From an uncultured Eubacteriales bacterium (GTDB lineage Bacteria > Bacillota > Sulfobacillia > Fermentithermobacillales > Fermentithermobacillaceae), in the NCBI GenBank assembly GCA_964641455.1, contig CAZXLH010000009.1:1534-65533 (forward strand): a stretch of 64,000 bases of DNA, given 5' to 3'. Of this stretch, positions 1 to 64,000 are shown piece after piece. The notes under the pieces are model-generated. The model was not told the origin of the DNA. It was given only the letters and a program-made list of their open reading frames with translations, and did no database searches. Positions within the stretch are counted from its first letter, which is position 1. The number at the start of each line of letters is the position of its first letter. The position numbers and the translations under genes were made by a program.

Positions 1-404
1 CCCAATAATATATATCCAAACACCGGCCAATAGCTTAAACCGCTTAACGGAGCAACATAAGAAGACACTATAAGTGCATTCATCAATACAGGCGGCAAGG
101 GCGCAAGATAGGCGCTGGGCATTCTTTCAGTAAGAAAACCGCTTATAAGGCTGGCCATGGCGCCAAGGGTAATATCCCATAGCAAAAAAGGGCTTGCAAA
201 ATTTGCCAAAATACACCCAAGATAAATACCCCATTTGGCCCACGGAAACAAAAACGGCAGCACTGTAAGCACTTCAGCTACTCTAACTTGGACCGGCCCA
301 TAACCAAAACCGGAAAACGGCGGAAGCACAGTTAAAACTGCATATATTCCGCCCAATAACGCGACCCTCGTAAGTGTTGCCGTAAGCGGCCTGTTTCTAC
401 TCAT
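1..404 (-). CDS. small polytopic membrane protein, QueT/ECF S-component-like (partial; runs off window start)
   Basis: Unlisted minus-strand frame; ATG at 402-404 preceded by AAGGA. Translation MSRNRPLTATLTRVALLGGIYAVLTVLPPFSGFGYGPVQVRVAEVLTVLPFLFPW... stays open to position 1 and is all hydrophobic helices. Confidence 0.35.
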   Translation of the reverse strand, partial: MSRNRPLTATLTRVALLGGIYAVLTVLPPFSGFGYGPVQVRVAEVLTVLPFLFPWAKWGIYLGCILANFASPFLLWDITLGAMASLISGFLTERMPSAYLAPLPPVLMNALIVSSYVAPLSGLSYWPVFGYILL

Positions 405-466
405 GATGTTCAAAAATCCTTTGCTTGATTTTGCATTCCGGCTTACTATTTCGTTGAGAAAACTTC

Positions 467-1747
467 TCACTGTTTACCAATATCTTCTCTGAAAAACGCT
501 CCTGGAAATTTGACTTTTGACACAGCATCATAAACTGTTGACCGAGCTTGATCAAGTGTAGGCATAAGAGCGGTAACCGCTAAAACCCTTCCGCCTGATG
601 TCACCAAGTTCCCACCTGCATCTTCACTTGTTCCTGCTTGAAACACCATTACATTATCAGGCAGTACTTTCTCAGCGCAATCAAGCCCTTCTATGGGCAA
701 ACCCTTACGATACTTTCCCGGGTACCCAGAAGCCGCCATTACAACAGTAACCGCAGATTCATCTCTTACCCGAATATTCTTGCCGGAAGCAAATTCTCCA
801 AGAGAGCCTTGTGCACATGACATCAGCAAGCCTGCAAAATCGCCTGATATCCTTGGCAATACACACTGAGCCTCTGGATCACCGAACCGAACGTTATATT
901 CAAGCACCTTCGGGCCGCTCTCTGTAAGCATTAACCCTGTATAAATAACGCCTCGGTAGTCAATTCCGTCTTCCTTTAAGCCCACATATGTCTTGTGCAA
1001 AATATCTTGATAAATTCTGTCTTCCATTTCAGGAGTAACGAAAGGAAGCGGTGAATAAGCTCCCATTCCTCCGGTCATAGGCCCTTTATCCCCGTCATAT
1101 ACCTTCTTATGATCTTTAGCCATTGGAAGTGGAAATATGGTGTTTCCATCACATAAAGCCATAGCCGTAGCCTCAATGCCTTCGAGAAACTCTTCTACAA
1201 CAACTCGTTTTCCTGCTTGTCCGTGAAGTTTTCCGGAAAGTAATTGATTGATTACCAAAATAGCCTCATCAATATCCGAGGTTATGGTTACCCCTTTTCC
1301 AAACGCTAACCCATCTGCTTTAATAACCCACGGCCCTGGAACCGATTTGATGTAGTCAGCAGCATCCTGTGGACGGTCGAAAACCTTAAAACGGGCATGA
1401 GGGATATTGTGCCTTGCCATAAATTGCTTTGCTACACTTTTGCTCGCTTCTAGTTTTGCTCCGGCCTTTTGAGGCCCAAACACCAAGACACCCTCGTTCA
1501 TCAAAAAATCAGAAATTCCCGCTGCCAACGGGTTTTCAGGGCCCACCACCGCCAAATCGATTGATTGCCGCTTGCAAAGCTCATATATACTCTGAAAATC
1601 TAAGGGGTCTATAGCCACATTGGTGCCAAGAACCTGAGTCCCGGGGTTTCCCGGGGCTATCCATAACTCCTCAACACCCGGGCTTCTATGTATGGCCCAT
1701 GCAAGGGCATGCTCTCTTCCTCCTGAACCAATAACCAAAACCCTCAT
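467..1747 (-). CDS. purD: phosphoribosylamine--glycine ligase
   Basis: 441-aa ORF; MRVLVIGSGGREHALAW N-terminus and ATP-grasp motifs. Start likely ATG at 1745-1747, preceded by AAAGGAG, rather than the upstream alt start. Confidence 0.9.
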   Translation of the reverse strand: MRVLVIGSGGREHALAWAIHRSPGVEELWIAPGNPGTQVLGTNVAIDPLDFQSIYELCKRQSIDLAVVGPENPLAAGISDFLMNEGVLVFGPQKAGAKLEASKSVAKQFMARHNIPHARFKVFDRPQDAADYIKSVPGPWVIKADGLAFGKGVTITSDIDEAILVINQLLSGKLHGQAGKRVVVEEFLEGIEATAMALCDGNTIFPLPMAKDHKKVYDGDKGPMTGGMGAYSPLPFVTPEMEDRIYQDILHKTYVGLKEDGIDYRGVIYTGLMLTESGPKVLEYNVRFGDPEAQCVLPRISGDFAGLLMSCAQGSLGEFASGKNIRVRDESAVTVVMAASGYPGKYRKGLPIEGLDCAEKVLPDNVMVFQAGTSEDAGGNLVTSGGRVLAVTALMPTLDQARSTVYDAVSKVKFPGAFFREDIGKQ

Positions 1748-1853
1748 TACAATAGCTCCTTTCGCATATAAGCAGCGTATACCATGCAACAATAATAATC
1801 CGGTTTATGGGCAACCCTAAAATTCAAATACCCTGCGGGCCGGCAATAGTGCC

Positions 1854-3428
1854 TTAATGCAAGAAATGCCTTTTACCGGTAAACACCATTGCAATTCCGT
1901 CCGTATCGGCAGCATCTATTGATTCTTGGTCTTTGATTGACCCGCCTGGATGAGCTATAGCAGTTATTCCCGCCTTTGCCGCTTCATTTACTGAATCCGG
2001 GAACGGGAAAAACGCATCTGATGCAAGGCAAGAACCTTTTGCCCTTTCACCTGCTCTGGCAATAGCAATTCTTACTGCGTCTACCCTGTTAGGCTGGCCG
2101 CCTCCTATGCCTACAGTCTTACAGCCGTTGGCCAATACTACAGAATTTGACTTTACATGCTTGCACACTGTCATACCAAATTCAAGATCTCTTATTTCTT
2201 CCGGGCTAGGCTGTCTGCTTGAAACCACACGCCAGTTTTCATCTTTGGGAAGTAACCGATCTTTCTCCTGTGCCAACATTCCACCCATAGCAGTTTTTAT
2301 CGTATAGTCCGTACCACAGCCTAAATGTCCGGAAGTTACTTTGCGTTTAGATGTAACCGGTGGAGCCAATTGAATCAATCTCAAATTCTTCTTGGGCTTT
2401 AGCACCTGAAGCGCATCTTGAGTAAAGCAAGGCGCCACAACAACCTCCAGGAATATTTCTTTCATCGCCATGGCACAATCCTTATCTACTTCACAATTAA
2501 ACGCCACAACCCCGCCAAAAGCGGAGACAGGATCACCTTGAAAAGCCGCTTCAAAAGCCTCCCTGGCTGTCTCACCTAAGGCTACGCCACATGGAGCCGC
2601 GTGCTTAACTATCACACATGCAGTAGAATCAAAGTCCCATACGGCGCCAAACGCATTGTCCAGATCATTAATATTATTGTACGAAAGCTCCTTGCCCTGG
2701 ATTTGACGTTCCGGTAACGATGCATTGTTTCGGCCAATTACAGGTTCATAATAGGCGGCTTTCTGATGGGGATTTTCACCATACCTTAGGGAAAATACCT
2801 TTTTATAGCCAAGAGCCGCCTCTTCCGGGAACTCATAACGGCTTTCAGGCCTTATGCAAGCGAAATACGAAGATATGGCTGCATCGTATGAGGCAGTATG
2901 CGTGAAAACTTCAAGAGCAAGTTTCTGCCTGAGATCCAAGCCCACATCACCATTTGCCTTGATTTCGTCTATAACGTCTGAGTATCTTTCAGGGTTGCAT
3001 ACTACAGTCACCCAGCGATAGTTCTTGGCTGCTGCGCGAAGCAGGGTTGGCCCTCCAATGTCTATTTGTTCAATTATTTGCTCTATTGTGGCACCAGGTT
3101 TTTGGGTTGCTTCAACAAACGGATACAAGTTACAAACTACCATATCAACCGGTGCTATGTTATGTAATTCAAGCTGTTCCATATGCTCTTTTTTGCTTCG
3201 CATGGCCAGTATGCCGCCATGAATCTTGGGGTGAAGCGTCTTGACCCTACCGCCAAGAATTTCCGGAAAGTTTGTTACCTGGCTTACTTCAATAACACTA
3301 ATGCCTTTACTCTTAAGAAATCTGGCTGTGCCTCCTGACGAGATAATCTCCCATCCTGACTTTTCTAATACATTAGCCAAATCTTCAATTCCTGTCTTAT
3401 CAGTTACGCTTAAAATAGCCCGTTTCAA
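1854..3428 (-). CDS. purH: bifunctional AICAR transformylase / IMP cyclohydrolase
   Basis: 524 aa; N-terminal MGS-like domain MKRAILSVTDKTG and C-terminal AICARFT domain; position in pur operon. Confidence 0.9.
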   Translation of the reverse strand: MKRAILSVTDKTGIEDLANVLEKSGWEIISSGGTARFLKSKGISVIEVSQVTNFPEILGGRVKTLHPKIHGGILAMRSKKEHMEQLELHNIAPVDMVVCNLYPFVEATQKPGATIEQIIEQIDIGGPTLLRAAAKNYRWVTVVCNPERYSDVIDEIKANGDVGLDLRQKLALEVFTHTASYDAAISSYFACIRPESRYEFPEEAALGYKKVFSLRYGENPHQKAAYYEPVIGRNNASLPERQIQGKELSYNNINDLDNAFGAVWDFDSTACVIVKHAAPCGVALGETAREAFEAAFQGDPVSAFGGVVAFNCEVDKDCAMAMKEIFLEVVVAPCFTQDALQVLKPKKNLRLIQLAPPVTSKRKVTSGHLGCGTDYTIKTAMGGMLAQEKDRLLPKDENWRVVSSRQPSPEEIRDLEFGMTVCKHVKSNSVVLANGCKTVGIGGGQPNRVDAVRIAIARAGERAKGSCLASDAFFPFPDSVNEAAKAGITAIAHPGGSIKDQESIDAADTDGIAMVFTGKRHFLH

Positions 3429-3431
3429 TAG

Positions 3432-4118
3432 TCACACCCCTTTTGTGGAAAGATCATCACTGTGGCTCTTTCTTGGGCCCTGGCCCAGAACCCTTACCTT
3501 CCGGCCTTCTATTTTCACCCTGCCCTGAGCTATTAGGGTTATGGCTGCAGGGAGAATTCTATGCTCTATCTCAAGTATTCTCTGAGACAGAGTCTCAACA
3601 GTATCATTTTCAAGCACTTTACATGAGTCCTGAATAATAATAGGGCCTCCATCAACTGACAGGTCAACGAAAAACACAGATGCTCCTGCTACTTTCGCAC
3701 CGTAATCCAAAGCCTGTTTTTGGGCATTAAGTCCGGGAAACGCAGGTAAAAGCGAAGGATGTATGTTAACCACCCTCATAGGAAAAGAATTAAGCAAAGT
3801 ATTGCCTACCAGCCGATCGTAACCTGCAAGCACAACAAGATCTACATCATATAATGAAAGAATTTCAACCAGTTTTTGCTCGTATGGCTTCTTGCAATCA
3901 GGCCATTTTCCAAAATTCTTTGGCTTTACGGTAAAAGCAGGTATTCCTTTTTCAGCTGCCCTGGCTAAAGCCAACGCCTCTGGCCGGTTGGAGATTACAA
4001 CCTCAACTGTGGCCGGTATAGTGCCGCTTTCACAACCATCAAGAATAGCCTGAAGGTTAGTGCCTCGCCCTGAAACCAGCACTCCCAAAGTAATCTTGCT
4101 ATTTCTCCGGTTTTCCAA
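3432..4118 (-). CDS. purN: phosphoribosylglycinamide formyltransferase
   Basis: 228 aa; LGVLVSGRGTNLQAI and formyl-transferase core; overlaps purM by 20 nt, so start may be further downstream. Confidence 0.85.
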   Translation of the reverse strand: MENRRNSKITLGVLVSGRGTNLQAILDGCESGTIPATVEVVISNRPEALALARAAEKGIPAFTVKPKNFGKWPDCKKPYEQKLVEILSLYDVDLVVLAGYDRLVGNTLLNSFPMRVVNIHPSLLPAFPGLNAQKQALDYGAKVAGASVFFVDLSVDGGPIIIQDSCKVLENDTVETLSQRILEIEHRILPAAITLIAQGRVKIEGRKVRVLGQGPRKSHSDDLSTKGV

Positions 4119-5121
4119 TTACCTCACCTACCACAAACGAAGCAATTCCCGCATCGCGGCTCAATTCTCTTGCCTTATCAACATCACCGGGCGAAACTAT
4201 GACTGCCATTCCTATTCCCATGTTAAAAACTCTGTACATCTCATCATCAGAAATCTTTCCGAGTTTTTGAACAACACGGAATACAACAGGAACTTCCCAA
4301 TTCAAGTCAAACTTGACACCTAAGCCTTCGGGCAATATTCGCGGAATATTTTCAACTATGCCTCCGCCTGTAATATGGGCAGCGCCTTTTAGGCAAACCT
4401 GCTCCCGTATGTTCAACACAAGCGGTGCGTAAATGCGGGTAGGTTCAAGAAGTTCTTCCCCAAGAGTTCTTCCAAACTCATCTACATAACGATTAAGTTC
4501 CCATCGGGATTCTCTGAAAACCTCCCGTACCAAAGTATATCCGTTTGAATGCAGACCTGAAGAAGCAAGCCCAACTACAATATCTCCTTCTTCAATATCT
4601 CTTCCGTCAATAATTTGAGATTTGATTGCAGCGCCTACACAAAACCCTGCCAGATCATACTCGCCAGGGCCATAAAGATCAGGCATCTGCGCCGTCTCTC
4701 CTCCGAGCAAGGTACACCCGGCAGCCTTACAGCCGGCAACAACTCCTTTAATAAGTTGCTCAACTAAATCAGGGCTCAAAGTTCCACCGGCTATATAGTC
4801 TAAGAAAAAAAGAGGGGTTGCACCTGAAGTTACTACATCGTCAACATTCATGGCTACCAGATCTATTCCTACAGTGTCGTGCTTATCCATCTTCTGTGCA
4901 ATCAACACCTTGGTTCCAACACCGTCTGAACCTGAAGCCAGCACAAGATTGCCAAACCCCAAATGTTCCATGCTGTAAAGGCCTGAGAATCCTCCTACCC
5001 CGGAAACCACAGCATCACTTTTGGTTTGTGCCGCCAGCTCTTTTATTCTGGACACCCATGCGGCTGCTGCATCAATGTTAACACCGGCCTTACTGTATTG
5101 CTTTGATCTGTCTGAATTCAT
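4099..5121 (-). CDS. purM: phosphoribosylformylglycinamidine cyclo-ligase (AIR synthetase)
   Basis: 340 aa; AIRS N- and C-domains, sequence begins YSKAGVNIDAAAAWV. Confidence 0.9.
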   Translation of the reverse strand: MNSDRSKQYSKAGVNIDAAAAWVSRIKELAAQTKSDAVVSGVGGFSGLYSMEHLGFGNLVLASGSDGVGTKVLIAQKMDKHDTVGIDLVAMNVDDVVTSGATPLFFLDYIAGGTLSPDLVEQLIKGVVAGCKAAGCTLLGGETAQMPDLYGPGEYDLAGFCVGAAIKSQIIDGRDIEEGDIVVGLASSGLHSNGYTLVREVFRESRWELNRYVDEFGRTLGEELLEPTRIYAPLVLNIREQVCLKGAAHITGGGIVENIPRILPEGLGVKFDLNWEVPVVFRVVQKLGKISDDEMYRVFNMGIGMAVIVSPGDVDKARELSRDAGIASFVVGEVIGKPEK

Positions 5122-5177
5122 ATAGCTAAGCCTCCACCTAATTAGTGATGTCCGCTACCTGATTGCCTAAACGGACC

Positions 5178-6617
5178 TCAGGCATTACATGGCGGAACAG
5201 GGTAGTCGCCTGTAAAGCAAGCCGCACACAAGTTTCCGACTTGCTCTCCCAAAACTTCTTCCAAATCACAAATATCCAAAAAAGCAATGCTGTCAGCGCC
5301 TATAGCTTCCCTAATCTGCTCCTGGGTTTTTCCAACGGCTATTAACTCGCCTTTAGAAGACGTGTCAATTCCGTAATAACATGGAAAACGATATGGTGGA
5401 GAGCTAATTCTTACATGAACTTCTGTGGCACCTGCAGCCCTTAGCAAACTCACAATGTACTTTGAAGTAGTGCCACGTACAATAGAATCGTCAACCATAA
5501 CGACCCGTTTGCCGGATACTACCCGTTGCAAAGGGTTAATCTTTATTTTTACCCCAATTTCTCGCATAGATTGCTTAGGAGTAATGAAAGTCCTGCCTAT
5601 ATACCGGTTCTTAACGATTCCCATTTCATATGAAATACCGGCTTCCTCAGCATAACCTGTAGCTGCAGAAAGCGAAGAATCCGGAATACCTGTTACCAAA
5701 TCTGCCGCCAAACATTCTTTTTGAGCAAGCCTCCGTCCCAAGGCCTTTCTGGCAGCATGTACATTTAGCCCGTAAATATCTGAATCAGGCCTTGCAAAAT
5801 AGATAAATTCAAAAACACAAAGAGACGGTATTGTTTTTGACAAGTTATTGCAGCCGGTACATCCGGATAACGAATATGATACAGGTTTTACGGTAACCGG
5901 CTCACCGCACATTGAGTTTTCGCGCTCCTCAATAAATATGGCTTCGCCAGGGTTAATTTCCCGAATAAACGTAGCGCCAACAGCATCCAAGGCACATGTT
6001 TCAGAACATATAATATACGCCCCATCTAACCGACCTAAACACAAGGGCCTAAACCCATTAGGATCTTTCGCTGCAATTATTCCGTTTGGGGTTAGAACAC
6101 ACAAGGAGTATGCTCCTTTGATATCCGGCAAACACTTGACAAGTGCCCGGAAAGGATCTTTTGCGCCTGACCTTGCCATAAGATGCGGTATTACCTCGCA
6201 ATCAGATGTGGTCTGAAAAATCGAGCCGTTTTCCTCAAGGTTGCTTCGTATTTGGGCAGCATTGACCAAATTGCCATTGTGGGCAAAAGACATCTGCCCT
6301 TGCCACATGTTAACCGTAATCGGCTGGGCATCTTCAACCCCACCTTCATCGCCTACGTTTGAATACCTAACATGCGCAAGAGCTCCAGAACCAGACATGT
6401 TCATTATATCTTCTTTAGTGAAGACATCAGCCACCAGGCCCATTCCCTTTTTCGTGTATATACGGGACTTACTCCGTACGGCTATTCCTGCAGCCTCCTG
6501 CCCTCTATGCTGCAATGCATAAAGCCCATAGTAACAAAGTTGAGATGCCTTGGGATGGCCTACTACTGCAAACACGCCGCATTCTTCTGTTATTTCGTTA
6601 AACGTCAAAAGTCCCAT
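5178..6617 (-). CDS. purF: amidophosphoribosyltransferase
   Basis: 479 aa; N-terminal nucleophile Cys in EECGVFAV, PRTase motif VVMVDDSIVRGTT, C-terminal Cys cluster for the 4Fe-4S. Confidence 0.9.
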   Translation of the reverse strand: MGLLTFNEITEECGVFAVVGHPKASQLCYYGLYALQHRGQEAAGIAVRSKSRIYTKKGMGLVADVFTKEDIMNMSGSGALAHVRYSNVGDEGGVEDAQPITVNMWQGQMSFAHNGNLVNAAQIRSNLEENGSIFQTTSDCEVIPHLMARSGAKDPFRALVKCLPDIKGAYSLCVLTPNGIIAAKDPNGFRPLCLGRLDGAYIICSETCALDAVGATFIREINPGEAIFIEERENSMCGEPVTVKPVSYSLSGCTGCNNLSKTIPSLCVFEFIYFARPDSDIYGLNVHAARKALGRRLAQKECLAADLVTGIPDSSLSAATGYAEEAGISYEMGIVKNRYIGRTFITPKQSMREIGVKIKINPLQRVVSGKRVVMVDDSIVRGTTSKYIVSLLRAAGATEVHVRISSPPYRFPCYYGIDTSSKGELIAVGKTQEQIREAIGADSIAFLDICDLEEVLGEQVGNLCAACFTGDYPVPPCNA

Positions 6618-7126
6618 ATTGGGTATCCCTCTTCCTTAAGGTTCCGCGCTTGCCCCACAACCTTGCCAGCCAATTTCGTTGTGTACTCTGACAGTTTCTG
6701 TGACAGCGAAGAGTCAGTTAACGACAGTATTCTCATTGCCAACAGCCCGGCATTTCTCGCCGAATCGATTCCCATACAGGCTACAGGCACTCCCGGTGGC
6801 ATCTGAGATATTGATAACAGCGCATCAATTCCATTAAGTGTACCTGCGCTTACAGGAAGGCCGATTACCGGAACATCAACTAAAGATGCAAGTATACCCG
6901 GCAAAGCTGCCGACAATCCGGCCGCAGCAATAAGTACCCGAATCCCTCTGGAAGAAACACGGTGGGCGTATTCTTTAAGCAGTTCGGGAGTCCTATGTGC
7001 TGAAATAATGGCAAGTTCATAGTCTACCTCAAATTCGTCAAACACTTCAAAAAGCGCTTTAACCTTCTGCAAATCACTTGCCGATCCCAAAACCACTCCT
7101 ACCTGAGATTGATCTTTCTCTGCCAT
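6605..7126 (-). CDS. purE: N5-CAIR mutase / AIR carboxylase catalytic subunit
   Basis: 173 aa; PurE fold, GSASD and AAGLSAALPG motifs; 13-nt overlap with purF. Confidence 0.9.
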   Translation of the reverse strand: MAEKDQSQVGVVLGSASDLQKVKALFEVFDEFEVDYELAIISAHRTPELLKEYAHRVSSRGIRVLIAAAGLSAALPGILASLVDVPVIGLPVSAGTLNGIDALLSISQMPPGVPVACMGIDSARNAGLLAMRILSLTDSSLSQKLSEYTTKLAGKVVGQARNLKEEGYPIWDF

Positions 7127-7226
7127 AAAATACGCCCCCTGTTTGTATAAAAGTTTACTAATATCATAACTGCTGTTTCTAATGTCCCATATCCCGCCTA
7201 AAACCGTGCTTAGGCCTTGGAAACAC

Positions 7227-8507
7227 TCAAGGCATAAGGTGAATTATGGAAATAAGGGCGAGTATGTACACCAACCAATGAATTTCTTTGGCTTTTCCGG
7301 AAAGAGCTTTAACAACTACGTAGCTGATAAAGCCTGCCGAAATCCCATCTGATATCGAAAATGCAAAAGGCATCATTGCTATGGTCATAAAAGCCGGGAA
7401 AGCCTCGGAAAAATCGGACCAGTCAATGTCTTTTACAGGAAGCATCATAAGCACCCCTACGATAATGAGTGCAGGAGCCGTAGCTTCAGTAGGAATCATA
7501 CCTGCAAGAGGTGAAAAAACCAAAGATACGAGAAACAGGATCCCAATTACAACTGCAGTAAGCCCTGTTCTTCCGCCTTCAGCAATTCCGGCACTTGATT
7601 CTACATAAGTAGTTACAGTACTTGTACCAAGCGCCGCGCCCAGGCAAGTACCTATAGCATCAACGGTCATCATTTCCTTAATTCTTGGAAGTTGCCCTTT
7701 TTCATCAAGCATATTGGCTCTTGAAGCAGTGCCCATAAGGGTGCCTACCGTATCGAAAACGTCTACAAACCAGAAACTGAAAATGGTCATAAATCCTAGG
7801 CTAATAGCTCCCTTAATGTCCAGTTTAAAAGCGATAGGTGCCAAAGATGCAGGTTTTCCCACGATACTTCCTGCAATTTGCGTAACTCCCATGGGAATTC
7901 CTATTACGGTGGTTATCAGAATGCCCAAAAGAATAGATCCTCGAACATTCCTAGCCATAAGTATTGCAGTTATCAAGAGCCCTATTAAAGCAAGAGCAGG
8001 TCCCGGAGCCGCAAGATTACCTCTGGCAACTATGGTAGCCGGATCACTCTGGATAATACCCGCGTTTTTTACACCGATAAACGCGATAAACAGTCCAATT
8101 CCTACTCCTACTGCACGTTTCAGTGTTTTGGGAATGGCAGCATCAAGAATATTTATGGCCCCTGTCAAAGCCAGAACCAAAAATAACACACCTGACAGAA
8201 AAACAACACCAAGGGCAGCCTGCCATCCTACTTGTTCTGCCACTACAAAAGCAAAAAACGCGTTAAGCCCCATTCCGCTGGCTAAAGCATAAGGATAATT
8301 TGCTATAAGCCCTGCAAGAATTGTGGTGATACCTGCAGACAAAGCGGTTGCAGTCATTACAGCCCCAAAAGGCATACCGGTTGCACTCAAGATGTCGGGA
8401 TTAACAAAAATGATATAAGCCATAGTCATGAAAGTAGTAATACCGGCTACTATTTCAGTGCGTACATCGGTACCATTTTCTTTTAGTTTGAACCAACGTT
8501 CTAGCAA
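7227..8507 (-). CDS. pbuG: AzgA/PbuG-family (NCS2) hypoxanthine/guanine permease
   Basis: 426 aa; N-terminus FKLKENGTDVRTEIVAGITTFMTMAYIIFVNP typical of the AzgA family; about 12 TM helices. Confidence 0.8.
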   Translation of the reverse strand: MLERWFKLKENGTDVRTEIVAGITTFMTMAYIIFVNPDILSATGMPFGAVMTATALSAGITTILAGLIANYPYALASGMGLNAFFAFVVAEQVGWQAALGVVFLSGVLFLVLALTGAINILDAAIPKTLKRAVGVGIGLFIAFIGVKNAGIIQSDPATIVARGNLAAPGPALALIGLLITAILMARNVRGSILLGILITTVIGIPMGVTQIAGSIVGKPASLAPIAFKLDIKGAISLGFMTIFSFWFVDVFDTVGTLMGTASRANMLDEKGQLPRIKEMMTVDAIGTCLGAALGTSTVTTYVESSAGIAEGGRTGLTAVVIGILFLVSLVFSPLAGMIPTEATAPALIIVGVLMMLPVKDIDWSDFSEAFPAFMTIAMMPFAFSISDGISAGFISYVVVKALSGKAKEIHWLVYILALISIIHLMP

Positions 8508-8548
8508 GAGTTGCCTCCTCCTTCATATAGACCGATTGTAAAATCCAC

Positions 8549-9085
8549 CTATTTCTTGTCAGGGTTCTCAAGTACACCAACATAGGGCAAGCCCCGATAT
8601 TTTTGTGCATAGTCCAAACCATATCCGACGACAAAAGCATTGGGAATTATGAAACCGTAATAATCCAGGCTGACTCTCACTCTCCTTCTGGCAGGTTTAT
8701 CCAGTAACGCACAAACCTTGAGGCTGGCGGGTTGTCTGTTTCTTAGTGTGTCCAGAAGATATCTTAGAGTTAATCCTGTATCGACAATATCTTCAACCAA
8801 AAGCACATGCCGGCCGGCTACGCTCTGTTCCAGATCTTTGGTTATCCTTACTTCTCCAGACGACTTTGTTGATGCTCCGTAACTTACAGTTCCCATGAAA
8901 TCAACAGCTACATCACATTTTAAGTGCCTAATAAGATCTGCCATGAATACAAAACTGCCTTTTAACACACCAACCATAAGAAGCTCCGTATTGGCATAAT
9001 CCCTTGAAATTTCCGAGGCCAGCTCCTTAATTCGTTTGTCTATCTCTTGCTTGCTTATGAGTACTTTGATTCCGTCTTCTTGCAC
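8549..9085 (-). CDS. hpt: hypoxanthine-guanine phosphoribosyltransferase
   Basis: PRPP-binding motif VLLVEDIVDTGLTL. Start is probably GTG (VQEDGIKVLIS) with strong GAGGGGGG RBS 7 nt upstream; the upstream TTG start of the listed ORF has no RBS. Confidence 0.85.
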   Translation of the reverse strand: MQEDGIKVLISKQEIDKRIKELASEISRDYANTELLMVGVLKGSFVFMADLIRHLKCDVAVDFMGTVSYGASTKSSGEVRITKDLEQSVAGRHVLLVEDIVDTGLTLRYLLDTLRNRQPASLKVCALLDKPARRRVRVSLDYYGFIIPNAFVVGYGLDYAQKYRGLPYVGVLENPDKK

Positions 9086-9161
9086 AATTTCACCCCCCTC
9101 GCACACTTCCGTGTTCAATTTAACACTTCAATTTAGATTATGCAATAACAAATATAACAAT

Positions 9162-9186
9162 AGTTGAATTGTCAAACAATTCAACT
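9162..9186. promoter_or_regulatory. perfect 10-5-10 palindrome AGTTGAATTG-TCAAA-CAATTCAACT in the hpt / pspC divergent intergenic region
   Basis: Read directly from sequence; candidate dimeric repressor operator between divergently oriented genes. Confidence 0.4.
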
Positions 9187-9288
9187 GCCAACTTGTTTTT
9201 AATACCTAATGGTTAAGTGCAATTAAGTGTTACTATTCATGTAGGTTTGCGTATTACTTATTGTAAAATGCATAAAGGAGGAACGAGC

Positions 9289-9483
9289 TTGTCTAAAAAA
9301 TTGTACCGCTCAAAAACCAAAAGAATGGTATCAGGTGTATGCGGAGGGCTTGGAGAGTATTTCGATATAGATGAAACCATATTCCGCCTCGGTGTAGCCT
9401 TCATCACGTGTATAACAGCCATAATTCCAGGAGTTTTATTTTACCTGGCAGCATCTATCATAATACCTGAAAGCCCTGAATGA
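9289..9483 (+). CDS. PspC-domain small membrane protein
   Basis: TTG start after AAGGAGG plus 7-nt spacer gives MSKKLYRSKTKRMVSGVCGGLGEYFDIDETIFRLGVAF... (64 aa), the canonical PspC-domain N-terminus followed by a TM helix. The listed ORF start at 9217 is likely too long. Confidence 0.7.
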   Translation: MSKKLYRSKTKRMVSGVCGGLGEYFDIDETIFRLGVAFITCITAIIPGVLFYLAASIIIPESPE

Positions 9484-9529
9484 AAAACCCAAAGCAATTG
9501 CAGAACATTCGAAGTTGAGCCCGGCAACT

Positions 9530-9808
9530 TCAGTCAATAAGTTGTCCGGCAATAACAAAACACATTAGCATAATGATATCGAAGGCAGCAGCGATGTAAA
9601 CATTGCTCCCGCCTTTTACAGCCCAGGCCCAACTTCCAAAAAAGCAAGTTAAATATATAATGCTAAGCCACCTATTTATTTTCCTGTGTCTTTGCCAAAC
9701 AGCCATCTTCTCATCCCACGACATTTGCTCCCATTGGGGAGCCTCCCATATAGGAGGCTTCAGCCTAAGCCACCTTCTCAGTTCCCAAAGCCAACCATCA
9801 GGTTTCAA
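9530..9808 (-). CDS. small hypothetical membrane protein (Trp/Arg-rich N-terminus, 2 TM helices)
   Basis: 92-aa ORF whose start overlaps the stop of the upstream 469-aa gene by 11 nt, i.e. co-operonic; no recognisable family. Confidence 0.4.
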   Translation of the reverse strand: MKPDGWLWELRRWLRLKPPIWEAPQWEQMSWDEKMAVWQRHRKINRWLSIIYLTCFFGSWAWAVKGGSNVYIAAAFDIIMLMCFVIAGQLID

Positions 9809-11207
9809 AACGAAACACCTCTAGATTAGCCTGAGGAACGGTTACCAGGCGCCCATCACCAAGCCTAACCTTGGCAACTTCAACTACAGCCTCACATTCT
9901 ATTTGCTCTGGCTTATCCGGTACATGCTCCACTGTACCCCACAAGCCAAAATATGGCGGCCTGGTGCACCTTACCCTATCTCCTTGATTCACCTGCGCCA
10001 GCATCGCCACAGGCAAACCGCTTGCCTCATCAGACACTAACGATATCGCCGGGCTTTTATGTGCAGCTTCCAAGTCCTCAATTTGGCTGCATATGATAAC
10101 CTCAGGCCTTACTACTCCTGCCCTTATTTGAGTGGTACCGTCAATGGAAGCAATTCTTCCTTCATTACCTGCAAGTATGTTCCATGCTTCACGGCTCATG
10201 GAAATCTTGCCGAAACCTTCGAGAAGAATAATTGTGAAATCTATATCCTCCTGGCCTGTTAGCCCCACATTGATTTCTTTGCCAAGAATACGAACCAAAT
10301 CAAGTTGGTTCATGCCTCCGGTAATCAGGCCCAAAGCGCCTTTTTCTATGGCTTCCTGCACCGATTCAAATGAAGCGAAACTACCACATGCCAGGATCTT
10401 GCCCTCGACACTCTCATCTAACCTGTCATGTCTAAGGGGTTCTTCCGGAGTGTCAGATAATATCATCAATTCGCCAAAGCGTTCACGGCCAATTCCAAAT
10501 ACGCCTTGAATATACGCTCCTTCCGAATCAATCACAGCACCATAATGATCAATGATTTCGCTGACTTTCCCGGATACGTGAGCAAGTACATCGGTATGCC
10601 TTATGGGTCTTACTATTGTAATAGTGCCTGTAAGAGTACAGATCCTCTCGACAATTCCGCTAATAGGCGCATAGACAAAGTCTGTGTGCCATCCGGTTGT
10701 GGCAATAATCTTACCTTCGTAGACAAAGTCACCTTCCCTAACCGTAGTATACATTCTTAAAAAGCGGGGCCGTACTCCCAATTTAGAAGCAGCCGCTACA
10801 ATACTCATTGGTTTTGCCGAACGTGGATCTTCACGTATTACAATTCGGCCCTGGGTTCTGGAAATATATTCAATGACCCCATCACACGGAGATCTAACTT
10901 CTATGATTTCAGACCAAAAGTTTTTCTGGTATCTGGCTAATACTTCACCGGATTTAACAACATCACCTTGCTCTTTAATTAATACTTGGTCGACAAGCTC
11001 AGGCTCTGTCCTTTGCTTGAGTTCCGCCCTCAAATCTACAACATATGGGTTTCCCTTAACAAACTCGGCTTTTGCAATTACAGTGTCAGGGGAAACCACA
11101 TCGCCTTCTTGAACCAAAACCTCACCCGGAGTGGGCAGTTTCCGCTCTTTGCGAATAGTTGCCCTCTCTAATACCTTAAGTGTGGATAGCAAAGCCATCA
11201 TTGTCAC
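9798..11207 (-). CDS. hypothetical protein, partner of GlmL/MutL-like ATPase (possible N-terminal barrel-sandwich hybrid-like segments, KOW-like C-terminus)
   Basis: 469 aa; 5-nt gap from the upstream MutL-like gene; no family recognised by eye; segments GEVLVQEGDVVSPDTVIAKAE and GDVVKSGEVLARYQ resemble biotinyl/lipoyl hybrid motifs. Confidence 0.5.
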   Translation of the reverse strand: MTMMALLSTLKVLERATIRKERKLPTPGEVLVQEGDVVSPDTVIAKAEFVKGNPYVVDLRAELKQRTEPELVDQVLIKEQGDVVKSGEVLARYQKNFWSEIIEVRSPCDGVIEYISRTQGRIVIREDPRSAKPMSIVAAASKLGVRPRFLRMYTTVREGDFVYEGKIIATTGWHTDFVYAPISGIVERICTLTGTITIVRPIRHTDVLAHVSGKVSEIIDHYGAVIDSEGAYIQGVFGIGRERFGELMILSDTPEEPLRHDRLDESVEGKILACGSFASFESVQEAIEKGALGLITGGMNQLDLVRILGKEINVGLTGQEDIDFTIILLEGFGKISMSREAWNILAGNEGRIASIDGTTQIRAGVVRPEVIICSQIEDLEAAHKSPAISLVSDEASGLPVAMLAQVNQGDRVRCTRPPYFGLWGTVEHVPDKPEQIECEAVVEVAKVRLGDGRLVTVPQANLEVFRFET

Positions 11208-11211
11208 CTCC

Positions 11212-13002
11212 TCATAGATTCTTTTTTAAGATACTTGACGGATAGGCGTCAAGGGCCTCGTACCAGCCGATAAGAGATGATCTCATAACGCTCTTGTCAC
11301 CGAAAAATACAAGGGGCCTTCCTCGTCCATCTAAAATCAACCCTGTTACACCCTTAACAAGTTTGCCTGAAATAGGTTTTCCAGGCCCAAAACCCAGATC
11401 GAATCGCCTGTCAGGGACAGCTTCAAATGCAGTATCTCCCAGATCATCTACATCCACTATCTGCAAATCGCCTGCGACAATATCGAAACTGTTATTTCCG
11501 GCTGTGACCCGGCCGATAGACGTACCCGGCGGAACCTCAGGCCCTACCGGTGCGATACAAGTTCCAAGGGGAATTAAAGTTTCTGTTTCCATGATCTCTA
11601 CAGCTGCATCCTTGTCAATGTCCATAAGCACACCCATATAGGGCAGCAAAAATCGGCTATCGACAAACAAGCCGGTAATCCCTTCAGGCTGCAGCCCATC
11701 CAAAAGTATCATGGCTGCCTGATTGCGCCTGGGTGCATATGAAAGCACTCCGCCTGTGCCAACCAACACCTTAACCTTCATCATGTCTACAAGTGTTTGG
11801 CCTGAAGCATCTTGGTAAAATATATCTCCTGCACTGCGCTGTTGCTGAACTCCCTTGAGCCCACGTATAAGCGACTTGTGATGTTCAAGTGAAAGCCTTA
11901 ACGCTTCTTTGCACAGTGCCTGCTCTAGCATAAGTTCCTCAAAAGTCTGCGGCAAACCTGCAGGCCTTATCATCTTGTTGAAGTTCCAGTTCCTCACAAA
12001 ATTTTCATCAGAGTCAAACGGCAACCACCTTAGCACAAGTTCAGGAGTAGCTTCGCTTAAAACATTTCCCATACTGTAAGACATTCCAAGATTTGCCGAG
12101 ACGGTTCGATAGAACTTGGAATCTATCACTGAAAATACGTCTGTGGTAGCTCCGCCTACGTCAACAGCCAAAACATCGCCTTGAACTTTTTGTGCCAGGT
12201 AAATTAATGCATCGCCAACAGCTACGGGAGTAGGTTTCACATTGCCCTGGGCCCAGGACAGCACTGTGTTGTAACCCGGAGCATGCATCATTACATGCTC
12301 CAAAAACAAGTTATGGATCTGGTTTCTTGCAGGGCCAAGCACTTCTTTTTCAAGTACCGGCCTTATATTTTCAGCAAACGAAACTTCCATTGCTCCTTCG
12401 AAAAGCTTATCAACCAGGCTCCTGGCTTCAACATTGCCTGCAAAAATTACAGGCATCTTGAACTCCTTGCCAAACCTAGGTTGAGGATTGGCCATAGCCA
12501 CCATTTCAGCTACAGCGGCAACTTCTGAAATATTGCCATCGTCAGTGCCGCCTGTAATCAGAACCATGTCAGGCCTTATACGCTTAACTGCATCTATCTT
12601 CTCAATTACACTTCGGGGATCATCAAGGGCAATGACATCAGATACAATTGCCCCGGCACCCAATGCAGCTCTATGGGCTGATTCAGCAGTAATTTCTTCC
12701 ATTAGGCCGGTCACTACCATTTGCAGCCCGCCACCGGCGCTTGAAGTAACAACAAAAACGTCTACACCTGACTTTTGATGTGCAGGAGTTACCAAATGCG
12801 CTCCATCCAAGATTTTTACATCTGTTTGACTCTGCAGTTTTAAAAGGGCATTTCTAAGCCCAATCATTACGTCCAAATGTGGGGTTTCAACAGTTGTGGG
12901 AGATACAGCTTTCGCCTGCAAAACCCAACCTTGCTCTTGCTTCTCAAACAGCACTGTCTTGGTGGTAGTGCTACCTATATCTGCAGCAAGAATTCTATAC
13001 AC
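11212..13002 (-). CDS. GlmL/MutL-family (glutamate-mutase-reactivase-like, ASKHA fold) ATPase with about 130-aa C-terminal extension
   Basis: 596 aa; DIGSTTTK, SSAGGGLQMVV, ITGGTDDGN, PVIFAGNVEAR and DVGGATTDV align with the OraF-like paralog at 37987-39336 (EIGSTTT, SSAAGGLSMSV, LAGGVDYGE, PVIYAGNVAAR, DVGGATVDV). Confidence 0.6.
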   Translation of the reverse strand: MYRILAADIGSTTTKTVLFEKQEQGWVLQAKAVSPTTVETPHLDVMIGLRNALLKLQSQTDVKILDGAHLVTPAHQKSGVDVFVVTSSAGGGLQMVVTGLMEEITAESAHRAALGAGAIVSDVIALDDPRSVIEKIDAVKRIRPDMVLITGGTDDGNISEVAAVAEMVAMANPQPRFGKEFKMPVIFAGNVEARSLVDKLFEGAMEVSFAENIRPVLEKEVLGPARNQIHNLFLEHVMMHAPGYNTVLSWAQGNVKPTPVAVGDALIYLAQKVQGDVLAVDVGGATTDVFSVIDSKFYRTVSANLGMSYSMGNVLSEATPELVLRWLPFDSDENFVRNWNFNKMIRPAGLPQTFEELMLEQALCKEALRLSLEHHKSLIRGLKGVQQQRSAGDIFYQDASGQTLVDMMKVKVLVGTGGVLSYAPRRNQAAMILLDGLQPEGITGLFVDSRFLLPYMGVLMDIDKDAAVEIMETETLIPLGTCIAPVGPEVPPGTSIGRVTAGNNSFDIVAGDLQIVDVDDLGDTAFEAVPDRRFDLGFGPGKPISGKLVKGVTGLILDGRGRPLVFFGDKSVMRSSLIGWYEALDAYPSSILKKNL

Positions 13003-13437
13003 GGTACTCCCCTCCTTGCCTTTACCAAAGTATTAAACCTTATGTTTGAGGAGTTTATGGATTTAGATATGCGGAAATATATGTTTTATTAATATTGCAT
13101 CAACAGAAAAGGCCGGATTCTTTGTTATAACAGCAGCCCATTGGGGCCCTGTCTTTGGTCTGTTAGTCAAAATTCTACACAATTGCCAAAATTCCTTCTT
13201 GGCCAAATAATACAATACCTCTATATAGTATATGAGCCAAATTTATAATCTTGAAAGATTTCACTTACTGAAGCCAAACTCTATGTTAGTATCCAAAAGA
13301 CCCACGCAGAATGTTTAATCGTCTTTATCAGTTGTACAATCAAGACTTTCCCAAGCCAATATTGGCAAAAGGCCCTTTAGTAGTTGTCACACAATTTAAC
13401 GAGTGATAAACTCTTTAAAATACTCTTATGAATTTAA

Positions 13438-14919
<1,482 letters not shown>

Positions 14920-14932
14920 GTACGCAAATAAT

Positions 14933-14980
14933 GCAAACAACCTGAGCGGCCGGTTCCGCCCAGGTTGTTTGCAAATTCTA
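14933..14980. terminator. bidirectional rho-independent terminator: 12-bp perfect stem GCAAACAACCTG/CAGGTTGTTTGC with structured 16-nt loop, then T-rich tail
   Basis: Sits between convergent guaB (+) and the 14998-16221 gene (-). Confidence 0.6.
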
Positions 14981-14997
14981 TTCTTGTTTCTTTTAGG

Positions 14998-16221
14998 CTA
15001 CTCAGACGGGCCGTCAACCGAATATCTTACCCCTTGGGTATATACATTGGAAGGGTTCCACAACATATAGGTTTCGATTTGATGTTCATATACGGCATCA
15101 ATTTGCCCTTGAACTTCATTGGTTCCATACTTGACCCTCATCGAAAAATCCTGAAGCCAGGGGCGAATCTTGCTTTTGAGGCCATTTGTCCGCTCCAAAG
15201 CCTCGCTCATGGCCTTGTATACAACTTCATACGGATGAGATTCAGGAACTTGAAACCCGTAAATTCCCGGATTGTAGTAATGAGACGGATAAACCATGGG
15301 GCATATGAAATCTACTGATGCAGCTAATTGCTCCAGCTTCTGCCCTATTCCCATATCATCTTGCGCAATGGTCACAAATCCGAATACATCGGCGCTCAGA
15401 TAAGCCTTCCCTTCAAGTACTTGCCCCATGTAATCGAGAAAAGCAGCGATAGCGTCACCTCTGCATTCGTATTCGTCGTGGCCTGGCATAAGCACTCCGG
15501 TTTTCTCCAGGCCCTGGGCACTGTCAGGAAACCTTACGTAATCAAGCTGAATTTCATGAAATCCCATATCCAGGGCCCACAATGAAATATCTTTGATGAG
15601 CTCCCAATTCCGTTTGTCGTACGGGTTCAGCCAAAGCCTGCCATCTCTGTCTTTCCACAAACTTCCGTCAGCGTTTCTGATCGCCTGAGAAGGTTGCAGC
15701 CTTGCCATATATGGATCTTGAAACGCTACTATCCGGGCAATCAGGTAATAGCCCTCTTGGTTAAGAACATTAACCAATCCTGAAAAGTGATTATAACCGT
15801 CAGGTTTCGAACCAATATTTGAGGGAGCAACACACGGAATTCTACCGTTATTATCTTTTACATCGATTACAAAGCAATTAAGCCCAGGATTTTCCCGGGC
15901 AAATGTTATCACTTCAGCAAACCTCGACGGCGTACCGAAAACATCCATAGTCACATAAACTCCCCGGGCTGAAAGCGCCTTTTTCTCCATGTCTTCGAGT
16001 ATGTCATCTTGCTGAGTTTCAGAATCATTTTGATTAACCATACCTGCTTCAATATCAATATCAGGTGATGGCTCCTCACCTGTTAAGATCCGGTTAAATG
16101 GAAACACTTCAAAGTAATAAGCCGTAGTTATGCCGGAAAAGAGCAAAACTACGATAAAAACGATCAACCCAACATATGGTTTTGCCTTTTTTCTTTCATG
16201 CCTCGGAGGTGTTTGTGCCAT
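14998..16221 (-). CDS. membrane-anchored putative glycoside hydrolase (GH-like TIM barrel, DUF4015-type)
   Basis: 407 aa; N-terminal TM helix; FVIDVKDNNGRI and HEIQLDYVRFPD segments typical of the YngK/DUF4015 family. Confidence 0.5.
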   Translation of the reverse strand: MAQTPPRHERKKAKPYVGLIVFIVVLLFSGITTAYYFEVFPFNRILTGEEPSPDIDIEAGMVNQNDSETQQDDILEDMEKKALSARGVYVTMDVFGTPSRFAEVITFARENPGLNCFVIDVKDNNGRIPCVAPSNIGSKPDGYNHFSGLVNVLNQEGYYLIARIVAFQDPYMARLQPSQAIRNADGSLWKDRDGRLWLNPYDKRNWELIKDISLWALDMGFHEIQLDYVRFPDSAQGLEKTGVLMPGHDEYECRGDAIAAFLDYMGQVLEGKAYLSADVFGFVTIAQDDMGIGQKLEQLAASVDFICPMVYPSHYYNPGIYGFQVPESHPYEVVYKAMSEALERTNGLKSKIRPWLQDFSMRVKYGTNEVQGQIDAVYEHQIETYMLWNPSNVYTQGVRYSVDGPSE

Positions 16222-16363
16222 GTCTACTCTCCCATCTTATGCCTGCCAAAAGTCAAAAACCCATCATCAACGCCCAGTCTCTTGGCGGCACTCCTGTAAC
16301 TTGTCTCTTCTGTTTAGACGGAAAGAACCCCTTTTTTGTTTCTGCTTGCAGGCATAATCGTAT

Positions 16364-16831
16364 TCACCGCAAGTACCTGAGAGCCACGCAAATTTCAAGA
16401 TATCCTAACGGAATTTCAAGAGGTATTATGAGCCTTTGAATATCTAAAGTAGATATTACTACACCCTTACCTGAAACCAAAGTGGGCGGTGACAGTTTAC
16501 ACACATAACCCTGCTGTTCCAACCTTATGGTAGCCTGGCCGGTAATGATGTTCCCCATTTCAGCAATTGCCGATTCGGCCAGCTTCCCAAATACAGGAAC
16601 AGGCTCACCGATAAGTACAGAAGCTACAGCCTTGGCTGTACGTTCTGACATTGAATATATTACTATTCCTTCAGCATCACCTGTTACTCCTATGGCAACA
16701 TTAACCTCTCCTGAAGTTGCCCTGGACTCTTCCAATCGCAATTGGCCACGTGTGACCTCAATTTGGAGTTGATTCTTTAAGAAACTGTAAGCAGACTCCA
16801 GAAAAGGGTTGATCAAATCTACTTTTAACAT
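16364..16831 (-). CDS. cheX: chemotaxis phosphatase CheX (CheC-like family)
   Basis: 155 aa; CheC/CheX fold; last gene of the che operon. Confidence 0.65.
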   Translation of the reverse strand: MLKVDLINPFLESAYSFLKNQLQIEVTRGQLRLEESRATSGEVNVAIGVTGDAEGIVIYSMSERTAKAVASVLIGEPVPVFGKLAESAIAEMGNIITGQATIRLEQQGYVCKLSPPTLVSGKGVVISTLDIQRLIIPLEIPLGYLEICVALRYLR

Positions 16832-16900
16832 GGAATTGCTCCTTTCTGCATCTATTGACCCAAGTATTTTTGTTCTTCATAGAATATACAGCCGGCCCAT

Positions 16901-17719
16901 CTAGCGTTTACGCTGGTAGAAAAACGGGAAACTCTGAGTAAGCCCGTAATCTTTCGAGTTGAATATGGCTTCGGTTGCCCCCATAAACAGCACGCCTCCC
17001 GGCTTTAAGCAGTCCGCCAGTTTTGTAATTACATGCTGTTTTCCTTCTTCTGTAAAATAAATAAGTACGTTGCGGCACAAAACAAGATCCATATTCCCGG
17101 GATAATCTGGCCCAAGCAGATCGTGCCGTCTGAAATCTACCAATTGCCTAATGGCATCTTTTACTACATACAGGTTATCTTGCCTGGTGAAATATCTGGC
17201 CAAAAGCCTGGGCGGAACATTTTTCACCTCGTCGGGAGTGTATGTGGCCTGCTTGGCCTTGGCCAGGCTTGCCTCATCAATATCCGTTCCAAGAACAGAA
17301 ACATTATAGTGCAGGTTTTCTGCAAAAATAATCGCAACAGAATAAGCCTCCTGGCCCGCCGCCGAGCCTGCGCTCCATACGTTAATACGACGGTTAGTTA
17401 AATTCGCCATTTGAGGCACAACTTCAGAGGCCAGTATGTTCCATTGTTTCTCGTTTCTAAAGAACTCAGACACATTGATGGTAAGGTAATCAACGAGGTG
17501 AGCTAATTGCTCTGGATCCTTTTGCAGGCGCATAGCAAAAGTTGCAAAATCCGGAATATTTCGCCTGTTCATATAGCTTACAAGCCGGCGGTGCATCTGT
17601 TTACTTTTGTAATTGCGAAGGTTAATCCCTGAGAGTTCAGCTACTTTAGTGCAAAAATACGAGTACTCTACGCCATAAGGGTGATTTGCTGTTGTTTGTT
17701 TTCGTGAGTTTGCTGACAT
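16901..17719 (-). CDS. cheR: chemotaxis protein methyltransferase
   Basis: 272 aa; CheR N-terminal helical domain plus SAM-dependent methyltransferase domain. Confidence 0.85.
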   Translation of the reverse strand: MSANSRKQTTANHPYGVEYSYFCTKVAELSGINLRNYKSKQMHRRLVSYMNRRNIPDFATFAMRLQKDPEQLAHLVDYLTINVSEFFRNEKQWNILASEVVPQMANLTNRRINVWSAGSAAGQEAYSVAIIFAENLHYNVSVLGTDIDEASLAKAKQATYTPDEVKNVPPRLLARYFTRQDNLYVVKDAIRQLVDFRRHDLLGPDYPGNMDLVLCRNVLIYFTEEGKQHVITKLADCLKPGGVLFMGATEAIFNSKDYGLTQSFPFFYQRKR

Positions 17720-17737
17720 CTCTGTTATTCTCCGTTC

Positions 17738-18826
17738 TTAGCGCTTTTTGCAGAAATTGCTTATTACATCGGCTATGTCATCCAAAGGTATCAAAGTTTC
17801 TGAACCTCCGGCTTCATAACATGCCCTGGGCATTCCCCAGATCACTGAAGTGTCACGGTCTTGGCATATGACTGTCGCCCCGGTTTGCCTGGCTGCCCAC
17901 GCCCCTTTGGCTCCGTCAAAACCCATCCCTGTAAGTATTACCACCAGCAACCTGGTTTTGAATAAGGGGCCGGCGTCAAAAAGAGTGATGTCAACAGACG
18001 GCCTTACTCCATGTACAGGCCTGCCTTCATCAAGATACACATGGTAAACTTCGTGTTTTCCGTTATGTGATTTATCAAGCCTTAAATGATACCCACCCGG
18101 AGCAATCAGCACCAAACCCGGTTCCAAAATATCCTCTTGAGCGGCTTCCCTCACTTTAATCAATGAAAGTGCATCCAGCCTGTTGGCCAAAGATGTAGTA
18201 AACCCTTTGGGCATATGCTGGCAGACTACCATAGCAGCCGGTAAGTCAGGTGGCAGGTTAGGAACAATTTCTTCAAGAGCCTGAGGCCCGCCTGTAGAGG
18301 AACCTATGACAATCAAAGTATCTATGGGAGTTTTCCCGGAAAACGTTTTCCGCTTTTTGGCCCTGACTCTTTCATGTCGTTGCTTAACCTCTTGTATACG
18401 CAATTTTGCACAAGAAGCCTGAATCACTTTTTGACACAATTCGTTAGCCACTTTGGAAACAGATGCCGCGGAAGACGGTTTGGGCACAAAATCAACAGCC
18501 CCCATTGAAAGAGCCTCAATGGTAACCTGAGACCCAGACTGTGTAAAAGATGAAAACATAACAACAGGCAACGGCCTTTTGCTCATAATGTCTTTTAGGA
18601 CTGATAAGCCATCGAGTTTGGGCATTTCAATATCAAGCACCATTACATCAGGGTCGAGTGAAATGCACTTTGCAACAGCCTCTACACCGTCTCTGGCTTC
18701 ATCTATCACTTCTATCTTTGGATGTTGTTCTAACATCTGCCGCAGCTTTCGCCTCATGTAAAGGGAATCGTCAACAATCAATACCTTAATCTTTTGTGAT
18801 TGCTCACTCCGGTTTACGCCTGACAT
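17738..18826 (-). CDS. cheB: protein-glutamate methylesterase/deamidase (REC + methylesterase)
   Basis: 362 aa; REC domain KVLIVDDSLYMR...D, C-terminal CheB methylesterase. Confidence 0.88.
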   Translation of the reverse strand: MSGVNRSEQSQKIKVLIVDDSLYMRRKLRQMLEQHPKIEVIDEARDGVEAVAKCISLDPDVMVLDIEMPKLDGLSVLKDIMSKRPLPVVMFSSFTQSGSQVTIEALSMGAVDFVPKPSSAASVSKVANELCQKVIQASCAKLRIQEVKQRHERVRAKKRKTFSGKTPIDTLIVIGSSTGGPQALEEIVPNLPPDLPAAMVVCQHMPKGFTTSLANRLDALSLIKVREAAQEDILEPGLVLIAPGGYHLRLDKSHNGKHEVYHVYLDEGRPVHGVRPSVDITLFDAGPLFKTRLLVVILTGMGFDGAKGAWAARQTGATVICQDRDTSVIWGMPRACYEAGGSETLIPLDDIADVISNFCKKR

Positions 18827-19173
18827 TGTTTCTTCACTGCTTCAAGAAGTCTTTCCGGCTCAAACGGCTTGACTATAAAGTCTTTGGCACCGGCTTTAAG
18901 AGCCTCCAAAACCATACTCTTTTGCCCTAAAGCAGTAACCATTACCACTTTGACATTGGGATCTTGTGATTTTAACTGCTTAAGAGCCTCAATTCCATCT
19001 AATACAGGCATGGTAATATCCATAAGCACAACATCAGGTTTCTCTTCCAGGTAACGTTTTACTGCTTCCTCACCGTTAGATGCCTGCACCACTTCGTAAC
19101 CATTGCCGGTAAGTAGCTTGGAAGTCCTATTCCGCATAAACATTGCATCATCTACAACCAGGATTTTCACCAT
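18814..19173 (-). CDS. cheY: chemotaxis response regulator
   Basis: 119 aa single REC domain: MVKILVVDDAMFMR, DITMP, K near C-terminus. Confidence 0.88.
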   Translation of the reverse strand: MVKILVVDDAMFMRNRTSKLLTGNGYEVVQASNGEEAVKRYLEEKPDVVLMDITMPVLDGIEALKQLKSQDPNVKVVMVTALGQKSMVLEALKAGAKDFIVKPFEPERLLEAVKKQCQA

Positions 19174-19191
19174 AGTCCCCCACTCCCTTAG

Positions 19192-19671
19192 TTAGATCTC
19201 TATTTCATTGTGATGTGTTGAGGAAATTGTTACTTTTCCCGAATCTATGTAAAAACGCATTGTCCTCCCATAATCTCCGCCTGTATCTTGCCCGGAAATC
19301 GGGATATTTTCTTTAGCCAACGATTCACAAACCGCTTGTATGTTAAGCATGCCTATGTCCCCAAAAGTAAAAGATACGTCGGGCAATACATTGGCACCCC
19401 CTGCAATTTTGGCTTCAAGATTTTCTCTTCTGCACCCAACGCTAAGAAGCCTGGATACAAGATAAGGGACAGCAGTTTCTCCATATTTGCCAAATGATCG
19501 ATCGCTGCCTTCCAATTTGTAAGGCAAAAACACATGGGCCATACCGCCTGCCCTTAGTTCATGGTCCCATAAGGCTACGCCAACACATGAACCCAATGAG
19601 TAGGCAACCAAAACGTCTGCATGATTTTTTGAAACCTTTATCTCTGAAAATCTTACGGGAACTAAGTTCAT
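19192..19671 (-). CDS. cheD: chemoreceptor glutamine deamidase
   Basis: 159 aa CheD family. Confidence 0.8.
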   Translation of the reverse strand: MNLVPVRFSEIKVSKNHADVLVAYSLGSCVGVALWDHELRAGGMAHVFLPYKLEGSDRSFGKYGETAVPYLVSRLLSVGCRRENLEAKIAGGANVLPDVSFTFGDIGMLNIQAVCESLAKENIPISGQDTGGDYGRTMRFYIDSGKVTISSTHHNEIEI

Positions 19672-19687
19672 CTGCTTCCCCTATCTT

Positions 19688-19792
19688 ATTGAGTTGTCCC
19701 ATTGAGTTGTCTAATTGAATTGCTTCAATTTAATGGCCCACATTATCAACTTTGCACCTTTGTGCAACTTAGCAATTTAGCAACTTAGCACC
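19688..19792. repeat. cheA-cheD intergenic repeat cluster: tandem ATTGAGTTGTC x2, inverted repeat AATTGAA-TTGC-TTCAATT, palindrome TTGCACCTTTGTGCAA, tandem GCAACTTAGCAA-type units
   Basis: Read directly from sequence in an otherwise gene-dense operon (138-bp gap). Confidence 0.5.
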
Positions 19793-19809
19793 AATAGAAA
19801 CATCAACCA

Positions 19810-22032
19810 TCAAAGCAAACGGTTTATATCAAGGATTACAGCAGGGTCACCTTCCGGGAGGATTGTAGCTCCTGCAATGCCCTTTAACCGTGAAAGAATT
19901 CTACCCATTTCTTTTACAACAATTTCCTCTTCGCCAATTAAGCCATCGACTCCCAGCGCTAACGGTTCTTCGTCACTGCGAGTAAGCACTGCGTAACGAA
20001 ACCGCCCGTTGTTTAGCCACGGATCATCTTTCAGGCAACCTTCTAACGAAACCAAAGGAAAAATTGTTCCCCTAACAGTAAGGGCGGCCTTTCCTTTGAT
20101 AGTTTGGATTCTGTCTTGGTTCACCACTATCACTTGTTCAACTGATGACGTTGGTATTGCATATACGATCCCTGAGCAATCAACCAAAAGAGCCCGCATA
20201 ATGGCAAGGGTCAGGGGCAACCGCAAAGTTACCGACGTTCCCATACCAACCACGCTTCGCACTTCTATATGCCCGTTAATTCGTTCTAGGTTTGAACGAA
20301 CAACGTCCATGCCTACACCCCTGCCTGATACTTGAGTAGCCACTTGCGATGTGGAAAACCCGGGCATGAAAATCAATTCAACAGCTTCTCTTCTAGATAA
20401 TTTACCTGCAGCTTCCTGAGTAATCAGCCCTTTTCGAATTGCAGATTGTTTTACGTTTTCAGGATCGATTCCAGACCCATCGTCCCTAACTTGAACCAAA
20501 ACCTGATTCTCCTGGTACCACGCGGAAAGCGTTATTTTCCCTCTCTCCGGTTTGCCCTTTGCTCTCCTTTCTTCAGGCATTTCTATTCCATGGTCAACTG
20601 CATTGCGCAAAATATGTATCAAAGGGTCGTCTATGGCTTCAAGCACAGTCCTATCTAACTCAGTATCTTCACCGTCAGTCTCTAAGTCGATTTTTTTACC
20701 GCAACGATTTGAAAGATCTCTTATCATCCTGGGAAACTTGGTAAATATATTATTTAAAGGCAACAACCTTGCTCTCATAATACCTTCTTGAAGTTCCTGT
20801 GACGTTCTTTGAAGATGAGATGAGAGTGCCGCAAGTTCATTGCCAACAACTACAGTTTCGTCTCTTGCTTGCAATCTCGCAGCTATTTGCGTAAGCCTGG
20901 TTCTGTCGATCACAAGTTCCCCAACCATATTGAGCAAGAAATCCAAAAGGCTTACGTCTACCCTTACAGTTCGGCCTAAATTGGTTTTTCTCACCACTGT
21001 TTCCGAAGAAGGCGGCGTTCTTGTTTCGTGAGTACGTTGCTTTGGCCCCGGCCGTTCTGGTTTGCATGGTTTATCCGGCAGGCCTGATTGATCCGGTTGC
21101 TCCGGAGGGCAGGGTTGGCTTGACCGGCCCAATTGCTTCGATTGGCCTGGTTGGTACGGCGCAAGTTGCTCCAAGCCGGTCTTATCATACGACGTAACCG
21201 TAACCTGAACCACATCCTGAATATTCCCTACAACGGTTTTTGCTTCCATACCTCCGTCATCACATGTAACATAAATGTAAAGCACATCACTTGCTACGTC
21301 AGATTCCACTTCCTCAAGAGATGGAACCGAACCAACCACTTCCGCCACTTCATTTATAAGAATCAGAGCTTGAAAACACCTTACGGAAAGCAGATCAGTT
21401 GATGAGCTAAATTTAACCGTAAGCTTGTGGACAGGTTTACCTTGATCCAAGTACTCGTGGAGTTTTTTAGTCAAGTAGGTATCCAAACCCTTGCATGCAT
21501 TTTCTGAAGCAGATTCACTTCGAACTCTGTCTTTATCCTTATCTTCGCCCTGGCCTTGGGTTTTATCTTTGCCTTCTTCGTCTTTTACTTCTTGTTCATC
21601 TTCGGCTTCTTCTTCGTCTTTGCCTTCGCCTTTCGATTGGCTTGAGCGAAACTCGTTAATCTGCCTCATTACCTCTTGTGTAGACGGCCTTTCACCCTGT
21701 GCATCCAATGCATCCTTCCACTCTTCCAGCCAATCAAGCACTGCAAACAACACATCAACCATTTCAGACGTAAGTTCCTCGCTACCTGATCTAACATTTT
21801 CAAGAATACTCTCCATGATATGAGTGACTTCCACTCCGTCTTGAAGCCCCAAAGTGGCCGCTCCACCTTTGATAGTGTGCATAGCCCTAAAAACTTCCTG
21901 AATAAGAGCATTGTCAGACGGACACTTCTCAAGTTCAACCAAGTTTTCTTCAGTATTACCAAGAAGTTCGTCTACTTCAGCAAGAAATATATGAAAATCT
22001 TCTTCAAATTCAATTGAATTGTGCTCGTTCAT
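19810..22032 (-). CDS. cheA: chemotaxis histidine kinase CheA
   Basis: 740 aa; HPt domain with AMHTIKGGAA, HATPase_c, C-terminal CheW-like domain; unusually long acidic/Lys-rich and Pro/Gln-rich linker segments. Confidence 0.9.
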   Translation of the reverse strand: MNEHNSIEFEEDFHIFLAEVDELLGNTEENLVELEKCPSDNALIQEVFRAMHTIKGGAATLGLQDGVEVTHIMESILENVRSGSEELTSEMVDVLFAVLDWLEEWKDALDAQGERPSTQEVMRQINEFRSSQSKGEGKDEEEAEDEQEVKDEEGKDKTQGQGEDKDKDRVRSESASENACKGLDTYLTKKLHEYLDQGKPVHKLTVKFSSSTDLLSVRCFQALILINEVAEVVGSVPSLEEVESDVASDVLYIYVTCDDGGMEAKTVVGNIQDVVQVTVTSYDKTGLEQLAPYQPGQSKQLGRSSQPCPPEQPDQSGLPDKPCKPERPGPKQRTHETRTPPSSETVVRKTNLGRTVRVDVSLLDFLLNMVGELVIDRTRLTQIAARLQARDETVVVGNELAALSSHLQRTSQELQEGIMRARLLPLNNIFTKFPRMIRDLSNRCGKKIDLETDGEDTELDRTVLEAIDDPLIHILRNAVDHGIEMPEERRAKGKPERGKITLSAWYQENQVLVQVRDDGSGIDPENVKQSAIRKGLITQEAAGKLSRREAVELIFMPGFSTSQVATQVSGRGVGMDVVRSNLERINGHIEVRSVVGMGTSVTLRLPLTLAIMRALLVDCSGIVYAIPTSSVEQVIVVNQDRIQTIKGKAALTVRGTIFPLVSLEGCLKDDPWLNNGRFRYAVLTRSDEEPLALGVDGLIGEEEIVVKEMGRILSRLKGIAGATILPEGDPAVILDINRLL

Positions 22033-22042
22033 TTTGCGCCTC

Positions 22043-22558
22043 TCACTTAACTACAGCAGATGCCAAATCAACGTCTTTGAGAGTCCTTCTTTCAGCATCT
22101 GATATTATCCGGGTCAGATCCAAAAGAATAATAAGTGAATCGTCAACTTTGGCAATACCTTTGATGTATTCAATCCGGTCACCTGTAATCACTGATGCAG
22201 GCGGTTCAATAAAATCTTGAGAAATTCGAAGTACCGAAGACACAGAGTCTACAATGACGCCAATACTCTCCCCGTTAGATTCAGTCAACACAATTCTGTG
22301 CTCTGGCGTCTGTTCTGCCTTTGCAAAACCAAAATGCTTTCTGAGATCGAGCACCGGGATTACTTTTCCCCTCAGGTTGATAATGCCTTCCACAAATTCA
22401 GGAGCTCTGGGTACAGGTACAATTTTCTGGACAGGTATGATTTCTCTTACCTGTCCTATCTCTACCCCGTAAGTTTCAGAACCCAACGAAAATGCTACAA
22501 TTTGCCGTTCTCTCTTGGCTACACCGTTTGGTGTTTGCGAAACATCGTTCCTGGACAT
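22043..22558 (-). CDS. cheW: chemotaxis coupling protein CheW
   Basis: 171 aa CheW domain. Confidence 0.85.
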   Translation of the reverse strand: MSRNDVSQTPNGVAKRERQIVAFSLGSETYGVEIGQVREIIPVQKIVPVPRAPEFVEGIINLRGKVIPVLDLRKHFGFAKAEQTPEHRIVLTESNGESIGVIVDSVSSVLRISQDFIEPPASVITGDRIEYIKGIAKVDDSLIILLDLTRIISDAERRTLKDVDLASAVVK

Positions 22559-22664
22559 AATACCCCCCTGTTTCCCAATATCGGAATCGAATCACTGTAA
22601 GTTAAGTATAGGATTTAAAGTAAAATTTATGGGCTTCAAAATGCAGCGAAAGCGCGGCTGTCTC

Positions 22665-22926
22665 AACAGGGGCCCGCCCAAAGGATAACCAGAGGCATTG
22701 ATTGAGCAGTAGGTGATTTATGTATCAAGTTACGTCTTAAAGGGGCCCACCCAGAGGATAATAAGGGTCCCGGCAGTCTCCTTTGTCCCTTGCCGGCATT
22801 TGTTTCCACGAAACGCCTTGCCAACGTAGTGTTGGAGACTATGCCTTCTTCCTTACCTTTTGCTGACATGTTTCACGAAGCGTCTTCGCCGCAGCAATAA
22901 TTGGAGACTATGCACTCTTCTTTACC
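22665..22926. repeat. two pairs of imperfect direct repeats upstream of the che operon: AGGGGCCCGCCCAAAGGATAACC / AGGGGCCCACCCAGAGGATAATAA, and a 62-bp unit (22797-22857) repeated at 22866-22926 (...TTGGAGACTATGCCTTCTTCCTTACC / ...TTGGAGACTATGCACTCTTCTTTACC)
   Basis: Read directly from sequence; only ORF calls in this gap (e.g. 22663-22869) are weak. Confidence 0.5.
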
Positions 22927-23056
22927 ACTTAGCACCGGTTCATTTAAATAGGTCCTGAGGGCCGGCATCTGTTTTCACCCTGGAATGTGTAACTTAGAAA
23001 CCCCGCACATCATAATAGATTCAGCCTGGGACAGTATAAAGGTGTGGAATAAAATA

Positions 23057-24763
23057 CTAAGAATCAAGAGTATCATGGATTACTTCCCAGATATCCTCAG
23101 TTTCAAACCCCCGCCGCCAGGCGGCCACTCCTGCCAAACCGTATTGGTTGACCAGTTGCACTCGTTTCTTCATTGATTCAACATCTTCCAACCATACTTT
23201 GAAGGTATCGCTGCCAATCTTTTTCTCTGCATATAATAACCCTGTATCAGGTTGGTACTTTGGAGTTACATTCTCATTTTTAAGCCAACGCGCTATGCCT
23301 TCCATGCCCAAGGCCCTGGGGGCCACTTTGGCTTGGCTGTTTTCACGAGTCTCTTGCCATAACCGTGTATAGAAAGGAACCCCTAACACAAGTTTCTCAG
23401 GGGGCACCTCTTCAAGAGTCTTCTTGACAGTCCATTCTGCCCACGGGATAGCCGATACAGGCCCTGCTACTTTAGAACCGTAAGGATACTGATCATATGC
23501 CATAAGCATCACATAATCCACCACCTGGGCAAGTTTGTCCCGTTCCAGGAACAGAGACCAATTCGGGCTGGTAGATTTAACGGTAATGTCAATAGATACG
23601 GTAAGCCCTTGCCCGTGTAGCATTGGAACCAACTCACGTACAAATTGAGTGAGGTAACGGCCGTCAGCAAGATTTACGTTTTCAAAATCTATATTAATAC
23701 CGTCAAGTTTGTATATCTTAGCGTATATGAGCAGTTGAGAAATAATCTTGTCCCTTAAATCTGAGTCTCTAAGCACCACGGAAGTCCTCGAAGGATCGAA
23801 TGAATTGGAAAACAACGCCCATACTTGATACCCCCGTGAATGAGCCCAGTTCACATAACGCATATCAGCACGGTTTTCCAGTTCACCGGGAGTACCTGCA
23901 AGGTGAAACCATGTTGGCGAAACAACGTTTAACCCGGGCATTTTGCCTATTCCAGCAGGGTCAGGAGTAACAGTATCGACCTGTTCCCATACCAGAACCA
24001 CCTTATTGCCTTCTAGAGGGCTGGGAACATATTCAGAAGGCTCTTTGATAACAGGAGGCTCTTCTCTTACACCTGTTACCAGCCTCTTAGGAACGAAACC
24101 ACAAAACCCCTGCTTGGTTTCGACTTTCAACCACCGCCCTGTTTCTCCATAAATAACTACCTGGTCACCTGTTGACAGTTTGCGAACTCTGCGAGAAAGC
24201 AACGACGCCCTTACCCTTAGAATGGTATCGGCGCTGACCTCGCCAATCTTGTTAGGAGTATCCAATCTTTGCACCGAAAATATTCCAACCTCTTGGTTAT
24301 GGGTTGTTGATACAGGATATAGTGTTTCTAATGTGCTTGCAGGAACATAGGGTTGATTTCCTTCAAGGATCACAGGAAACTGTAAACTCACTGAGTGCTG
24401 ATTCACATATGCAGTAAGTGAATCCTTACTGAGTTTCACTACCTTATCTTTCGTGGTTACAATCATCATACCGCTTTCGTCCCAAAACACGTGCGGATCA
24501 AGTGTATCTTTTATGAATTTCATAGGCACATAGGCTTCCCCTTCTTCTATCACTACCGGAAACCTTTGCGCTTCACCGCAGTAAACCATCTGTGGACGGC
24601 TTGTATGAGAATATTCAACATATTGAAAAGAAGGATAGATCGTAATAGTAATGAACGCAAATATTGCTGCTAAGATAACAATCCAGTTAAATCCAGGGCC
24701 TGGGCTGTATACTTTTTTGGTTTTTCTGGCTCTTCCAGGCGGAATGCTTGCATTGAAACTCAT
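23057..24763 (-). CDS. GH18 (chitinase-like) domain protein with N-terminal TM, Cu-amine-oxidase-N-like repeats and SH3b domain; YaaH/YdhD-like cortex/peptidoglycan hydrolase
   Basis: 568 aa; DGINIDFE (GH18 DxxDxDxE catalytic motif); SH3_3-like GDQVVIYGETGRWLKVETKQGFCGFVP; YVPMKFIKDTL / PYVPASTLETL stalk repeats. Confidence 0.65.
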   Translation of the reverse strand: MSFNASIPPGRARKTKKVYSPGPGFNWIVILAAIFAFITITIYPSFQYVEYSHTSRPQMVYCGEAQRFPVVIEEGEAYVPMKFIKDTLDPHVFWDESGMMIVTTKDKVVKLSKDSLTAYVNQHSVSLQFPVILEGNQPYVPASTLETLYPVSTTHNQEVGIFSVQRLDTPNKIGEVSADTILRVRASLLSRRVRKLSTGDQVVIYGETGRWLKVETKQGFCGFVPKRLVTGVREEPPVIKEPSEYVPSPLEGNKVVLVWEQVDTVTPDPAGIGKMPGLNVVSPTWFHLAGTPGELENRADMRYVNWAHSRGYQVWALFSNSFDPSRTSVVLRDSDLRDKIISQLLIYAKIYKLDGINIDFENVNLADGRYLTQFVRELVPMLHGQGLTVSIDITVKSTSPNWSLFLERDKLAQVVDYVMLMAYDQYPYGSKVAGPVSAIPWAEWTVKKTLEEVPPEKLVLGVPFYTRLWQETRENSQAKVAPRALGMEGIARWLKNENVTPKYQPDTGLLYAEKKIGSDTFKVWLEDVESMKKRVQLVNQYGLAGVAAWRRGFETEDIWEVIHDTLDS

Positions 24764-24801
24764 TTCTGTTAGTGACCCAACCTTTCAAAAGGGAAGTTAC
24801 G

Positions 24802-24952
24802 TGTTTCGGCATTTGCACACTTAGGTATTTGAGTATTTCAAATCATGGGCCCAGAGTTGTGAACCCCATTCACATTTCGGCATTTGCATGTTTCGGTATT
24901 TACATGTCCCGGTATTATATGTTTTGATATTTACCTGTTTCGATATTTCGAC
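24802..24952. repeat. iteron-like array: about 16-bp unit GTTTCGGYATTTRCAT, one copy at 24802 and five tandem copies at 24871-24952
   Basis: Read directly from sequence; related CGGCATTTCC/CACATTTCC copies recur at 26521-26555 on the other side of the adjacent gene. Confidence 0.55.
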
Positions 24953-25040
24953 GCGATGGGGCTTTGTGTCCTGCTTGTTTACGACTATGTTTATGGAAGC
25001 GGAGGCATAACCTGGGGGGGCGGTTAGCGGTGTTGATGCG

Positions 25041-25240
25041 AACCTGTAGCCTAGGATTACAACTCAGCACACTACTATCATCTGGGAATACATCTCAACA
25101 CTGAAACTGTAGCCTGAGACGACACTTCAACCCGTAACTGTCATCTGCAATTACACTTCAACCCGCAACTGTCATCTGCAATTACACTTCAACCCGCAAC
25201 CATCATCTGGGGGTACAACTTGACATAAACCTGTAGTCCG
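25041..25240. repeat. tandem 31-bp repeat ACACTTCAACCCG(T/C)AACTGTCATCTGCAATT x3 (25121-25212), flanked by three AAC(C/A)TGTAGCC copies and two ATCATCTGGG copies
   Basis: Read directly from sequence. Confidence 0.55.
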
Positions 25241-25273
25241 GTAAAACAATTCCTCGCATAATATGAACACCGG

Positions 25274-25302
25274 TTGACATACTTTCCCAGATTGTGGATA
25301 AT
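25274..25302 (+). promoter_or_regulatory. sigma-70-type promoter TTGACA-17 nt-(TG)GATAAT about 110 bp upstream of the 25411 start
   Basis: Consensus -35 at 25274-25279, TGn-extended -10 at 25295-25302. Confidence 0.45.
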
Positions 25303-25410
25303 TAAGCTACAATACTACACATTCCTTACCAGAGTTATCAATTGTATTGTCGTGCATTGTCGAAATTCAAGGATATAACGTGCAAACTATATTATCTGAA
25401 GGTGGTGGAT

Positions 25411-26190
25411 ATGAAAAATTCAATAATTCTCCCTGAGATGCTACTAGATGAAGAACTTATTCCCCCGCTTGCCAAACTACTGTATGTCATAACACAAATC
25501 TATCATCCTTCCTCTATTACAGACCTAGCAAGGCAGAGTGGAATTAGCCGGCCGGCAGTGTCCAATCTGTGTAATATCCTTGCCGGCCATGGATGGATCG
25601 TCAAAGCCAAGCAAGGTTCGAGAACAGTCCCTGTACCAGCCATACCTCACCCTGTTCAAGAGCAAATGGTCAAAGACCTATACACAGGTTACAACGCAAG
25701 CCGATTAAAAGGTGAATACCTGGTAAAAACGTGGCTAAACCGCTTGGTGCTTACAGATGAATACATAGACAATGCCCGGCCTTCGTTCCTGCAAAACCCT
25801 CTTACCGGAGAACTGATGGAACTGGATAGGTTTATGCCAACTCTAAATGCAGGAATTGAGTACCATGGCCCTCAACACTTCGCGCCTACCAAAGCATTTC
25901 CGGATACAGCCCAATTCAAAAAAAGAAGAGCGCGAGACCTAATGAAACGATCATTGTGTGATGAAAATAACATTACACTGATTATTGTGACGGCAGAAGA
26001 TCTCAGCCTCCAAGGCATGTTAAGCAAACTTCCTAAAGACTTTCCTATTAGGCAAGTCGATGTTGGCGGGCCTTATATCAAGGCTTTGCAATCGTTATCT
26101 GCAGAATACAGGGCGGGGCTAACAAGAGCCATTGCCCGGGAAGCCAGGGAACAGGAATATCGCAATCGGCTCCGTCAATCCAACGTCTGA
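25411..26190 (+). CDS. winged-helix (MarR/ArsR-like) DNA-binding domain fused to a Vsr/DUF559-like PD-(D/E)xK endonuclease-fold domain
   Basis: ATG at 25411 preceded by GGTGGTGG RBS (listed ORF start 25342 likely too long). HTH: SITDLARQSGISRPAVSNLCNILAGHGWI. C-terminus ELDRFMPTLNAGIEYHGPQHF...KRRARDLMKRSLCDENNITLIIV matches the DUF559 pattern (yivDF...vEvDGxqH...RDxxL...GxxVlRf) with D-to-H substitution. Confidence 0.5.
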   Translation: MKNSIILPEMLLDEELIPPLAKLLYVITQIYHPSSITDLARQSGISRPAVSNLCNILAGHGWIVKAKQGSRTVPVPAIPHPVQEQMVKDLYTGYNASRLKGEYLVKTWLNRLVLTDEYIDNARPSFLQNPLTGELMELDRFMPTLNAGIEYHGPQHFAPTKAFPDTAQFKKRRARDLMKRSLCDENNITLIIVTAEDLSLQGMLSKLPKDFPIRQVDVGGPYIKALQSLSAEYRAGLTRAIAREAREQEYRNRLRQSNV

Positions 26191-26708
26191 TCACATTGCA
26201 CCATCAGTTTCTTATATTCTGCCCACTGAGGTATGCAGCCAAAAAAACAGACGCTCACGTTCCGAACGTCTATCTGGGCTCAAAGTATGCATCAAATGTC
26301 CTACCGTAAGGGAATACAGGCCTTGTAGCACTCCACGACCAAGGGTGATCCAGCATAAACGCTATACCGGACTTGGTTCTTGTCGAGTTCAAGTCGACGT
26401 CGAATCCTGATTCACTTGTACCTGTAGTACCTACCTATCTCCAATCTATATCCAAAGGTTGATTTATCTATCTATCTGTATCCACCTGTATCTAGCTTAC
26501 AATCAACATTTTTACCTTACAGCCCACATTTCCGATCTTACAGTCGGCATTTCCAACAAATCAGCCGGAAAGCGCTATCCGGCACTGCGTGATAACCCTG
26601 CCGGGCCCGATTGCTTCCCGTTCGTGATGCAATCGGGCCTTTCCATTAATTCTTACGTTCGGGGCTGGCGGGGATGGATAAAGATTCCAGCCGATATGGG
26701 TTAAACGC

Positions 26709-27710
26709 CTAACCCAAAACTTCCTTATAAACCCTTAGCCAATTGCCGCCTAAAACTTTCTTAACTTCTTCTTCTGTATATCCGCGGTTCAACAGTTCTT
26801 CTGTAAGCCTCGGCATCTCAGATACATCCTTCATAACCTGAGAACTTCCGGGAGATACCCCAAACCCGTCAAAATCAGAACCAAGGCCCACATGGTCTAT
26901 GCCGGCAATCTTCTTTATGTGATCGATATGATCACAAAGCCTGGATAGGGAAACGTTCTCCTTATCATCAACAAATAAAGGGCAGAAAACAACACCAATT
27001 ACGCCACCCTTTGCCGCCAACGCTTCTATTTGCTTATCTGTAAGGTTCCGGGGGTGCGAAGCCAGTGCCCTTACGTTTGAATGGGAAGCAATATAAGGCC
27101 TTTCTGCTACCTCATCAACTCCCCAAAAACTTGTTTCAGACAGGTGAGATACATCTACAAGCATTCCAAGCCGTTCCATTTCCTTGACTACCGAAATACC
27201 AAAATCAGTAAGCCCTGACTTAGCAGACTTTTCTCCTACACCATCAGCTATGTCGTTCCTTTGGTTCCAGGTTAACCCCATTGCCCTTACGCCTAACCTG
27301 TAGAAACTCCTCAATAACGACAAGCTGCCTTCAATAGCTTCGCCGCCTTCAATACTAAGAAGCCCACAGACTTGATCCCCGCTTTTAACGTCGATAATAT
27401 CTTGCGCACTTGTGGCGAGAGTAAAATCTGCAGAATCTTCAAGCAGGCTGTAGAACCCATCCAAAAGTTCTAAACATCTCCTGGCTGAGCGCGTTGGTTT
27501 ATACTGAGGCTCAATATATAATGCCATAACCTGACATGTAACTCCGCCTTCTTTCAGCCTTGGAAGATCGATATGCCCTGTTTCGCTTCTTTCAAAAAAA
27601 TCACGCTGTTTATATGAAGAATAATGCCTACGTCCCATGACCGACAGCATCGTGTCACAATGGCCGTCAATTATAACCGCTTCTTGATGAATTCTGGAAG
27701 CATCTGACAA
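26709..27710 (-). CDS. membrane dipeptidase, peptidase family M19
   Basis: 333 aa; VIIDGHCDTM and GLGSDFDG motifs of renal-dipeptidase-like enzymes. Confidence 0.8.
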   Translation of the reverse strand: MSDASRIHQEAVIIDGHCDTMLSVMGRRHYSSYKQRDFFERSETGHIDLPRLKEGGVTCQVMALYIEPQYKPTRSARRCLELLDGFYSLLEDSADFTLATSAQDIIDVKSGDQVCGLLSIEGGEAIEGSLSLLRSFYRLGVRAMGLTWNQRNDIADGVGEKSAKSGLTDFGISVVKEMERLGMLVDVSHLSETSFWGVDEVAERPYIASHSNVRALASHPRNLTDKQIEALAAKGGVIGVVFCPLFVDDKENVSLSRLCDHIDHIKKIAGIDHVGLGSDFDGFGVSPGSSQVMKDVSEMPRLTEELLNRGYTEEEVKKVLGGNWLRVYKEVLG

Positions 27711-27810
27711 AACAATGCCCTCCTTACTGAAAAGCCAGGTTCGTTGTTAGAACCTGGCCTAAAATAGTGGTTAAAACTTGAAATAAAGTTGGTTTGAGTA
27801 TGTATGCAAT

Positions 27811-28011
<201 letters not shown>

Positions 28012-28167
28012 TCAAATATTTAGAAGTGTATCACGATAGTGATTATAACACACACACTACTGCCTGCGTAGTTAGGTAGAGTGCTACCCTATTTATGTTC
28101 TACAAAAGTCCCCTTAATCCTTCAATGTGACTAAATGCCTGCTCGTCTTTGCATAACCCGGTTCAAA

Positions 28168-28872
28168 TTACTTAAACCGGGCTGCCTTCATTGCATTGCT
28201 AACCGCTTCAATCCACTTTTGCGAACTCTGTGTAGCTTCACTGAACGTATCAACTTGTGGACTGTTTTGTTCCACAAAAGCTTTTTCGAGTTGCTCCTTA
28301 GCCTGGATTACAGGTGTGTACGAGTACGTTGCAAAATCCAGGAATTGATTCTCTTGGGTAACCTCTAGCAATCGGACTCCGGTAATTTGGTCGTTTTCAA
28401 TGGTAACCAAAGCAACGCCATACCCTTTTTCATCGCCTGTAGACCGCCCCATAAATGTCCCATCAAAGTACTCGGTGGTAATATCAGGATTCTTCTTAGC
28501 CTTCTCCAGGGCAAATGAAACTGCGTTCATGTACTTGTTAGATGATACGGTAGCGCCTGTGTACACATCAACATTTACATCCTGGCTCTCAATAATACGT
28601 TCGGGCAATTCTTCGTTGGCCAGTTTGGCAGCTTCCCATTCGTATGAATCCAAGTCCCTTTCCGTTGCCATAGAAGTAAACTCAGCCAATTTGATATCGG
28701 TAATCTTGTCGTTTTCAATTGTCACTTCAGCAACGGCAAACCCTTTGTCGTCTGACGGAGAAATACCTTTGTAGACACCGTCATTGTATATCTTAGGGCC
28801 ACAACCTGTAGCTGACAAAATAAGTGCAAAACCGGCTATTAATAAGTAAATTACCTTACGTTTCGTCTTCAT
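28168..28872 (-). CDS. lipoprotein with two FMN-binding (FMN_bind) domains
   Basis: 234 aa; lipobox LSATGC; two repeats each ending in the covalent-FMN Thr/Ser motif (DVYTGATVSSNKYMNAV; VDTFSEATQSSQKWIEAV). Confidence 0.65.
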   Translation of the reverse strand: MKTKRKVIYLLIAGFALILSATGCGPKIYNDGVYKGISPSDDKGFAVAEVTIENDKITDIKLAEFTSMATERDLDSYEWEAAKLANEELPERIIESQDVNVDVYTGATVSSNKYMNAVSFALEKAKKNPDITTEYFDGTFMGRSTGDEKGYGVALVTIENDQITGVRLLEVTQENQFLDFATYSYTPVIQAKEQLEKAFVEQNSPQVDTFSEATQSSQKWIEAVSNAMKAARFK

Positions 28873-29135
28873 TACCTCCCTTTTGCAAAAAACGAACCAA
28901 CTTCCGCTAACATTATTACCCGTTATAAGAATAATAAGCCTCTATACGCTGCAAGCCAAGTTGAATTTTAGCATATGCCATGTATATACCATGATTTTTG
29001 CGTTTCGCTATAATTCGACATTGTTCGTCATTACTGAATATACATTTATTCCCTAATACATTGATATGCTGGCAAGCTTCCAAAATGGGTAATTCATTTA
29101 TGTATTATAGGTAACTGTTTTATGTCAGTATTTGT

Positions 29136-29192
29136 CGAACGATTCTCGGTTGTCCACAAGGGAATCCACAACGATCTCCGAGAAGTCGTTTG
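29136..29192. promoter_or_regulatory. imperfect 14-bp inverted repeat CGAACGATTCTCGG...CCGAGAAGTCGTTTG enclosing two TCCACAA direct repeats, in the divergent promoter region upstream of the 29238 gene
   Basis: Read directly from sequence. Confidence 0.35.
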
Positions 29193-29237
29193 ACACAATC
29201 AAAACAAAACTTCAGGAAGTTGAACAGGGGGATTGTA

Positions 29238-29576
29238 ATGACTAGAACAACTGTTTCAAAAGAAAGCATACGAAACTACTGCCAGGACGGGCGGGAATTT
29301 GAAATCCGTTATGAGTTAGAGTCTCATACAAATCCGGAAACTTTCTTGATTAGAGCTCACCTAAAGGAAATCCATGAGGATGGCAAATCTACGCAAACTT
29401 CTTCAAGTATTGAATTACTCTGTCCATACCCTGAATTAAGCGAAAAATTATTCGATTTTATAAGAAATGCTTCGGATCCGATCTTTCCAATACACCTACC
29501 TGAAATTGTACAGGACCAGATTTCTTGTACCTTGCAGGATAGCCTTCGTTTTACTTTGAAGACCAGTCCCTTGTAA
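29238..29576 (+). CDS. hypothetical protein
   Basis: 112 aa from ATG preceded by CAGGGGG RBS (listed ORF 29190 start lacks RBS); no recognisable family; 3' end overlaps the convergent NYN gene. Confidence 0.4.
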   Translation: MTRTTVSKESIRNYCQDGREFEIRYELESHTNPETFLIRAHLKEIHEDGKSTQTSSSIELLCPYPELSEKLFDFIRNASDPIFPIHLPEIVQDQISCTLQDSLRFTLKTSPL

Positions 29577-30174
29577 TCTTAGGCAAAACATCATAAAGTT
29601 CTATAAACTCATCGGCGGCATCAACCAGTTCGTCTGCAGCCTTGAAGTTGCACTTGGCATATGCGTCAGGATGTTGAGTAGATAACACTTGAATCCGTAC
29701 ACCTCGTCTTGCTATAGCACGCACCAAAGGAACAAAGTCTCCATCACCAGAGCAAAGTATGTATTTATCACATCGATCCATCAACGAGAACATGTCGATT
29801 GCAAGTTCAAGATCGAGATCTGCTTTTATGGTGCCGCCGGCAAATACTTTCAGGGGTTTGAGCACAACCATATAACCATTTCTGTTTAAGAATCTGTAAA
29901 AGGATTGAGAGCGGCGTCTTTGGTTTTCAAGGTCATCTTTCAAGGTTTGCGGGTCGTCCTGAGAAGAGAGTTTTACATACTGATCAATTGATTCCACAGT
30001 CCATTCGCCTGTATAGTAGTATGCCCTTATGAGAATGCTCCCGGCTGATAAATAGTCAAGCAGTTTTACAAAATCAACCTGTATTCCAAACGCATCATAT
30101 GTAGCATATTTGAAGTTCCAACCATCTACAAAAACCCCTAATCTTGGATGCGGATAAGCGCCATACCGAGACAT
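29551..30174 (-). CDS. NYN-domain (LabA/DUF88-like) putative RNase
   Basis: GVFVDGWNF...ILCSGDGDFVPLVRAIARRGVRIQVL; ATG (MSRYG) preceded by GGGAGG. Confidence 0.65.
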   Translation of the reverse strand: MSRYGAYPHPRLGVFVDGWNFKYATYDAFGIQVDFVKLLDYLSAGSILIRAYYYTGEWTVESIDQYVKLSSQDDPQTLKDDLENQRRRSQSFYRFLNRNGYMVVLKPLKVFAGGTIKADLDLELAIDMFSLMDRCDKYILCSGDGDFVPLVRAIARRGVRIQVLSTQHPDAYAKCNFKAADELVDAADEFIELYDVLPKITRDWSSK

Positions 30175-30262
30175 AATATTTCCTCCCATAATAATTTACT
30201 TACTATCTTTTTTATGAATTCTTTGTAAGATAACAGACGAACATTTTTGGTGAAAAAGTAAA

Positions 30263-30339
<77 letters not shown>

Positions 30340-30413
30340 ATGTTTGTGCAGCCTTATCAAATTATACCTTTAGCCCTGCTGAAACACAACAGGCCAGGCT
30401 ACACGGTACACTA

Positions 30414-30686
30414 CTATACCCACCCCAACAACATTAACAAGCCAACTACTACAAAAGCTCCTCCTGCAAAATATTTTATGATATGCCCGGGGACTATACG
30501 ATACAAAGTTTCTCCTATCAAAACACCTATAAGCGAAGATAACACCAGTGCCATTGCAGAACCAAGAAACACACTCCAGGGTGTTTTCTTAGAAGCAGCC
30601 AACATCATAGTAGAAAGCTGAGTCTTATCACCTAGTTCAGCCAAGAAAACCACTGTGAAGGTGGAAAATACTGTTTTCCAATCCAA
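30414..30686 (-). CDS. UPF0016 (GDT1/TMEM165-type, single-repeat) putative Mn2+/Ca2+ transporter half-unit
   Basis: E-x-G-D-K-T motif in VVFLAELGDKTQL and three TM helices; about 90 aa from probable TTG (LDWKTVF). The listed ORF extends 150 nt further 5' through a Cys/Trp-rich stretch that is probably untranslated leader. Confidence 0.55.
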   Translation of the reverse strand: MDWKTVFSTFTVVFLAELGDKTQLSTMMLAASKKTPWSVFLGSAMALVLSSLIGVLIGETLYRIVPGHIIKYFAGGAFVVVGLLMLLGWV

Positions 30687-30959
30687 TTTGCAAGAGCCTA
30701 CAGGCTCAAAACCCTCCTTCCAACGTTCAGAATATACAGTGTCCAAAACCAACCTATCGAGGCTAATCTTACATCGAAGTAAATAGCAAGTCCATACCCA
30801 AACCCCTTTTATGAGCATACCGCAAGCCTTACACATGGTGGCCGCCCGGCGGATAATAGAAAGTGTGTAATATTTGTGTTCCCTAAGGCCAACAGTGCTA
30901 ACTGAATTCGGTCAGATTCGGAATCGCTCGATCAGATTCGGAGTCTTGTAGCATTTGCT

Positions 30960-32957
30960 TTATACAGCCAATTTGCTTTCCCCGGTTCGAGGGGTCTTGA
31001 CCCAGGCTTTTGGCTCTTTGCCAATGGTCTTAAGCACCAAAGCAGCAGTATAAGGAACAGGAAACATAAATGCTGCAAGGGGCAGCAAAAACAACCCAAG
31101 GTAAATTCCCAATTGGCCGGTAATGCTATCCGGCTTAGTAGATTGGTCCAGATGCTTCTCATACCGTTTGAACGCATAAATAGTGAAACCCATGTACACT
31201 ACAGAAAACAAACTCAACATCCATTGGCCTGCCGGTGGTATTATGTGAGGGTCCAGAAGATTTCTGTAATGCAACCCAAGAGCAATAGGAGGTACAAAGG
31301 TAGCCAGCTGATAAGCAACCCACTCCACTTGCCCCTTGATTATCAGGTTTCTCTTGATCCTGCGCCTTTCCGACGGATCGCCGGTTGGCTCATTGGATAT
31401 CTTATCTACTACTTGAAGATGCCCTGTTCCCCAACGTAATCTTTGCTTAAAAAATGCCCTAAACCCAGGCGGTGTCTGTTCAGAAGAGCAATAAGGCAAA
31501 TACTCAGGCCATGCAGCACTTTGCAGATAGGCTCTCACACCGAGTTCTAAGTCTTCTGTAAGCACATGGCAATCCCATCCACCAATTTCTCTGAGTAGTT
31601 GCCTTTCAACAAATACATTTGTGCCGCCGACAAAAGGTAACGTTCTAAAAAGCCACGGTAAGTACCAATCGTGCGCTATGGCCTGGTAAAGCGCAGCAAT
31701 TCTGCAAAACGGAGCCATGCTGTAAAAATTCCTTACTTGAAATACCGGGCCTTGAAGAACCCTTGTCCTTTCAGGTTCAAGCAAACGTCTATAGCCCACA
31801 TACAGAAGCACCTCGTTATGTGGCCTGCTTTCAGCGTCATAGAATCCGCAAATCTCTGAACGTGGGTTCAAAAAGCCAAGCCCCCAGTTAAGCGCCCTTC
31901 CTTTGGTAGAGGGTACACTGTTGCCTGTTCTCTTGCCACTCAATTTACCGTCAAAATCAAACGGGACTACAATGTGCTTGATGTCCGGATATTTCTTACC
32001 CTGCTGCTTCAACTCCTCTTGCACAAAAGTCACAATTTCTTGAGTTGTAGGATACATATCTTCCAACGCTGCCAACAGTTTTCTTTTGAGTTCGCCAGTC
32101 TTAACTGCACTCTTAAGAATAGTGGCTACCCTTCCGGCTATGAATTCTGTCATGCGCAAAATGATGTCTTGAGTAAGCTCATGGTTTGCCCTGGCTGTAT
32201 GTTTGATAGCCTTCTTCAGGACCGGATAGGCAGTGTCATCAAACAGTTGGGTATAAGCCGCCAGAACGGGCATTGACACTGCCAGTGAGGCAGGATAGAT
32301 TCGATCTATATCCAACTTAGAAAGCCATGGGCATGTTGTCTTTACAATATTCCGAAGCCTTTTGACACTGGTAGTTCCTTTGCAGTTAATAATTTCAATG
32401 GATATGTCTCTTACAATCACCTTTCTTTCTTTTGCAGGAAGAAGAGACAGCTCCGGAATACCTAAGGAATAGTCATCTTCAAATTTCTTTGACAGAAACT
32501 CGGCAAGTGCGTAATCGGCAAGAGAAGAAATGATGGCCTCCCTTGTCTTCGGTGCAACCTGTCCTGTAATCAAGTGTTTTCGTGAAGAGTTTTCAATTAG
32601 TTTTTGCGCCTGCCTTACAATGCTTTGCCGTTCATCATAAGTCTCGAAAATTTCTTTTTCATCTGTTACCACAAGAATTTCATATGATTTTTGAGGGTAC
32701 TCAAGGGCAGCCAAATGCCTTAGAGTGTTTCCTATGACCATAGACTCGTCTCTGGCAGGAACAAGTATGCTAATAAAGGGGACCTTCTTTCCCAGTTTAT
32801 GTGCTGCATTCTCAAGCGCTTTTTTACTCAAATTTGGCCTTTTGTTCCAATACTTCTTTTCGCTGTAATGCTTCCATACAAAGAACCTGGCAAAAAGCAA
32901 AAAGAATATGAGATACACGGAAAATGTTATTATGTATAAAGTCTGGGCAGCTGTCAT
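30960..32957 (-). CDS. membrane glycosyltransferase family 2, processive type (QxxRW), with a large insertion between the catalytic motifs
   Basis: 665 aa; N-terminal TM, GT2 core ILVPARDE...ILVVTDE, QRLRWGTG (Q-x-x-R-W) and C-terminal TM helices; about 250-aa helical insert not typical of PgaC/cellulose-synthase-like enzymes. Confidence 0.6.
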   Translation of the reverse strand: MTAAQTLYIITFSVYLIFFLLFARFFVWKHYSEKKYWNKRPNLSKKALENAAHKLGKKVPFISILVPARDESMVIGNTLRHLAALEYPQKSYEILVVTDEKEIFETYDERQSIVRQAQKLIENSSRKHLITGQVAPKTREAIISSLADYALAEFLSKKFEDDYSLGIPELSLLPAKERKVIVRDISIEIINCKGTTSVKRLRNIVKTTCPWLSKLDIDRIYPASLAVSMPVLAAYTQLFDDTAYPVLKKAIKHTARANHELTQDIILRMTEFIAGRVATILKSAVKTGELKRKLLAALEDMYPTTQEIVTFVQEELKQQGKKYPDIKHIVVPFDFDGKLSGKRTGNSVPSTKGRALNWGLGFLNPRSEICGFYDAESRPHNEVLLYVGYRRLLEPERTRVLQGPVFQVRNFYSMAPFCRIAALYQAIAHDWYLPWLFRTLPFVGGTNVFVERQLLREIGGWDCHVLTEDLELGVRAYLQSAAWPEYLPYCSSEQTPPGFRAFFKQRLRWGTGHLQVVDKISNEPTGDPSERRRIKRNLIIKGQVEWVAYQLATFVPPIALGLHYRNLLDPHIIPPAGQWMLSLFSVVYMGFTIYAFKRYEKHLDQSTKPDSITGQLGIYLGLFLLPLAAFMFPVPYTAALVLKTIGKEPKAWVKTPRTGESKLAV

Positions 32958-33106
32958 TGTGTCTGTGGGCCTCCTCTTAGGCTAACTTAAGATCAAGTTT
33001 TTGTCGCCCAGACTAGTGTTACGCTATATCACTACACCTATTCGTAGAAACAAAGGAGCGGCGAAATTAGCCGCTCCTGGTTCGGTCATAACAGTAAAGA
33101 ACGCGG

Positions 33107-34429
33107 TTACAGTATGCCGCCAACCATCTTAAGTGCTTCTTCCAAGCCAGGCGTTCCAATCTCCTGAAGCTCGTATCGTACTCGCAATGACGGCTTATCG
33201 ATCTTCATTACGCGGCGAAGATCTATAGGTGTAGCCACTATCACCAAATCGCACGGAACCTTATTGGCGGTTTCTTCAAGTTCCTTGACTTGTTTGGGCG
33301 AATATCCCATTGCAGGCAAAAGCGCACCTATATGTTCATGTTTATCAAGTGTTTGCTTGATAGAACCTACCGCCCATGGCCTGGGATCAACGGTCTCCGA
33401 AGCTCCCCACTTGCGAGCAGCGATCATACCGGCCCCGTAAGGCATTTCACCGTGGGTAAGGGTCGGCCCGTCTTCAATGACCAAGACCTTCTTACCTGTG
33501 ATCTTCTGAGGCTCTTCAAGTATGAGCGGAGAAGCTGCTTCAACGATTATGGCATTGGGGCAAACTTCTCTTACTGTATTTCTTAACTGGTCTACATACC
33601 TGGGATCTGCTGTGTCAATTTTGTTGATAAGTACAATGTCTGCCATTCTCAGGTTTGCTTCACCGGGATGATAAAGCATCTCATGCCCTGGCCGGTGTGG
33701 ATCGACAAGCACGATGTGGCAGTCAGATTCGTAGAAAGGCACGTCGTTATTTCCGCCATCCCAGAGTATGATATCTGCTTCCTGTTCGGCCCTCTTCAAA
33801 ATCTCACCGTAGTCAACCCCTGCAAAAACTACGATCCCTTCGTCGATATGAGGTTCATACTCTTCTCTTTCCTCTATTGTGCACTTGTGAGTATCCAGAT
33901 CTTCATAAGTAGCGAACCGCTGCCATATCTGGTCCTCAAGGTTTCCGTAGGGCATTGGGTGACGGATTACTGCAGTCTTCTTACCCGATGCTGCAAGAAT
34001 CTGGGCAATTTTCCTGGTAGTCTGGCTTTTTCCTACGCCTGTTCTTACCGCGCATACAGAGATAACCGGTTTACTGGATTTAAGTGCAGTGGACTTACAG
34101 CTAAGCAATTTGAAATTCGCACCTTTGGCCAAAACCGCAGACGCTTTGTGCATCAAGTCTACATGAGAAATGTCGCTATAGGAAAACACTACATCGTCTA
34201 TATCATATTTTTCGATAAGCTCAGGAAGTTGTTCCTCTGCATAAATAGGAATTCCATTGGGATAAAGCTCTCCGGCCAATTTGGCGGGATAAGTTCGCCC
34301 TTCAATATCTGGAATCTGAGTGGCTGTGAAGCACACTACCTTAACATCGGGATTATCTCTATACACTGTATTGAAATTGTGAAAATCCCTTCCGGCGGCT
34401 CCCATAATAATAACTTTCCTTTGTGCCAA
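33107..34429 (-). CDS. P-loop NTPase resembling cyclic 2,3-diphosphoglycerate synthetase (cDPGS-like)
   Basis: 440 aa; MAQRKVIIMGAAGRDFHNFN...; Walker A VCAVRTGVGKSQTT; assignment from remembered family features only. Confidence 0.4.
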   Translation of the reverse strand: MAQRKVIIMGAAGRDFHNFNTVYRDNPDVKVVCFTATQIPDIEGRTYPAKLAGELYPNGIPIYAEEQLPELIEKYDIDDVVFSYSDISHVDLMHKASAVLAKGANFKLLSCKSTALKSSKPVISVCAVRTGVGKSQTTRKIAQILAASGKKTAVIRHPMPYGNLEDQIWQRFATYEDLDTHKCTIEEREEYEPHIDEGIVVFAGVDYGEILKRAEQEADIILWDGGNNDVPFYESDCHIVLVDPHRPGHEMLYHPGEANLRMADIVLINKIDTADPRYVDQLRNTVREVCPNAIIVEAASPLILEEPQKITGKKVLVIEDGPTLTHGEMPYGAGMIAARKWGASETVDPRPWAVGSIKQTLDKHEHIGALLPAMGYSPKQVKELEETANKVPCDLVIVATPIDLRRVMKIDKPSLRVRYELQEIGTPGLEEALKMVGGIL

Positions 34430-34469
34430 TTGGTTTCCCTCCTGTTTTTCTCATTGCTAATTTGTGATT

Positions 34470-35489
34470 CTATGTCCACACTGCGCCCACAATATCTAAA
34501 CCTCTGTGGCATTTTGGGCAAGTTCCCTCACAAAGATAAGCCCCTTCGAGTTCAAGAGTTCCCCTTTCCAAAAGAAGTTCTCCGCATTGGGGGCACAGAG
34601 TATCCGCATAGCCTTTTTTCCAGGCATTTCCGATATACACATAGTCAAGTTTCTCCCTGGCTATTTCGCGGAGCCTTTCAAGTGAAGCAAGGGACGTAGG
34701 CGGCCTGTAATGCCTGTATGCAGGAAAGTAGCGAGAAAGATGCAACGGAATACCCGGATCAATATCGCTTAGCCACCCTGCAAGCCCCTTGATATCTTCA
34801 CCTTTGTCGTTTTCTCCGGGCACAACCAGGTAGGTTATCTCGACCCATGTGCCAGCATCAAAAGCTGTTGCTACTGTGTCCAACACAGGCTCTATTCTAC
34901 CTCCGGCAATTCGTCGGTAAAAATCCCCATGCCAGGCTTTTACATCAACATTCATTGCATCAATTAGCGGCAATAGTTCACTCAATGCTTCTTTTCCTAT
35001 GTAGCCGTTTGTTACCAGCACATTTGCAAAGCCTTGAGTTTTTGCTTCTTCAGCACACTCTTTTACAAACTCATACCAAACTGTAGGCTCGTTGTACGTG
35101 TAAGCCATACCAACTGTATTAGGGTACCGTTCCTTGTAAGAAACGCAAGTATCAACTGCTTGCTTTGGACTGAGCATTGTACAAAGAGGAGTCATCTGTG
35201 AGATCTGCCAATTCTGACAAAACCTGCATGTGAAATTACACCCGTAAGTGCCCAAAGAAAGCACAAGTGAGCCTGGGTGAAAGTGAAACAAAGGCTTTTT
35301 TTCCACCGGGTCTAACCCAATAGAAGTAACCTGCCCATAGTTAACGGAATACAAACGCCCGCCACGATTCTCCCTGACTTTGCAGGCTCCTCGCTTGCCC
35401 GGTAGAATAACACACATATTAGGGCAAAGGTTACACCTTACTTGCGCTTTGGTAAGCGGCTCCCAGCAGAGTGCCTCTTTCACACACAA
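34470..35489 (-). CDS. amrS: radical SAM enzyme, AmmeMemoRadiSam-system type (PFL-activase-like)
   Basis: 339 aa; CNFTCRFCQN radical SAM motif; N-terminal CxxC (CNLCPNMC) and C-terminal Cys pairs; directly downstream of the AMMECR1 fusion gene. Confidence 0.6.
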   Translation of the reverse strand: MCVKEALCWEPLTKAQVRCNLCPNMCVILPGKRGACKVRENRGGRLYSVNYGQVTSIGLDPVEKKPLFHFHPGSLVLSLGTYGCNFTCRFCQNWQISQMTPLCTMLSPKQAVDTCVSYKERYPNTVGMAYTYNEPTVWYEFVKECAEEAKTQGFANVLVTNGYIGKEALSELLPLIDAMNVDVKAWHGDFYRRIAGGRIEPVLDTVATAFDAGTWVEITYLVVPGENDKGEDIKGLAGWLSDIDPGIPLHLSRYFPAYRHYRPPTSLASLERLREIAREKLDYVYIGNAWKKGYADTLCPQCGELLLERGTLELEGAYLCEGTCPKCHRGLDIVGAVWT

Positions 35490-35508
35490 ACCTCCTCATT
35501 TTACTGTT

Positions 35509-36921
35509 TTAACGATAGCGCGATACAGTAAATCGGTAAATCTTAACCTGAGTGTCAAAGGGGCTAATGCCTGCCTTTCTCTTGGCAATGGAAAGCTGTT
35601 CCCTAACTGTATTGACACCTGGTAAATCGGGCAATAACAGCCCTTTCCTGTTTCCTTTTACGCAAATAACGCCATACTTCCTTGGATCAAGTTCTGAAAA
35701 GCCCTTTACTTCCACAGGATCAGACAGAATATCCACTGAATAATCCAACATCTCAAGTTCATCCAAAGTAACAGGTGAAAAACGAGGGTCCCTTGTTGCA
35801 GCGCTAACCGCATTTTGCATTATTTCTTGGGCAATGCTTCCGGTAGTAGGTTCCGTTGTTCCTATACAGCCTCTAAGGTCGCCTTCTTTATGGATAGATA
35901 CAAACACTCCGGCTTTCTTGCAAAACTCACTGGGAACAGGGCCTTCAACGGCAGGCAACCTGCCTTCGCTCACGTAATGCTCAACTGTGGTTCGTGCCAG
36001 CGATGCCGGAAAACTCTCGTCTTGACGTATCCGGCTGATAGTTTTCTGCCTCTTTAACCTAATGGCCTGAATACGTGATTCACTCCGGCTCCATCTCACA
36101 GGCCTGAACAAAGCGACGCAGTAGCCTACTCCAAACGGCCCTTCGTAAGATAAAACCTGTGGTTCAACCTGGGCCCCGTCGAGAGCCCCAAGCATAATTG
36201 ATATGGGCCTTAAACCACACTCTCCTGCATTTTCAATCAGATTCGATGGCATACACACAACCTCTTCAACGGAAAATGCTCTAAGTTTGTCAACGAGAAA
36301 CTCATCAAACACCTTGCCTTGTTCGTTGTATCCTGCCGGAGCGCCTGGCTGTAGCCTATGGGAAAGGTCTCCTGAAGCAAGAACGCCTATTTTACGCCCA
36401 ACACGTAAAGCCGCTTCGGCAATCTGCTTTCCAAAGAGATAAAGATCAAAGTAAGGTAAGAATCCTATATTTACTACTGCGATTTGCGCGTTAAACCCGT
36501 GTTTTTGCAGGTAATACATGGGAACAAGAACGCCGTGATCCAGCTTTGATTCAATTCCGTAACGACCAAATCTACGTTTGTCCAACGTTACAACCTTTAC
36601 AGGAGACTTCCGGCTGCCATCTTCTATTGCCCTTATGAGTTCCAGGTCGTTTTTGAATCGAACACCTATGCCACCGGCGCCAAACTGCCTAAGATCCCCT
36701 TCAAGGGTTTCCGTAACCGGTATTGAAACCGCATCGGAAAATACAGGCCCATGAGGCGTAATTACCACCAACGTTTGGATCCCGGCGCTGGAAAATACCT
36801 TGCCTATTTGATCCATAGCGTTTATGGTCTCAATTGCATCACGTTCCTCACCGCGTCCTACTTCCGGAATAATTATGGGCGGATGGGGTGCAAGCCCCGC
36901 CAGAACTAAATTATCAGGCAC
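35509..36921 (-). CDS. fusion protein: LigB/Memo-like (class III extradiol dioxygenase fold) domain + AMMECR1 domain (AmrB-AmrA-like)
   Basis: 470 aa; N-terminus LAGLAPHPPIIIPE...VVITPHGPVF (LigB/Memo-type); C-terminus GVFVSIHKEGDLRGCIGTTEP...ATRDPRF (AMMECR1); start overlaps the orr stop by 8 nt. Confidence 0.6.
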   Translation of the reverse strand: MPDNLVLAGLAPHPPIIIPEVGRGEERDAIETINAMDQIGKVFSSAGIQTLVVITPHGPVFSDAVSIPVTETLEGDLRQFGAGGIGVRFKNDLELIRAIEDGSRKSPVKVVTLDKRRFGRYGIESKLDHGVLVPMYYLQKHGFNAQIAVVNIGFLPYFDLYLFGKQIAEAALRVGRKIGVLASGDLSHRLQPGAPAGYNEQGKVFDEFLVDKLRAFSVEEVVCMPSNLIENAGECGLRPISIMLGALDGAQVEPQVLSYEGPFGVGYCVALFRPVRWSRSESRIQAIRLKRQKTISRIRQDESFPASLARTTVEHYVSEGRLPAVEGPVPSEFCKKAGVFVSIHKEGDLRGCIGTTEPTTGSIAQEIMQNAVSAATRDPRFSPVTLDELEMLDYSVDILSDPVEVKGFSELDPRKYGVICVKGNRKGLLLPDLPGVNTVREQLSIAKRKAGISPFDTQVKIYRFTVSRYR

Positions 36922-37990
36922 TTTCTAAGACCTCCTTGGTTACAAAAGGAGATGTGCTAGCCTTTAACAAAGCACTGTACGACATTGTGAACTCAAGAAT
37001 GCTGCCTACACCTATGGAACACTCAGCATCTTCTACATCGCAAATCAGGTGATCTGACGAAGCGCCCAGGATTTCGATGCCCCTTGCGCAGGGAGCAATC
37101 CCTGACGGATCGATATCCTGCTTACCTACTGAAACAATGGCCCGGCTTCTAACCCCTCTGTCCTCAAAAACCGGAACATCTCCGAAAGCGTCCTGCCCGA
37201 TTTCGCCAATGGGCTTAGATGGTTTGCGCTGCACCTCAATTACCTCTGCCTTTAACATAAAAGTATCATTGAAGCAGCCAGGTATAGGTTGCCTTTCTAC
37301 AGCTTCACGGCCAAGCAGAATTGCCTCGCCTATCCTGAGTTCTGTAATACCCAAAGTCATTTGCTTATCCAGGGCCAGCCTGAGATTTGCAGACGTTCCT
37401 CCTGATACCCGCTTGAGTTTTCGCCCTATACGCTGCTCAATTGCATTTTTCACCTCAATAAGAAGGGTCATCTTTTCAACTGTAGGAATTACTCCTCCGT
37501 AACAGGCCAAATTGGTGCCTATTCCTACTAAGTCAATCCCCTCTGTTTGATCCATTTCAAAAGCAACCTGAGGCGCTTGCTCAACCATGACACCTTCCCT
37601 AAGATCGCCAAGATCAACCATTAATACTACTTTGTGCATTTGGCCGGTTTTGCTTGCAGCCTCTCCCAAAAGTTTGACAGTATCTACTTCAGAATTAAGG
37701 CTGGTGTCTGCATACATCACAGTTTGCACGCACTGGGAAGGCCCGGGAGCCCTAAGCAAGACCGTCTCACCTTTGTAGCCCCACTCCCTTAGTTTTATAA
37801 GATTGTCAATTCGGGAATCCCCAATTGCATCTGCACCGCCGGATATCATAGCTTCTACTACAGCCAAGTTGGCACAAGTGCCTTTGGCCACGCCTACCAA
37901 GCGTATACCCTGTTTCAGAAGCATATTTGACAGTGTTTCAGTGTTATGCTCAATTTTTGCTTTGTTTATTGTAAGCAGCGGATAAGTCAT
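36914..37990 (-). CDS. orr: ornithine racemase (alanine-racemase-fold, PLP)
   Basis: Alanine racemase N-domain (VGVAKGTCAN...) plus C-domain; ATG at 37988-37990 forms ATGA overlap with oraF stop (listed ORF start 38062 likely too long); operon context. Confidence 0.7.
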   Translation of the reverse strand: MTYPLLTINKAKIEHNTETLSNMLLKQGIRLVGVAKGTCANLAVVEAMISGGADAIGDSRIDNLIKLREWGYKGETVLLRAPGPSQCVQTVMYADTSLNSEVDTVKLLGEAASKTGQMHKVVLMVDLGDLREGVMVEQAPQVAFEMDQTEGIDLVGIGTNLACYGGVIPTVEKMTLLIEVKNAIEQRIGRKLKRVSGGTSANLRLALDKQMTLGITELRIGEAILLGREAVERQPIPGCFNDTFMLKAEVIEVQRKPSKPIGEIGQDAFGDVPVFEDRGVRSRAIVSVGKQDIDPSGIAPCARGIEILGASSDHLICDVEDAECSIGVGSILEFTMSYSALLKASTSPFVTKEVLESA

Positions 37991-39336
37991 GATTCTAACC
38001 CCAAACTCTGTAACAGTAATGCCCTGGCATGCCCGGGATACTTTTTTGACAGCACCCCGCACGAAGCCATAATGTACTGTCTGTCCAACAGAATGCCGGC
38101 CGCCTTTGGATAAAGTTCCCTGCCATAACCCTGGCCCACAAGTCTTGAAAGAACCTGCCTGCCGCCGGGTAACCGGGTAAAAGGGCCTCCGGTGCCAATA
38201 ATGGTTTTGACACTTGACAGGTCTTTACCCGAAGCTACCGTCATCCTGCCTTGTGGCCCGTATAGATGTTTTATTGTCCCCACATGTCGCTTAAATGCTA
38301 TGTCACAAGCTATGTCTCTTAGATAAGACACAAGTTTCACGTGGTGTTCATGTTCCGGTATAACCTGCAAATTCTCCAAGGCCGGCTCTGCATCAAACCC
38401 TAACTCGAAATTGATTCTGTCTTTAACCAGCATGGCAATGTTTCGGGCGTTAACATGAATTCCCAAATCGCCTTCAACAGTTCTTTTTGCCCAAGGCTCA
38501 GGAGCCTCGAGGATAGCCTGGATTTCAGGGCTTCCTTTCGCCACTGAATGAACGTCAACAGTGGCTCCTCCAACATCGAGAGCGCACAGGTCGCCGAGTA
38601 CAGACCACAAAAGTTTGCACGACTCCATTACCGCTCCCGGCGTAGGCATTATGGGGCCATTTACCATACTCCTAATCTTATCCATTCCCGGAGCAGTTAC
38701 TATGTGCTCTTCAAAAACTTCTTGAATTACTTTCCTGGCCGGCTCAACAACCAGTTCATCTACCTTAGGATAAACATTGTCTACAAAATAAGTATCGATT
38801 TGTGCACGCTCAAAGATTTCCCCTATCTGGTTTCGGGCTGCAACGTTACCTGCGTATATTACCGGACAGGCCAAATTACATCCGGCAATCATCTGTGCAT
38901 TCCTTATGGCCGTATCCTTTTCACCATAATCCACTCCGCCTGCCAGCAAAATGATCTTAGGGTTTACCCGTTTCAACTGTTCAATATCAGCTGATGTCAT
39001 CTCACCTGCAGTAACCATTTTGATCACTGCGCCTGCGCCTAAAGCAGCCTCTTTGGCAGCTCTTACCGTCATGTCATAAACTAACCCATGAACGCTCATG
39101 GAAAGCCCGCCGGCCGCACTTGAGGCTGCCATCATCAGATCCCAACCAAGGTCCCTTACCCCAAGATTTAAGGCAAGATTGTCTATGGCCGACGAAAGTG
39201 CCACTGTAACGTCGCCGGGATCTTCCATAGTACAGGATATACCCTGTCCTAACACACGAGCATTGCCTTCAAGCCCGATAGCGTTTACTACAGTTGTAGT
39301 GCTGCCTATTTCAGCTACAAGTACATCGATTTTCAT
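37987..39336 (-). CDS. oraF: GlmL/MutL-like putative D-ornithine aminomutase reactivase
   Basis: MKIDVLVAEIGSTTT..., SSAAGGLSMSV, DVGGATVDV; ATG at 39334-39336 forms ATGA overlap with oraE stop. Confidence 0.65.
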   Translation of the reverse strand: MKIDVLVAEIGSTTTVVNAIGLEGNARVLGQGISCTMEDPGDVTVALSSAIDNLALNLGVRDLGWDLMMAASSAAGGLSMSVHGLVYDMTVRAAKEAALGAGAVIKMVTAGEMTSADIEQLKRVNPKIILLAGGVDYGEKDTAIRNAQMIAGCNLACPVIYAGNVAARNQIGEIFERAQIDTYFVDNVYPKVDELVVEPARKVIQEVFEEHIVTAPGMDKIRSMVNGPIMPTPGAVMESCKLLWSVLGDLCALDVGGATVDVHSVAKGSPEIQAILEAPEPWAKRTVEGDLGIHVNARNIAMLVKDRINFELGFDAEPALENLQVIPEHEHHVKLVSYLRDIACDIAFKRHVGTIKHLYGPQGRMTVASGKDLSSVKTIIGTGGPFTRLPGGRQVLSRLVGQGYGRELYPKAAGILLDRQYIMASCGVLSKKYPGHARALLLQSLGLES

Positions 39337-41582
39337 TGATCCCTTGCCCTTTTTCCTTTCCCTTGGGCCCAAAGCGCTTTGCGTTTTTCGACCAGGAACG
39401 ACGCCACATGAAGCCCTGTGGTCCCCCTGCCGAATCCTGCATCCAACCCTGCTTCAACGGCCAGATCGTTTGTAACCTGAGTGCCTCCGCCAACCAAAAT
39501 GAATCTGTCTCTTACACCTTTTTCTATAGATAGTTGGGCTAGCCGCTCCATGTTTTTTCTGTGTATGTCTGCATGGCTTATGATTGTAGATATCAATATA
39601 GCATCGGCATCTTCTTCAATGGCGGCATTTATCATTTTCTCAATTGGCACTGAAGTTCCAAGGTATACAGCCTCAATGCCAAAACCTTCAATGCCTCCGT
39701 GCTTTATGTCTATAATCTCCCGCATACCCACTGAATGCTCATCTTCGCCTACGGTACCGCAAACAACTTTCATTGGATGAGTAGATATCTCTTGCCTAAT
39801 TTCATCTTCTGACAACATTTTCGGCTTCTCAGGAATCTCAAGTGTGGTTTTATCAATGGAAAACGGTACTATGCCCTTAACCTCAACTAAAGTACCTTCT
39901 GAAGGGTGAATAACTCTCTTGTGAATCACTTCAGAGTCTTGCAAGCCCAGTTTTTCAGCAATTTCCAGTGACGCATATTCTGCTATTTCTTCTTTTTCGG
40001 GAATGAATATGGTCATGGTAATGCAACCGTCACCTGCCCACTCTACCTCAGGGCAAATTGAGTCTTCTGTAAACTTACGGCTCAATGTTTCAAGCCTCTT
40101 GTTCACATTATCCTCAGGATCTAATTCATCAATGTAGACGATTTTGCCTCTTTGGCACAAAGTGCATCCTTCTATTAAATCACAATGCTTTGAAAGCCCT
40201 TCAGGCAAACTATTGTACCCAAAATGACTGCATACAGGAGCCATGTAATCTTTGTCTCGCTTGACTATGCTCCCTGCTGCAATGCCGCCGTTTGGATCTC
40301 TGGCAATTCCATCGCCTTTTCTCTCAGGGTATTGTCCTGAGTCAACGAAAAAGCCACGGGCTACTGCATTGAAATAGCCTACTTCTTTGATTTCCTCCAG
40401 GAAAAGCACAGCCCTTTCTGCAATTTCTCTTACCTTCGTTGGAAGAGCTCCTTCTTTCTTAAGTTCAACCATTTGTGTCAGGCCATCCATTCCCAGAAGG
40501 GCCTGTTTAGCAGTTTCAACAGCCGCCACATTATTGTAATGCCACGGTACATTACGGCCTTCATCAGGAGTGATGGTGCTTTGCACGTCTACAGACGTAA
40601 GCCTCGATACCAAGAGATTAAGAACATGAGTTACAGTGGCTTCTCTTGTATCTGACTCTATGTACCTGGTATTCTGTTGCGCCCGAATCTTATAGTCAGA
40701 AAACAGCCATCTTAAGCACACTGCGTAAGGAAGATCATATGAAAGTGCAGGAGCAGGCGGCGCAGTAGGCGGCACTGATGAAAGAGCAATATTCTCTTTC
40801 TTCATACCAATCATTTCAGAGAAAACCGAATTTATGGCGTGCTGTACCAAAAGTTCGGGCATGACCTTCCACGCCTCTCTGGCAGTTGCATTGGCATTAT
40901 GAGCTCCGTCTATTTGCAACATGCCGCGTGAAGCCATTATTCTCTTGGCAACAGCAGCATCCACAAAAGATCTCTGCATATTTACATTTCTGTAAAGCAC
41001 ATTATACTGGGGATCCTGGTGAGCGCCGTTAACTCCCTCTTCTGCAAACATCACGGCTATTTCAGGGCCTGCTACCCCCGATACGTAAGAGTGAAAGTTT
41101 ATGGGCCTTCCAACTTCATCCTCGATCAAGTCCAGGGCCTTTCTGGTAGCACGCACTTGCTTTCTGGTAATCGGAACCCCGCCGATTCCTTCAGGGGTTC
41201 CTTCAAGAAGGCCATCCATATGGCTTTGGCCGGCAGTTCTGATAACCATCATATGATCAGCGCCGTGCCAAGCGGCCATCCGCATTCGCCTCAAGTCATC
41301 TTCGAACCGCCCTGAAGCAATTTCCGTAGTGATCACACAATCAGGTTGTGGATCTATATCGGCAAAATATCTCGCTGCCGGCAAAGGGACTGACTTTTTA
41401 AGCGGCTCAGACGTTTCCAAATACTTAAAGGGGCCCTCTTGGCCAGGCCCTTTGGTACGCCATGTCCACCCAAAGCGCCTGGGGCGATAGCCTTCAAGGC
41501 CTTGAAGAATTTGATTTATATCCATTTTTTGATCAGCGCTTAATGTATAGGTTCCTGTATTTGGTGTTTGCTGTTGTTTCAT
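39333..41582 (-). CDS. oraE: D-ornithine 4,5-aminomutase E (large, PLP + B12-binding) subunit
   Basis: 749 aa; ITTEIASGRFEDDLRRMRMAAWHGADH; C-terminal cobalamin-binding domain with DxHxxG (EDEHSVGMRE). Confidence 0.75.
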   Translation of the reverse strand: MKQQQTPNTGTYTLSADQKMDINQILQGLEGYRPRRFGWTWRTKGPGQEGPFKYLETSEPLKKSVPLPAARYFADIDPQPDCVITTEIASGRFEDDLRRMRMAAWHGADHMMVIRTAGQSHMDGLLEGTPEGIGGVPITRKQVRATRKALDLIEDEVGRPINFHSYVSGVAGPEIAVMFAEEGVNGAHQDPQYNVLYRNVNMQRSFVDAAVAKRIMASRGMLQIDGAHNANATAREAWKVMPELLVQHAINSVFSEMIGMKKENIALSSVPPTAPPAPALSYDLPYAVCLRWLFSDYKIRAQQNTRYIESDTREATVTHVLNLLVSRLTSVDVQSTITPDEGRNVPWHYNNVAAVETAKQALLGMDGLTQMVELKKEGALPTKVREIAERAVLFLEEIKEVGYFNAVARGFFVDSGQYPERKGDGIARDPNGGIAAGSIVKRDKDYMAPVCSHFGYNSLPEGLSKHCDLIEGCTLCQRGKIVYIDELDPEDNVNKRLETLSRKFTEDSICPEVEWAGDGCITMTIFIPEKEEIAEYASLEIAEKLGLQDSEVIHKRVIHPSEGTLVEVKGIVPFSIDKTTLEIPEKPKMLSEDEIRQEISTHPMKVVCGTVGEDEHSVGMREIIDIKHGGIEGFGIEAVYLGTSVPIEKMINAAIEEDADAILISTIISHADIHRKNMERLAQLSIEKGVRDRFILVGGGTQVTNDLAVEAGLDAGFGRGTTGLHVASFLVEKRKALWAQGKGKRARDQ

Positions 41583-41947
41583 GGACTCGTCTCACCTCCA
41601 AGACTCCCTGCAAGTTCATCCCATCCTATTCCTTTGGCAAGTTGCTTACCTGCCGAAAGGTAGCCTGCATTTGTAGCCTTAGCGTATTTGAGCACCAGGT
41701 TGCCTGCGCCTTTGCCAAGCAAGCCTCGCTTTTCTGCCAATGAAACAATAGCCTTGGCTTCCAAGCTTGAAAACCCCATACGCAAAAGAACCGATCGTTC
41801 AATCGAAGGTGAAGTATGGGTGTATGCAAGATCATAAAGAGGTTTGACTATTTCATGGGCAAGATCCCAGAATTCCTCTTTGAGCTCTTGGTCGGTCAAA
41901 CCTGCCAAATACTTTCGCCTTTGCTCAAAATCACATGCCCTTTGCAC
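41579..41947 (-). CDS. oraS: D-ornithine 4,5-aminomutase S (small) subunit
   Basis: 122 aa; position between ortB and oraE; ATGA overlap with oraE. Confidence 0.7.
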   Translation of the reverse strand: MQRACDFEQRRKYLAGLTDQELKEEFWDLAHEIVKPLYDLAYTHTSPSIERSVLLRMGFSSLEAKAIVSLAEKRGLLGKGAGNLVLKYAKATNAGYLSAGKQLAKGIGWDELAGSLGGETSP

Positions 41948-43365
41948 TAAACCTCCACCCCCATGTCTTTGAGGACCGAAACGACAAACGCCGGATTTGC
42001 CTTTGCATCTTCAGCCAGGAACTCCAGTTCTTCCTCTGTAACTTTCGTGACTCTGTTTCTGTTTACGGCATTGCGAATGTAAGATCTGCGCATCCTGTCA
42101 AGATCCATTTCAGTGATACCAACTTGTGAAAAATGCTCAGGAATTACTATGGCCTTTCCCGGAACGTTTTGCTCCGGATCTCCGCGCCAAACGGTAATTC
42201 CGTTCTTGCGGGCAAAGTCCAGCTGAGCATTGGGATGTTTTCCGGCTCCTGTATATTCAGTTTCCTGAACTACTACAATTTCATCTTCAGGAAGTTCTCT
42301 GGCAAGAGGAATAGCCGCAGCAAGTGACGTATTTCCTGCAGGCCCTCTTTCCATGCCTTCAATCTGTGCCAGGGCCTCGGTTACGTAAAACACTTCACCC
42401 TGGGTAACGGTAACATACCTGTCCAAATACCTAAGCGGCCTTGCAGCATTCTTGGGAACGTCAGTCCTGTCAGGCCAGGTAGCGAAAGGTACTCCAAACC
42501 CTGTATGTCCCGTGGTAAATGACTTTTTATTGAAATCATTGTCAGAGGCCATATGAAGGCCTGAAAGATCTACGCTGGCTCCTATTATCTTTGAATCTTT
42601 TGCTCCCGCCTTGAGCGCACCTCTGGCTGTGCCTGTTACGTTACCGCCTCCTGCATGGGTTACCACAACATAGGCAGGATCTTTTCCGTATCTCTCTCTC
42701 ACCTGCTCCACTAATTCGTACCCAAGAGTCTCTACCCCTGAGATGCCAAAGGGGCTATATAAAGATGCGTTGAAATACCCTGTCTCCTCCAGCAAGATAA
42801 GAGCCGAATAAAAAAGTTCAGGGCCGACTGTTAACTGTACAACTTCAGCGCCTAAGGCTTCACATTTTCTTGATTTTTCTATTATTTCAGGTTGCCCAAC
42901 ATGATGCGAATCGAATACTTCTTGCACAATAATGCAACCCAAGTTCATCATAGCTGCTTGCGACGCAACCGCAGCCCCATAGTTTCCGCTGGTAGCTGCA
43001 AGCACTCCGGGATAACCGAGTTGCTTTGCATGGTATACCGATACACTTGCCCTTCTGTCCTTGAAACTTCCGGAAGGATTACTCGCTTCATCCTTAACCA
43101 AAATTCGGGCTCCGTAACCTTTCCGTGAAGTTTTCCTTACGAGCCGGGTTATGTTTTTAAGTTCAAGAAGAGGTGTACTCCCAACGCCTGTTTGCTTTTG
43201 AATCTGAGTTACTTTTTCCAGAGAATACCCGGCTTTTTGCATCATGCCTTCATAATCAAAAGCAATTTTGGACTGAATGAACTCTTCGTATTCAATACCC
43301 AAAGCTTTTTTCATGATTTCACCGCGACGAGCCATTACCGCTTTGTAAGATAAGTCACGAGACAT
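41947..43365 (-). CDS. ortB: 2-amino-4-ketopentanoate thiolase beta subunit (PLP, Trp-synthase-beta fold)
   Basis: 472 aa; PLP-lysine region GSFKDRRASV, SGNYG glycine loop. Confidence 0.7.
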   Translation of the reverse strand: MSRDLSYKAVMARRGEIMKKALGIEYEEFIQSKIAFDYEGMMQKAGYSLEKVTQIQKQTGVGSTPLLELKNITRLVRKTSRKGYGARILVKDEASNPSGSFKDRRASVSVYHAKQLGYPGVLAATSGNYGAAVASQAAMMNLGCIIVQEVFDSHHVGQPEIIEKSRKCEALGAEVVQLTVGPELFYSALILLEETGYFNASLYSPFGISGVETLGYELVEQVRERYGKDPAYVVVTHAGGGNVTGTARGALKAGAKDSKIIGASVDLSGLHMASDNDFNKKSFTTGHTGFGVPFATWPDRTDVPKNAARPLRYLDRYVTVTQGEVFYVTEALAQIEGMERGPAGNTSLAAAIPLARELPEDEIVVVQETEYTGAGKHPNAQLDFARKNGITVWRGDPEQNVPGKAIVIPEHFSQVGITEMDLDRMRRSYIRNAVNRNRVTKVTEEELEFLAEDAKANPAFVVSVLKDMGVEV

Positions 43366-43366
43366 G

Positions 43367-43681
43367 TCAATTCCCCTCCTTCAACATGGCTCTTAATTCT
43401 TGGCCAATGTTTGAAAGTTCAGGGATACATGGCCCGAATGTATGAGTATATCCGGGGTTGACTCTGGTGAGAGTACCCTTAACTACACGGTTAGCGGGAG
43501 TGTGTATTTCAACCTCCTGCCCAATCTTTCCAGGCGTAAGGGCCCAACCTTTTATCCAGCACTCCAAAGGAACCTTTTTAGTGTCATCAGGAACGTCAGG
43601 AGAACGTTCGCCGGATTCCAATACAATATAGTGAATCTCAACCCACTCGCCCTTTTTACATGCTTCTGCCAAAATTACCAC
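43367..43681 (-). CDS. ortA: 2-amino-4-ketopentanoate thiolase alpha subunit
   Basis: 104 aa; 1-nt gap from ortB; conserved operon position. Confidence 0.65.
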   Translation of the reverse strand: MVILAEACKKGEWVEIHYIVLESGERSPDVPDDTKKVPLECWIKGWALTPGKIGQEVEIHTPANRVVKGTLTRVNPGYTHTFGPCIPELSNIGQELRAMLKEGN

Positions 43682-43736
43682 CTCAATATCGGTACTTGAA
43701 GTTAACCAGGTATATCATATTGAACCTTACTGCCAA

Positions 43737-44762
43737 CTATTGCTTAGAGGTGACACCTGTAATTCCACGCGGGACAGGTAAATCAGCCATAGTCAAAAGG
43801 CCGGGGGACCCCTTAAGCACAAGAGGGATCATATTAACTGCAATAGCCATAGTTCCGGTTCCTCCCGGTATTTCAGGTTCTATAGCTACATTAATAGGTG
43901 GGTCTCCCTCGATCTTAATATAATCACCTGTCTTGACTCCTTCCGCTTCAGGGCATACTTGCTGAGGATGCTCAAGCAGTATCACTTCTTTGCCTTTACA
44001 ATACGCCCTCGCCGTGTGGCGACAACCTGCCACATTTCCAGGAGCAACCTTGACATGATCGGTAACCCGCTCAACATTTGTGAAGATAGGCAGCCTATCT
44101 TCAATTATTTCATCAATTTCCCAACCCAGCGCCTTACCTATCAACATTATCGATTGTTTAAATCCAACATGGCCTACAATATCTCCAGAGGCCAATCCTT
44201 TTTGAAACCCCGCGGGAGTTATGCCCACACCTTGGGTTTGCATAACGGTAGGGCCAAACGGGGCCAAATCGTTTACTCTCTTTCCGTGGATACGTCTTAT
44301 TTCCCTGCATATGCCTGTAAGTGAAACAATCAGCGTATCTAAAACGAAACCGGGGTTAATGCCTGTTCCTAAAACAGTCTTCCCCTGTTTACGGGCTATG
44401 GAGTCTATCCGGTTAGCCAATTCCTCTGATGCCACCCATGGATAAGCCATTTCCTCTGCAATCGTTATTACATCAGTGTTTTCTTCAAGAGCATATTTTA
44501 TTTGGGGAAATACGTCTTTAACGAAAGACGCTGTGACCACCAGAGCAATATCCGGTTCATGGCTGAAACCTTCTCTCAAATCGTCAGTCACCTTGACACC
44601 AATCGAGCTTGAGCCCAGAAGTTCGCCAACATCTTTTCCTACCTTGTCCGGATGATTATCGATAGCTGCCACAATTTGCATGTCTTTCTTTTCAAGCAGC
44701 ATAGATGCCATACCGCTTCCCATAGCCCCAAGCCCCCACAAAAGGACCTTTGTGTTTGCCAT
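43737..44762 (-). CDS. ord: 2,4-diaminopentanoate dehydrogenase
   Basis: 341 aa; Rossmann GLGAMG; DapB-like architecture; first gene of the ornithine oxidative degradation operon. Confidence 0.7.
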
Positions 44763-45051
44763 TCCCTGACCTCCTTTTGTATCTTAAGGACCAATTAATA
44801 GCAAAACCTTTGCTATCCATGTATGTGGCTTCGAGTCACCGGCAGAGTCAGTAGCCCCACTACCCTTATTCATTCTTGCATAAAGCGAAAACTCCTTCTT
44901 TTCAGCCGACAAACATTTGCCAAAATCAATAGAAAAGTCTCAACAAAACAGCATTTAACAGAAAATTTGCACAAGCGAGGCCGGGCCACTTGCTTCTATG
45001 GCTTGCAATAATCAGGTATGTCTTTGCGGTAAGCGGGGCTAACAGCAAACA

Positions 45052-45714
45052 CTAGTTGTCCTGTGTAACGAATTTGATAACTGCCTTATGTATACATGAA
45101 GCAAGTTGCTGCTGATATTTGGCTGAACCTAAGAGCTGCTCTTCCTGAGAGTTAGACAAAAACCCCAATTCTACAGTTACAGCCGGAATTTCGGCATGAT
45201 TGAGAATGAAGTGATCTAATCTTGAAGAAATTTCCCTGTCGGTTTCCGTGGATTTTACCAGTTCATCCTGAATGAGTTGAGCAAGTATTTTGGATTGAGG
45301 ATTCTGTGAATCATTGTAAAAAGTTTGAGCCCCTCTTTCGTAAGGATCAGTAAAAGCATTACAATGGATAGAAATAGCAATAGTTGATTTTGACTGTTTC
45401 ATAAGCCTTATTCTTGCCACAACATCGCTTACGTCAGCAGTCTCGAGATCGTAATCTCCTGTACGGGTATATACAACCCGAGCCCCGCTTCGTTCAAGAC
45501 GCACCCCTAAGAACAAGGCTACTTTGAGAACAATGTCTTTTTCTGTATATGTAATTCCACAAGCTCCCGGGTCAATCCCTCCGTGGCCTGGATCTATGAA
45601 TACCACATGGCCTGACAGCGGGCCGACAGCGGTAACCGGGATCACACCTCTGGAGATTACCAGGCTAAACAGTAATGAAACTGCTAATACTCCCAGTAAA
45701 CTCCTTAGAGTCAT
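45052..45714 (-). CDS. cwlD: N-acetylmuramoyl-L-alanine amidase, CwlD-like (Amidase_3)
   Basis: Signal/TM MTLRSLLGVLAVSLLF, VFIDPGHGGIDPGA, SIHCNAF; conserved location just after rpsI as in Bacillus. Start ambiguous: the listed ORF continues 28 codons 5' through a GC-rich hairpin that translates as RRRRRRRRGRRRGR. Confidence 0.7.
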   Translation of the reverse strand: MTLRSLLGVLAVSLLFSLVISRGVIPVTAVGPLSGHVVFIDPGHGGIDPGACGITYTEKDIVLKVALFLGVRLERSGARVVYTRTGDYDLETADVSDVVARIRLMKQSKSTIAISIHCNAFTDPYERGAQTFYNDSQNPQSKILAQLIQDELVKSTETDREISSRLDHFILNHAEIPAVTVELGFLSNSQEEQLLGSAKYQQQLASCIHKAVIKFVTQDN

Positions 45715-45716
45715 CA

Positions 45717-45753
45717 CAAAAAGGGGCCGGCCTCTTCGCCTGCCCCTTCTCCG
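45717..45753 (-). terminator. GC-rich hairpin (AAGGGGC...GCCCCTT with inner GGC/GCC stem) followed by UUUUU on the minus strand, about 110 nt downstream of rpsI
   Basis: Read directly from sequence; alternatively part of the cwlD coding region. Confidence 0.45.
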
Positions 45754-45866
45754 CCTTCTTCTTCGCCGTGGTATGCCCATCCCCACAGTTCCTCTCAAAA
45801 CAAAATATTGTATAAATGTATATACGCTTTCTAATCAAAAATATACCACAAATACAGGCTTGGATA

Positions 45867-46253
45867 TTAACGTTTTGAGAATTGCGAAGCCTTTCTCGCT
45901 TTCTTCAAACCATATTTCTTGCGTTCTTTCATTCGGGGATCACGTGTTAGATATCCTGCTTTCTTTAGCACACCCCTGTAATTGCCGTCCACCTTCAAAA
46001 GTGCCCTTGCTACGCCATGCCTGGTTGCTCCGGCCTGGCCGCTAAGCCCCCCGCCCCTTGCAGTAACGTATATATCAAATTTTCCTTCAGTACCGGTTAC
46101 ACGCAAAGGAGAAGATACATGGGACTCCAAAACTTTGTTAGCAAAATAATCGGCAAGTTCTTCGCCGTTTATAGTAATTTTCCCTGTACCCGGCAAGAGT
46201 CTTACTCTGGCCACTGCATGTTTCCTTCGCCCAGTTGCAAATATTTGCTCCAC
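45867..46253 (-). CDS. rpsI: 30S ribosomal protein S9
   Basis: GTG start right after rplM TAA (AAGGAGGG RBS, 6-nt spacer) gives about 129 aa ending ...[11 protein letters not shown]; conserved [10 protein letters not shown]. Confidence 0.9.
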
Positions 46254-46254
46254 C

Positions 46255-46677
46255 TTAGTTCCCTCCTTGCCAAACGTCAGGTTTCTGCGCCTCATGGGGA
46301 TGGTTGGCACCGGCATATACAAAAAGCCGCTTGCCAATCTGCCTCCCCAATTTATTCTTAGGAAGCATACCCTTAACTGCTACTTCAATAACCCGCTCAG
46401 GGTGCTTTTTCATCATGACCCTATAAGGAATGTATCTGTCACCGCCGGGATACCCGGAATGGGTGAAAAATATTTTTTGATCGAGCTTTTTGCCGGTAAG
46501 AACTACCTCTTTTGCGTTTATTAATATTACGCTGTCTCCCATATCTACAGAAGGGGTAAACGTAGGTTTGTGTTTTCCACGCAATAATGTGGCGGCCAAA
46601 GACGCTATCCTGCCCAAAGGTTTGCCCTTTGCATCAATGATCCACCACTTTCTTTGTACCTCCCCTGGTTTGGCCAT
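46255..46677 (-). CDS. rplM: 50S ribosomal protein L13
   Basis: [26 protein letters not shown]; listed ORF start (46728) is about 17 codons upstream of the conserved N-terminus. Confidence 0.9.
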
Positions 46678-46755
46678 ATAAGTTACGCCCACTGTCACAA
46701 CCTCCTTATGCCGCCGTATAAGCAACATTCATTCTAACTTCACTGGTTTTTCCGG

Positions 46756-47520
46756 TCAAGAGAAACACACTTTTTCCAAGCACAGTGCTTTGCCCGGAGC
46801 ACATTTTCCAATTTTAAACCTGGTTTTCGATTCAGCCGCTTCAAGGGCGGCGCGTACCGTCCCCGGCGGAAGATAACCCCGGCCTATGTCCAACAAAGTT
46901 CCAACCATAAGCCTTATCATCCTATATAGAAAACCATCTGCTGTAATCCAAAACTCCCACAGGACATCTTGTTGGCCTTCCAGATCTTTTCTTACCAATC
47001 TTGCACGCTTTACACTCCTAACAGTGGTCTTGGCTGAAGACCCCAACGCTCGGAAATTGGCAAAATCTCTTGTGCCTTCAAACTCCAGCGCTTCCCGGAC
47101 CATCAAGTCGTAATCCAGGTTGCCCGGATACCACAAGACATACCTATGGGCTAAAATCGACAAGCGCTTACTGCGCCATATTCGGTAGCAGTAAGTCTTG
47201 CTGGTTGCATCTTTGACCGGATCAAAATCAAATGCAACTTGCTTTGCATAATTAACTATTATGTCTTCAGGTAAAAGCCCAATGAGGCCTTTTGGAATTC
47301 GGTGGGGAGGAATCGGCGAAACTGTATCAAAAGCGATTACCTGACCCCTGGCATGAACTCCTGCATCGGTTCTGCCTGCAGCCCTTACTGTAACAGAATG
47401 CTTCAAGAGCTTTTGAAGGGCATCCTCTAAGGCCTCTTGGACCGTTAATATATTCTTCTGCCTTTGAAACCCTGCATACTTGGTACCGTCATATTGAATC
47501 TCCATTTTGACCCGGGCCAT
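46756..47520 (-). CDS. truA: tRNA pseudouridine(38-40) synthase
   Basis: MARVKMEIQYDGTKYAGFQRQ, catalytic RTDAGVHA. Confidence 0.88.
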   Translation of the reverse strand: MARVKMEIQYDGTKYAGFQRQKNILTVQEALEDALQKLLKHSVTVRAAGRTDAGVHARGQVIAFDTVSPIPPHRIPKGLIGLLPEDIIVNYAKQVAFDFDPVKDATSKTYCYRIWRSKRLSILAHRYVLWYPGNLDYDLMVREALEFEGTRDFANFRALGSSAKTTVRSVKRARLVRKDLEGQQDVLWEFWITADGFLYRMIRLMVGTLLDIGRGYLPPGTVRAALEAAESKTRFKIGKCAPGKALCLEKVCFS

Positions 47521-47524
47521 CTTA

Positions 47525-48355
47525 TTACGCCAAACCACGAGGCATCACAGGCCCAAACCGCACCCGGGTATAGATAACCAAGGCCGACATAACAACAGTC
47601 AGGCCGAAGGCGAGATAATCCTTCGGCGTTAAACGCAGTTCCCTCATTCTGGTTCGGCCTTCTCCGCCTCTGTAGCATCTGGCTTCCATGGCCATAGCCA
47701 GGTCATCTGCCCGTCTGAAGGCGCTTACAAACAAAGGAACCAAAAGAGGAACCAGGCTCTTGGCTCTTTGAATCATGTTGCCTGATTCAAAATCAGCCCC
47801 TCTGGCCATCTGAGCCTTCATTATCCTATCAGCTTCTTCAAGCAAAGTAGGAATAAACCTTAATGCAATCGTCATCATCATAGCAATCTCATGGGCAGGA
47901 ACACCTAGCCGGGAAAAAGGTTTGAGTATGTCTTCAAGCCCATCGGTTAGCTCGATGGGCGAAGTAGTGAGAGTCAAAAGAGACGTAAACAAAATCAAAA
48001 TTATCAGCCGTACCCCTATAAAAAGGCCCTGCACTAAACCTGTCCAGGTGGCCTTAAGCGGGCCTATTTGAAACATTGCCGGCCCGGGAGTTAGGAAAAG
48101 ATGCAAAACCATAGTAAAACTCATAATAAAGATAATGGGCCTAAGCCCTCGGAGAAGCACCCTCCACGGAATCTTGGAAAGCATTACTGCAGTAAAAGCA
48201 AAGATACCTGCAACAATAAATGCATAGAAGTTATTCCCAACAAATAGCACGATCATAAATATTAGTGATATCAAGATCTTTGCCCTGGGATCTAAAGAGT
48301 GAACAACAGAACCAACAGGATAGTACTGCCCTATTATCACTTCGCTTGAAATCAT
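47525..48355 (-). CDS. ecfT: energy-coupling factor transporter transmembrane component
   Basis: 276 aa polytopic; conserved position after ecfA1/ecfA2. Confidence 0.85.
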   Translation of the reverse strand: MISSEVIIGQYYPVGSVVHSLDPRAKILISLIFMIVLFVGNNFYAFIVAGIFAFTAVMLSKIPWRVLLRGLRPIIFIMSFTMVLHLFLTPGPAMFQIGPLKATWTGLVQGLFIGVRLIILILFTSLLTLTTSPIELTDGLEDILKPFSRLGVPAHEIAMMMTIALRFIPTLLEEADRIMKAQMARGADFESGNMIQRAKSLVPLLVPLFVSAFRRADDLAMAMEARCYRGGEGRTRMRELRLTPKDYLAFGLTVVMSALVIYTRVRFGPVMPRGLA

Positions 48356-49218
48356 ATGGCTCCTGCCACCCCTCTCCCCTTTAACTCTCTTACTATCTCA
48401 CTGTAAGCTTCTTCAACAGTAAGGACATCGTTCCTAACCTTCCAACCTTTCTCACGTAACCTCTCCATAAGAATGATTACATCAGGAGGCTTAAGATCTA
48501 TTGATTCCAAGAATCTCCCCTGTGGAAAAACCTCCCTGGGTGTTCCGTCTTTAACCAGCCTTCCTTTGTTAAGAACCATGATTCTTTCACACAAACGAGC
48601 TACGTCATCCATGTTATGAGATACCAAAATCACAGTCATTCCGGTTTCATGAAGTTGCTTGATGTTATCCAGAACTTCTTTTCGGCCTTTAGGATCCAGC
48701 CCTGCTGTAGGCTCGTCCAAAATAAGCACCTTTGGCTTAATTGCCAGAATACCGGCTATTGCCACTCTCCTGACCTGTCCACCTGAGAGTTCAAACGGAG
48801 ATCGCGGTAACAGTTCCCGATCCAATCCAACAAGTTTACAAGCTTCTTTTACATGAATATCAATCTCATGCTGAGAGTACCCAAGATTCTTTGGCCCAAA
48901 AGCAATATCTTCATAAACCGTCTCTTCAAATACTTGCTGTTCAGGGTACTGAAACACCAAGCCTATTTTCTGCCGTACCTGTTTTAGGTTGACTCGGTCT
49001 GACCAAATGTCTACATCGTCAACCAACACAGTACCTGACGAAGGCTTTAACAACCCGTTGAGATGCTGGATTAATGTTGATTTTCCCGAACCGGTAGCAC
49101 CTATCAACCCAACAAACTCACCGTCTTCGATTCGAAAGCTAATCTCAGACAGAGCGGTTACTTCTGACAAAGTACCTTTCATATAGGTATGTGTTAAGTT
49201 CTTGACTTCAATTGGCAT
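48352..49218 (-). CDS. ecfA2: ECF transporter ATPase A2
   Basis: Walker [13 protein letters not shown] signature LSGGQ, Walker [11 protein letters not shown]. Confidence 0.88.
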
Positions 49219-50057
49219 AATTCATTCACCAGTTCATCTACTGTTAATGCGTCAGGATCTATGTCAATACCCGCGGAACACAACATATGGCTCAGTTTGC
49301 CAACAGGCGGTATATCGAGCCCTATTTCATAAATCCTCTCCAGATTTCCGAAAACCCCTTTCGGAGTCCCCTTCATTACAATTTTCCCTTGGTTCATTAC
49401 GATAACCCTGTCTGCATACAGAGCCTCATCCATATAATGGGTTATGTGAATAATAGTAATCCCCATTTCTTCGTTCAACCGTTTTACAGTTTTCATTACT
49501 TCTTCACGGCCGGCCGGGTCCAGCATTGCAGTGGGCTCGTCAAGAATTATGCATTTTGGCTTCATTGCCAGTATGCCTGCTATAGCCACCCTTTGTTTTT
49601 GGCCTCCGGATAAAAGGTGTGGAGCATGACGCTTGAATTTTCCCATACCTACAGCATCAAGAGCTTCTCCAACAGTCTTCCTGATCTCTTGGGGTTTTAC
49701 TCCCAAGTTCTCCGGCCCAAATGCCACATCTTCCTCGACTACCGTGGCTACCAACTGGTTATCAGGGTTCTGAAAAACCATTCCTGCACCTCGCCTGATT
49801 TCCCAGGTGAGTTCAGAATCTTTGGTGTTCATTCCAAAGACCCAAACATCACCTTCACTCGGGAGCAATAAGGCATTTAAGTGCTTAGCCAGGGTGGATT
49901 TTCCAGACCCGTTAGGGCCTATAATCACAACAAACTCACCTTGCGATATTGAGAATTCCACCCCGGCCAATGCCAAAACGTTATGAGTTTCATCCACCTC
50001 ATATCGATGAAACAAGCCTCTTGCTTCGACGCGTCGGGCTTTTTCAGCCATGTACAC
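49194..50057 (-). CDS. ecfA1: ECF transporter ATPase A1
   Basis: [27 protein letters not shown]. Confidence 0.88.
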
Positions 50058-50068
50058 TCAATCCTCTT

Positions 50069-50419
50069 TTACTTTTCTGGATCAACAAGCTGTATTACGG
50101 CCATGAGAGCGCCATCGCCGCGTCTTTGACGGGTTTGTATCACCCTTGTGTACCCACCTGAACGATGAGCATATCTGGGCCCGATGGTCTCGAAAAGCTT
50201 TGTTACCACGTCTTCGTTATTGATAAAAGCAAGAGCCCTTCTCCGGGCAGCCAGGTTATCTTGTTTTGCAAGAGTAATCATTTTCTCGCAAATGGACTGG
50301 GCCTCTTTAGCCTTGACGAGAGTAGTTTCTACTCTTTCATGCTCTAAAAGTGACGTCACAAGGCCGCGAAGAAGCGCCTTGCGTTGTGCTGTAGGTCGGT
50401 CAAATCGCGAGTAGCCCAC
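50069..50419 (-). CDS. rplQ: 50S ribosomal protein L17
   Basis: MGYSRFDRPTAQRKALLRGLVTSLLEHERVETT. Confidence 0.92.
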   Translation of the reverse strand: MGYSRFDRPTAQRKALLRGLVTSLLEHERVETTLVKAKEAQSICEKMITLAKQDNLAARRRALAFINNEDVVTKLFETIGPRYAHRSGGYTRVIQTRQRRGDGALMAVIQLVDPEK

Positions 50420-50431
50420 TTCGTTTCCCCC

Positions 50432-51382
50432 TCATTCCTCTTCCAGGCGAAAAGCCAGCCCAAACTCAGCCAGCTTGGACTTGACCTCTGCAAGCGACTT
50501 CTTACCCATATTTCTAACCTTAGAAATCTCCTGCTCGGTCTTCTGAACAAGTTCGCCCAAAGTATTGATTCCTGCGCGTTTTAGGCAGTTAAATGCCCTA
50601 ACTGAGAGTTCAAGTTCTTCAACTGGCATTTCAAGCAATTTGTCCAGTTCTGACTTTTCCTCAGGTTCTTCTTCCTTTGCATCCTCTTTGACTCTCTCTG
50701 TAAGGTTCTTAAAGAGCTCGAGATGGTCAATTAGTATCCCAGCAGACATTTCAATGGATTTCTCAGGTTTAATGCTTCCGTCTGTCCATATCTCCAAGAT
50801 TAGCTTGTCATAGTCAGTTCTTTGCCCTACACGGGTATCTTCTATTTGGAAGTTAACCTTGGTAATAGGAGTGAACCTTGAATCCACTGCTATTGTTCCC
50901 AAAGGCTGATCTGGCAACTTGTTGTCTTCTGCTGTGACATATCCCCGCCCATCCTCAATAATTAACTCCATAGACAAAGCGCCGTCATCGTCAAGTTCTG
51001 CAATATGAACATCAGGATTTACAATTTCGACATCAGGGTCCACTAATATGTCACGGCCTGTAACCGTTCCCGGCCCCTCTTTGTCTATTCGAGCCACTTT
51101 TAGTCCCGGGTTATGCATCTTAAGAACCAGTTCCTTAAGGTTCAACAGTAACTCAGTAACGTCTTCCCGGACGCCAGGCATAGCCGTAAACTCGTGAAGC
51201 ACTCCGTCTATCCTGACTCTGGTTACCGCTGCGCCCGGCAGAGATGACAACAGTACACGCCTTAAGGAATTTCCTAAGGTAACGCCGTACCCCTCTTCTA
51301 AAGGCTCTACCACAAAACGGCCATATCTCTTATCCAGAGATATCTCTTCACATTGAATTTTTGGCTCGATCAAATCGAACAC
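50432..51382 (-). CDS. rpoA: DNA-directed RNA polymerase alpha subunit
   Basis: 316 aa; N-terminal dimerisation domain and C-terminal alpha-CTD. Confidence 0.93.
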   Translation of the reverse strand: MFDLIEPKIQCEEISLDKRYGRFVVEPLEEGYGVTLGNSLRRVLLSSLPGAAVTRVRIDGVLHEFTAMPGVREDVTELLLNLKELVLKMHNPGLKVARIDKEGPGTVTGRDILVDPDVEIVNPDVHIAELDDDGALSMELIIEDGRGYVTAEDNKLPDQPLGTIAVDSRFTPITKVNFQIEDTRVGQRTDYDKLILEIWTDGSIKPEKSIEMSAGILIDHLELFKNLTERVKEDAKEEEPEEKSELDKLLEMPVEELELSVRAFNCLKRAGINTLGELVQKTEQEISKVRNMGKKSLAEVKSKLAEFGLAFRLEEE

Positions 51383-51424
51383 TATATGAGCCCCCCTTGT
51401 TTAACACACTTTTCCCGGGGTAAA

Positions 51425-52045
51425 TTACTTCGAATAAAGCTCAACAATTAACCGCTCATCAACTGGAGCGTCAACTTCCTCCCGCTCTGGCAGCCTAAGA
51501 ACTGTACATTTCCAGTTCTTAGCATCCAACGAAATCCAGGCCGGAGCTGTATGTCCCTCCAGATATTCTGCCATGGCTTTGAACCTATCCATTTTCAAAG
51601 ACCGTGGCCTAATGGCAATTTCGTCCCCGGGGCTTACCAGAAATGAGGCAATGTCAACCTTACGGCCATTTACAGCCACATGTCCATGATTTACAATCTG
51701 CCTTGCTTCCCTTCTGGAACCGGCAAACCCAGCCCGGTAAACTACGTTGTCCAGCCTTCGTTCAAGCAACTGCATTAAAGTCTCACCGGTAACGCCTCTT
51801 GCTTTAATGGCCGTCCTGAAATACCCTCGGAACTGTTTTTCTCCAACACCGTAAAACCTCTTAGCTTTTTGCTTTTCTCGAAGCTGCAATCCGTACTCGC
51901 TAGGTCTTCTCATTCTGGTGTGCATTCCAGGAGGTGAGGACCGCTTCTCAAAAGTACATTTCGTATAACATTTCTCACCTTTAAGATATAGCTTCTGGCC
52001 TTCACGCCTGCACAACCTGCAGACAGGCCCTGTGTATCTGCTCAT
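51425..52045 (-). CDS. rpsD: 30S ribosomal protein S4
   Basis: [26 protein letters not shown]. Confidence 0.93.
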
Positions 52046-52057
52046 TGTTTGCCTCCC

Positions 52058-52450
52058 TCACACTCTTCGTCGCTTTGGTGGGCGGCATCCGTTATGTGGT
52101 ACAGGAGTAACATCCTTGATGAGGGTAACTTCAAGGCCGGCAGCCTGTAACGCACGTATGGCCGCCTCTCTCCCGGCACCCGGCCCCTTGACACGAACCT
52201 CTACTTCTCTCATGCCAACATCAATAGCCTGCTTAGCTGCAACTTCCGCTGCTGTTTGCGCAGCAAAAGGAGTGCTCTTTCTGGACCCTTTGAAGCCCTG
52301 TTCTCCTGCTGATGACCAAGATACCGCTCCGCCCTGGGTATCGGTTATGCTAACCATTGTGTTATTGAAAGTCGATCTTATATGAGCAATGCCCTTTTCA
52401 ACAACACGCCGTTCTCTCCTTCTTCTAACCCTTTGCTTCCTTCTAGCCAA
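52058..52450 (-). CDS. rpsK: 30S ribosomal protein S11
   Basis: [18 protein letters not shown]. Confidence 0.93.
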
Positions 52451-52472
52451 AGCTTATCTACCCTCCCCGACG

Positions 52473-52844
52473 TCATCTCTTCCGTCTGATTCCAACTGTC
52501 TTCTTGGGGCCTTTTCTTGTACGAGCATTGGTCTGAGTCCTCTGCCCTCTCACAGGCAGGCCCCGTCTATGACGCAGTCCTCTGTATGTCCCAAGATCAA
52601 TTAGTCTTTTTATATTAAGCTGCTCTTCAGTTCTGAGATCACCTTCGACTTTGTAGTTCTTATCAATAAAGTCTCTAATACGGGCAATTTCTTCTTCTGT
52701 AAGATCTCTTACACGCGTATCAGGGCTAACTCCGGTAGCATCAAGTATCTGTTTTGCCCGGGTTCGCCCGATACCGTAAATATACGGAAGGGCAGCTTCT
52801 AATTTCTTATCTCTAGGTAAATCAACACCTGCTATACGAGCCAT
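52473..52844 (-). CDS. rpsM: 30S ribosomal protein S13
   Basis: [26 protein letters not shown]. Confidence 0.93.
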
Positions 52845-52860
52845 AAGATTTCACCCCCGT

Positions 52861-52974
52861 TCAACCCTGTCTCTGTTTGTGCTTCGGATTCGGGCAAACC
52901 ACTACAACTTTGCCGTGTCTTCTGATAATCCGGCACTTTTCGCATATTTTCTTCACTGAAGGCCTCACCTTCAC
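52861..52974 (-). CDS. rpmJ: 50S ribosomal protein L36
   Basis: Not in the ORF track (under 60 aa). Minus-strand GTG after GAAGGGGG RBS translates to [37 protein letters not shown], stop TGA at 52861-52863. Confidence 0.85.
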
Positions 52975-53012
52975 ATGAATAACCCCCTTCAAAAGGAAGA
53001 GATCCCTTGTCC

Positions 53013-53231
53013 TTATCTCAGACGCCGGACAATTCTGCCGCGGGTTAGGTCGTAAGGGCTTAACTCAACAAGTACTCTGTCTCCGGCAAGAATCTTAATA
53101 AAATTGATTCTCATCTTCCCGGAAATGTGCGCCAGTACCTGATGTCCACCTTCAACCTCTACCCGAAACATGGCATTGGGAAGTGGCTCTGTTACTCTGC
53201 CCTCGACCTCAATGCTGTCTTGCTTCGGCAT
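53013..53231 (-). CDS. infA: translation initiation factor IF-1
   Basis: [41 protein letters not shown]...; 72 aa from ATG with GAGGAGG RBS. Confidence 0.92.
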
Positions 53232-53278
53232 GCTATTCCTCCTCATTTATAACAAAAGTGTATCCTAAAATTGCCAAT

Positions 53279-54022
53279 TTATACCATGGTTAGACGGACA
53301 GGGCCTTTTTCGGTAATAGCCACTGTATGCTCAAAGTGAGCGGACCATAACCCATCTCCGGTTTCAACACGCATGTCAGGATAGGTAATTACTTCTGATC
53401 CTCCAACATTGACCATAGGTTCGATGGCTATTGCCATACCTTTGCGTAACACCGGCCCTCTGCCCGGCTTGCCGAAATTTGGCACTGTTGGGCCTTCATG
53501 CATAGATCTTCCAACCCCATGCCCTGCGTAATCTTTAACTACACTGAACCCTTGTTGTTTCACAAATTTTTCAATTACATGACCTATGTCACCAACGTGG
53601 GCCCCTGCTACTGCTTGGTCAATTCCCTTATTCAGCGCCTCTTTGGTAACGTCAATGAGCCTTTGGGCCTCTGGAGAAACTTCCCCAACCGGGAATGTCG
53701 CCGCGGTATCTCCTACGAAACCCTGGAAAGTAGCGCCTACGTCAATCGAGATAATGTCGCCTTCTTCCAAAACCGTATCTCCGGGAACTCCATGTACAAC
53801 TATCTCATTCTTAGAAGTACAGATAGTTGCCGGAAAGCCGTAAAGGCCCTTGAATGTAGGAAACGCTCCTTTGCTTCTTATAAAAGACTCAGCAGCCCGA
53901 TCCAAATCCCTTGTTCTAACCCCGGGCTTTATCATTTCGCCCAAGTGCATCAAACACTGGGCTGCAATTCGCCCTGCTTTGGCCATAATAGCCAGTTCGT
54001 CCTCGGTTTTTAGAATAATCAT
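53279..54022 (-). CDS. map: methionine aminopeptidase type I
   Basis: MetAP-I fold with metal ligands; likely start MIILKTEDE forming ATGA overlap with adk stop. Confidence 0.88.
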   Translation of the reverse strand: MIILKTEDELAIMAKAGRIAAQCLMHLGEMIKPGVRTRDLDRAAESFIRSKGAFPTFKGLYGFPATICTSKNEIVVHGVPGDTVLEEGDIISIDVGATFQGFVGDTAATFPVGEVSPEAQRLIDVTKEALNKGIDQAVAGAHVGDIGHVIEKFVKQQGFSVVKDYAGHGVGRSMHEGPTVPNFGKPGRGPVLRKGMAIAIEPMVNVGGSEVITYPDMRVETGDGLWSAHFEHTVAITEKGPVRLTMV

Positions 54023-54693
54023 TGATCTATCTCTTCCCTGTCCAACCCTCTGTTTTTGAGCGCTGTAACTATTCTTTGAAAGATAGAATCTACATCTCCG
54101 CAACCATTTATTGATACCATAATTCCATCCCGATTGTAATACTCGCGCAAAGGTTCGGTAACCTCATGATAAACTCTAAACCGCTCTCTCATCGTATCTT
54201 CTTTATCGTCTTCGCGTATGATAAGCGCCCCTCGGCAAACATCGCACTTGCCTTCTGTTTTAGGAGGCTGAAGTTTAATATTATACGGCTTCCCGCACCC
54301 TGAGCAAACCCTTCTTGTTCTGGATCTTTCCATAAGTTCTTCTTCTGGAACCTTAAGGTCAATTACCAGGTTAAGTTTTTCATTTCTGGTTTCAAGAAGT
54401 TCTTCCAGAGCTTTAGCCTGGGCTATGTTCCTGGGAAAACCGTCTAAAACAAAGCCATTGCCGGCTTCGGGTAAATCAAGCCTCTTCTCAATAATTTGGA
54501 CAGTTATATCATCAGGTACCAGGCGTCCTTCGGCCATTATTCCTTGCACAAGACGTCCCAGGCTTGTGTCCGCTTTGACTTCTTGCCTAAAGATATCACC
54601 AGGTGCTATATGCATCAGCCCAAACTCTTGAGCCACTAATTTTGCCTGTGTGCCTTTACCCGCACCCGGCGGCCCCAAGAACAAAAGTTTCAC
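54019..54693 (-). CDS. adk: adenylate kinase
   Basis: P-loop GPPGAGKGTQ; zinc LID CSGCG...CDVC. Confidence 0.93.
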   Translation of the reverse strand: MKLLFLGPPGAGKGTQAKLVAQEFGLMHIAPGDIFRQEVKADTSLGRLVQGIMAEGRLVPDDITVQIIEKRLDLPEAGNGFVLDGFPRNIAQAKALEELLETRNEKLNLVIDLKVPEEELMERSRTRRVCSGCGKPYNIKLQPPKTEGKCDVCRGALIIREDDKEDTMRERFRVYHEVTEPLREYYNRDGIMVSINGCGDVDSIFQRIVTALKNRGLDREEIDQ

Positions 54694-54703
54694 TGAAATC
54701 TCC

Positions 54704-55966
54704 TCACTTTAAAAAACCCTCATAGTTCCGCATTACAAGTTGAGCCTCAATCTGCTTCATAGTATCAAGTGCCACACCCACGACAATAAGCATAGCAGTA
54801 CCGCCCAGCGCCTGGAATCCCGGTAAACCGGTTATCTGGATAACAAAGTTTGGCAGTATCGCTATTATCGCAAGGAAGATTGCCCCGACAAAGGTTATCT
54901 TGTTTACGACTCTGGCCAACACATCTGCCGTGGGTTTGCCTGGGCGAATGCCCGGTATGAATCCTCCGTATTTCCTCATGTTATCCGCTACATCCAATGG
55001 GTTAAACACCATAGATGTATAGAAGAAAGTAAACCCGAAAATAAGCAAAGCATACAAGACTATATACCACGGTTGCCTGTAATCAAAGAAACTTTCCAAT
55101 GAGCGTGCCCATGGCGCCTGTACGAACGATGCAATGGTCGCCGGAAAAGCCAGAAGCGAAGACGCAAAAATTACAGGAATTACGCCTGCCTGGTTGATCC
55201 TGATTGGAATATGGGTTGAATAACCGCCCATCATTCGCCGCCCAACAACCCTCTTTGAATACTGTACCGGAACCCGTCTTTCGCCTTCAGTAATCCATAT
55301 GACCAACACCAGTGTAACCAATGTTATAGCCAAGAGCGCCACTACATTGTACCAACTGGTCTGCCCCAATTTCAGCAAAACATACAAACTGGCTAGCTCA
55401 CGGGGCATTCCTGATACTATACCGCCAAATATGAACAGAGAAATCCCATTTCCAATACCTTTTTCGGTAATAAGTTCTCCAAGCCACATCAAGAAAGCAG
55501 TCCCAGCCGTAAGGCTCAGTATTGCTTCAATAAGGATCCAAGGTGAAGAAGAGACAAGCGCTCCCTGTGACCGTATACCCAGTGTCATACCGGTAGCCTG
55601 CAGGGCTGCAATGATTATCGTCCCATACCTGGTATAGTCCTGAAGCCTTTCTCTTCCTTCCGGTTCTTTGGACATCTCTTCCCACTTGGGTATAACCATT
55701 GTAAGAAGCTGCATAATGATGGAACTGTTAATATACGGGTAAATGCTCATTGCAAATACCGAGTAGTTCCGTAACGCCCCACCTGAGAAAAGGTCCATAA
55801 ACGCAAACAGCGTTCCTTCCTTGAACAGTTCGGCAATTACTTCAGGAATAATTCCGGGTACAGGTACTGCAACCCCTGCCCTGAACACTATCAGCATACC
55901 AATTGTGTACAGTATTCTGTTTCGAAGATCAGGGATGCGCCATGCAGTCCTGAGCGTCGATAACAT
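54704..55966 (-). CDS. secY: preprotein translocase subunit SecY
   Basis: 420 aa, 10 TM, conserved SecY segments. Confidence 0.93.
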   Translation of the reverse strand: MLSTLRTAWRIPDLRNRILYTIGMLIVFRAGVAVPVPGIIPEVIAELFKEGTLFAFMDLFSGGALRNYSVFAMSIYPYINSSIIMQLLTMVIPKWEEMSKEPEGRERLQDYTRYGTIIIAALQATGMTLGIRSQGALVSSSPWILIEAILSLTAGTAFLMWLGELITEKGIGNGISLFIFGGIVSGMPRELASLYVLLKLGQTSWYNVVALLAITLVTLVLVIWITEGERRVPVQYSKRVVGRRMMGGYSTHIPIRINQAGVIPVIFASSLLAFPATIASFVQAPWARSLESFFDYRQPWYIVLYALLIFGFTFFYTSMVFNPLDVADNMRKYGGFIPGIRPGKPTADVLARVVNKITFVGAIFLAIIAILPNFVIQITGLPGFQALGGTAMLIVVGVALDTMKQIEAQLVMRNYEGFLK

Positions 55967-56410
55967 CTATATCACCTCGGCTTTGCCGCCGGCAGCCTCA
56001 ATTTTCTGCTTTGCGGAATTAGAAAATGCATGTGCCCTAACGGTAATAGCCTTTTTAATCTCGCCCTCACCCAAGATTTTAATATGCCGAGAAGTTCTTC
56101 TTACAAGGCCAGCGGCTTTTAGTTCCTCAGGACCCACCTGGCTACCTGATTCAAATACATCTATTTCGCCGATATTTACGATATCGTAAGTAGTTCCGAA
56201 TATGTTTTTGAATCCTCTTTTCGGAATACGCCTTATGAATCTTGTCTGTCCACCTTCAAAGCCAGGAGGTATATTGCCTCCAGACCTTGATTTCTGGCCT
56301 TTTTGCCCTCGCCCAGCAGTTTTCCCAAACCCTGAACCCAGTCCTTGACCCTTGCGCCGGGGTTTCTTAACCGAACCTGGGGCAGGTGACAAAGCTTCAT
56401 GCAAGTCCAT
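55967..56410 (-). CDS. rplO: 50S ribosomal protein L15
   Basis: [45 protein letters not shown]. Confidence 0.92.
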
Positions 56411-56972
56411 TAGACATGACCTCCGATTCTTCGTCTTCTTCCTTCCTCCCTACCAGTCCACGGATCTCTGCTATCTCACGAGCACTGCGAAGGCTTTTTA
56501 GTGCTTCGATAGTCGCATAAACCACGTTATATGGGTTCGAAGAGCCCAAAGACTTGGCCAGAACATCTTCTATTCCTCCAAGTTCCATAATTGGGCGTAC
56601 ACCACGGCCAGCAATAATACCTGTACCCGGCGATGCTGGGCGTAAAAGAACCCTACCGGCACCGTAACGGCCGATAACCTCGTGTGGAATGGTAGTCCCG
56701 TTCATAGGCACTTCAATAACGTTCTTCTTGGCATCGTCAATGCCTTTCCTAATCGCATCGGTAAGATCTTGTGCCTTTCCCAATCCGGCTCCTACCTTGC
56801 CTTTTCCATTTCCTACTACCACAAGGGCCCTGAAAGTTCGCCTACGCCCACCTTTTACAGTCTTCGATACTGGGCCGAAGGTAACCACATGGTCCTTGAA
56901 TTCTTCCTGAGGCTGGCCTCTGCGGCCACCCCTCCTGGAACCCTTTCTTGACAACAAATAATCACCCCGCAT
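56397..56972 (-). CDS. rpsE: 30S ribosomal protein S5
   Basis: Start MRGDYLL (ATG 56970-56972, 1 nt after rplR TAA); [27 protein letters not shown]; 3' end overlaps rplO by 14 nt. Confidence 0.92.
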
Positions 56973-56973
56973 A

Positions 56974-57339
56974 TTAAAAATCCAGCCCAGCTTCTCTGGC
57001 ACCTTCCGCCAGAGCTTTCACCCTTCCATGATACCGATAGCCGCCTCTGTCAAACACAACCTGTGTAATGTTTTTTTCCACAGCTCTTTTGCCTATCAGG
57101 TTTCCGACCAATCTGGCTCCATCAATATTGCCACCTGATTTACCAGATGTCTTAAATGCCTCTTCACATGAAGATGCTGACACCAGGGTTTGCTGGGTTA
57201 CATCATCAATCACCTGTGCGTAAATATGGTTCAAACTTCTAAATACGTTTAACCTGGGACGCTCAGGCGTACCGGCCACTTTGCTTCTTACGCGAAGGTG
57301 GCGCATGGCTCGCTTCTTATTCTTCATATTCACAGCCAT
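56974..57339 (-). CDS. rplR: 50S ribosomal protein L18
   Basis: [18 protein letters not shown]. Confidence 0.92.
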
Positions 57340-57362
57340 CGAATGTCTTCCTCCCCTACAGG

Positions 57363-57899
57363 CTACTTAGCGCCCTTAACAACCTTGCGTCTTATTGTCT
57401 CTCCAGTATATCTCACGCCTGTTCCTTGATAAGGCTCCGGCGGCCGCAGCCTTCGTATGTCAGCCGCTATCTGGCCAACCATAGCCTTATCAGTTCCTCG
57501 CACTATTACTTTTGTAGGAACCGGCACTTCAATCTCAATTCCCTTAGGAGGTACAATCTCACAAGGTTTGGAGAACCCGAGATTTAGTATCACTTTATTT
57601 CCGGACTTTGAAGCTCGATAGCCAACACCAGACATTTCAAGTGATTTTTCGTAACCTTGGGTCACACCTATTACCATATTGTCAACCAAAGTACGCGTAA
57701 GCCCGTGAAGCGACTTATGCTTCTTAGTGTCAGACGGCCTTTCCACCGAAATTGAGTTGCCTTCAACGATAATCTTCATGTCCGGATGAAACTCTTTCCT
57801 TAATGTGCCCTTAGGGCCTTTTACGGTAACAGTGGCATTATCCACTGTTACATTAACCCCTGAGGGTATTTCTATGGGTTTTATTCCTATTCGCGACAT
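57363..57899 (-). CDS. rplF: 50S ribosomal protein L6
   Basis: [19 protein letters not shown]. Confidence 0.92.
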
Positions 57900-57921
57900 G
57901 TAAAAACCCTCCTGTACCTTC

Positions 57922-58317
57922 CTACCATACGTAACAGACTACCTCGCCGCCAATTCCTTCTCTACGTGCTGCTCTGTCGTCCATAACTCCCTTGGATGTA
58001 GAAATGACAGCAATACCTAATCCGCCTAATACTCTCGGAATATCATCTTTGCCAGCATAAACCCTAAGACCGGGCTTGGAGATCTGCCTAATTCCGGTTA
58101 TTGCACAGGTTCTCCCAGGACCGTATTTCAAGTATGCTCGTAACTTTGCATACGGTTTTCCTTCGATTACCTCATAGTCCCTTATATAGCCTTCTGCTTT
58201 AAGGACCGCCAGAATCCTCTCCTTCATCTTAGAGAACGGCATATCCACTCTCTCGTGTTTCGCCATGCCAGCGTTGCGGAGTCTCGTAAGCATATCCGCA
58301 ATAGGATCATGTGTCAT
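57922..58317 (-). CDS. rpsH: 30S ribosomal protein S8
   Basis: [13 protein letters not shown]. Confidence 0.92.
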
Positions 58318-58331
58318 CGATAATCTCCCTC

Positions 58332-58517
58332 CTACCAGCTGGCTTTCTTTACGCCAGGAATCTCACCGCGATGAGCCAAAGCCCTGAAGCAGTGCCTACA
58401 CAAGCCAAATTTTCTCATATAGGCACGGGTCCTGCCGCAGATGTTGCATCTATTAACTCTCCGCGTAGAGAATTTTGGCTCTTCTTTAGACTTCATGATT
58501 TTCGCCTTTTTCGCCAA
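58332..58517 (-). CDS. rpsZ: 30S ribosomal protein S14 type Z (zinc-binding)
   Basis: 61 aa; [10 protein letters not shown]...CRHCFR. Confidence 0.9.
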
Positions 58518-58529
58518 AATATCTCCTCC

Positions 58530-59066
58530 TTACTCTCTAAAAGGCATACCCAGGCTCTTAAGAAGGTATCGCCCTTCTTCATCGGTTTCCGCTGTAGTAG
58601 TAATGGTAATGTTCATACCACGTATTTGCGATACTTCATCATACTCAATTTCCGGAAATATAATCTGCTCTTTAAGCCCCATGGAATAGTTGCCCCTGCC
58701 GTCAAAACTGTCAGGCGACATTCCACGGAAATCTCTTACACGGGGAAGAACCACATTGAACAGTTTTTCCAAAAAGTCATACATGCGCTCTCCCCTGAGA
58801 GTAACTTTACATCCTACATTCATACCCGCTCTTACTTTGAAGGCTGATATCGAGCGCCTGGCTTTGGTGATAACCGGCCTCTGCCCCGCAATCTTCGTGA
58901 GATCAGAGACTGCAGCTTCCAAAGCATCCGCATTTTGAGTAGCTTCGCCTACTCCCATGTTAATGACAACTTTTTCGATTTTCGGCACTTGCAATATGTT
59001 TTTGTAATCAAATGCCTTCATCATGGCGGGAACTACCTCTTGACGGTATACATCCCTAAGCGACAT
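58530..59066 (-). CDS. rplE: 50S ribosomal protein L5
   Basis: [40 protein letters not shown]; the listed ORF start at 59081 would instead give an ATGA overlap with rplX. Confidence 0.9.
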
Positions 59067-59077
59067 GTTCCTCGACC

Positions 59078-59389
59078 TCACTTGTCAATTGCTTCGCCAC
59101 ATTTCCGACAAACTCTGACTTTCTTATCATCCGATACCTTAAATCCAACCCTTACGGGCCTGGAACACTTGGGGCATAAAAGCATCACAGCTGACCTGTG
59201 TATAGGGCCCTCCCTCTCAATAATGCCGCCTTGCGGCAAATCCTGGGTGGGCTTTTGATGCCGTTTATGCAAGTTCACCCGTTCAACAATCACACGGTTT
59301 TCTGAAGGCATAGCTCTTAAAACTTTGCCTTTTGCCCCTTTGTACTTGCCACTTATGACCAGAACCGTATCACCCTTACGAATATTCAC
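59078..59389 (-). CDS. rplX: 50S ribosomal protein L24
   Basis: [23 protein letters not shown]; KOW. Confidence 0.92.
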
Positions 59390-59411
59390 TCAACCCACCA
59401 CCTTCCAGGCG

Positions 59412-59780
59412 CTAAATAACTTCGGGAGCTAAAGATATAATCTTTGTAAAACGCTTTTCTCGAAGTTCTCGTGCCACAGGCCCGAAAATCCGTGTGCCTT
59501 GAGGCTCTGTTTCATCTTTGAGAATTACAGCAGCGTTATCATCAAATTTGATGTACGTGCCGTCAGGGCGGCGAACATTTCTGTTTGTTCTGACTATGAC
59601 CGCTCTCACTACCTGCCCCTTCTTAACAACGCCTCCAGGCGTGGCCTCTTTTATCGAAGCAACGATGCTATCACCCAAGCAGGCATAGCGCCTAAAACCG
59701 CTCCCAAGGATCTTAATGCACATAATTTCTTTTGCACCTGTATTATCTGCTACCTTCAACCTGCTCTGTGGCTGAATCAA
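59412..59780 (-). CDS. rplN: 50S ribosomal protein L14
   Basis: [26 protein letters not shown]. Confidence 0.93.
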
Positions 59781-60055
59781 GTCCGGTCACCCCCTGCCAG
59801 GCTCTTGGACTTCTCGATCACTTCGGAGATTCTCCACCGTTTGTGCTTCGATAAAGGCCTTGTTTCTACAAGCCTTACTTTATCTCCAACAACGGTACTG
59901 TTATCTGCGTCATGAGCCTGTATCTTTCGGGTTGATTTAAACCTCTTTTTGTAAAGTGAGTCCACTTTCCACCTTTCAACGGCTACAACCCGAGTCTTAT
60001 CCATTTTGTCGCTTACAACGACTCCAATTAGTTGTTTACGTTTGCCACGTTCCAT
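59777..60055 (-). CDS. rpsQ: 30S ribosomal protein S17
   Basis: [23 protein letters not shown]. Confidence 0.92.
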
Positions 60056-60058
60056 ACC

Positions 60059-60271
60059 TTAACCCTCCTGGGCAAGCATTCCAAGTTCTCTCTGGCGCTG
60101 AATGGTTTTCACCCGCGCTATGGACCGCTTAACCTCGCGTATACGCATCACATTGTCCAGCTGCCCTGTAGCCAGCTGAAAGCGCAGGTTAAACAGTTCA
60201 TCTTTGAGATCCGAAAGCTTGTTGTCTAAATCCTTGTCGCTCATCTTCCTAATTTCCTGCGCTTTCATCAT
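60059..60271 (-). CDS. rpmC: 50S ribosomal protein L29
   Basis: [31 protein letters not shown]. Confidence 0.9.
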
Positions 60272-60722
60272 CGCTCACCGCCTTTTCCTGTAAGACACCC
60301 GTGACACCCATTGCTTCCGGACGTACCTGGAACTTCGTCTTTATCGGCAGCTTAGTAGATGCCAGCCTGAAAGCCTCTCTGGCTTGCTCCTCGGTTACAC
60401 CTGAGATTTCAAAAAGAATACGCCCAGGCTTTACTACTGCCACCCAATACTCCGGGTTGCCTTTACCGCTGCCCATCCTGGTTTCAGCCGGTTTCTTGGT
60501 TACCGGCTTATCAGGGAATATTCTAATCCAAACCTTGCCGCCACGTTTGATGTAACGGGTCAGAGCTATTCTTGCCGCCTCAATCTGCCTGTCAGTAATC
60601 CAGGCAGGTTCCAGCGCCATAAGCCCGTACTCACCGTAAAACACTTCATTTCCGCGTGCGGCCTGGCCTGTCATTCTACCCCTGTGCTGCTTCCGAAACT
60701 TAACACGTTTAGGCATCAACAT
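60249..60722 (-). CDS. rplP: 50S ribosomal protein L16
   Basis: [17 protein letters not shown]. Confidence 0.92.
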
Positions 60723-60725
60723 AGC

Positions 60726-61382
60726 TCACTTACCTCCCTTGCCCTCTTGAGATTTCAATGGGAGGACATCACCTTTGTATATCCATACCTTGACCCCGAT
60801 TCGGCCATAGGTTGTATGGGCTTCGGAGAATCCATAATCTATGTTGGCTCTTAAGGTATGGAGCGGAACCGTACCTTCTCCGGCCCTCTCGCTTCGTGCA
60901 ATTTCTGCACCGTGCAACCGCCCGGAAACCCTTACCCGGATTCCCTTGGCTCCAGACCTCATAGCCCTGCCAATGGCCTGTCTCATTGCTCTTCTGTACG
61001 ACACCCTTCTCGAAATTGACTCTGCAATGTTCTCAGATACTAACTGAGCATCAGTTTCAGGGCTCTTGACTTCAATACAGTGTATATTTACCCTTTTGCC
61101 CGTTAGTCTGGCAATATCTTTACGAAGAGCCTCGATACCCGTGCCTCTCCGCCCAATTACCATTCCAGGCCTTGCAGCATGAACAATTATACTGATTTCC
61201 TGAGGCTTCCGTTCTATTTCAATTCTTGGAATACCGGCCCGATATAACCTATCCTTAATGAAATCTCTAATCTTCTTGTCTTCGAGGAGGAGCTCAGCAA
61301 AGTTTTCTCTGGCAAACCACCTGGAATCCCAATCGTATATTACGCCAACACGTAGCCCTTTCGGATGAACTTTCTGACCCAA
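60726..61382 (-). CDS. rpsC: 30S ribosomal protein S3
   Basis: [24 protein letters not shown]; KH domain. Confidence 0.93.
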
Positions 61383-61386
61383 AGCC

Positions 61387-61728
61387 CTAACCCTCCTCTC
61401 TTTCCTTCAGTACTACCGTTAAATGCGCCGTTCTTTTCAGTATGGGAAAAGCCTGGCCCCTCTGCCTAGGCTGATACCTCTTAAGAGTAGGCCCTGGCCC
61501 GACATAAATCTCAGAAACATAAAGCAAATCTGTATCCATCTCATGATTATTCTCTGCATTAGCCATTGCCGACCGTATTGCTTTTGCTACAACTGTACTA
61601 GCCCTTTTCGGAGTAAATCTTAAAACAGCCAATGCCTCTCTAACTGGTTTCCCCCGTACAAGATCGGCCACTACGCCCACTTTGGTAGGGGATATTCTGA
61701 TGTGCCTTACTTCGCAACGTGCTTCCAT
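61387..61728 (-). CDS. rplV: 50S ribosomal protein L22
   Basis: [27 protein letters not shown]. Confidence 0.92.
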
Positions 61729-61747
61729 AAGTTCAAAATTGACCCCC

Positions 61748-62032
61748 TTACTTTAGAGACGTTGAACGCTGGGTATGCGCCCCGTGGCCTCTGAATGTAC
61801 GCGTGGGAGCGAATTCGCCCAACTTATGGCCTACAGCATCTTCGGTAATGTAAACCGGAACATGCTTGCGCCCATCGTGCACTGCAATAGTATGGCCTAA
61901 CATCTCGGGAACGATAGTCGAATTCCGCGCCCAAGTCCTAATAACTCTTTTTTCTTTCTTCTTATTCATAGCCCTTACTTTTGCCAAAAGCCTCGCATCA
62001 ACATAGGGCCCCTTCTTCTTTGATCGGCTCAC
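61748..62032 (-). CDS. rpsS: 30S ribosomal protein S19
   Basis: [19 protein letters not shown]...[29 protein letters not shown]. Confidence 0.93.
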
Positions 62033-62052
62033 AATCGCCCCCTCCTTCCTTC

Positions 62053-62880
62053 TTATTTCCTGCGTTTAACAATCGACTTATTGGATCTCTTCTTGCGTTT
62101 CCGGGTCTTATAGCCTAACGTCGGCTTACCCCACGGAGATACAGGCCCGGGCAACCCAACAGGAGCCTTGCCCTCGCCACCCCCATGAGGGTGATCTACA
62201 GGGTTCATGGCCAAGCCCCTTACACTGGGACGCCAACCTCGGTATCTGGCGGCCCCTGCCTTACCAACAAGTACATTTTCGTGCTCTACGTTGCCTACTT
62301 GCCCAACAGTAGCTTTACATGCCACAGGCACCCTTCTCTGCTCGCCTGAAGCAAGCCGCAACAACGCATAGCCGCCTTCCTTGGCCATCAATTGAACCTG
62401 GGCTCCTGCCGCTCTTGCCAATTGGCCGCCTTTGCCGGGCACCATCTCTACGTTATGAACAAACGTGCCCGTAGGAATGTTCTCCAGAGGCAAAGCGTTA
62501 CCCGGCTTAATATCAGCATCGGTGCCGGACATTACAATGTCTCCTACCTGGATACCTACAGGAGCCAAGATATACCTCTTGTCACCGTCAGCGTAGGTTA
62601 TAAGCGCTAAACGCGCAGATCGTCCAGGATCATATTCAATCGCAGAAACTTTTCCAGGCACACCGTCTTTGTCTCGCCTAAAATCAACAATTCGTACCAG
62701 CTTTCTGGCACCCCCGCCACGGTGGCGCACAGTTATTCTGCCATGGGCATTTCGTCCTGAAAACCGCTTTTTCGAAACAACCAAACGCTTTTCAGGTTTA
62801 GTCTTCGTTATCTCTTCGAAGGTACTCGATGTGCGCTGGCGAAGCCCTGGCGTTATTGGCTTAAATTCCTTCACTGGCAA
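62053..62880 (-). CDS. rplB: 50S ribosomal protein L2
   Basis: 275 aa; [16 protein letters not shown]; [12 protein letters not shown]. Confidence 0.93.
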
Positions 62881-62906
62881 CCTAATTCCCTCCCTTTGTC
62901 GGCGTC

Positions 62907-63197
62907 CTAGACACCTTCAAAAAACTCAATGCTCTGTCCAGGTGCCAGGGTTACCATGGCTTTTTTCCAGCCGCGAGTACGCCCAACATGATACCCCATC
63001 CGCCTTGGCTTTCCTATTACGTTCACAGTATTAACCCTTAAAACCTTAACCTTGAAAATCTCTTCAATAGCATTATGAATATCTGCCTTGGTTGCTCTCG
63101 GATGTACCCGAAACGTGTATGTTCCGCGCTCCATGGCATCATGGCTTTTTTCAGTGATTACCGGTGCAAGAACAATATCTCTGGCTTCTAAACTCAT
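62907..63197 (-). CDS. rplW: 50S ribosomal protein L23
   Basis: [12 protein letters not shown]. Confidence 0.9.
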
Positions 63198-63817
63198 GCC
63201 AATTCCTCCTCCAGTTTTTGAAGTGCATCTTCAGTAACCAAGAGGTTTCTCTTTGACATAACATCATACGTAGACAGTTTTCTTGCTGTGGTCACTGAAA
63301 CACCCGGAATGTTTCGAGCCGACAAAACTATATTTGGCTCTCGATCAGCCGTAACAACCAAGCAACTTTGTTCTACGCCCAACTTCTTCAACATCTCGTA
63401 TATTTCTTTGGTCTTTGGCGTTTCCATTTTCAGTTCTTTCATCACCATAATTCCATTTGCGTTAGACCTGACCGAAAGAGCAGACAAAAGCGCCTGTCTT
63501 CTCATTTTCTTAGGCAGCCGCCAACTGTAATCTCTGGCCACCGGTCCAAATGCCACTCCACCGTGCCTCCAGATAGGTGACCGGATACTGCCGTGTCTGG
63601 CTCTTCCCAAGCCTTTTTGCCTCCATGGCTTACGCCCACCGCCGGCAACTTCCGCTCTTGTCTTAACTCCGACCGTGCCTACTCGTGCGCTGTTCTGATA
63701 CGAAAGGATTGCCGCCCTAAGAAGGCTCATATTAGGCTCTACGCCAAACACCTGCTCAGAAAGGCTTACAGTGCCTAACTTTTCACCTTGTACATTATAA
63801 ACATGTGCTTCTGGCAC
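63194..63817 (-). CDS. rplD: 50S ribosomal protein L4
   Basis: 207 aa L4 family. Confidence 0.92.
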   Translation of the reverse strand: MPEAHVYNVQGEKLGTVSLSEQVFGVEPNMSLLRAAILSYQNSARVGTVGVKTRAEVAGGGRKPWRQKGLGRARHGSIRSPIWRHGGVAFGPVARDYSWRLPKKMRRQALLSALSVRSNANGIMVMKELKMETPKTKEIYEMLKKLGVEQSCLVVTADREPNIVLSARNIPGVSVTTARKLSTYDVMSKRNLLVTEDALQKLEEELA

Positions 63818-63847
63818 GAGGCTCCCTCCTTAACAAGCTCCTGTGCT

Positions 63848-64000
63848 TCACCGAGAAGCCTCTTTAATCATGACCAGGGATCCTCTGCTTCCAGGTACCC
63901 CACCGTGCACCAAAAGCAGGTTCTTCTCGGGATCTACGTTCACTACACGAAGATTCTTAACTGTAACTTTCTCATTGCCCAGATGGCCCGGCAATTTTCG
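63848..64000 (-). CDS. rplC: 50S ribosomal protein L3 (C-terminal part; gene continues beyond window end)
   Basis: Minus-strand frame ends ...VHGGVPGSRGSLVMIKEASR-TGA (stop at 63848-63850), matching the L3 C-terminus ...GNVPGAKKSLITVKSA. Confidence 0.8.
   Translation of the reverse strand, partial: RKLPGHLGNEKVTVKNLRVVNVDPEKNLLLVHGGVPGSRGSLVMIKEASR

Follow-up and report, generated by a model that had tools for sequence, protein, structure and literature searches.

A single-gene cassette with a winged-helix, Vsr/EDxHD-type endonuclease and a repeat array, inserted between M19 dipeptidase and GH18 genes

Proteins that join a winged helix (AbiEi_4-type) to a DUF559 domain are common in Actinobacteria. 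Phased direct repeats adjoin the gene of the binding protein in R1 ParR/parC and in iteron-Rep systems. WhiA is derived from a LAGLIDADG enzyme and has lost the catalytic residues. WhiA/DUF199 proteins are homing-endonuclease-derived regulators (PMC3239194). The homing endonuclease I-Bth0305I carries E170, D196, N208, H213 and D222 as its E-D-x-H-D set, together with an extra acidic residue, and Vsr has His64 at the 'x' of its EDxHD motif (PMC3239194). In F sopC, a 43-bp unit that carries a 16-bp inverted repeat is present 12 times (PMC3177203).

The window is the whole stretch of DNA that was analysed, 64 kb in length. Its interval 24764–26708 is composite, and the centre (~24976–26244) is an inserted single-gene cassette. 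The explanation we prefer is that the interval is an old insertion of a free-standing homing-endonuclease-type cassette and that the arrays are its own putative binding sites, a reading with about an even chance of being correct. The features are as follows.

24764–24975: GH18 control region, ancestral DNA upstream of GH18, with a GTCGAA-type box apparently amplified into a 16-bp array
24803–24818, minus strand: isolated 16-bp unit GTTTCGGCATTTGCAC, reading TGCCGAA on the GH18-sense strand (TGNCGAA match at 24805–24811, minus strand)
24875–24948, minus strand: 16-bp tandem array of ~4.3 degenerate copies inside the ancestral GH18 upstream region (TRF and repeat search)
24947–24973, minus strand: conserved GH18-upstream block CAGGACACAAAG-N-GCGTCGAA, approximate left edge of the ancestral spacer
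24976–26244, plus strand: inserted cassette (repeat array, sigma-70 promoter and one gene), missing in loci L175, L177, L179 and L181
25040–25252, plus strand: cassette-borne repeat family, four 60-nt copies with start-to-start distances of 63, 31 and 31 bp, including the 31-bp array
25274–25302, plus strand: sigma-70-type promoter TTGACA-17-GATAAT, 11 of 12 consensus positions (promoter scan)
25411–26190, plus strand: gene for a 259-aa protein, orthologs at 70–73% identity
25432–25638: winged helix, residues 8–76
25699–26025: Vsr/EDxHD-type nuclease core, residues 97–205, with E102, D139, E150, H152 (variable), H156, D176 and K179
Residues 221–258 of the same protein: long basic C-terminal helix
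26245–26275, minus strand: ancestral dipeptidase (M19) terminator, hairpin AAAAAAACAGACGCTCACGTTCCGAACGTCT, right edge of the cassette (terminator scan; motif unique in the window)
26276–26708, no strand assigned: extra spacer of ~430 bp that separates the M19 stop codon from the ancestral terminator of that gene, specific to this genome

The first-pass annotation had placed a single real gene at 25411–26190, and the orthologs found confirm it. The protein consists of two modules: a DNA-recognition winged helix that evolves fast, and a conserved endonuclease module of Vsr/EDxHD type in which the catalytic set is complete. Mean pairwise identity is 36% for the winged helix versus 55% for the nuclease core. 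The winged helix matches the MarR, IclR and ArsR families, and these matches span only residues 33–66 or ~70 residues. Neither MarR dimerisation helices nor an IclR effector domain is present; the remainder has a nuclease fold of the Vsr-like alpha/beta type. PHROG families annotated 'homing endonuclease' are matched with an E-value of 1.8e-13, and the BFVD matches are named homing or restriction endonucleases. No solved structure was matched by sequence, with the single protein or with two profiles, and fold comparison alone gave matches. The nuclease core alone has relatives in viral contigs. Among 19 family members and 25 viral relatives, residues D139, E150, G153, Q155, H156, D176 and K179 are invariant, with E102 nearly so. 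The composite E...D...x...H...D motif is present with an acidic residue two positions before x, when its residues are matched to those of I-Bth0305I in the order of the motif. Positions x and H (152 and 156) lie 4 residues apart here versus 5 in Vsr and I-Bth0305I. Family members and their viral relatives have H, N, Q, M or D at position 152. This position had been described as a conserved Asp replaced by His, which was a misreading: the position is naturally variable and is the 'x' of EDxHD, occupied by His64 in Vsr. The protein had also been called a MarR-like HTH joined to a Vsr/DUF559-type nuclease. A winged helix of MarR/IclR/ArsR type and a Vsr-like fold are indeed found, but DUF559 (PF04480) gives no match. 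DUF2726 (PF10881) scores 12.2–13.1 bits against a cut-off of 24.7 and is matched weakly by 8 of 17 members (best E 0.006).

Compared with EDxHD/Vsr-like homing endonucleases (I-Bth0305I, phage Hef-type), the family has a winged helix, duplicated in long forms, instead of NUMOD repeats. This gene lies between bacterial chromosomal genes rather than in an intron or intein or free-standing in phage, and it has been inherited vertically over genus-level divergence. A tandem array beside EDxHD-type homing enzymes was not found described in the literature. Unlike Vsr, the family lacks the motif of a zinc site, and no Dcm methyltransferase gene adjoins it; a sequence-recognition domain is added and there are many paralogs per genome. 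It shares with DUF559/DUF2726 proteins the fold class and a similar 'E-x-[DNHQ]-G-x-Q-H ... R-D' motif, and with the winged-helix and DUF559 fusions the architecture, the multi-copy distribution and the uncharacterised status. It differs from DUF559/DUF2726 in phylum and in scores that fall below the Pfam gathering threshold. We know of no array association for the DUF559/DUF2726 families, and a literature search for DUF559 with a winged helix or with AbiEi found nothing.

The insertion is defined by comparison with relatives of similar divergence. Empty sites at L175, L177, L179 and L181 have the order FMN-bind, Fdx, M19, a gap of 170–430 bp, GH18, CheW, CheA. Their gaps hold no such gene and no arrays, and their GH18 is 59–73% identical to that of the window. 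Filled sites are the window, L001–L006, L015, L019 and L174, so the conserved site is polymorphic between filled and empty. An insertion or indel had been suspected, and the absence of the cassette from these four relatives bears this out. The conserved GH18-upstream block lies at one junction and the M19 terminator at the other. The block CAGGACACAAAG-N-GCGTCGAA is also carried by empty-site relatives, where the alignment puts it at an equivalent distance from the GH18 start. The composite pattern has 1 match in the 64-kb window (0.00 expected) and among 204 loci occurs otherwise only in L175 and L177. On the other side, AAAAAAACAGACGCTCACGTTCCGAACGTCT is homologous to the terminator directly after the M19 gene in empty sites (L175, L177) and in L005. 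These comparisons show that one sub-lineage acquired the cassette, in the spacer that separates the M19 terminator from the GH18 control region, and has passed it on vertically ever since. Gene identity to orthologs is 70–73%, and that of the neighbouring genes ranges from 64% to 86%. Since the gene, where present, is about as diverged as its neighbours, the insertion is old. Recent horizontal transfer was considered and rejected, because composition is not distinct from the window and divergence equals that of the neighbours; the base composition of the island does not stand out from the rest of the window. Nor is the insertion 'decayed', as had been offered: the gene is intact, the catalytic residues are invariant, the promoter is conserved and conservation is like that of the neighbours. 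The cassette is fixed in its sub-lineage. No second copy was found elsewhere in the 64-kb window, and no conserved counterpart of two small L005 ORFs (67-aa and 75-aa) was found in the window.

The tandem arrays, the promoter and the gene first reported here are real, and the supposed downstream repeat copies are mostly chance. The repeats do not form one system, as had been assumed. The 16-bp array lies in ancestral GH18 upstream DNA and only the 31/63-bp repeats are cassette-borne; the 16-bp array adjoins the block that empty sites also carry. The array at 24875–24948 and the isolated unit are genuine; the five tandem 16-bp units described earlier amount to 4.2–4.3 copies with 73–75% match. 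The array seems to have arisen locally, by tandem amplification of a GTCGAA-type box that is conserved upstream of GH18. A minus-strand promoter-like site, TCGAAA-18-TATAAT (24943–24914, promoter scan), lies inside it and faces GH18. TGTCGAA is the Spo0A-box core (PMC3485338). TGNCGAA is not enriched around family genes, and the window has 35 matches versus 28 expected, so a Spo0A-box reading of the 16-bp units is a weak lead.

The 31-bp array (25122–25209) comprises 2.8 copies with 94% match and sits within the part of the 60-nt repeat family at 25040–25224. Scoring 155 in TRF, it is stronger than any other tandem repeat of the whole 64-kb window, and it agrees with the three tandem 31-bp units of the first-pass annotation. 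The four 60-nt copies share the core AACYRTCATCTGS, and the exact core occurs nowhere else in the window. The AACCTGTAGCC and ATCATCTGGG boxes are present, but they are parts of this 60-nt repeat family and not separate elements. The 31-bp unit of the window is without a clear palindrome. We infer that the repeats at 25040–25252 are candidate binding sites for the winged helix.

The extra spacer (26276–26708) was not found in any relative examined. It holds a lone TCGGCATTTCCA copy at 26544–26555 and a hairpin with 17-bp arms at 26604–26639. The TCGGCATTTCCA pattern has 7 matches in the window versus 2.05 expected, with 4 of the 7 in the repeat-rich interval. Of the downstream boxes, the TCGGCATTTCCA copy at 26544 alone looks non-random, while the CCTGTAG-type copies are barely above expectation. 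Local alignment of 26276–26708 with the upstream region scores 20 (shuffles 19.6 ± 2.1), which is not above shuffles, and a duplication of the upstream repeats was rejected on this ground. The TATC 'microsatellite' is an 11-bp unit present 1.9 times (score 35), and the GTCGAC palindromes are ordinary 6-mers.

The promoter TTGACA-17-GATAAT is common to three orthologous loci, including L001 and L005. A TTGACA-17-TGnGATAAT form had been proposed; the match of 11/12 and the conservation stand, but the extended -10 TG was not found by the scanner. The -35 element and spacer show a 16-of-20 inverted match to the repeat copy at 25080–25099, by itself at the chance level as estimated for a 2.2-kb region. 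That an inverted array copy generally accompanies the promoter was rejected: in L046 it falls within coding sequence, the L029 motif is absent from the promoter of that locus, and the window match is at chance level.

A regulatory reading is one rival, which we find unlikely. The protein would be a domesticated MarR/IclR-like regulator of the divergent GH18 or of other targets, acting via the repeats, and the nuclease fold would have no role beyond dimerisation or effector binding, a situation comparable to that of WhiA. The winged helix with its MarR, IclR and ArsR matches suits this role, the gene is divergent from GH18 with repeats in the shared spacer, inheritance with the neighbours is stable, and public names of relatives include 'MarR/ArsR family transcriptional regulator'. 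However, the sole invariant polar residues are the Vsr/EDxHD catalytic set, also kept in viral homing-endonuclease-type relatives. Cassette-free relatives retain GH18 and M19, and the 16-bp array by GH18 is in ancestral DNA outside the cassette. Several paralogs occur per genome, in unrelated gene neighbourhoods with no constant partner. The resemblance to WhiA lies in a homing-endonuclease scaffold and an HTH retained on Gram-positive chromosomes, and the difference in the catalytic residues, which are invariant here.

The family is large and uncharacterised and occurs in spore-forming Bacillota. A genome scan gave at least 435 relatives; at E<1e-30, 386 clusters match. Over 80 genomic loci, tandem repeats occupy 4–8% of the sequence up to 1.5 kb from the gene versus ~0–1% beyond 2.5 kb. 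When only non-coding DNA is considered, array cover is 7.1% near the gene versus 2.0% farther away (~3.5-fold). Arrays lie on either side of the gene, usually ending 80–300 bp before the start codon or beginning 30–130 bp after the stop. They are locus-specific and common to orthologs. L001–L003, the closest orthologous loci, are without a strong array, which counts against the preferred explanation. In the L029 array a 19-bp imperfect palindrome recurs with 42-bp spacing in at least 10 copies, and all 16 GTGCAAA half-sites of the 8.7-kb L029 locus fall in the array region, on the downstream side of the gene. The L029 array motif is GTGCAAAC-N3-GTTGGCAC.

In another rival, the cassette is of homing type and the arrays would be neutral, fast-turnover satellites rather than binding sites, arising in its non-coding DNA through slippage or when breaks made by the nuclease are repaired. 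This is unlikely, though slightly less so than the regulatory reading. Array sequences differ between orthologs at 70% protein identity and diverge faster than flanking genes (72% identity with rearrangement for the L029 and L032 arrays versus 85–90% for the genes). Copy number varies between near-identical genomes (7.6 versus 9.6 for L005/L006; 12.6 versus 10.6 for L012/L013), and higher-order periods (32/64/128 and 42/84/168, for example) are what unequal crossing-over typically leaves. No motif common to the arrays was found family-wide, and a Rayleigh test for helical phasing of array periods was not significant (p ~0.1). The missing shared motif and the faster evolution count against arrays as binding sites and could fit neutral satellite turnover. 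On the other hand, the 19-bp palindromic core is conserved within the L029 array and in the ortholog L032 while linkers vary, and some other arrays also have palindromic cores. The L016 and L017 arrays are 90% identical versus 79% for the surrounding DNA, and the arrays usually keep to the distances from the gene given above.

Direct repeats followed by a promoter and a DNA-binding gene, as in iteron-Rep and parC-ParR, could also mark an integrated plasmid or replicon remnant, with the repeats as iterons or a centromere-like site and the protein as a Rep- or ParB/ParR-like binder. The 42-bp L029 units, each with an inverted repeat, resemble F sopC, where phased direct repeats likewise stand beside the gene of the presumed binder (SopB). 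The winged helix weakly matches the PHROG replication initiator phrog_270 (E 5e-4), and one perfect DnaA-box 9-mer is found at 25293–25301. This explanation is nonetheless largely refuted and most improbable. The perfect box overlaps the -10 element, probably by coincidence, and it is the single perfect one among 17 DnaA boxes versus 16.8 expected. GC skew, checked for the strand switch that a replication origin would show, is monotonic across the window with no switch, and DnaA boxes are not clustered. No ParA, ParM, Rep or plasmid genes are nearby, and no ParA/ParM-type motor gene was found in the window neighbourhood or among the called genes of loci L001–L013; the suggestion of a partition element fails for this reason. 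In place of a Rep or ParB fold, the C-terminal domain has that of a nuclease, with the catalytic residues intact, and several paralogs per genome sit in ordinary chromosomal contexts. Unlike plasmid maintenance arrays, the cassette is chromosomal and single-gene, has no partner ATPase and no replication function, and its binder carries a nuclease domain.

A toxin-antitoxin or anti-phage module, AbiEi-like or type III-like with a repeat-RNA antitoxin, is very unlikely as well. Some members give weak AbiEi, Csa3 or CARF-type winged-helix matches in PADLOC, tandem repeats beside a nuclease recall ToxIN, and the paralog L012 adjoins TIR and AAA_16/TPR genes. But the PADLOC matches are weak and confined to the winged helix (AbiEi in 4 of 19 members), and no AbiEii-type partner gene is present, which leaves the early suggestion of a defence or addiction element without a partner. 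Type III systems have the order promoter, repeats, terminator, toxin. Here the promoter lies between the repeats and the gene, and arrays can be downstream. No Rfam match was found in 24600–26800, even at E<=1, and an RNA element was rejected on this ground.

For the homing-endonuclease-type cassette that we prefer, a mode of action may be outlined. The 31/63-bp phased repeats directly upstream of the promoter would be the cognate sites of the winged helix. Bound there, the nuclease would stay on its own cassette, and its transcription would probably be set or repressed, in a mode that may be likened to iteron or centromere-type arrays and their binding proteins. The nuclease would originally have spread the cassette by cutting cassette-free alleles and is probably still an active enzyme. 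A stronger version, which we consider unlikely, is a selfish chromosomal module of a kind not recognised before. An active EDxHD-type nuclease would be tethered by the winged helix to a centromere-like cognate array in the same cassette, and the array would be a cis 'DNA antidote' or landing pad that keeps the nuclease off the rest of the chromosome. The array would also drive homing or post-segregational killing upon loss of the cassette. In Limnochordia- and Symbiobacterium-type Bacillota, the family would have grown into several specificity variants per genome.

If the homing-type explanation is true, free-standing homing-endonuclease-type genes would not be confined to phages, introns and inteins, and a large, expanded family of them would reside on the chromosomes of poorly studied spore-forming Bacillota. 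A swappable recognition domain with its own site array would provide natural matched protein/DNA-site pairs, of use for the study of specificity evolution and for engineering. The family would also be a testable case of a selfish nuclease kept harmless after fixation, and annotations of 'MarR/ArsR family regulator' among its members would have to be re-read as probable nucleases.

A single convincing gene (25411–26190, + strand) lies between the GH18 start and the M19 dipeptidase stop, as the first-pass annotation had proposed, and its orthologs are 70–73% identical. The consensus promoter assigned to it also holds, matching 11 of 12 consensus positions and being kept in orthologous loci. The other features of the interval are as follows.

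24763 (−): start of the GH18 gene, one border of the interval
24803–24818: isolated 16-bp unit, from repeat finding
24875–24948: degenerate 16-bp array, about 4.3 copies, 73–75% match
24947–24973 (−): conserved GH18 upstream block, shared with empty sites L175 and L177
25122–25209: clean 31-bp array, 2.8 copies, 94% match, score 155
25274–25302 (+): cassette promoter TTGACA-17-GATAAT, from the promoter scan
26245–26275: hairpin terminator, directly 3′ of the cassette gene
26709 (−): stop of the M19 dipeptidase gene, the other border

The gene is part of an old insertion that carries a conserved promoter of its own. The suggestion that the interval is an indel is borne out, since relatives without the gene exist. 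A metagenome scan seeded with GH18 recovered four such empty loci, L175 and L177 (GH18 73% identical) and L179 and L181 (59–60%), all with the gene order FMN-bind, Fdx, M19, a 170–430 bp gap, GH18, CheW and CheA. The spacer of these empty sites contains neither the cassette gene nor arrays. On the GH18 side, the window, L175 and L177 share the block CAGGAYWCAA-N(8-14)-GTCGAA, 155–230 nt ahead of GH18, and the orthologous locus L005 has a one-base variant. Within the 64-kb window the pattern has a single match (0.00 expected), and among 204 loci it recurs only in L175 and L177. On the M19 side, a hairpin terminator, ACGTTC-loop-GAACGTCT bordered by A and T runs, follows the M19 stop of the empty sites by about 30–45 nt. 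The same hairpin adjoins M19 in L005, while the M19-type hairpin of the window immediately follows the cassette gene. Block and hairpin thus bracket the junctions and place the cassette at about 24976–26244. The segment 26276–26708, about 430 bp between the M19 stop codon and the ancestral terminator, is without counterpart in the relatives examined; it includes a hairpin with 17-bp arms (26604–26639).

Orthologs hold the same position beside GH18, CheW and CheA. The neighboring genes are similarly diverged (CheA 64–68%, CheW 77–82%, GH18 75–78%, FMN-binding protein 73.5%, M19 86%), which indicates vertical inheritance of the cassette gene. The base composition of the island does not depart from that of the window. 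Because the more distant relatives are empty, the simplest history is one insertion in a single sub-lineage. A more distant relative (L180, 3918–4760) has a different gene in the same spacer, a 280-aa ORF that is beta-lactamase-like by eye, so the M19-GH18 spacer seems to be a recurrent insertion point. In AnMBR.bin277-type relatives (L001, 7040–11861) a giant SLH-domain protein gene (>1600 aa) replaces the dipeptidase side and contains 12.9 nearly identical 261-bp coding repeats (8241–11619). Relatives also have short tandem repeats in the GH18 N-terminal coding region (L001 4878–5000, L015 2734–2910; periods 6, 12, 18 and 57 bp), and gene callers differ on the GH18 start codon among three near-identical contigs.

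Both the 16-bp and the 31-bp tandem units of the first-pass annotation are confirmed by Tandem Repeats Finder and a repeat finder, and the 31-bp array is the top tandem repeat of the entire window. It is enclosed by a 60-nt repeat family (25040–25224) with start-to-start spacings of 63, 31 and 31 bp; the AACCTGTAGCC and ATCATCTGGG boxes are present as parts of this family and not as separate elements. The further downstream copies are mostly weak. Local alignment of 26276–26708 to the upstream region scores 20, no excess over shuffles (19.6 ± 2.1), and CCTGTAG-type boxes occur near expectation, leaving the 12-mer TCGGCATTTCCA at 26544 as the one element that looks non-random. The 16-bp array is in ancestral DNA outside the cassette, between the conserved block and GH18, starting at the GTCGAA box of the block. 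In our reading, a GH18 control element has been amplified in tandem here, specifically in this lineage; a promoter-like site inside the array points toward GH18. On the GH18-sense strand, the 16-bp units and the block contain TGCCGAA or GTCGAA boxes, a hint of Spo0A-type control of GH18; TGNCGAA shows no overall enrichment. The cassette gene also has a perfect Spo0A-box core, TGTCGAA (25358–25364), in its 5′ untranslated region; neither L001 nor L005 conserves it. Elsewhere in the window, short tandem repeats occur just downstream of cheA (19688–19790 and 21573–21627; 13 bp × 2.7 and 8 bp × 3.4), and a CTTCTT-type repeat within cheA encodes an acidic low-complexity insert. Two stretches of about 1.2 kb (52046–53278 and 59082–60248) lack an ORF of at least 150 aa and have no Rfam match at gathering thresholds.

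The window has a single perfect DnaA-box 9-mer, TTATCCACA (25293–25301, − strand), and this site overlaps the cassette promoter at its −10 element. This overlap is probably coincidental, since orthologs have only a degenerate box there, matching at 7 of 9 positions, and boxes with one mismatch occur at chance frequency in the window. A replicon, partition, toxin-antitoxin or defence element is unlikely.

The protein consists of two modules. The winged helix varies (36% mean pairwise identity), and the Vsr/EDxHD nuclease core is conserved (55%) and has a complete catalytic set. Exposed positions of the recognition helix vary even between close orthologs, and long forms (300–450 aa) have a second winged helix. 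Residues 133–217 match the PHROG families ‘homing endonuclease’ (E 1.8e-13), ‘HNH endonuclease’ (7.6e-13) and ‘intron encoded nuclease’. These profile matches agree with the fold comparison. Foldseek against viral models gave 105 matches, the named ones mostly homing or restriction endonucleases, with a few DUF559 or DUF2726. In 19 family members E137, D139, R140, E150, G153, Q155, H156, T160, D176 and K179 are invariant, and G101 and E102 nearly so; D139, E150, G153, Q155, H156, D176 and K179 remain invariant when 25 viral core relatives are added. The EDxHD set of I-Bth0305I is E170, D196, N208, H213 and D222, equivalent to E25, D51, H64, H69 and D97 of Vsr, and an acidic residue is also conserved where Vsr has F62 (PMC3239194). 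Mapped by motif order, the counterparts here are E102, D139, H152, H156 and D176, plus E150, so the predicted catalytic set is complete. The supposed replacement of a conserved Asp by His is a misreading of H152, the naturally variable ‘x’ of EDxHD, where family members have H, N, Q or M, viral relatives have N, Q, H or D, and Vsr has His. We consider it quite improbable that this protein is a domesticated regulator.

A word-indexed search found only 19 relatives, while an exhaustive profile search reached 386 cluster representatives with E<1e-30, rising to 3054 with E<1e-10. Scanning one genome per species gave at least 435 coding sites, and 80 loci were kept, most of them from Fermentithermobacillaceae, Symbiobacteriaceae and Limnochordia (Bacillota MAGs). 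Each genome has several paralogs, with one Symbiobacteriaceae bin and one other bin supplying four of the 80 loci each; the window has no second copy. In L012/L013 (7084–10032), one Symbiobacteriaceae paralog has immediately behind it genes for a TIR-domain protein and an 838-aa AAA_16/TPR protein, a pair that looks like a defence system. Relatives in viral contigs share the nuclease core only and are small proteins encoded by large phages and giant-virus MAGs. Among them are proteins of 165–182 aa (L095 4857–5354, L096 4734–5282) in which the core comes after an N-terminal segment that is hydrophobic and probably spans the membrane; for a homing endonuclease this architecture is odd.

Locus-specific arrays are enriched beside family genes. 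With TRF arrays of period ≥9 and score ≥80 counted in the 80 loci, tandem-repeat coverage is 4–8% within 1.5 kb either side of the gene and about 0–1% beyond 2.5 kb (7.1% versus 2.0% in non-coding DNA only), and 39 loci have an array within 1 kb. Gaps of at least 500 bp make up one third of those upstream of family genes versus 10% of other gaps. Upstream arrays often end 80–300 bp ahead of the start codon, and downstream ones often begin 30–130 bp past the stop codon. Examples are as follows.

L005, L006 (orthologous loci): 62-bp unit, 7.6 or 9.6 copies
L025: 64/32-bp units
L029, L032: 42/84-bp units
L012, L013: 13-bp unit, 10–12 copies

The arrays are common to orthologs only, with no family-wide shared k-mer. 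One Symbiobacteriaceae contig (L010, 12741–12977) has 11.9 copies of a 20-bp unit, GTGCGAAAAGGTGAGGCCCC, about 5.7 kb from a family gene.

Several observations argue that the arrays are selected sites. The L029 array repeats GTGCAAAC-N3-GTTGGCAC, an imperfect palindrome of 19 bp, at least 10 times with 42-bp spacing, and all 16 GTGCAAA half-sites of this 8.7-kb locus fall 3′ of the gene, within the array region. The palindromic core, but not the linkers, is kept across copies and in the ortholog L032. Palindromic cores occur in further arrays (e.g. L067 and L081), and arrays of L016 and L017 are 90% identical in surroundings of 79%. Against selection, the arrays of L029 and L032 have diverged and rearranged further than the genes have, copy number differs among near-identical genomes, L001–L003 have no clear array, and array periods show no significant helical phasing. 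Neutral satellite arrays, which with a domesticated regulator are the main rivals of the model below, are a rather unlikely explanation.

The cassette layout recalls iterons, R1 parC and F sopC. In F sopC a 43-bp unit occurs 12 times, with a 16-bp inverted repeat in every unit (PMC3177203). We infer that the repeats on the cassette are sites for its winged helix, a contact that would tether the enzyme in cis and would probably regulate the cassette promoter, and that the nuclease may originally have spread the cassette by cutting empty alleles. We give this joint model about an even chance. The enzyme class and bipartite design are already known from I-Bth0305I, Hef and DUF559 fusions. We found no description of such a family or of its cassettes and arrays in open-access literature text. 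Three features appear to be new: the family itself, which is large, chromosomal and multi-paralog in these Bacillota and whose members now pass as MarR/ArsR regulators in annotation; the single-gene cassettes it forms, at sites that are filled in some relatives and empty in others; and the consistent link of these genes with tandem arrays on the cassette.

Follow-up and report, generated by a model that had tools for sequence, protein, structure and literature searches.

All genes of the putative operon lie on the minus strand of the 64,000-nt stretch of DNA that we analyzed (the window). The ornithine genes ord, ortA, ortB, oraS, oraE, or-4, and orr come first and are followed by amrAB, amrS, and a gene for a 440-aa P-loop protein (Table 1). 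The starts of or-4 (449 aa) and orr (358 aa) were taken from the gene calls on an identical contig, L001. Contigs identical to this one derive from sequencing runs ERR6222551 and ERR6222547. In gene number and order, the first seven genes are common to this locus and to the cluster ord-ortA-ortB-oraS-oraE-or4-orr for oxidative L-ornithine degradation that Fonknechten et al. reportedly described in 2009 from Acetoanaerobium (Clostridium) sticklandii and C. difficile. The same order was found in approximately 70 other species. By contrast with the sticklandii and C. difficile cluster, amrAB, amrS, and the P-loop gene are added here on the 3′ side, before the terminator, and Orr falls below the NCBIfam cutoff. 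Its match to NF040742 is full-length at 410 bits, which is under the 'exception' cutoff of 480. Orr is in the orthologous position and is 41–48% identical to Orr of other clusters. The oxidative L-ornithine degradation pathway is cited in PMC8803604.

Table 1. Features of the ornithine and amr genes, with positions in the window.
Feature	Description	Position	Strand	Evidence
ord	2,4-diaminopentanoate dehydrogenase, first cassette gene	43737..44762	(-)	NF040740 510.6 bits vs cutoff 400; PF19328
ortA	2-amino-4-oxopentanoate thiolase small subunit	43367..43681	(-)	PF22010 OrtA, precomputed on the identical L001 gene
ortB	PLP-dependent thiolase subunit	41947..43365	(-)	NF040741 855 bits vs cutoff 550
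oraS	D-ornithine 4,5-aminomutase small subunit	41579..41947	(-)	PF16552 153.7 bits
oraE	B12/PLP-dependent D-ornithine 4,5-aminomutase large subunit	39333..41582	(-)	NF040743 1325 bits vs cutoff 800
or-4	GlmL-related ornithine degradation protein ('oraF' in the earlier note)	37987..39336	(-)	NF040744 609.7 bits vs cutoff 600
orr	Ornithine racemase-like PLP enzyme, last cassette gene	36914..37990	(-)	NF040742, PF01168
Shine–Dalgarno for amrAB	AAGGAGG in last orr codons, 9 nt 5′ of start	36931..36937	(-)	Read from sequence
amrAB	AmmeMemoRadiSam protein A type, 470 aa	35509..36921	(-)	LigB PF02900 131 bits; AMMECR1 PF01871 152; TIGR04335 133.5 vs cutoff 99
amrS	AmmeMemoRadiSam radical SAM enzyme	34470..35483 (35489 if TTG start)	(-)	TIGR04337 295 bits vs cutoff 220; PF04055
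P-loop gene	P-loop (GVGKS) protein, 440 aa, last gene of unit	33107..34429	(-)	Weak cobW match, PF02492 23 bits
Intrinsic terminator	AGGAGCGGC-taatttc-GCCGCTCCT then TTGTTTCT	33054..33078	(-)	9 pairs, 7 G-C

The earlier note on this DNA named the gene after orr a LigB/Memo-like and AMMECR1 fusion and the next one an AmmeMemoRadiSam-type radical SAM gene. Profile searches with the models for protein A (TIGR04335), protein B (TIGR04336), and the radical SAM enzyme (TIGR04337) of this system, together with the AMMECR1 and LigB families, placed both genes as claimed. AmrAB has a LigB/Memo-superfamily domain at approximately aa 9–271 and an AMMECR1 domain at approximately aa 303–468, and its PDB matches are 1zq7, 1vaj, and 5hee. 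The N-terminal domain matched LigB PF02900 (131 bits) and TK2203 (5hee) rather than a Memo-type protein, since its score of 20.9 bits with TIGR04336 (AmmeMemoSam_B) is under the cutoff of 26. Some AmrAB homologues carry a precomputed match to Memo PF01875. The motifs RGCIG and DPRF of the AMMECR1 domain were invariant in a 13-sequence alignment; the corresponding active-site motifs, RGChG and DxRa, were defined by Balaji & Aravind 2007 (PMC2034487), who also reported the AMMECR1/dioxygenase/radical-SAM neighborhood and fusion and predicted an RNA base or other housekeeping substrate. In the literature on AmmeMemoRadiSam and AMMECR1 (including that since 2019) in combination with radical SAM, Memo, or LigB, we found no biochemical function, only this 2007 prediction.

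Translation of amrS revealed the cluster motif CNFTCRFC (CX3CX2C) and a resemblance to PflA activases (74.6 bits; PDB match PflA 8fo0). Its probable start is the GTG at 35483, which has a well-spaced Shine–Dalgarno sequence (GAGGAGG, 35491–35497) and is used by gene callers on L001. The gap between amrAB and amrS, previously put at 20 nt, measures 19 nt if amrS begins at the TTG and 25 nt if it begins at the more likely GTG. At E ≤ 1e-20, at least 7,869 homologues of the fusion of LigB and AMMECR1 were found, among them proteins of Thermincola and Desulfoscipio. As in the AmmeMemoRadiSam system elsewhere, an AMMECR1 domain with RGCIG and DPRF is fused to a LigB-superfamily domain, a cognate PflA-like radical SAM gene lies directly 3′, and a fusion of 465–470 aa is present in thousands of Bacillota. 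Judged by these matches, amrAB and amrS are unremarkable representatives of AmmeMemoRadiSam, a family that is widespread. What sets the pair apart, besides an N-terminal LigB domain below the Memo-type cutoff, is that no separate upstream region precedes it and that it overlaps the last gene of the ornithine operon. This overlap is restricted to one clade and one further locus, L044.

The stop codon of orr (TGA, 36916–36914) and the GTG start of amrAB (36921–36919) give an overlap of 8 nt (GTGCCTGA), and the ORF coordinates agree with the overlap first described. This start is right, since the N-terminus of AmrAB aligns with those of 12 homologues in the pattern M-x-x-[VIL]V-x-AGL-x-PHPP. AAGGAGG or AAGGTGG also occurs at the place equivalent to the amrAB Shine–Dalgarno sequence in L004, L011, L008, L015, and L016, and the distance at the orr–amrAB junction is kept between -16 and +12 nt throughout the clade. 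Other genes of the operon overlap by 1 nt (ortB/oraS) or 4 nt (oraS/oraE, oraE/or-4, and or-4/orr), so the 8-nt overlap is not special there.

The terminator 3′ of the P-loop gene is the best terminator-like site between 32500 and 45900 and the only strong one, and no credible internal terminator was found in the operon. A consensus scan for promoters, which covered sigma-70-type sites only, gave a total of 16 sites versus 18.6 expected, or chance level. It found no promoter-like site on the minus strand between 38062 and 36921 and none upstream of ord or inside orr. Matches in a search for sigma-54-type -24/-12 sites were also at chance level, none of them convincing upstream of ord, and Rfam applied to the entire window returned one tRNA only, with no riboswitch or leader before ord or amrAB. 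A candidate operator palindrome before ord (TAGCAAAACCTTTGCTA) was dropped because it is in no locus beyond the identical contig. Because orr and amrAB overlap, a Shine–Dalgarno sequence lies inside orr, no credible terminator or promoter was found internally, and a terminator follows the P-loop gene, it is plausible and well supported by sequence that ord through the P-loop gene form a single transcription unit with translational coupling. In this the earlier note appears to have been correct.

The 40-nt gap given between amrS and the P-loop gene was exact, and the latter has its own Shine–Dalgarno sequence (AGGAGGG, 34437–34443). Its product is very highly conserved, with homologues 62–85% identical in Bacillota and 67% identical in Anaerolineae. 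Annotation pipelines call the family a GTPase or 'cDPGS', for cyclic 2,3-diphosphoglycerate synthetase. The likeness to solved cDPGS structures behind the earlier description 'cDPGS-like' is weak. The protein is similar to cDPGS (PDB 8ork/8oru/9sxb) in length and in having a P-loop, and there is a weak local match of 24.9 bits at best (9sxb) over approximately 110 residues, with the cDPGS structures scoring 19–25 bits (E 8e-5 to 4e-3). By contrast, it matched no curated family model, and no NCBIfam match exceeded 20 bits. The name 'cDPGS' is probably an over-annotation of this family. The P-loop protein was also rejected as an obligatory fourth Amr component, since its gene is absent 3′ of amrS in Thermincola, in Thermoanaerobacter, and at 77 of 80 metagenomic loci. 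The gene does come after amrS in the ornithine-positive clade, in Anoxybacter, and at L127, and it occurs alone in Thermosediminibacter and one Anaerolineae genome. At L016 an antisense M20/M28 peptidase gene (a 1.9-kb insert) separates it from amrS.

We compared the locus with approximately 170 related loci. Among these were 66 informative ornithine clusters from different species, and those counted as amr-free had at least 3 kb of downstream sequence. No amrAB, amrS, or P-loop gene was found downstream in 59 of the 66. The remaining seven had amr downstream, and six of these belonged to one clade related to Ca. Fermentithermobacillaceae; recurrence of the adjacency in independent lineages was not found. 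Viewed from the amr side, none of 80 metagenomic amrAB loci (43 with at least 3 kb upstream) had ornithine genes, and neither did the amr loci of Anoxybacter and Thermoanaerobacter. In L012, whose Or-4 is 70% identical, the cassette is elsewhere, with thiamine genes on one side, a convergent regulator gene on the other, and no amr, and in L017 a cassette without amr is followed by amidohydrolase and asparaginase genes. Thermincola potens has the order truA-rplM-rpsI-...-Amidase_3-amrAB-amrS without ornithine genes, and rplM-rpsI-amidase-amrAB-amrS, likewise without them, was seen on several metagenomic contigs. An rpsI or amidase gene was upstream of amrAB at 9 of the 45 metagenomic loci that have enough upstream DNA. 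L127 reads rpsI-amidase-amrAB-amrS-..-Ploop-GDT1. L007 has rplM-rpsI-amidase-[219 nt]-amrAB-amrS-Ploop-GDT1-NYN; the site is the same as in the rest of the clade, and the cassette is absent. The earlier note's hint at maturation or repair of the pathway enzymes is therefore not supported, since the adjacency is absent in related genomes, an outcome that the note itself had named as refuting.

In a neighbor-joining tree of AmrAB and AmrS, from which L044 was left out, the ornithine-positive loci formed one clade with 100% bootstrap. The ornithine-negative L007 was nested inside this clade, also with 100% bootstrap, which points to a single gain, followed by one loss in which amr was kept. GC and GC3 show no break between the cassette and the amr genes, as would fit an old insertion. 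L044 (UBA8153) falls outside the core clade in single-gene trees and lacks the AMMECR1 domain altogether; it could be a second, independent juxtaposition.

From these comparisons we consider it likely that the 7-gene cassette was inserted once, long ago, between the amidase gene and amrAB, and that the amr genes are its downstream passengers. The ancestral position of amr would be downstream of rplM-rpsI and the Amidase_3 gene. In the ancestor of the clade, a self-contained cassette from ord to orr would have entered between the amidase gene and amrAB and replaced a region of approximately 220 nt, the presumed site of the amr promoter. Read-through from the ornithine operon has probably accounted ever since for transcription of amrAB, amrS, and, at this locus, the P-loop gene, and ribosomes ending at the orr UGA may restart at the GUG 8 nt upstream, aided by the AAGGAGG in the last orr codons. 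The coupling of expression, as read from the sequence, would then be real but a historical accident of the insertion, and it would not speak for maturation or repair of the B12/PLP enzymes by the Amr proteins. Because the cassette would have been inserted once before genes that were already there, the adjacency probably reveals little about amr function. The families and the predictions in PMC2034487 suggest that AmrS may make a 5′-deoxyadenosyl radical, which would act on a substrate bound in the cleft of AMMECR1, where the conserved cysteine lies, and that the metal site of the LigB-like domain may do a follow-up redox step.

The features that fit least well with amr as passengers are those expected if the Amr proteins mature, repair, or supply a cofactor to the B12/PLP enzymes of arginine and ornithine catabolism and have been kept in the operon for this reason, which we think quite unlikely. 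The junction overlaps, has a Shine–Dalgarno sequence, and is conserved within the -16 to +12 nt range over substantial divergence (AmrAB down to 52–56% identity). This counts against the passenger reading, and it implies that selection has not favored the return of a separate promoter region. At L003, amrAB is still attached though orr is missing. An ornithine carbamoyltransferase gene is directly 3′ of amrS in L008/L018 and L015, and carbamate kinase and ornithine carbamoyltransferase genes are there in the more distant L044, so that amr is embedded between catabolic genes. That arginine/ornithine catabolic genes lie on either side of amr in these genomes is somewhat surprising if amr is a pure passenger, and these 3′ genes in some relatives are the residual support for a real link. 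The likeness of AmrS to protein-activating radical SAM enzymes such as PflA (74.6 bits) also fits a role in maturation. Against this, amr is not near the ornithine cluster in 59 of 66 cases, ornithine genes occur at 0 of 80 amrAB loci, L007, having lost the cassette, still has its amr module in place, and the close relatives L012 and L017 have the cassette elsewhere with no adjacent amr. The core-clade cases all trace to a single evolutionary event, and L044 is without the AMMECR1 domain. The pathway also has its own putative reactivase in Or-4, and, to our knowledge, none of its reactions calls for a radical SAM enzyme. That the pair was recruited into an arginine/citrulline/ornithine catabolic super-operon of the Ca. 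Fermentithermobacillaceae-related clade and acts on a pathway enzyme, cofactor, or intermediate is likewise quite unlikely.

A promoter in the 3′ part of orr or or-4 might instead drive amrAB and amrS with no meaningful co-expression, and housekeeping-type genes are indeed expected to need expression without ornithine. Our sigma-70-type scan found nothing convincing even upstream of ord and may therefore miss the promoters that this organism uses. We nevertheless regard this as unlikely. The minus strand from 38062 to 36921 has no promoter-like site and the total was at chance level, the 219-nt region upstream of amrAB in L007, taken as ancestral, has been lost, and an 8-nt overlap with a Shine–Dalgarno sequence is a classic arrangement for coupled translation. 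Insertion of the cassette in front of resident amr genes is the reading that we prefer.

Conservation of AMMECR1, Memo, and the radical SAM enzyme that partners them extends from archaea to humans, and AMMECR1 is a human disease gene. We know of no reaction for these proteins, so any reliable functional association would be valuable. The comparisons indicate that the arrangement here is a one-off insertion in one bacterial lineage, so the adjacency should not guide hypotheses about Amr biochemistry, and the locus is a clear example of an operon fusion that mimics functional linkage. They also document the probable ancestral position of the amr module in Bacillota, beside the rplM-rpsI cluster. 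Expression of amr in this lineage probably follows that of an inducible catabolic operon, which may be exploitable in experiments. Recruitment into the super-operon, if true, would open the first way into the physiology of a system with such broad conservation.

All relevant genes in the window lie on the minus strand, from rplM-rpsI and an Amidase_3 gene across a 290-nt spacer into the seven genes ord-ortA-ortB-oraS-oraE-or-4-orr, which are the canonical oxidative ornithine-degradation cluster (the cassette). The most divergent of these is orr, the racemase gene; Orr is just 41–48% identical to its counterparts in other Clostridia compared with 63–73% for OraE. The 290-nt spacer ahead of ord showed no recognisable promoter of the sigma-70 or sigma-54 type. 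A perfect palindrome (TAGCAAA-ACC-TTTGCTA, 44799–44815) occurs about 35 nt 5′ of the ord start. When it was searched for in related loci it was found in the identical contig only, so it is probably no conserved operator.

The cassette runs directly into amrAB, which encodes a LigB-like domain fused to AMMECR1. As the earlier note had it, the orr stop codon (TGA, 36916–36914) falls inside the start of this gene; the 470-aa amrAB frame begins with GTG at 36921–36919 and the 8-nt overlap common to both genes is GTGCCTGA. The motif AAGGAGG (36937–36931) lies 9 nt 5′ of the GTG within the last orr codons, and residue-by-residue alignment of the AmrAB N-terminus with 12 homologues indicates that this start is right. 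Because comparable overlaps occur inside the cassette (1 nt for ortB/oraS, and 4 nt each for oraS/oraE, oraE/or-4, and or-4/orr), amrAB is integrated as tightly as the cassette genes. Promoter- and terminator-like matches within the unit were at or below chance, with none on the coding strand between or-4 and amrAB. One transcript with translational coupling would be the natural reading of this arrangement.

Features of the ornithine-amr region and of inserts in related loci (L handles)
Feature	Position	Strand	Evidence or remark
Amidase_3 gene	45052-45798	-	upstream of cassette
ord	43737-44762	-	above NCBIfam equivalog cutoff
ortA	43367-43681	-	OrtA Pfam domain
ortB	41947-43365	-	above NCBIfam equivalog cutoff
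oraS	41579-41947	-	OraS Pfam domain
oraE	39333-41582	-	above NCBIfam equivalog cutoff
or-4, GlmL-like	37987-39336	-	above NCBIfam equivalog cutoff
orr	36914-37990	-	NF040742 end to end, 410 bits vs cutoff 480
amrAB domain 1, LigB superfamily			PF02900, 131 bits; nearest structure TK2203, 5hee
amrAB domain 2, AMMECR1			PF01871, 152 bits; TIGR04335, 133.5 vs cutoff 99; structures 1zq7, 1vaj
P-loop gene, 440 aa	33107-34429	-	starts 40 nt after amrS
Intrinsic terminator	33078-33054	-	directly 3′ of P-loop gene; only strong one in region
amrS/P-loop spacer insert	L008 12561-13490; L015 14890-15846; also L018		ornithine carbamoyltransferase
amrS/P-loop spacer insert	L044 7238-9115		carbamate kinase + ornithine carbamoyltransferase
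amrS/P-loop spacer insert	L016 14901-16556	-	antisense M20/M28 peptidase gene

Profile searches bear out the identities proposed in the earlier note for amrAB and for amrS, the AmmeMemoRadiSam radical SAM gene that follows it. In AmrAB, the AMMECR1 motifs RGChG and DxRa appear as RGCIG and DPRF. AmrS scores 295 against a TIGR04337 cutoff of 220, carries a CNFTCRFC motif, and has PflA as its nearest solved relative. The two genes are adjacent as described, but the gap is more likely 25 nt than the 19–20 nt given before, since the most probable amrS start is GTG 35483, with GAGGAGG 7 nt 5′ of it. AmrAB and AmrS belong to the AmmeMemoRadiSam families as regular members: protein A and the radical SAM enzyme both exceed their cutoffs, and the B-position domain is of the LigB type and misses the Memo-type 'protein B' cutoff (20.9 versus 26). 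The AMMECR1/ring-opening-dioxygenase/radical-SAM neighbourhood and its gene fusions were described in 2007 with a predicted role in RNA base modification (PMC2034487). The neighbourhood has since been codified as the AmmeMemoRadiSam families, and we found no biochemical assignment after that prediction in the searchable literature.

An alignment of 19 diverse Or-4 proteins served as the query for a scan that covered a single genome of each species. We took the best 80 of 579 confirmed matches together with flanking DNA of up to 10 kb and annotated them in tblastn searches that used the proteins of the window as queries. Among these 80 loci, amrAB, amrS, or the P-loop gene lies downstream in seven, none of the three occurs in 59 with at least 3 kb downstream, and 14 were too short to judge; the best matches favour the window's relatives, so the true amr-bearing fraction is lower still. 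Six positives (L010, L011, L015, L016, L018, and L019), whose Or-4 shares 63% identity or more with that of the window, fall into a single group made up of MAGs labelled 'Bacillota bacterium' or Ca. Fermentithermobacillaceae, and the nearest named genome is Ca. Fermentithermobacillaceae DTU015 (80%). L044 (UBA8153) makes up the seventh positive. The pattern is broken by two close relatives. The L012 cassette (Or-4 70%) has thiamine-salvage genes on one side and a convergent regulator gene on the other, and in L017 (67%) the genes that come after or-4 are of the amidohydrolase, asparaginase, and dehydrogenase types.

At E ≤ 1e-20 we counted at least 7,869 homologues of the LigB+AMMECR1 fusion. 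Those 55–100% identical usually show the order rplM-rpsI-amidase-ord...orr-amrAB-amrS-Ploop-GT2-GDT1-NYN. Locus L007 (64%) has rplM-rpsI-amidase-[219 nt]-amrAB-amrS-Ploop-GDT1-NYN without ornithine genes, Thermincola potens (47%) has truA-rplM-rpsI-...-Amidase_3-amrAB-amrS, and the amrAB and amrS genes of Anoxybacter and Thermoanaerobacter have different surroundings. When metagenomes were scanned with an AmrAB alignment built around distant members, 80 loci were obtained, 43 of them with at least 3 kb upstream, and none contained ornithine-cassette genes (E ≤ 1e-6). In this set amrS adjoins amrAB in 60 of 75 informative loci and 9 of 45 have rpsI or the amidase gene on the upstream side; one metagenomic locus, L127 (44% identity), reads rpsI-amidase-amrAB-amrS-..-Ploop-GDT1.

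In a neighbour-joining tree of concatenated AmrAB and AmrS (788 columns), the ornithine-positive loci that could be included form a single clade with 100% bootstrap, and the ornithine-negative L007 is nested within it beside the window's subgroup, also with 100% bootstrap. The simplest account would need two steps. In the first, a single insertion would have placed the cassette into a gene order older than the clade, with the amidase gene on one side and amrAB on the other; later, the L007 lineage would have lost the cassette and kept the amr genes. We consider it probable that the amr genes were already in place and were then simply carried along. GC and GC3 are uniform over the cassette and amr genes, as expected for an old event. 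Since the clade points to a single event, the many genomes with this adjacency count as one observation rather than independent replicates. The orr-to-amrAB junction ranges from -16 to +12 nt in all ornithine-positive members. In the related locus L003 (GCA_053529315.1, 8631–11410) the cassette lacks orr, and or-4 is followed after 23 nt by amrAB.

The earlier note had proposed co-expression and hinted at a role in the pathway; co-expression is probable, whereas functional recruitment of the amr genes to ornithine degradation seems to us quite unlikely. Recruitment would fit the catabolic genes found just 3′ of amrS in L008/L018, L015, and L044, where the amr genes are flanked by two sets of arginine/ornithine catabolic genes. 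Trees of AmrS and of the P-loop protein place L044 beyond the core clade, so its arrangement could have arisen as a second juxtaposition. However, the L044 contig is truncated on the upstream side, orr looks split there, and the 'amrAB' gene encodes a LigB protein alone (274 aa) that lacks the AMMECR1 domain, though amrS comes next. Within this part of L044 (3941–6200), the orr region is divided between two overlapping frames, suggestive of a frameshift or a pseudogene. In relatives, the short amrS/P-loop spacer is a hot spot for insertions and also takes unrelated DNA; the antisense peptidase gene in L016 speaks more for a site that tolerates insertions than for a functional design.

The 40-nt gap before the P-loop gene agrees with the earlier description. 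Its product does have a P-loop, but the proposed likeness to cDPGS is weak, with solved structures matching at 19–25 bits only and no match in the curated families searched. Pipelines name it a GTPase or cyclic 2,3-diphosphoglycerate synthase, and the latter annotation is probably wrong. It is the most conserved protein of the locus (76–85% within the clade versus 56–72% for AmrAB and AmrS), with 62–85% identity across Bacillota, 64% in Anoxybacter, and 67–68% in Thermosediminibacter and an Anaerolineae MAG. We rejected it as an obligatory Amr component, because its gene occurs on its own in Thermosediminibacter oceani and an Anaerolineae contig and is missing from 77 of the 80 metagenomic amrAB loci. 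The P-loop gene is not tied to ornithine.

A 665-aa membrane GT2 glycosyltransferase gene (30960–32957, minus strand) with its own SD follows the terminator. Most ornithine-positive relatives have it but L007 does not, so its gain or loss went together with that of the cassette or happened near it. In L008 (13537–14859 and 17102–18436), L015, and L018, two P-loop paralogues flank the GT2 gene. Farther 3′ of the operon, between GDT1-family and NYN-domain genes, is a tRNA gene (30266–30339, minus strand; 68.8 bits), the one Rfam match over the 64-kb window.

Together, these data indicate that the locus is a lineage-specific operon fusion of known gene families. What is particular about it is the gene order alone, which is confined to one lineage.
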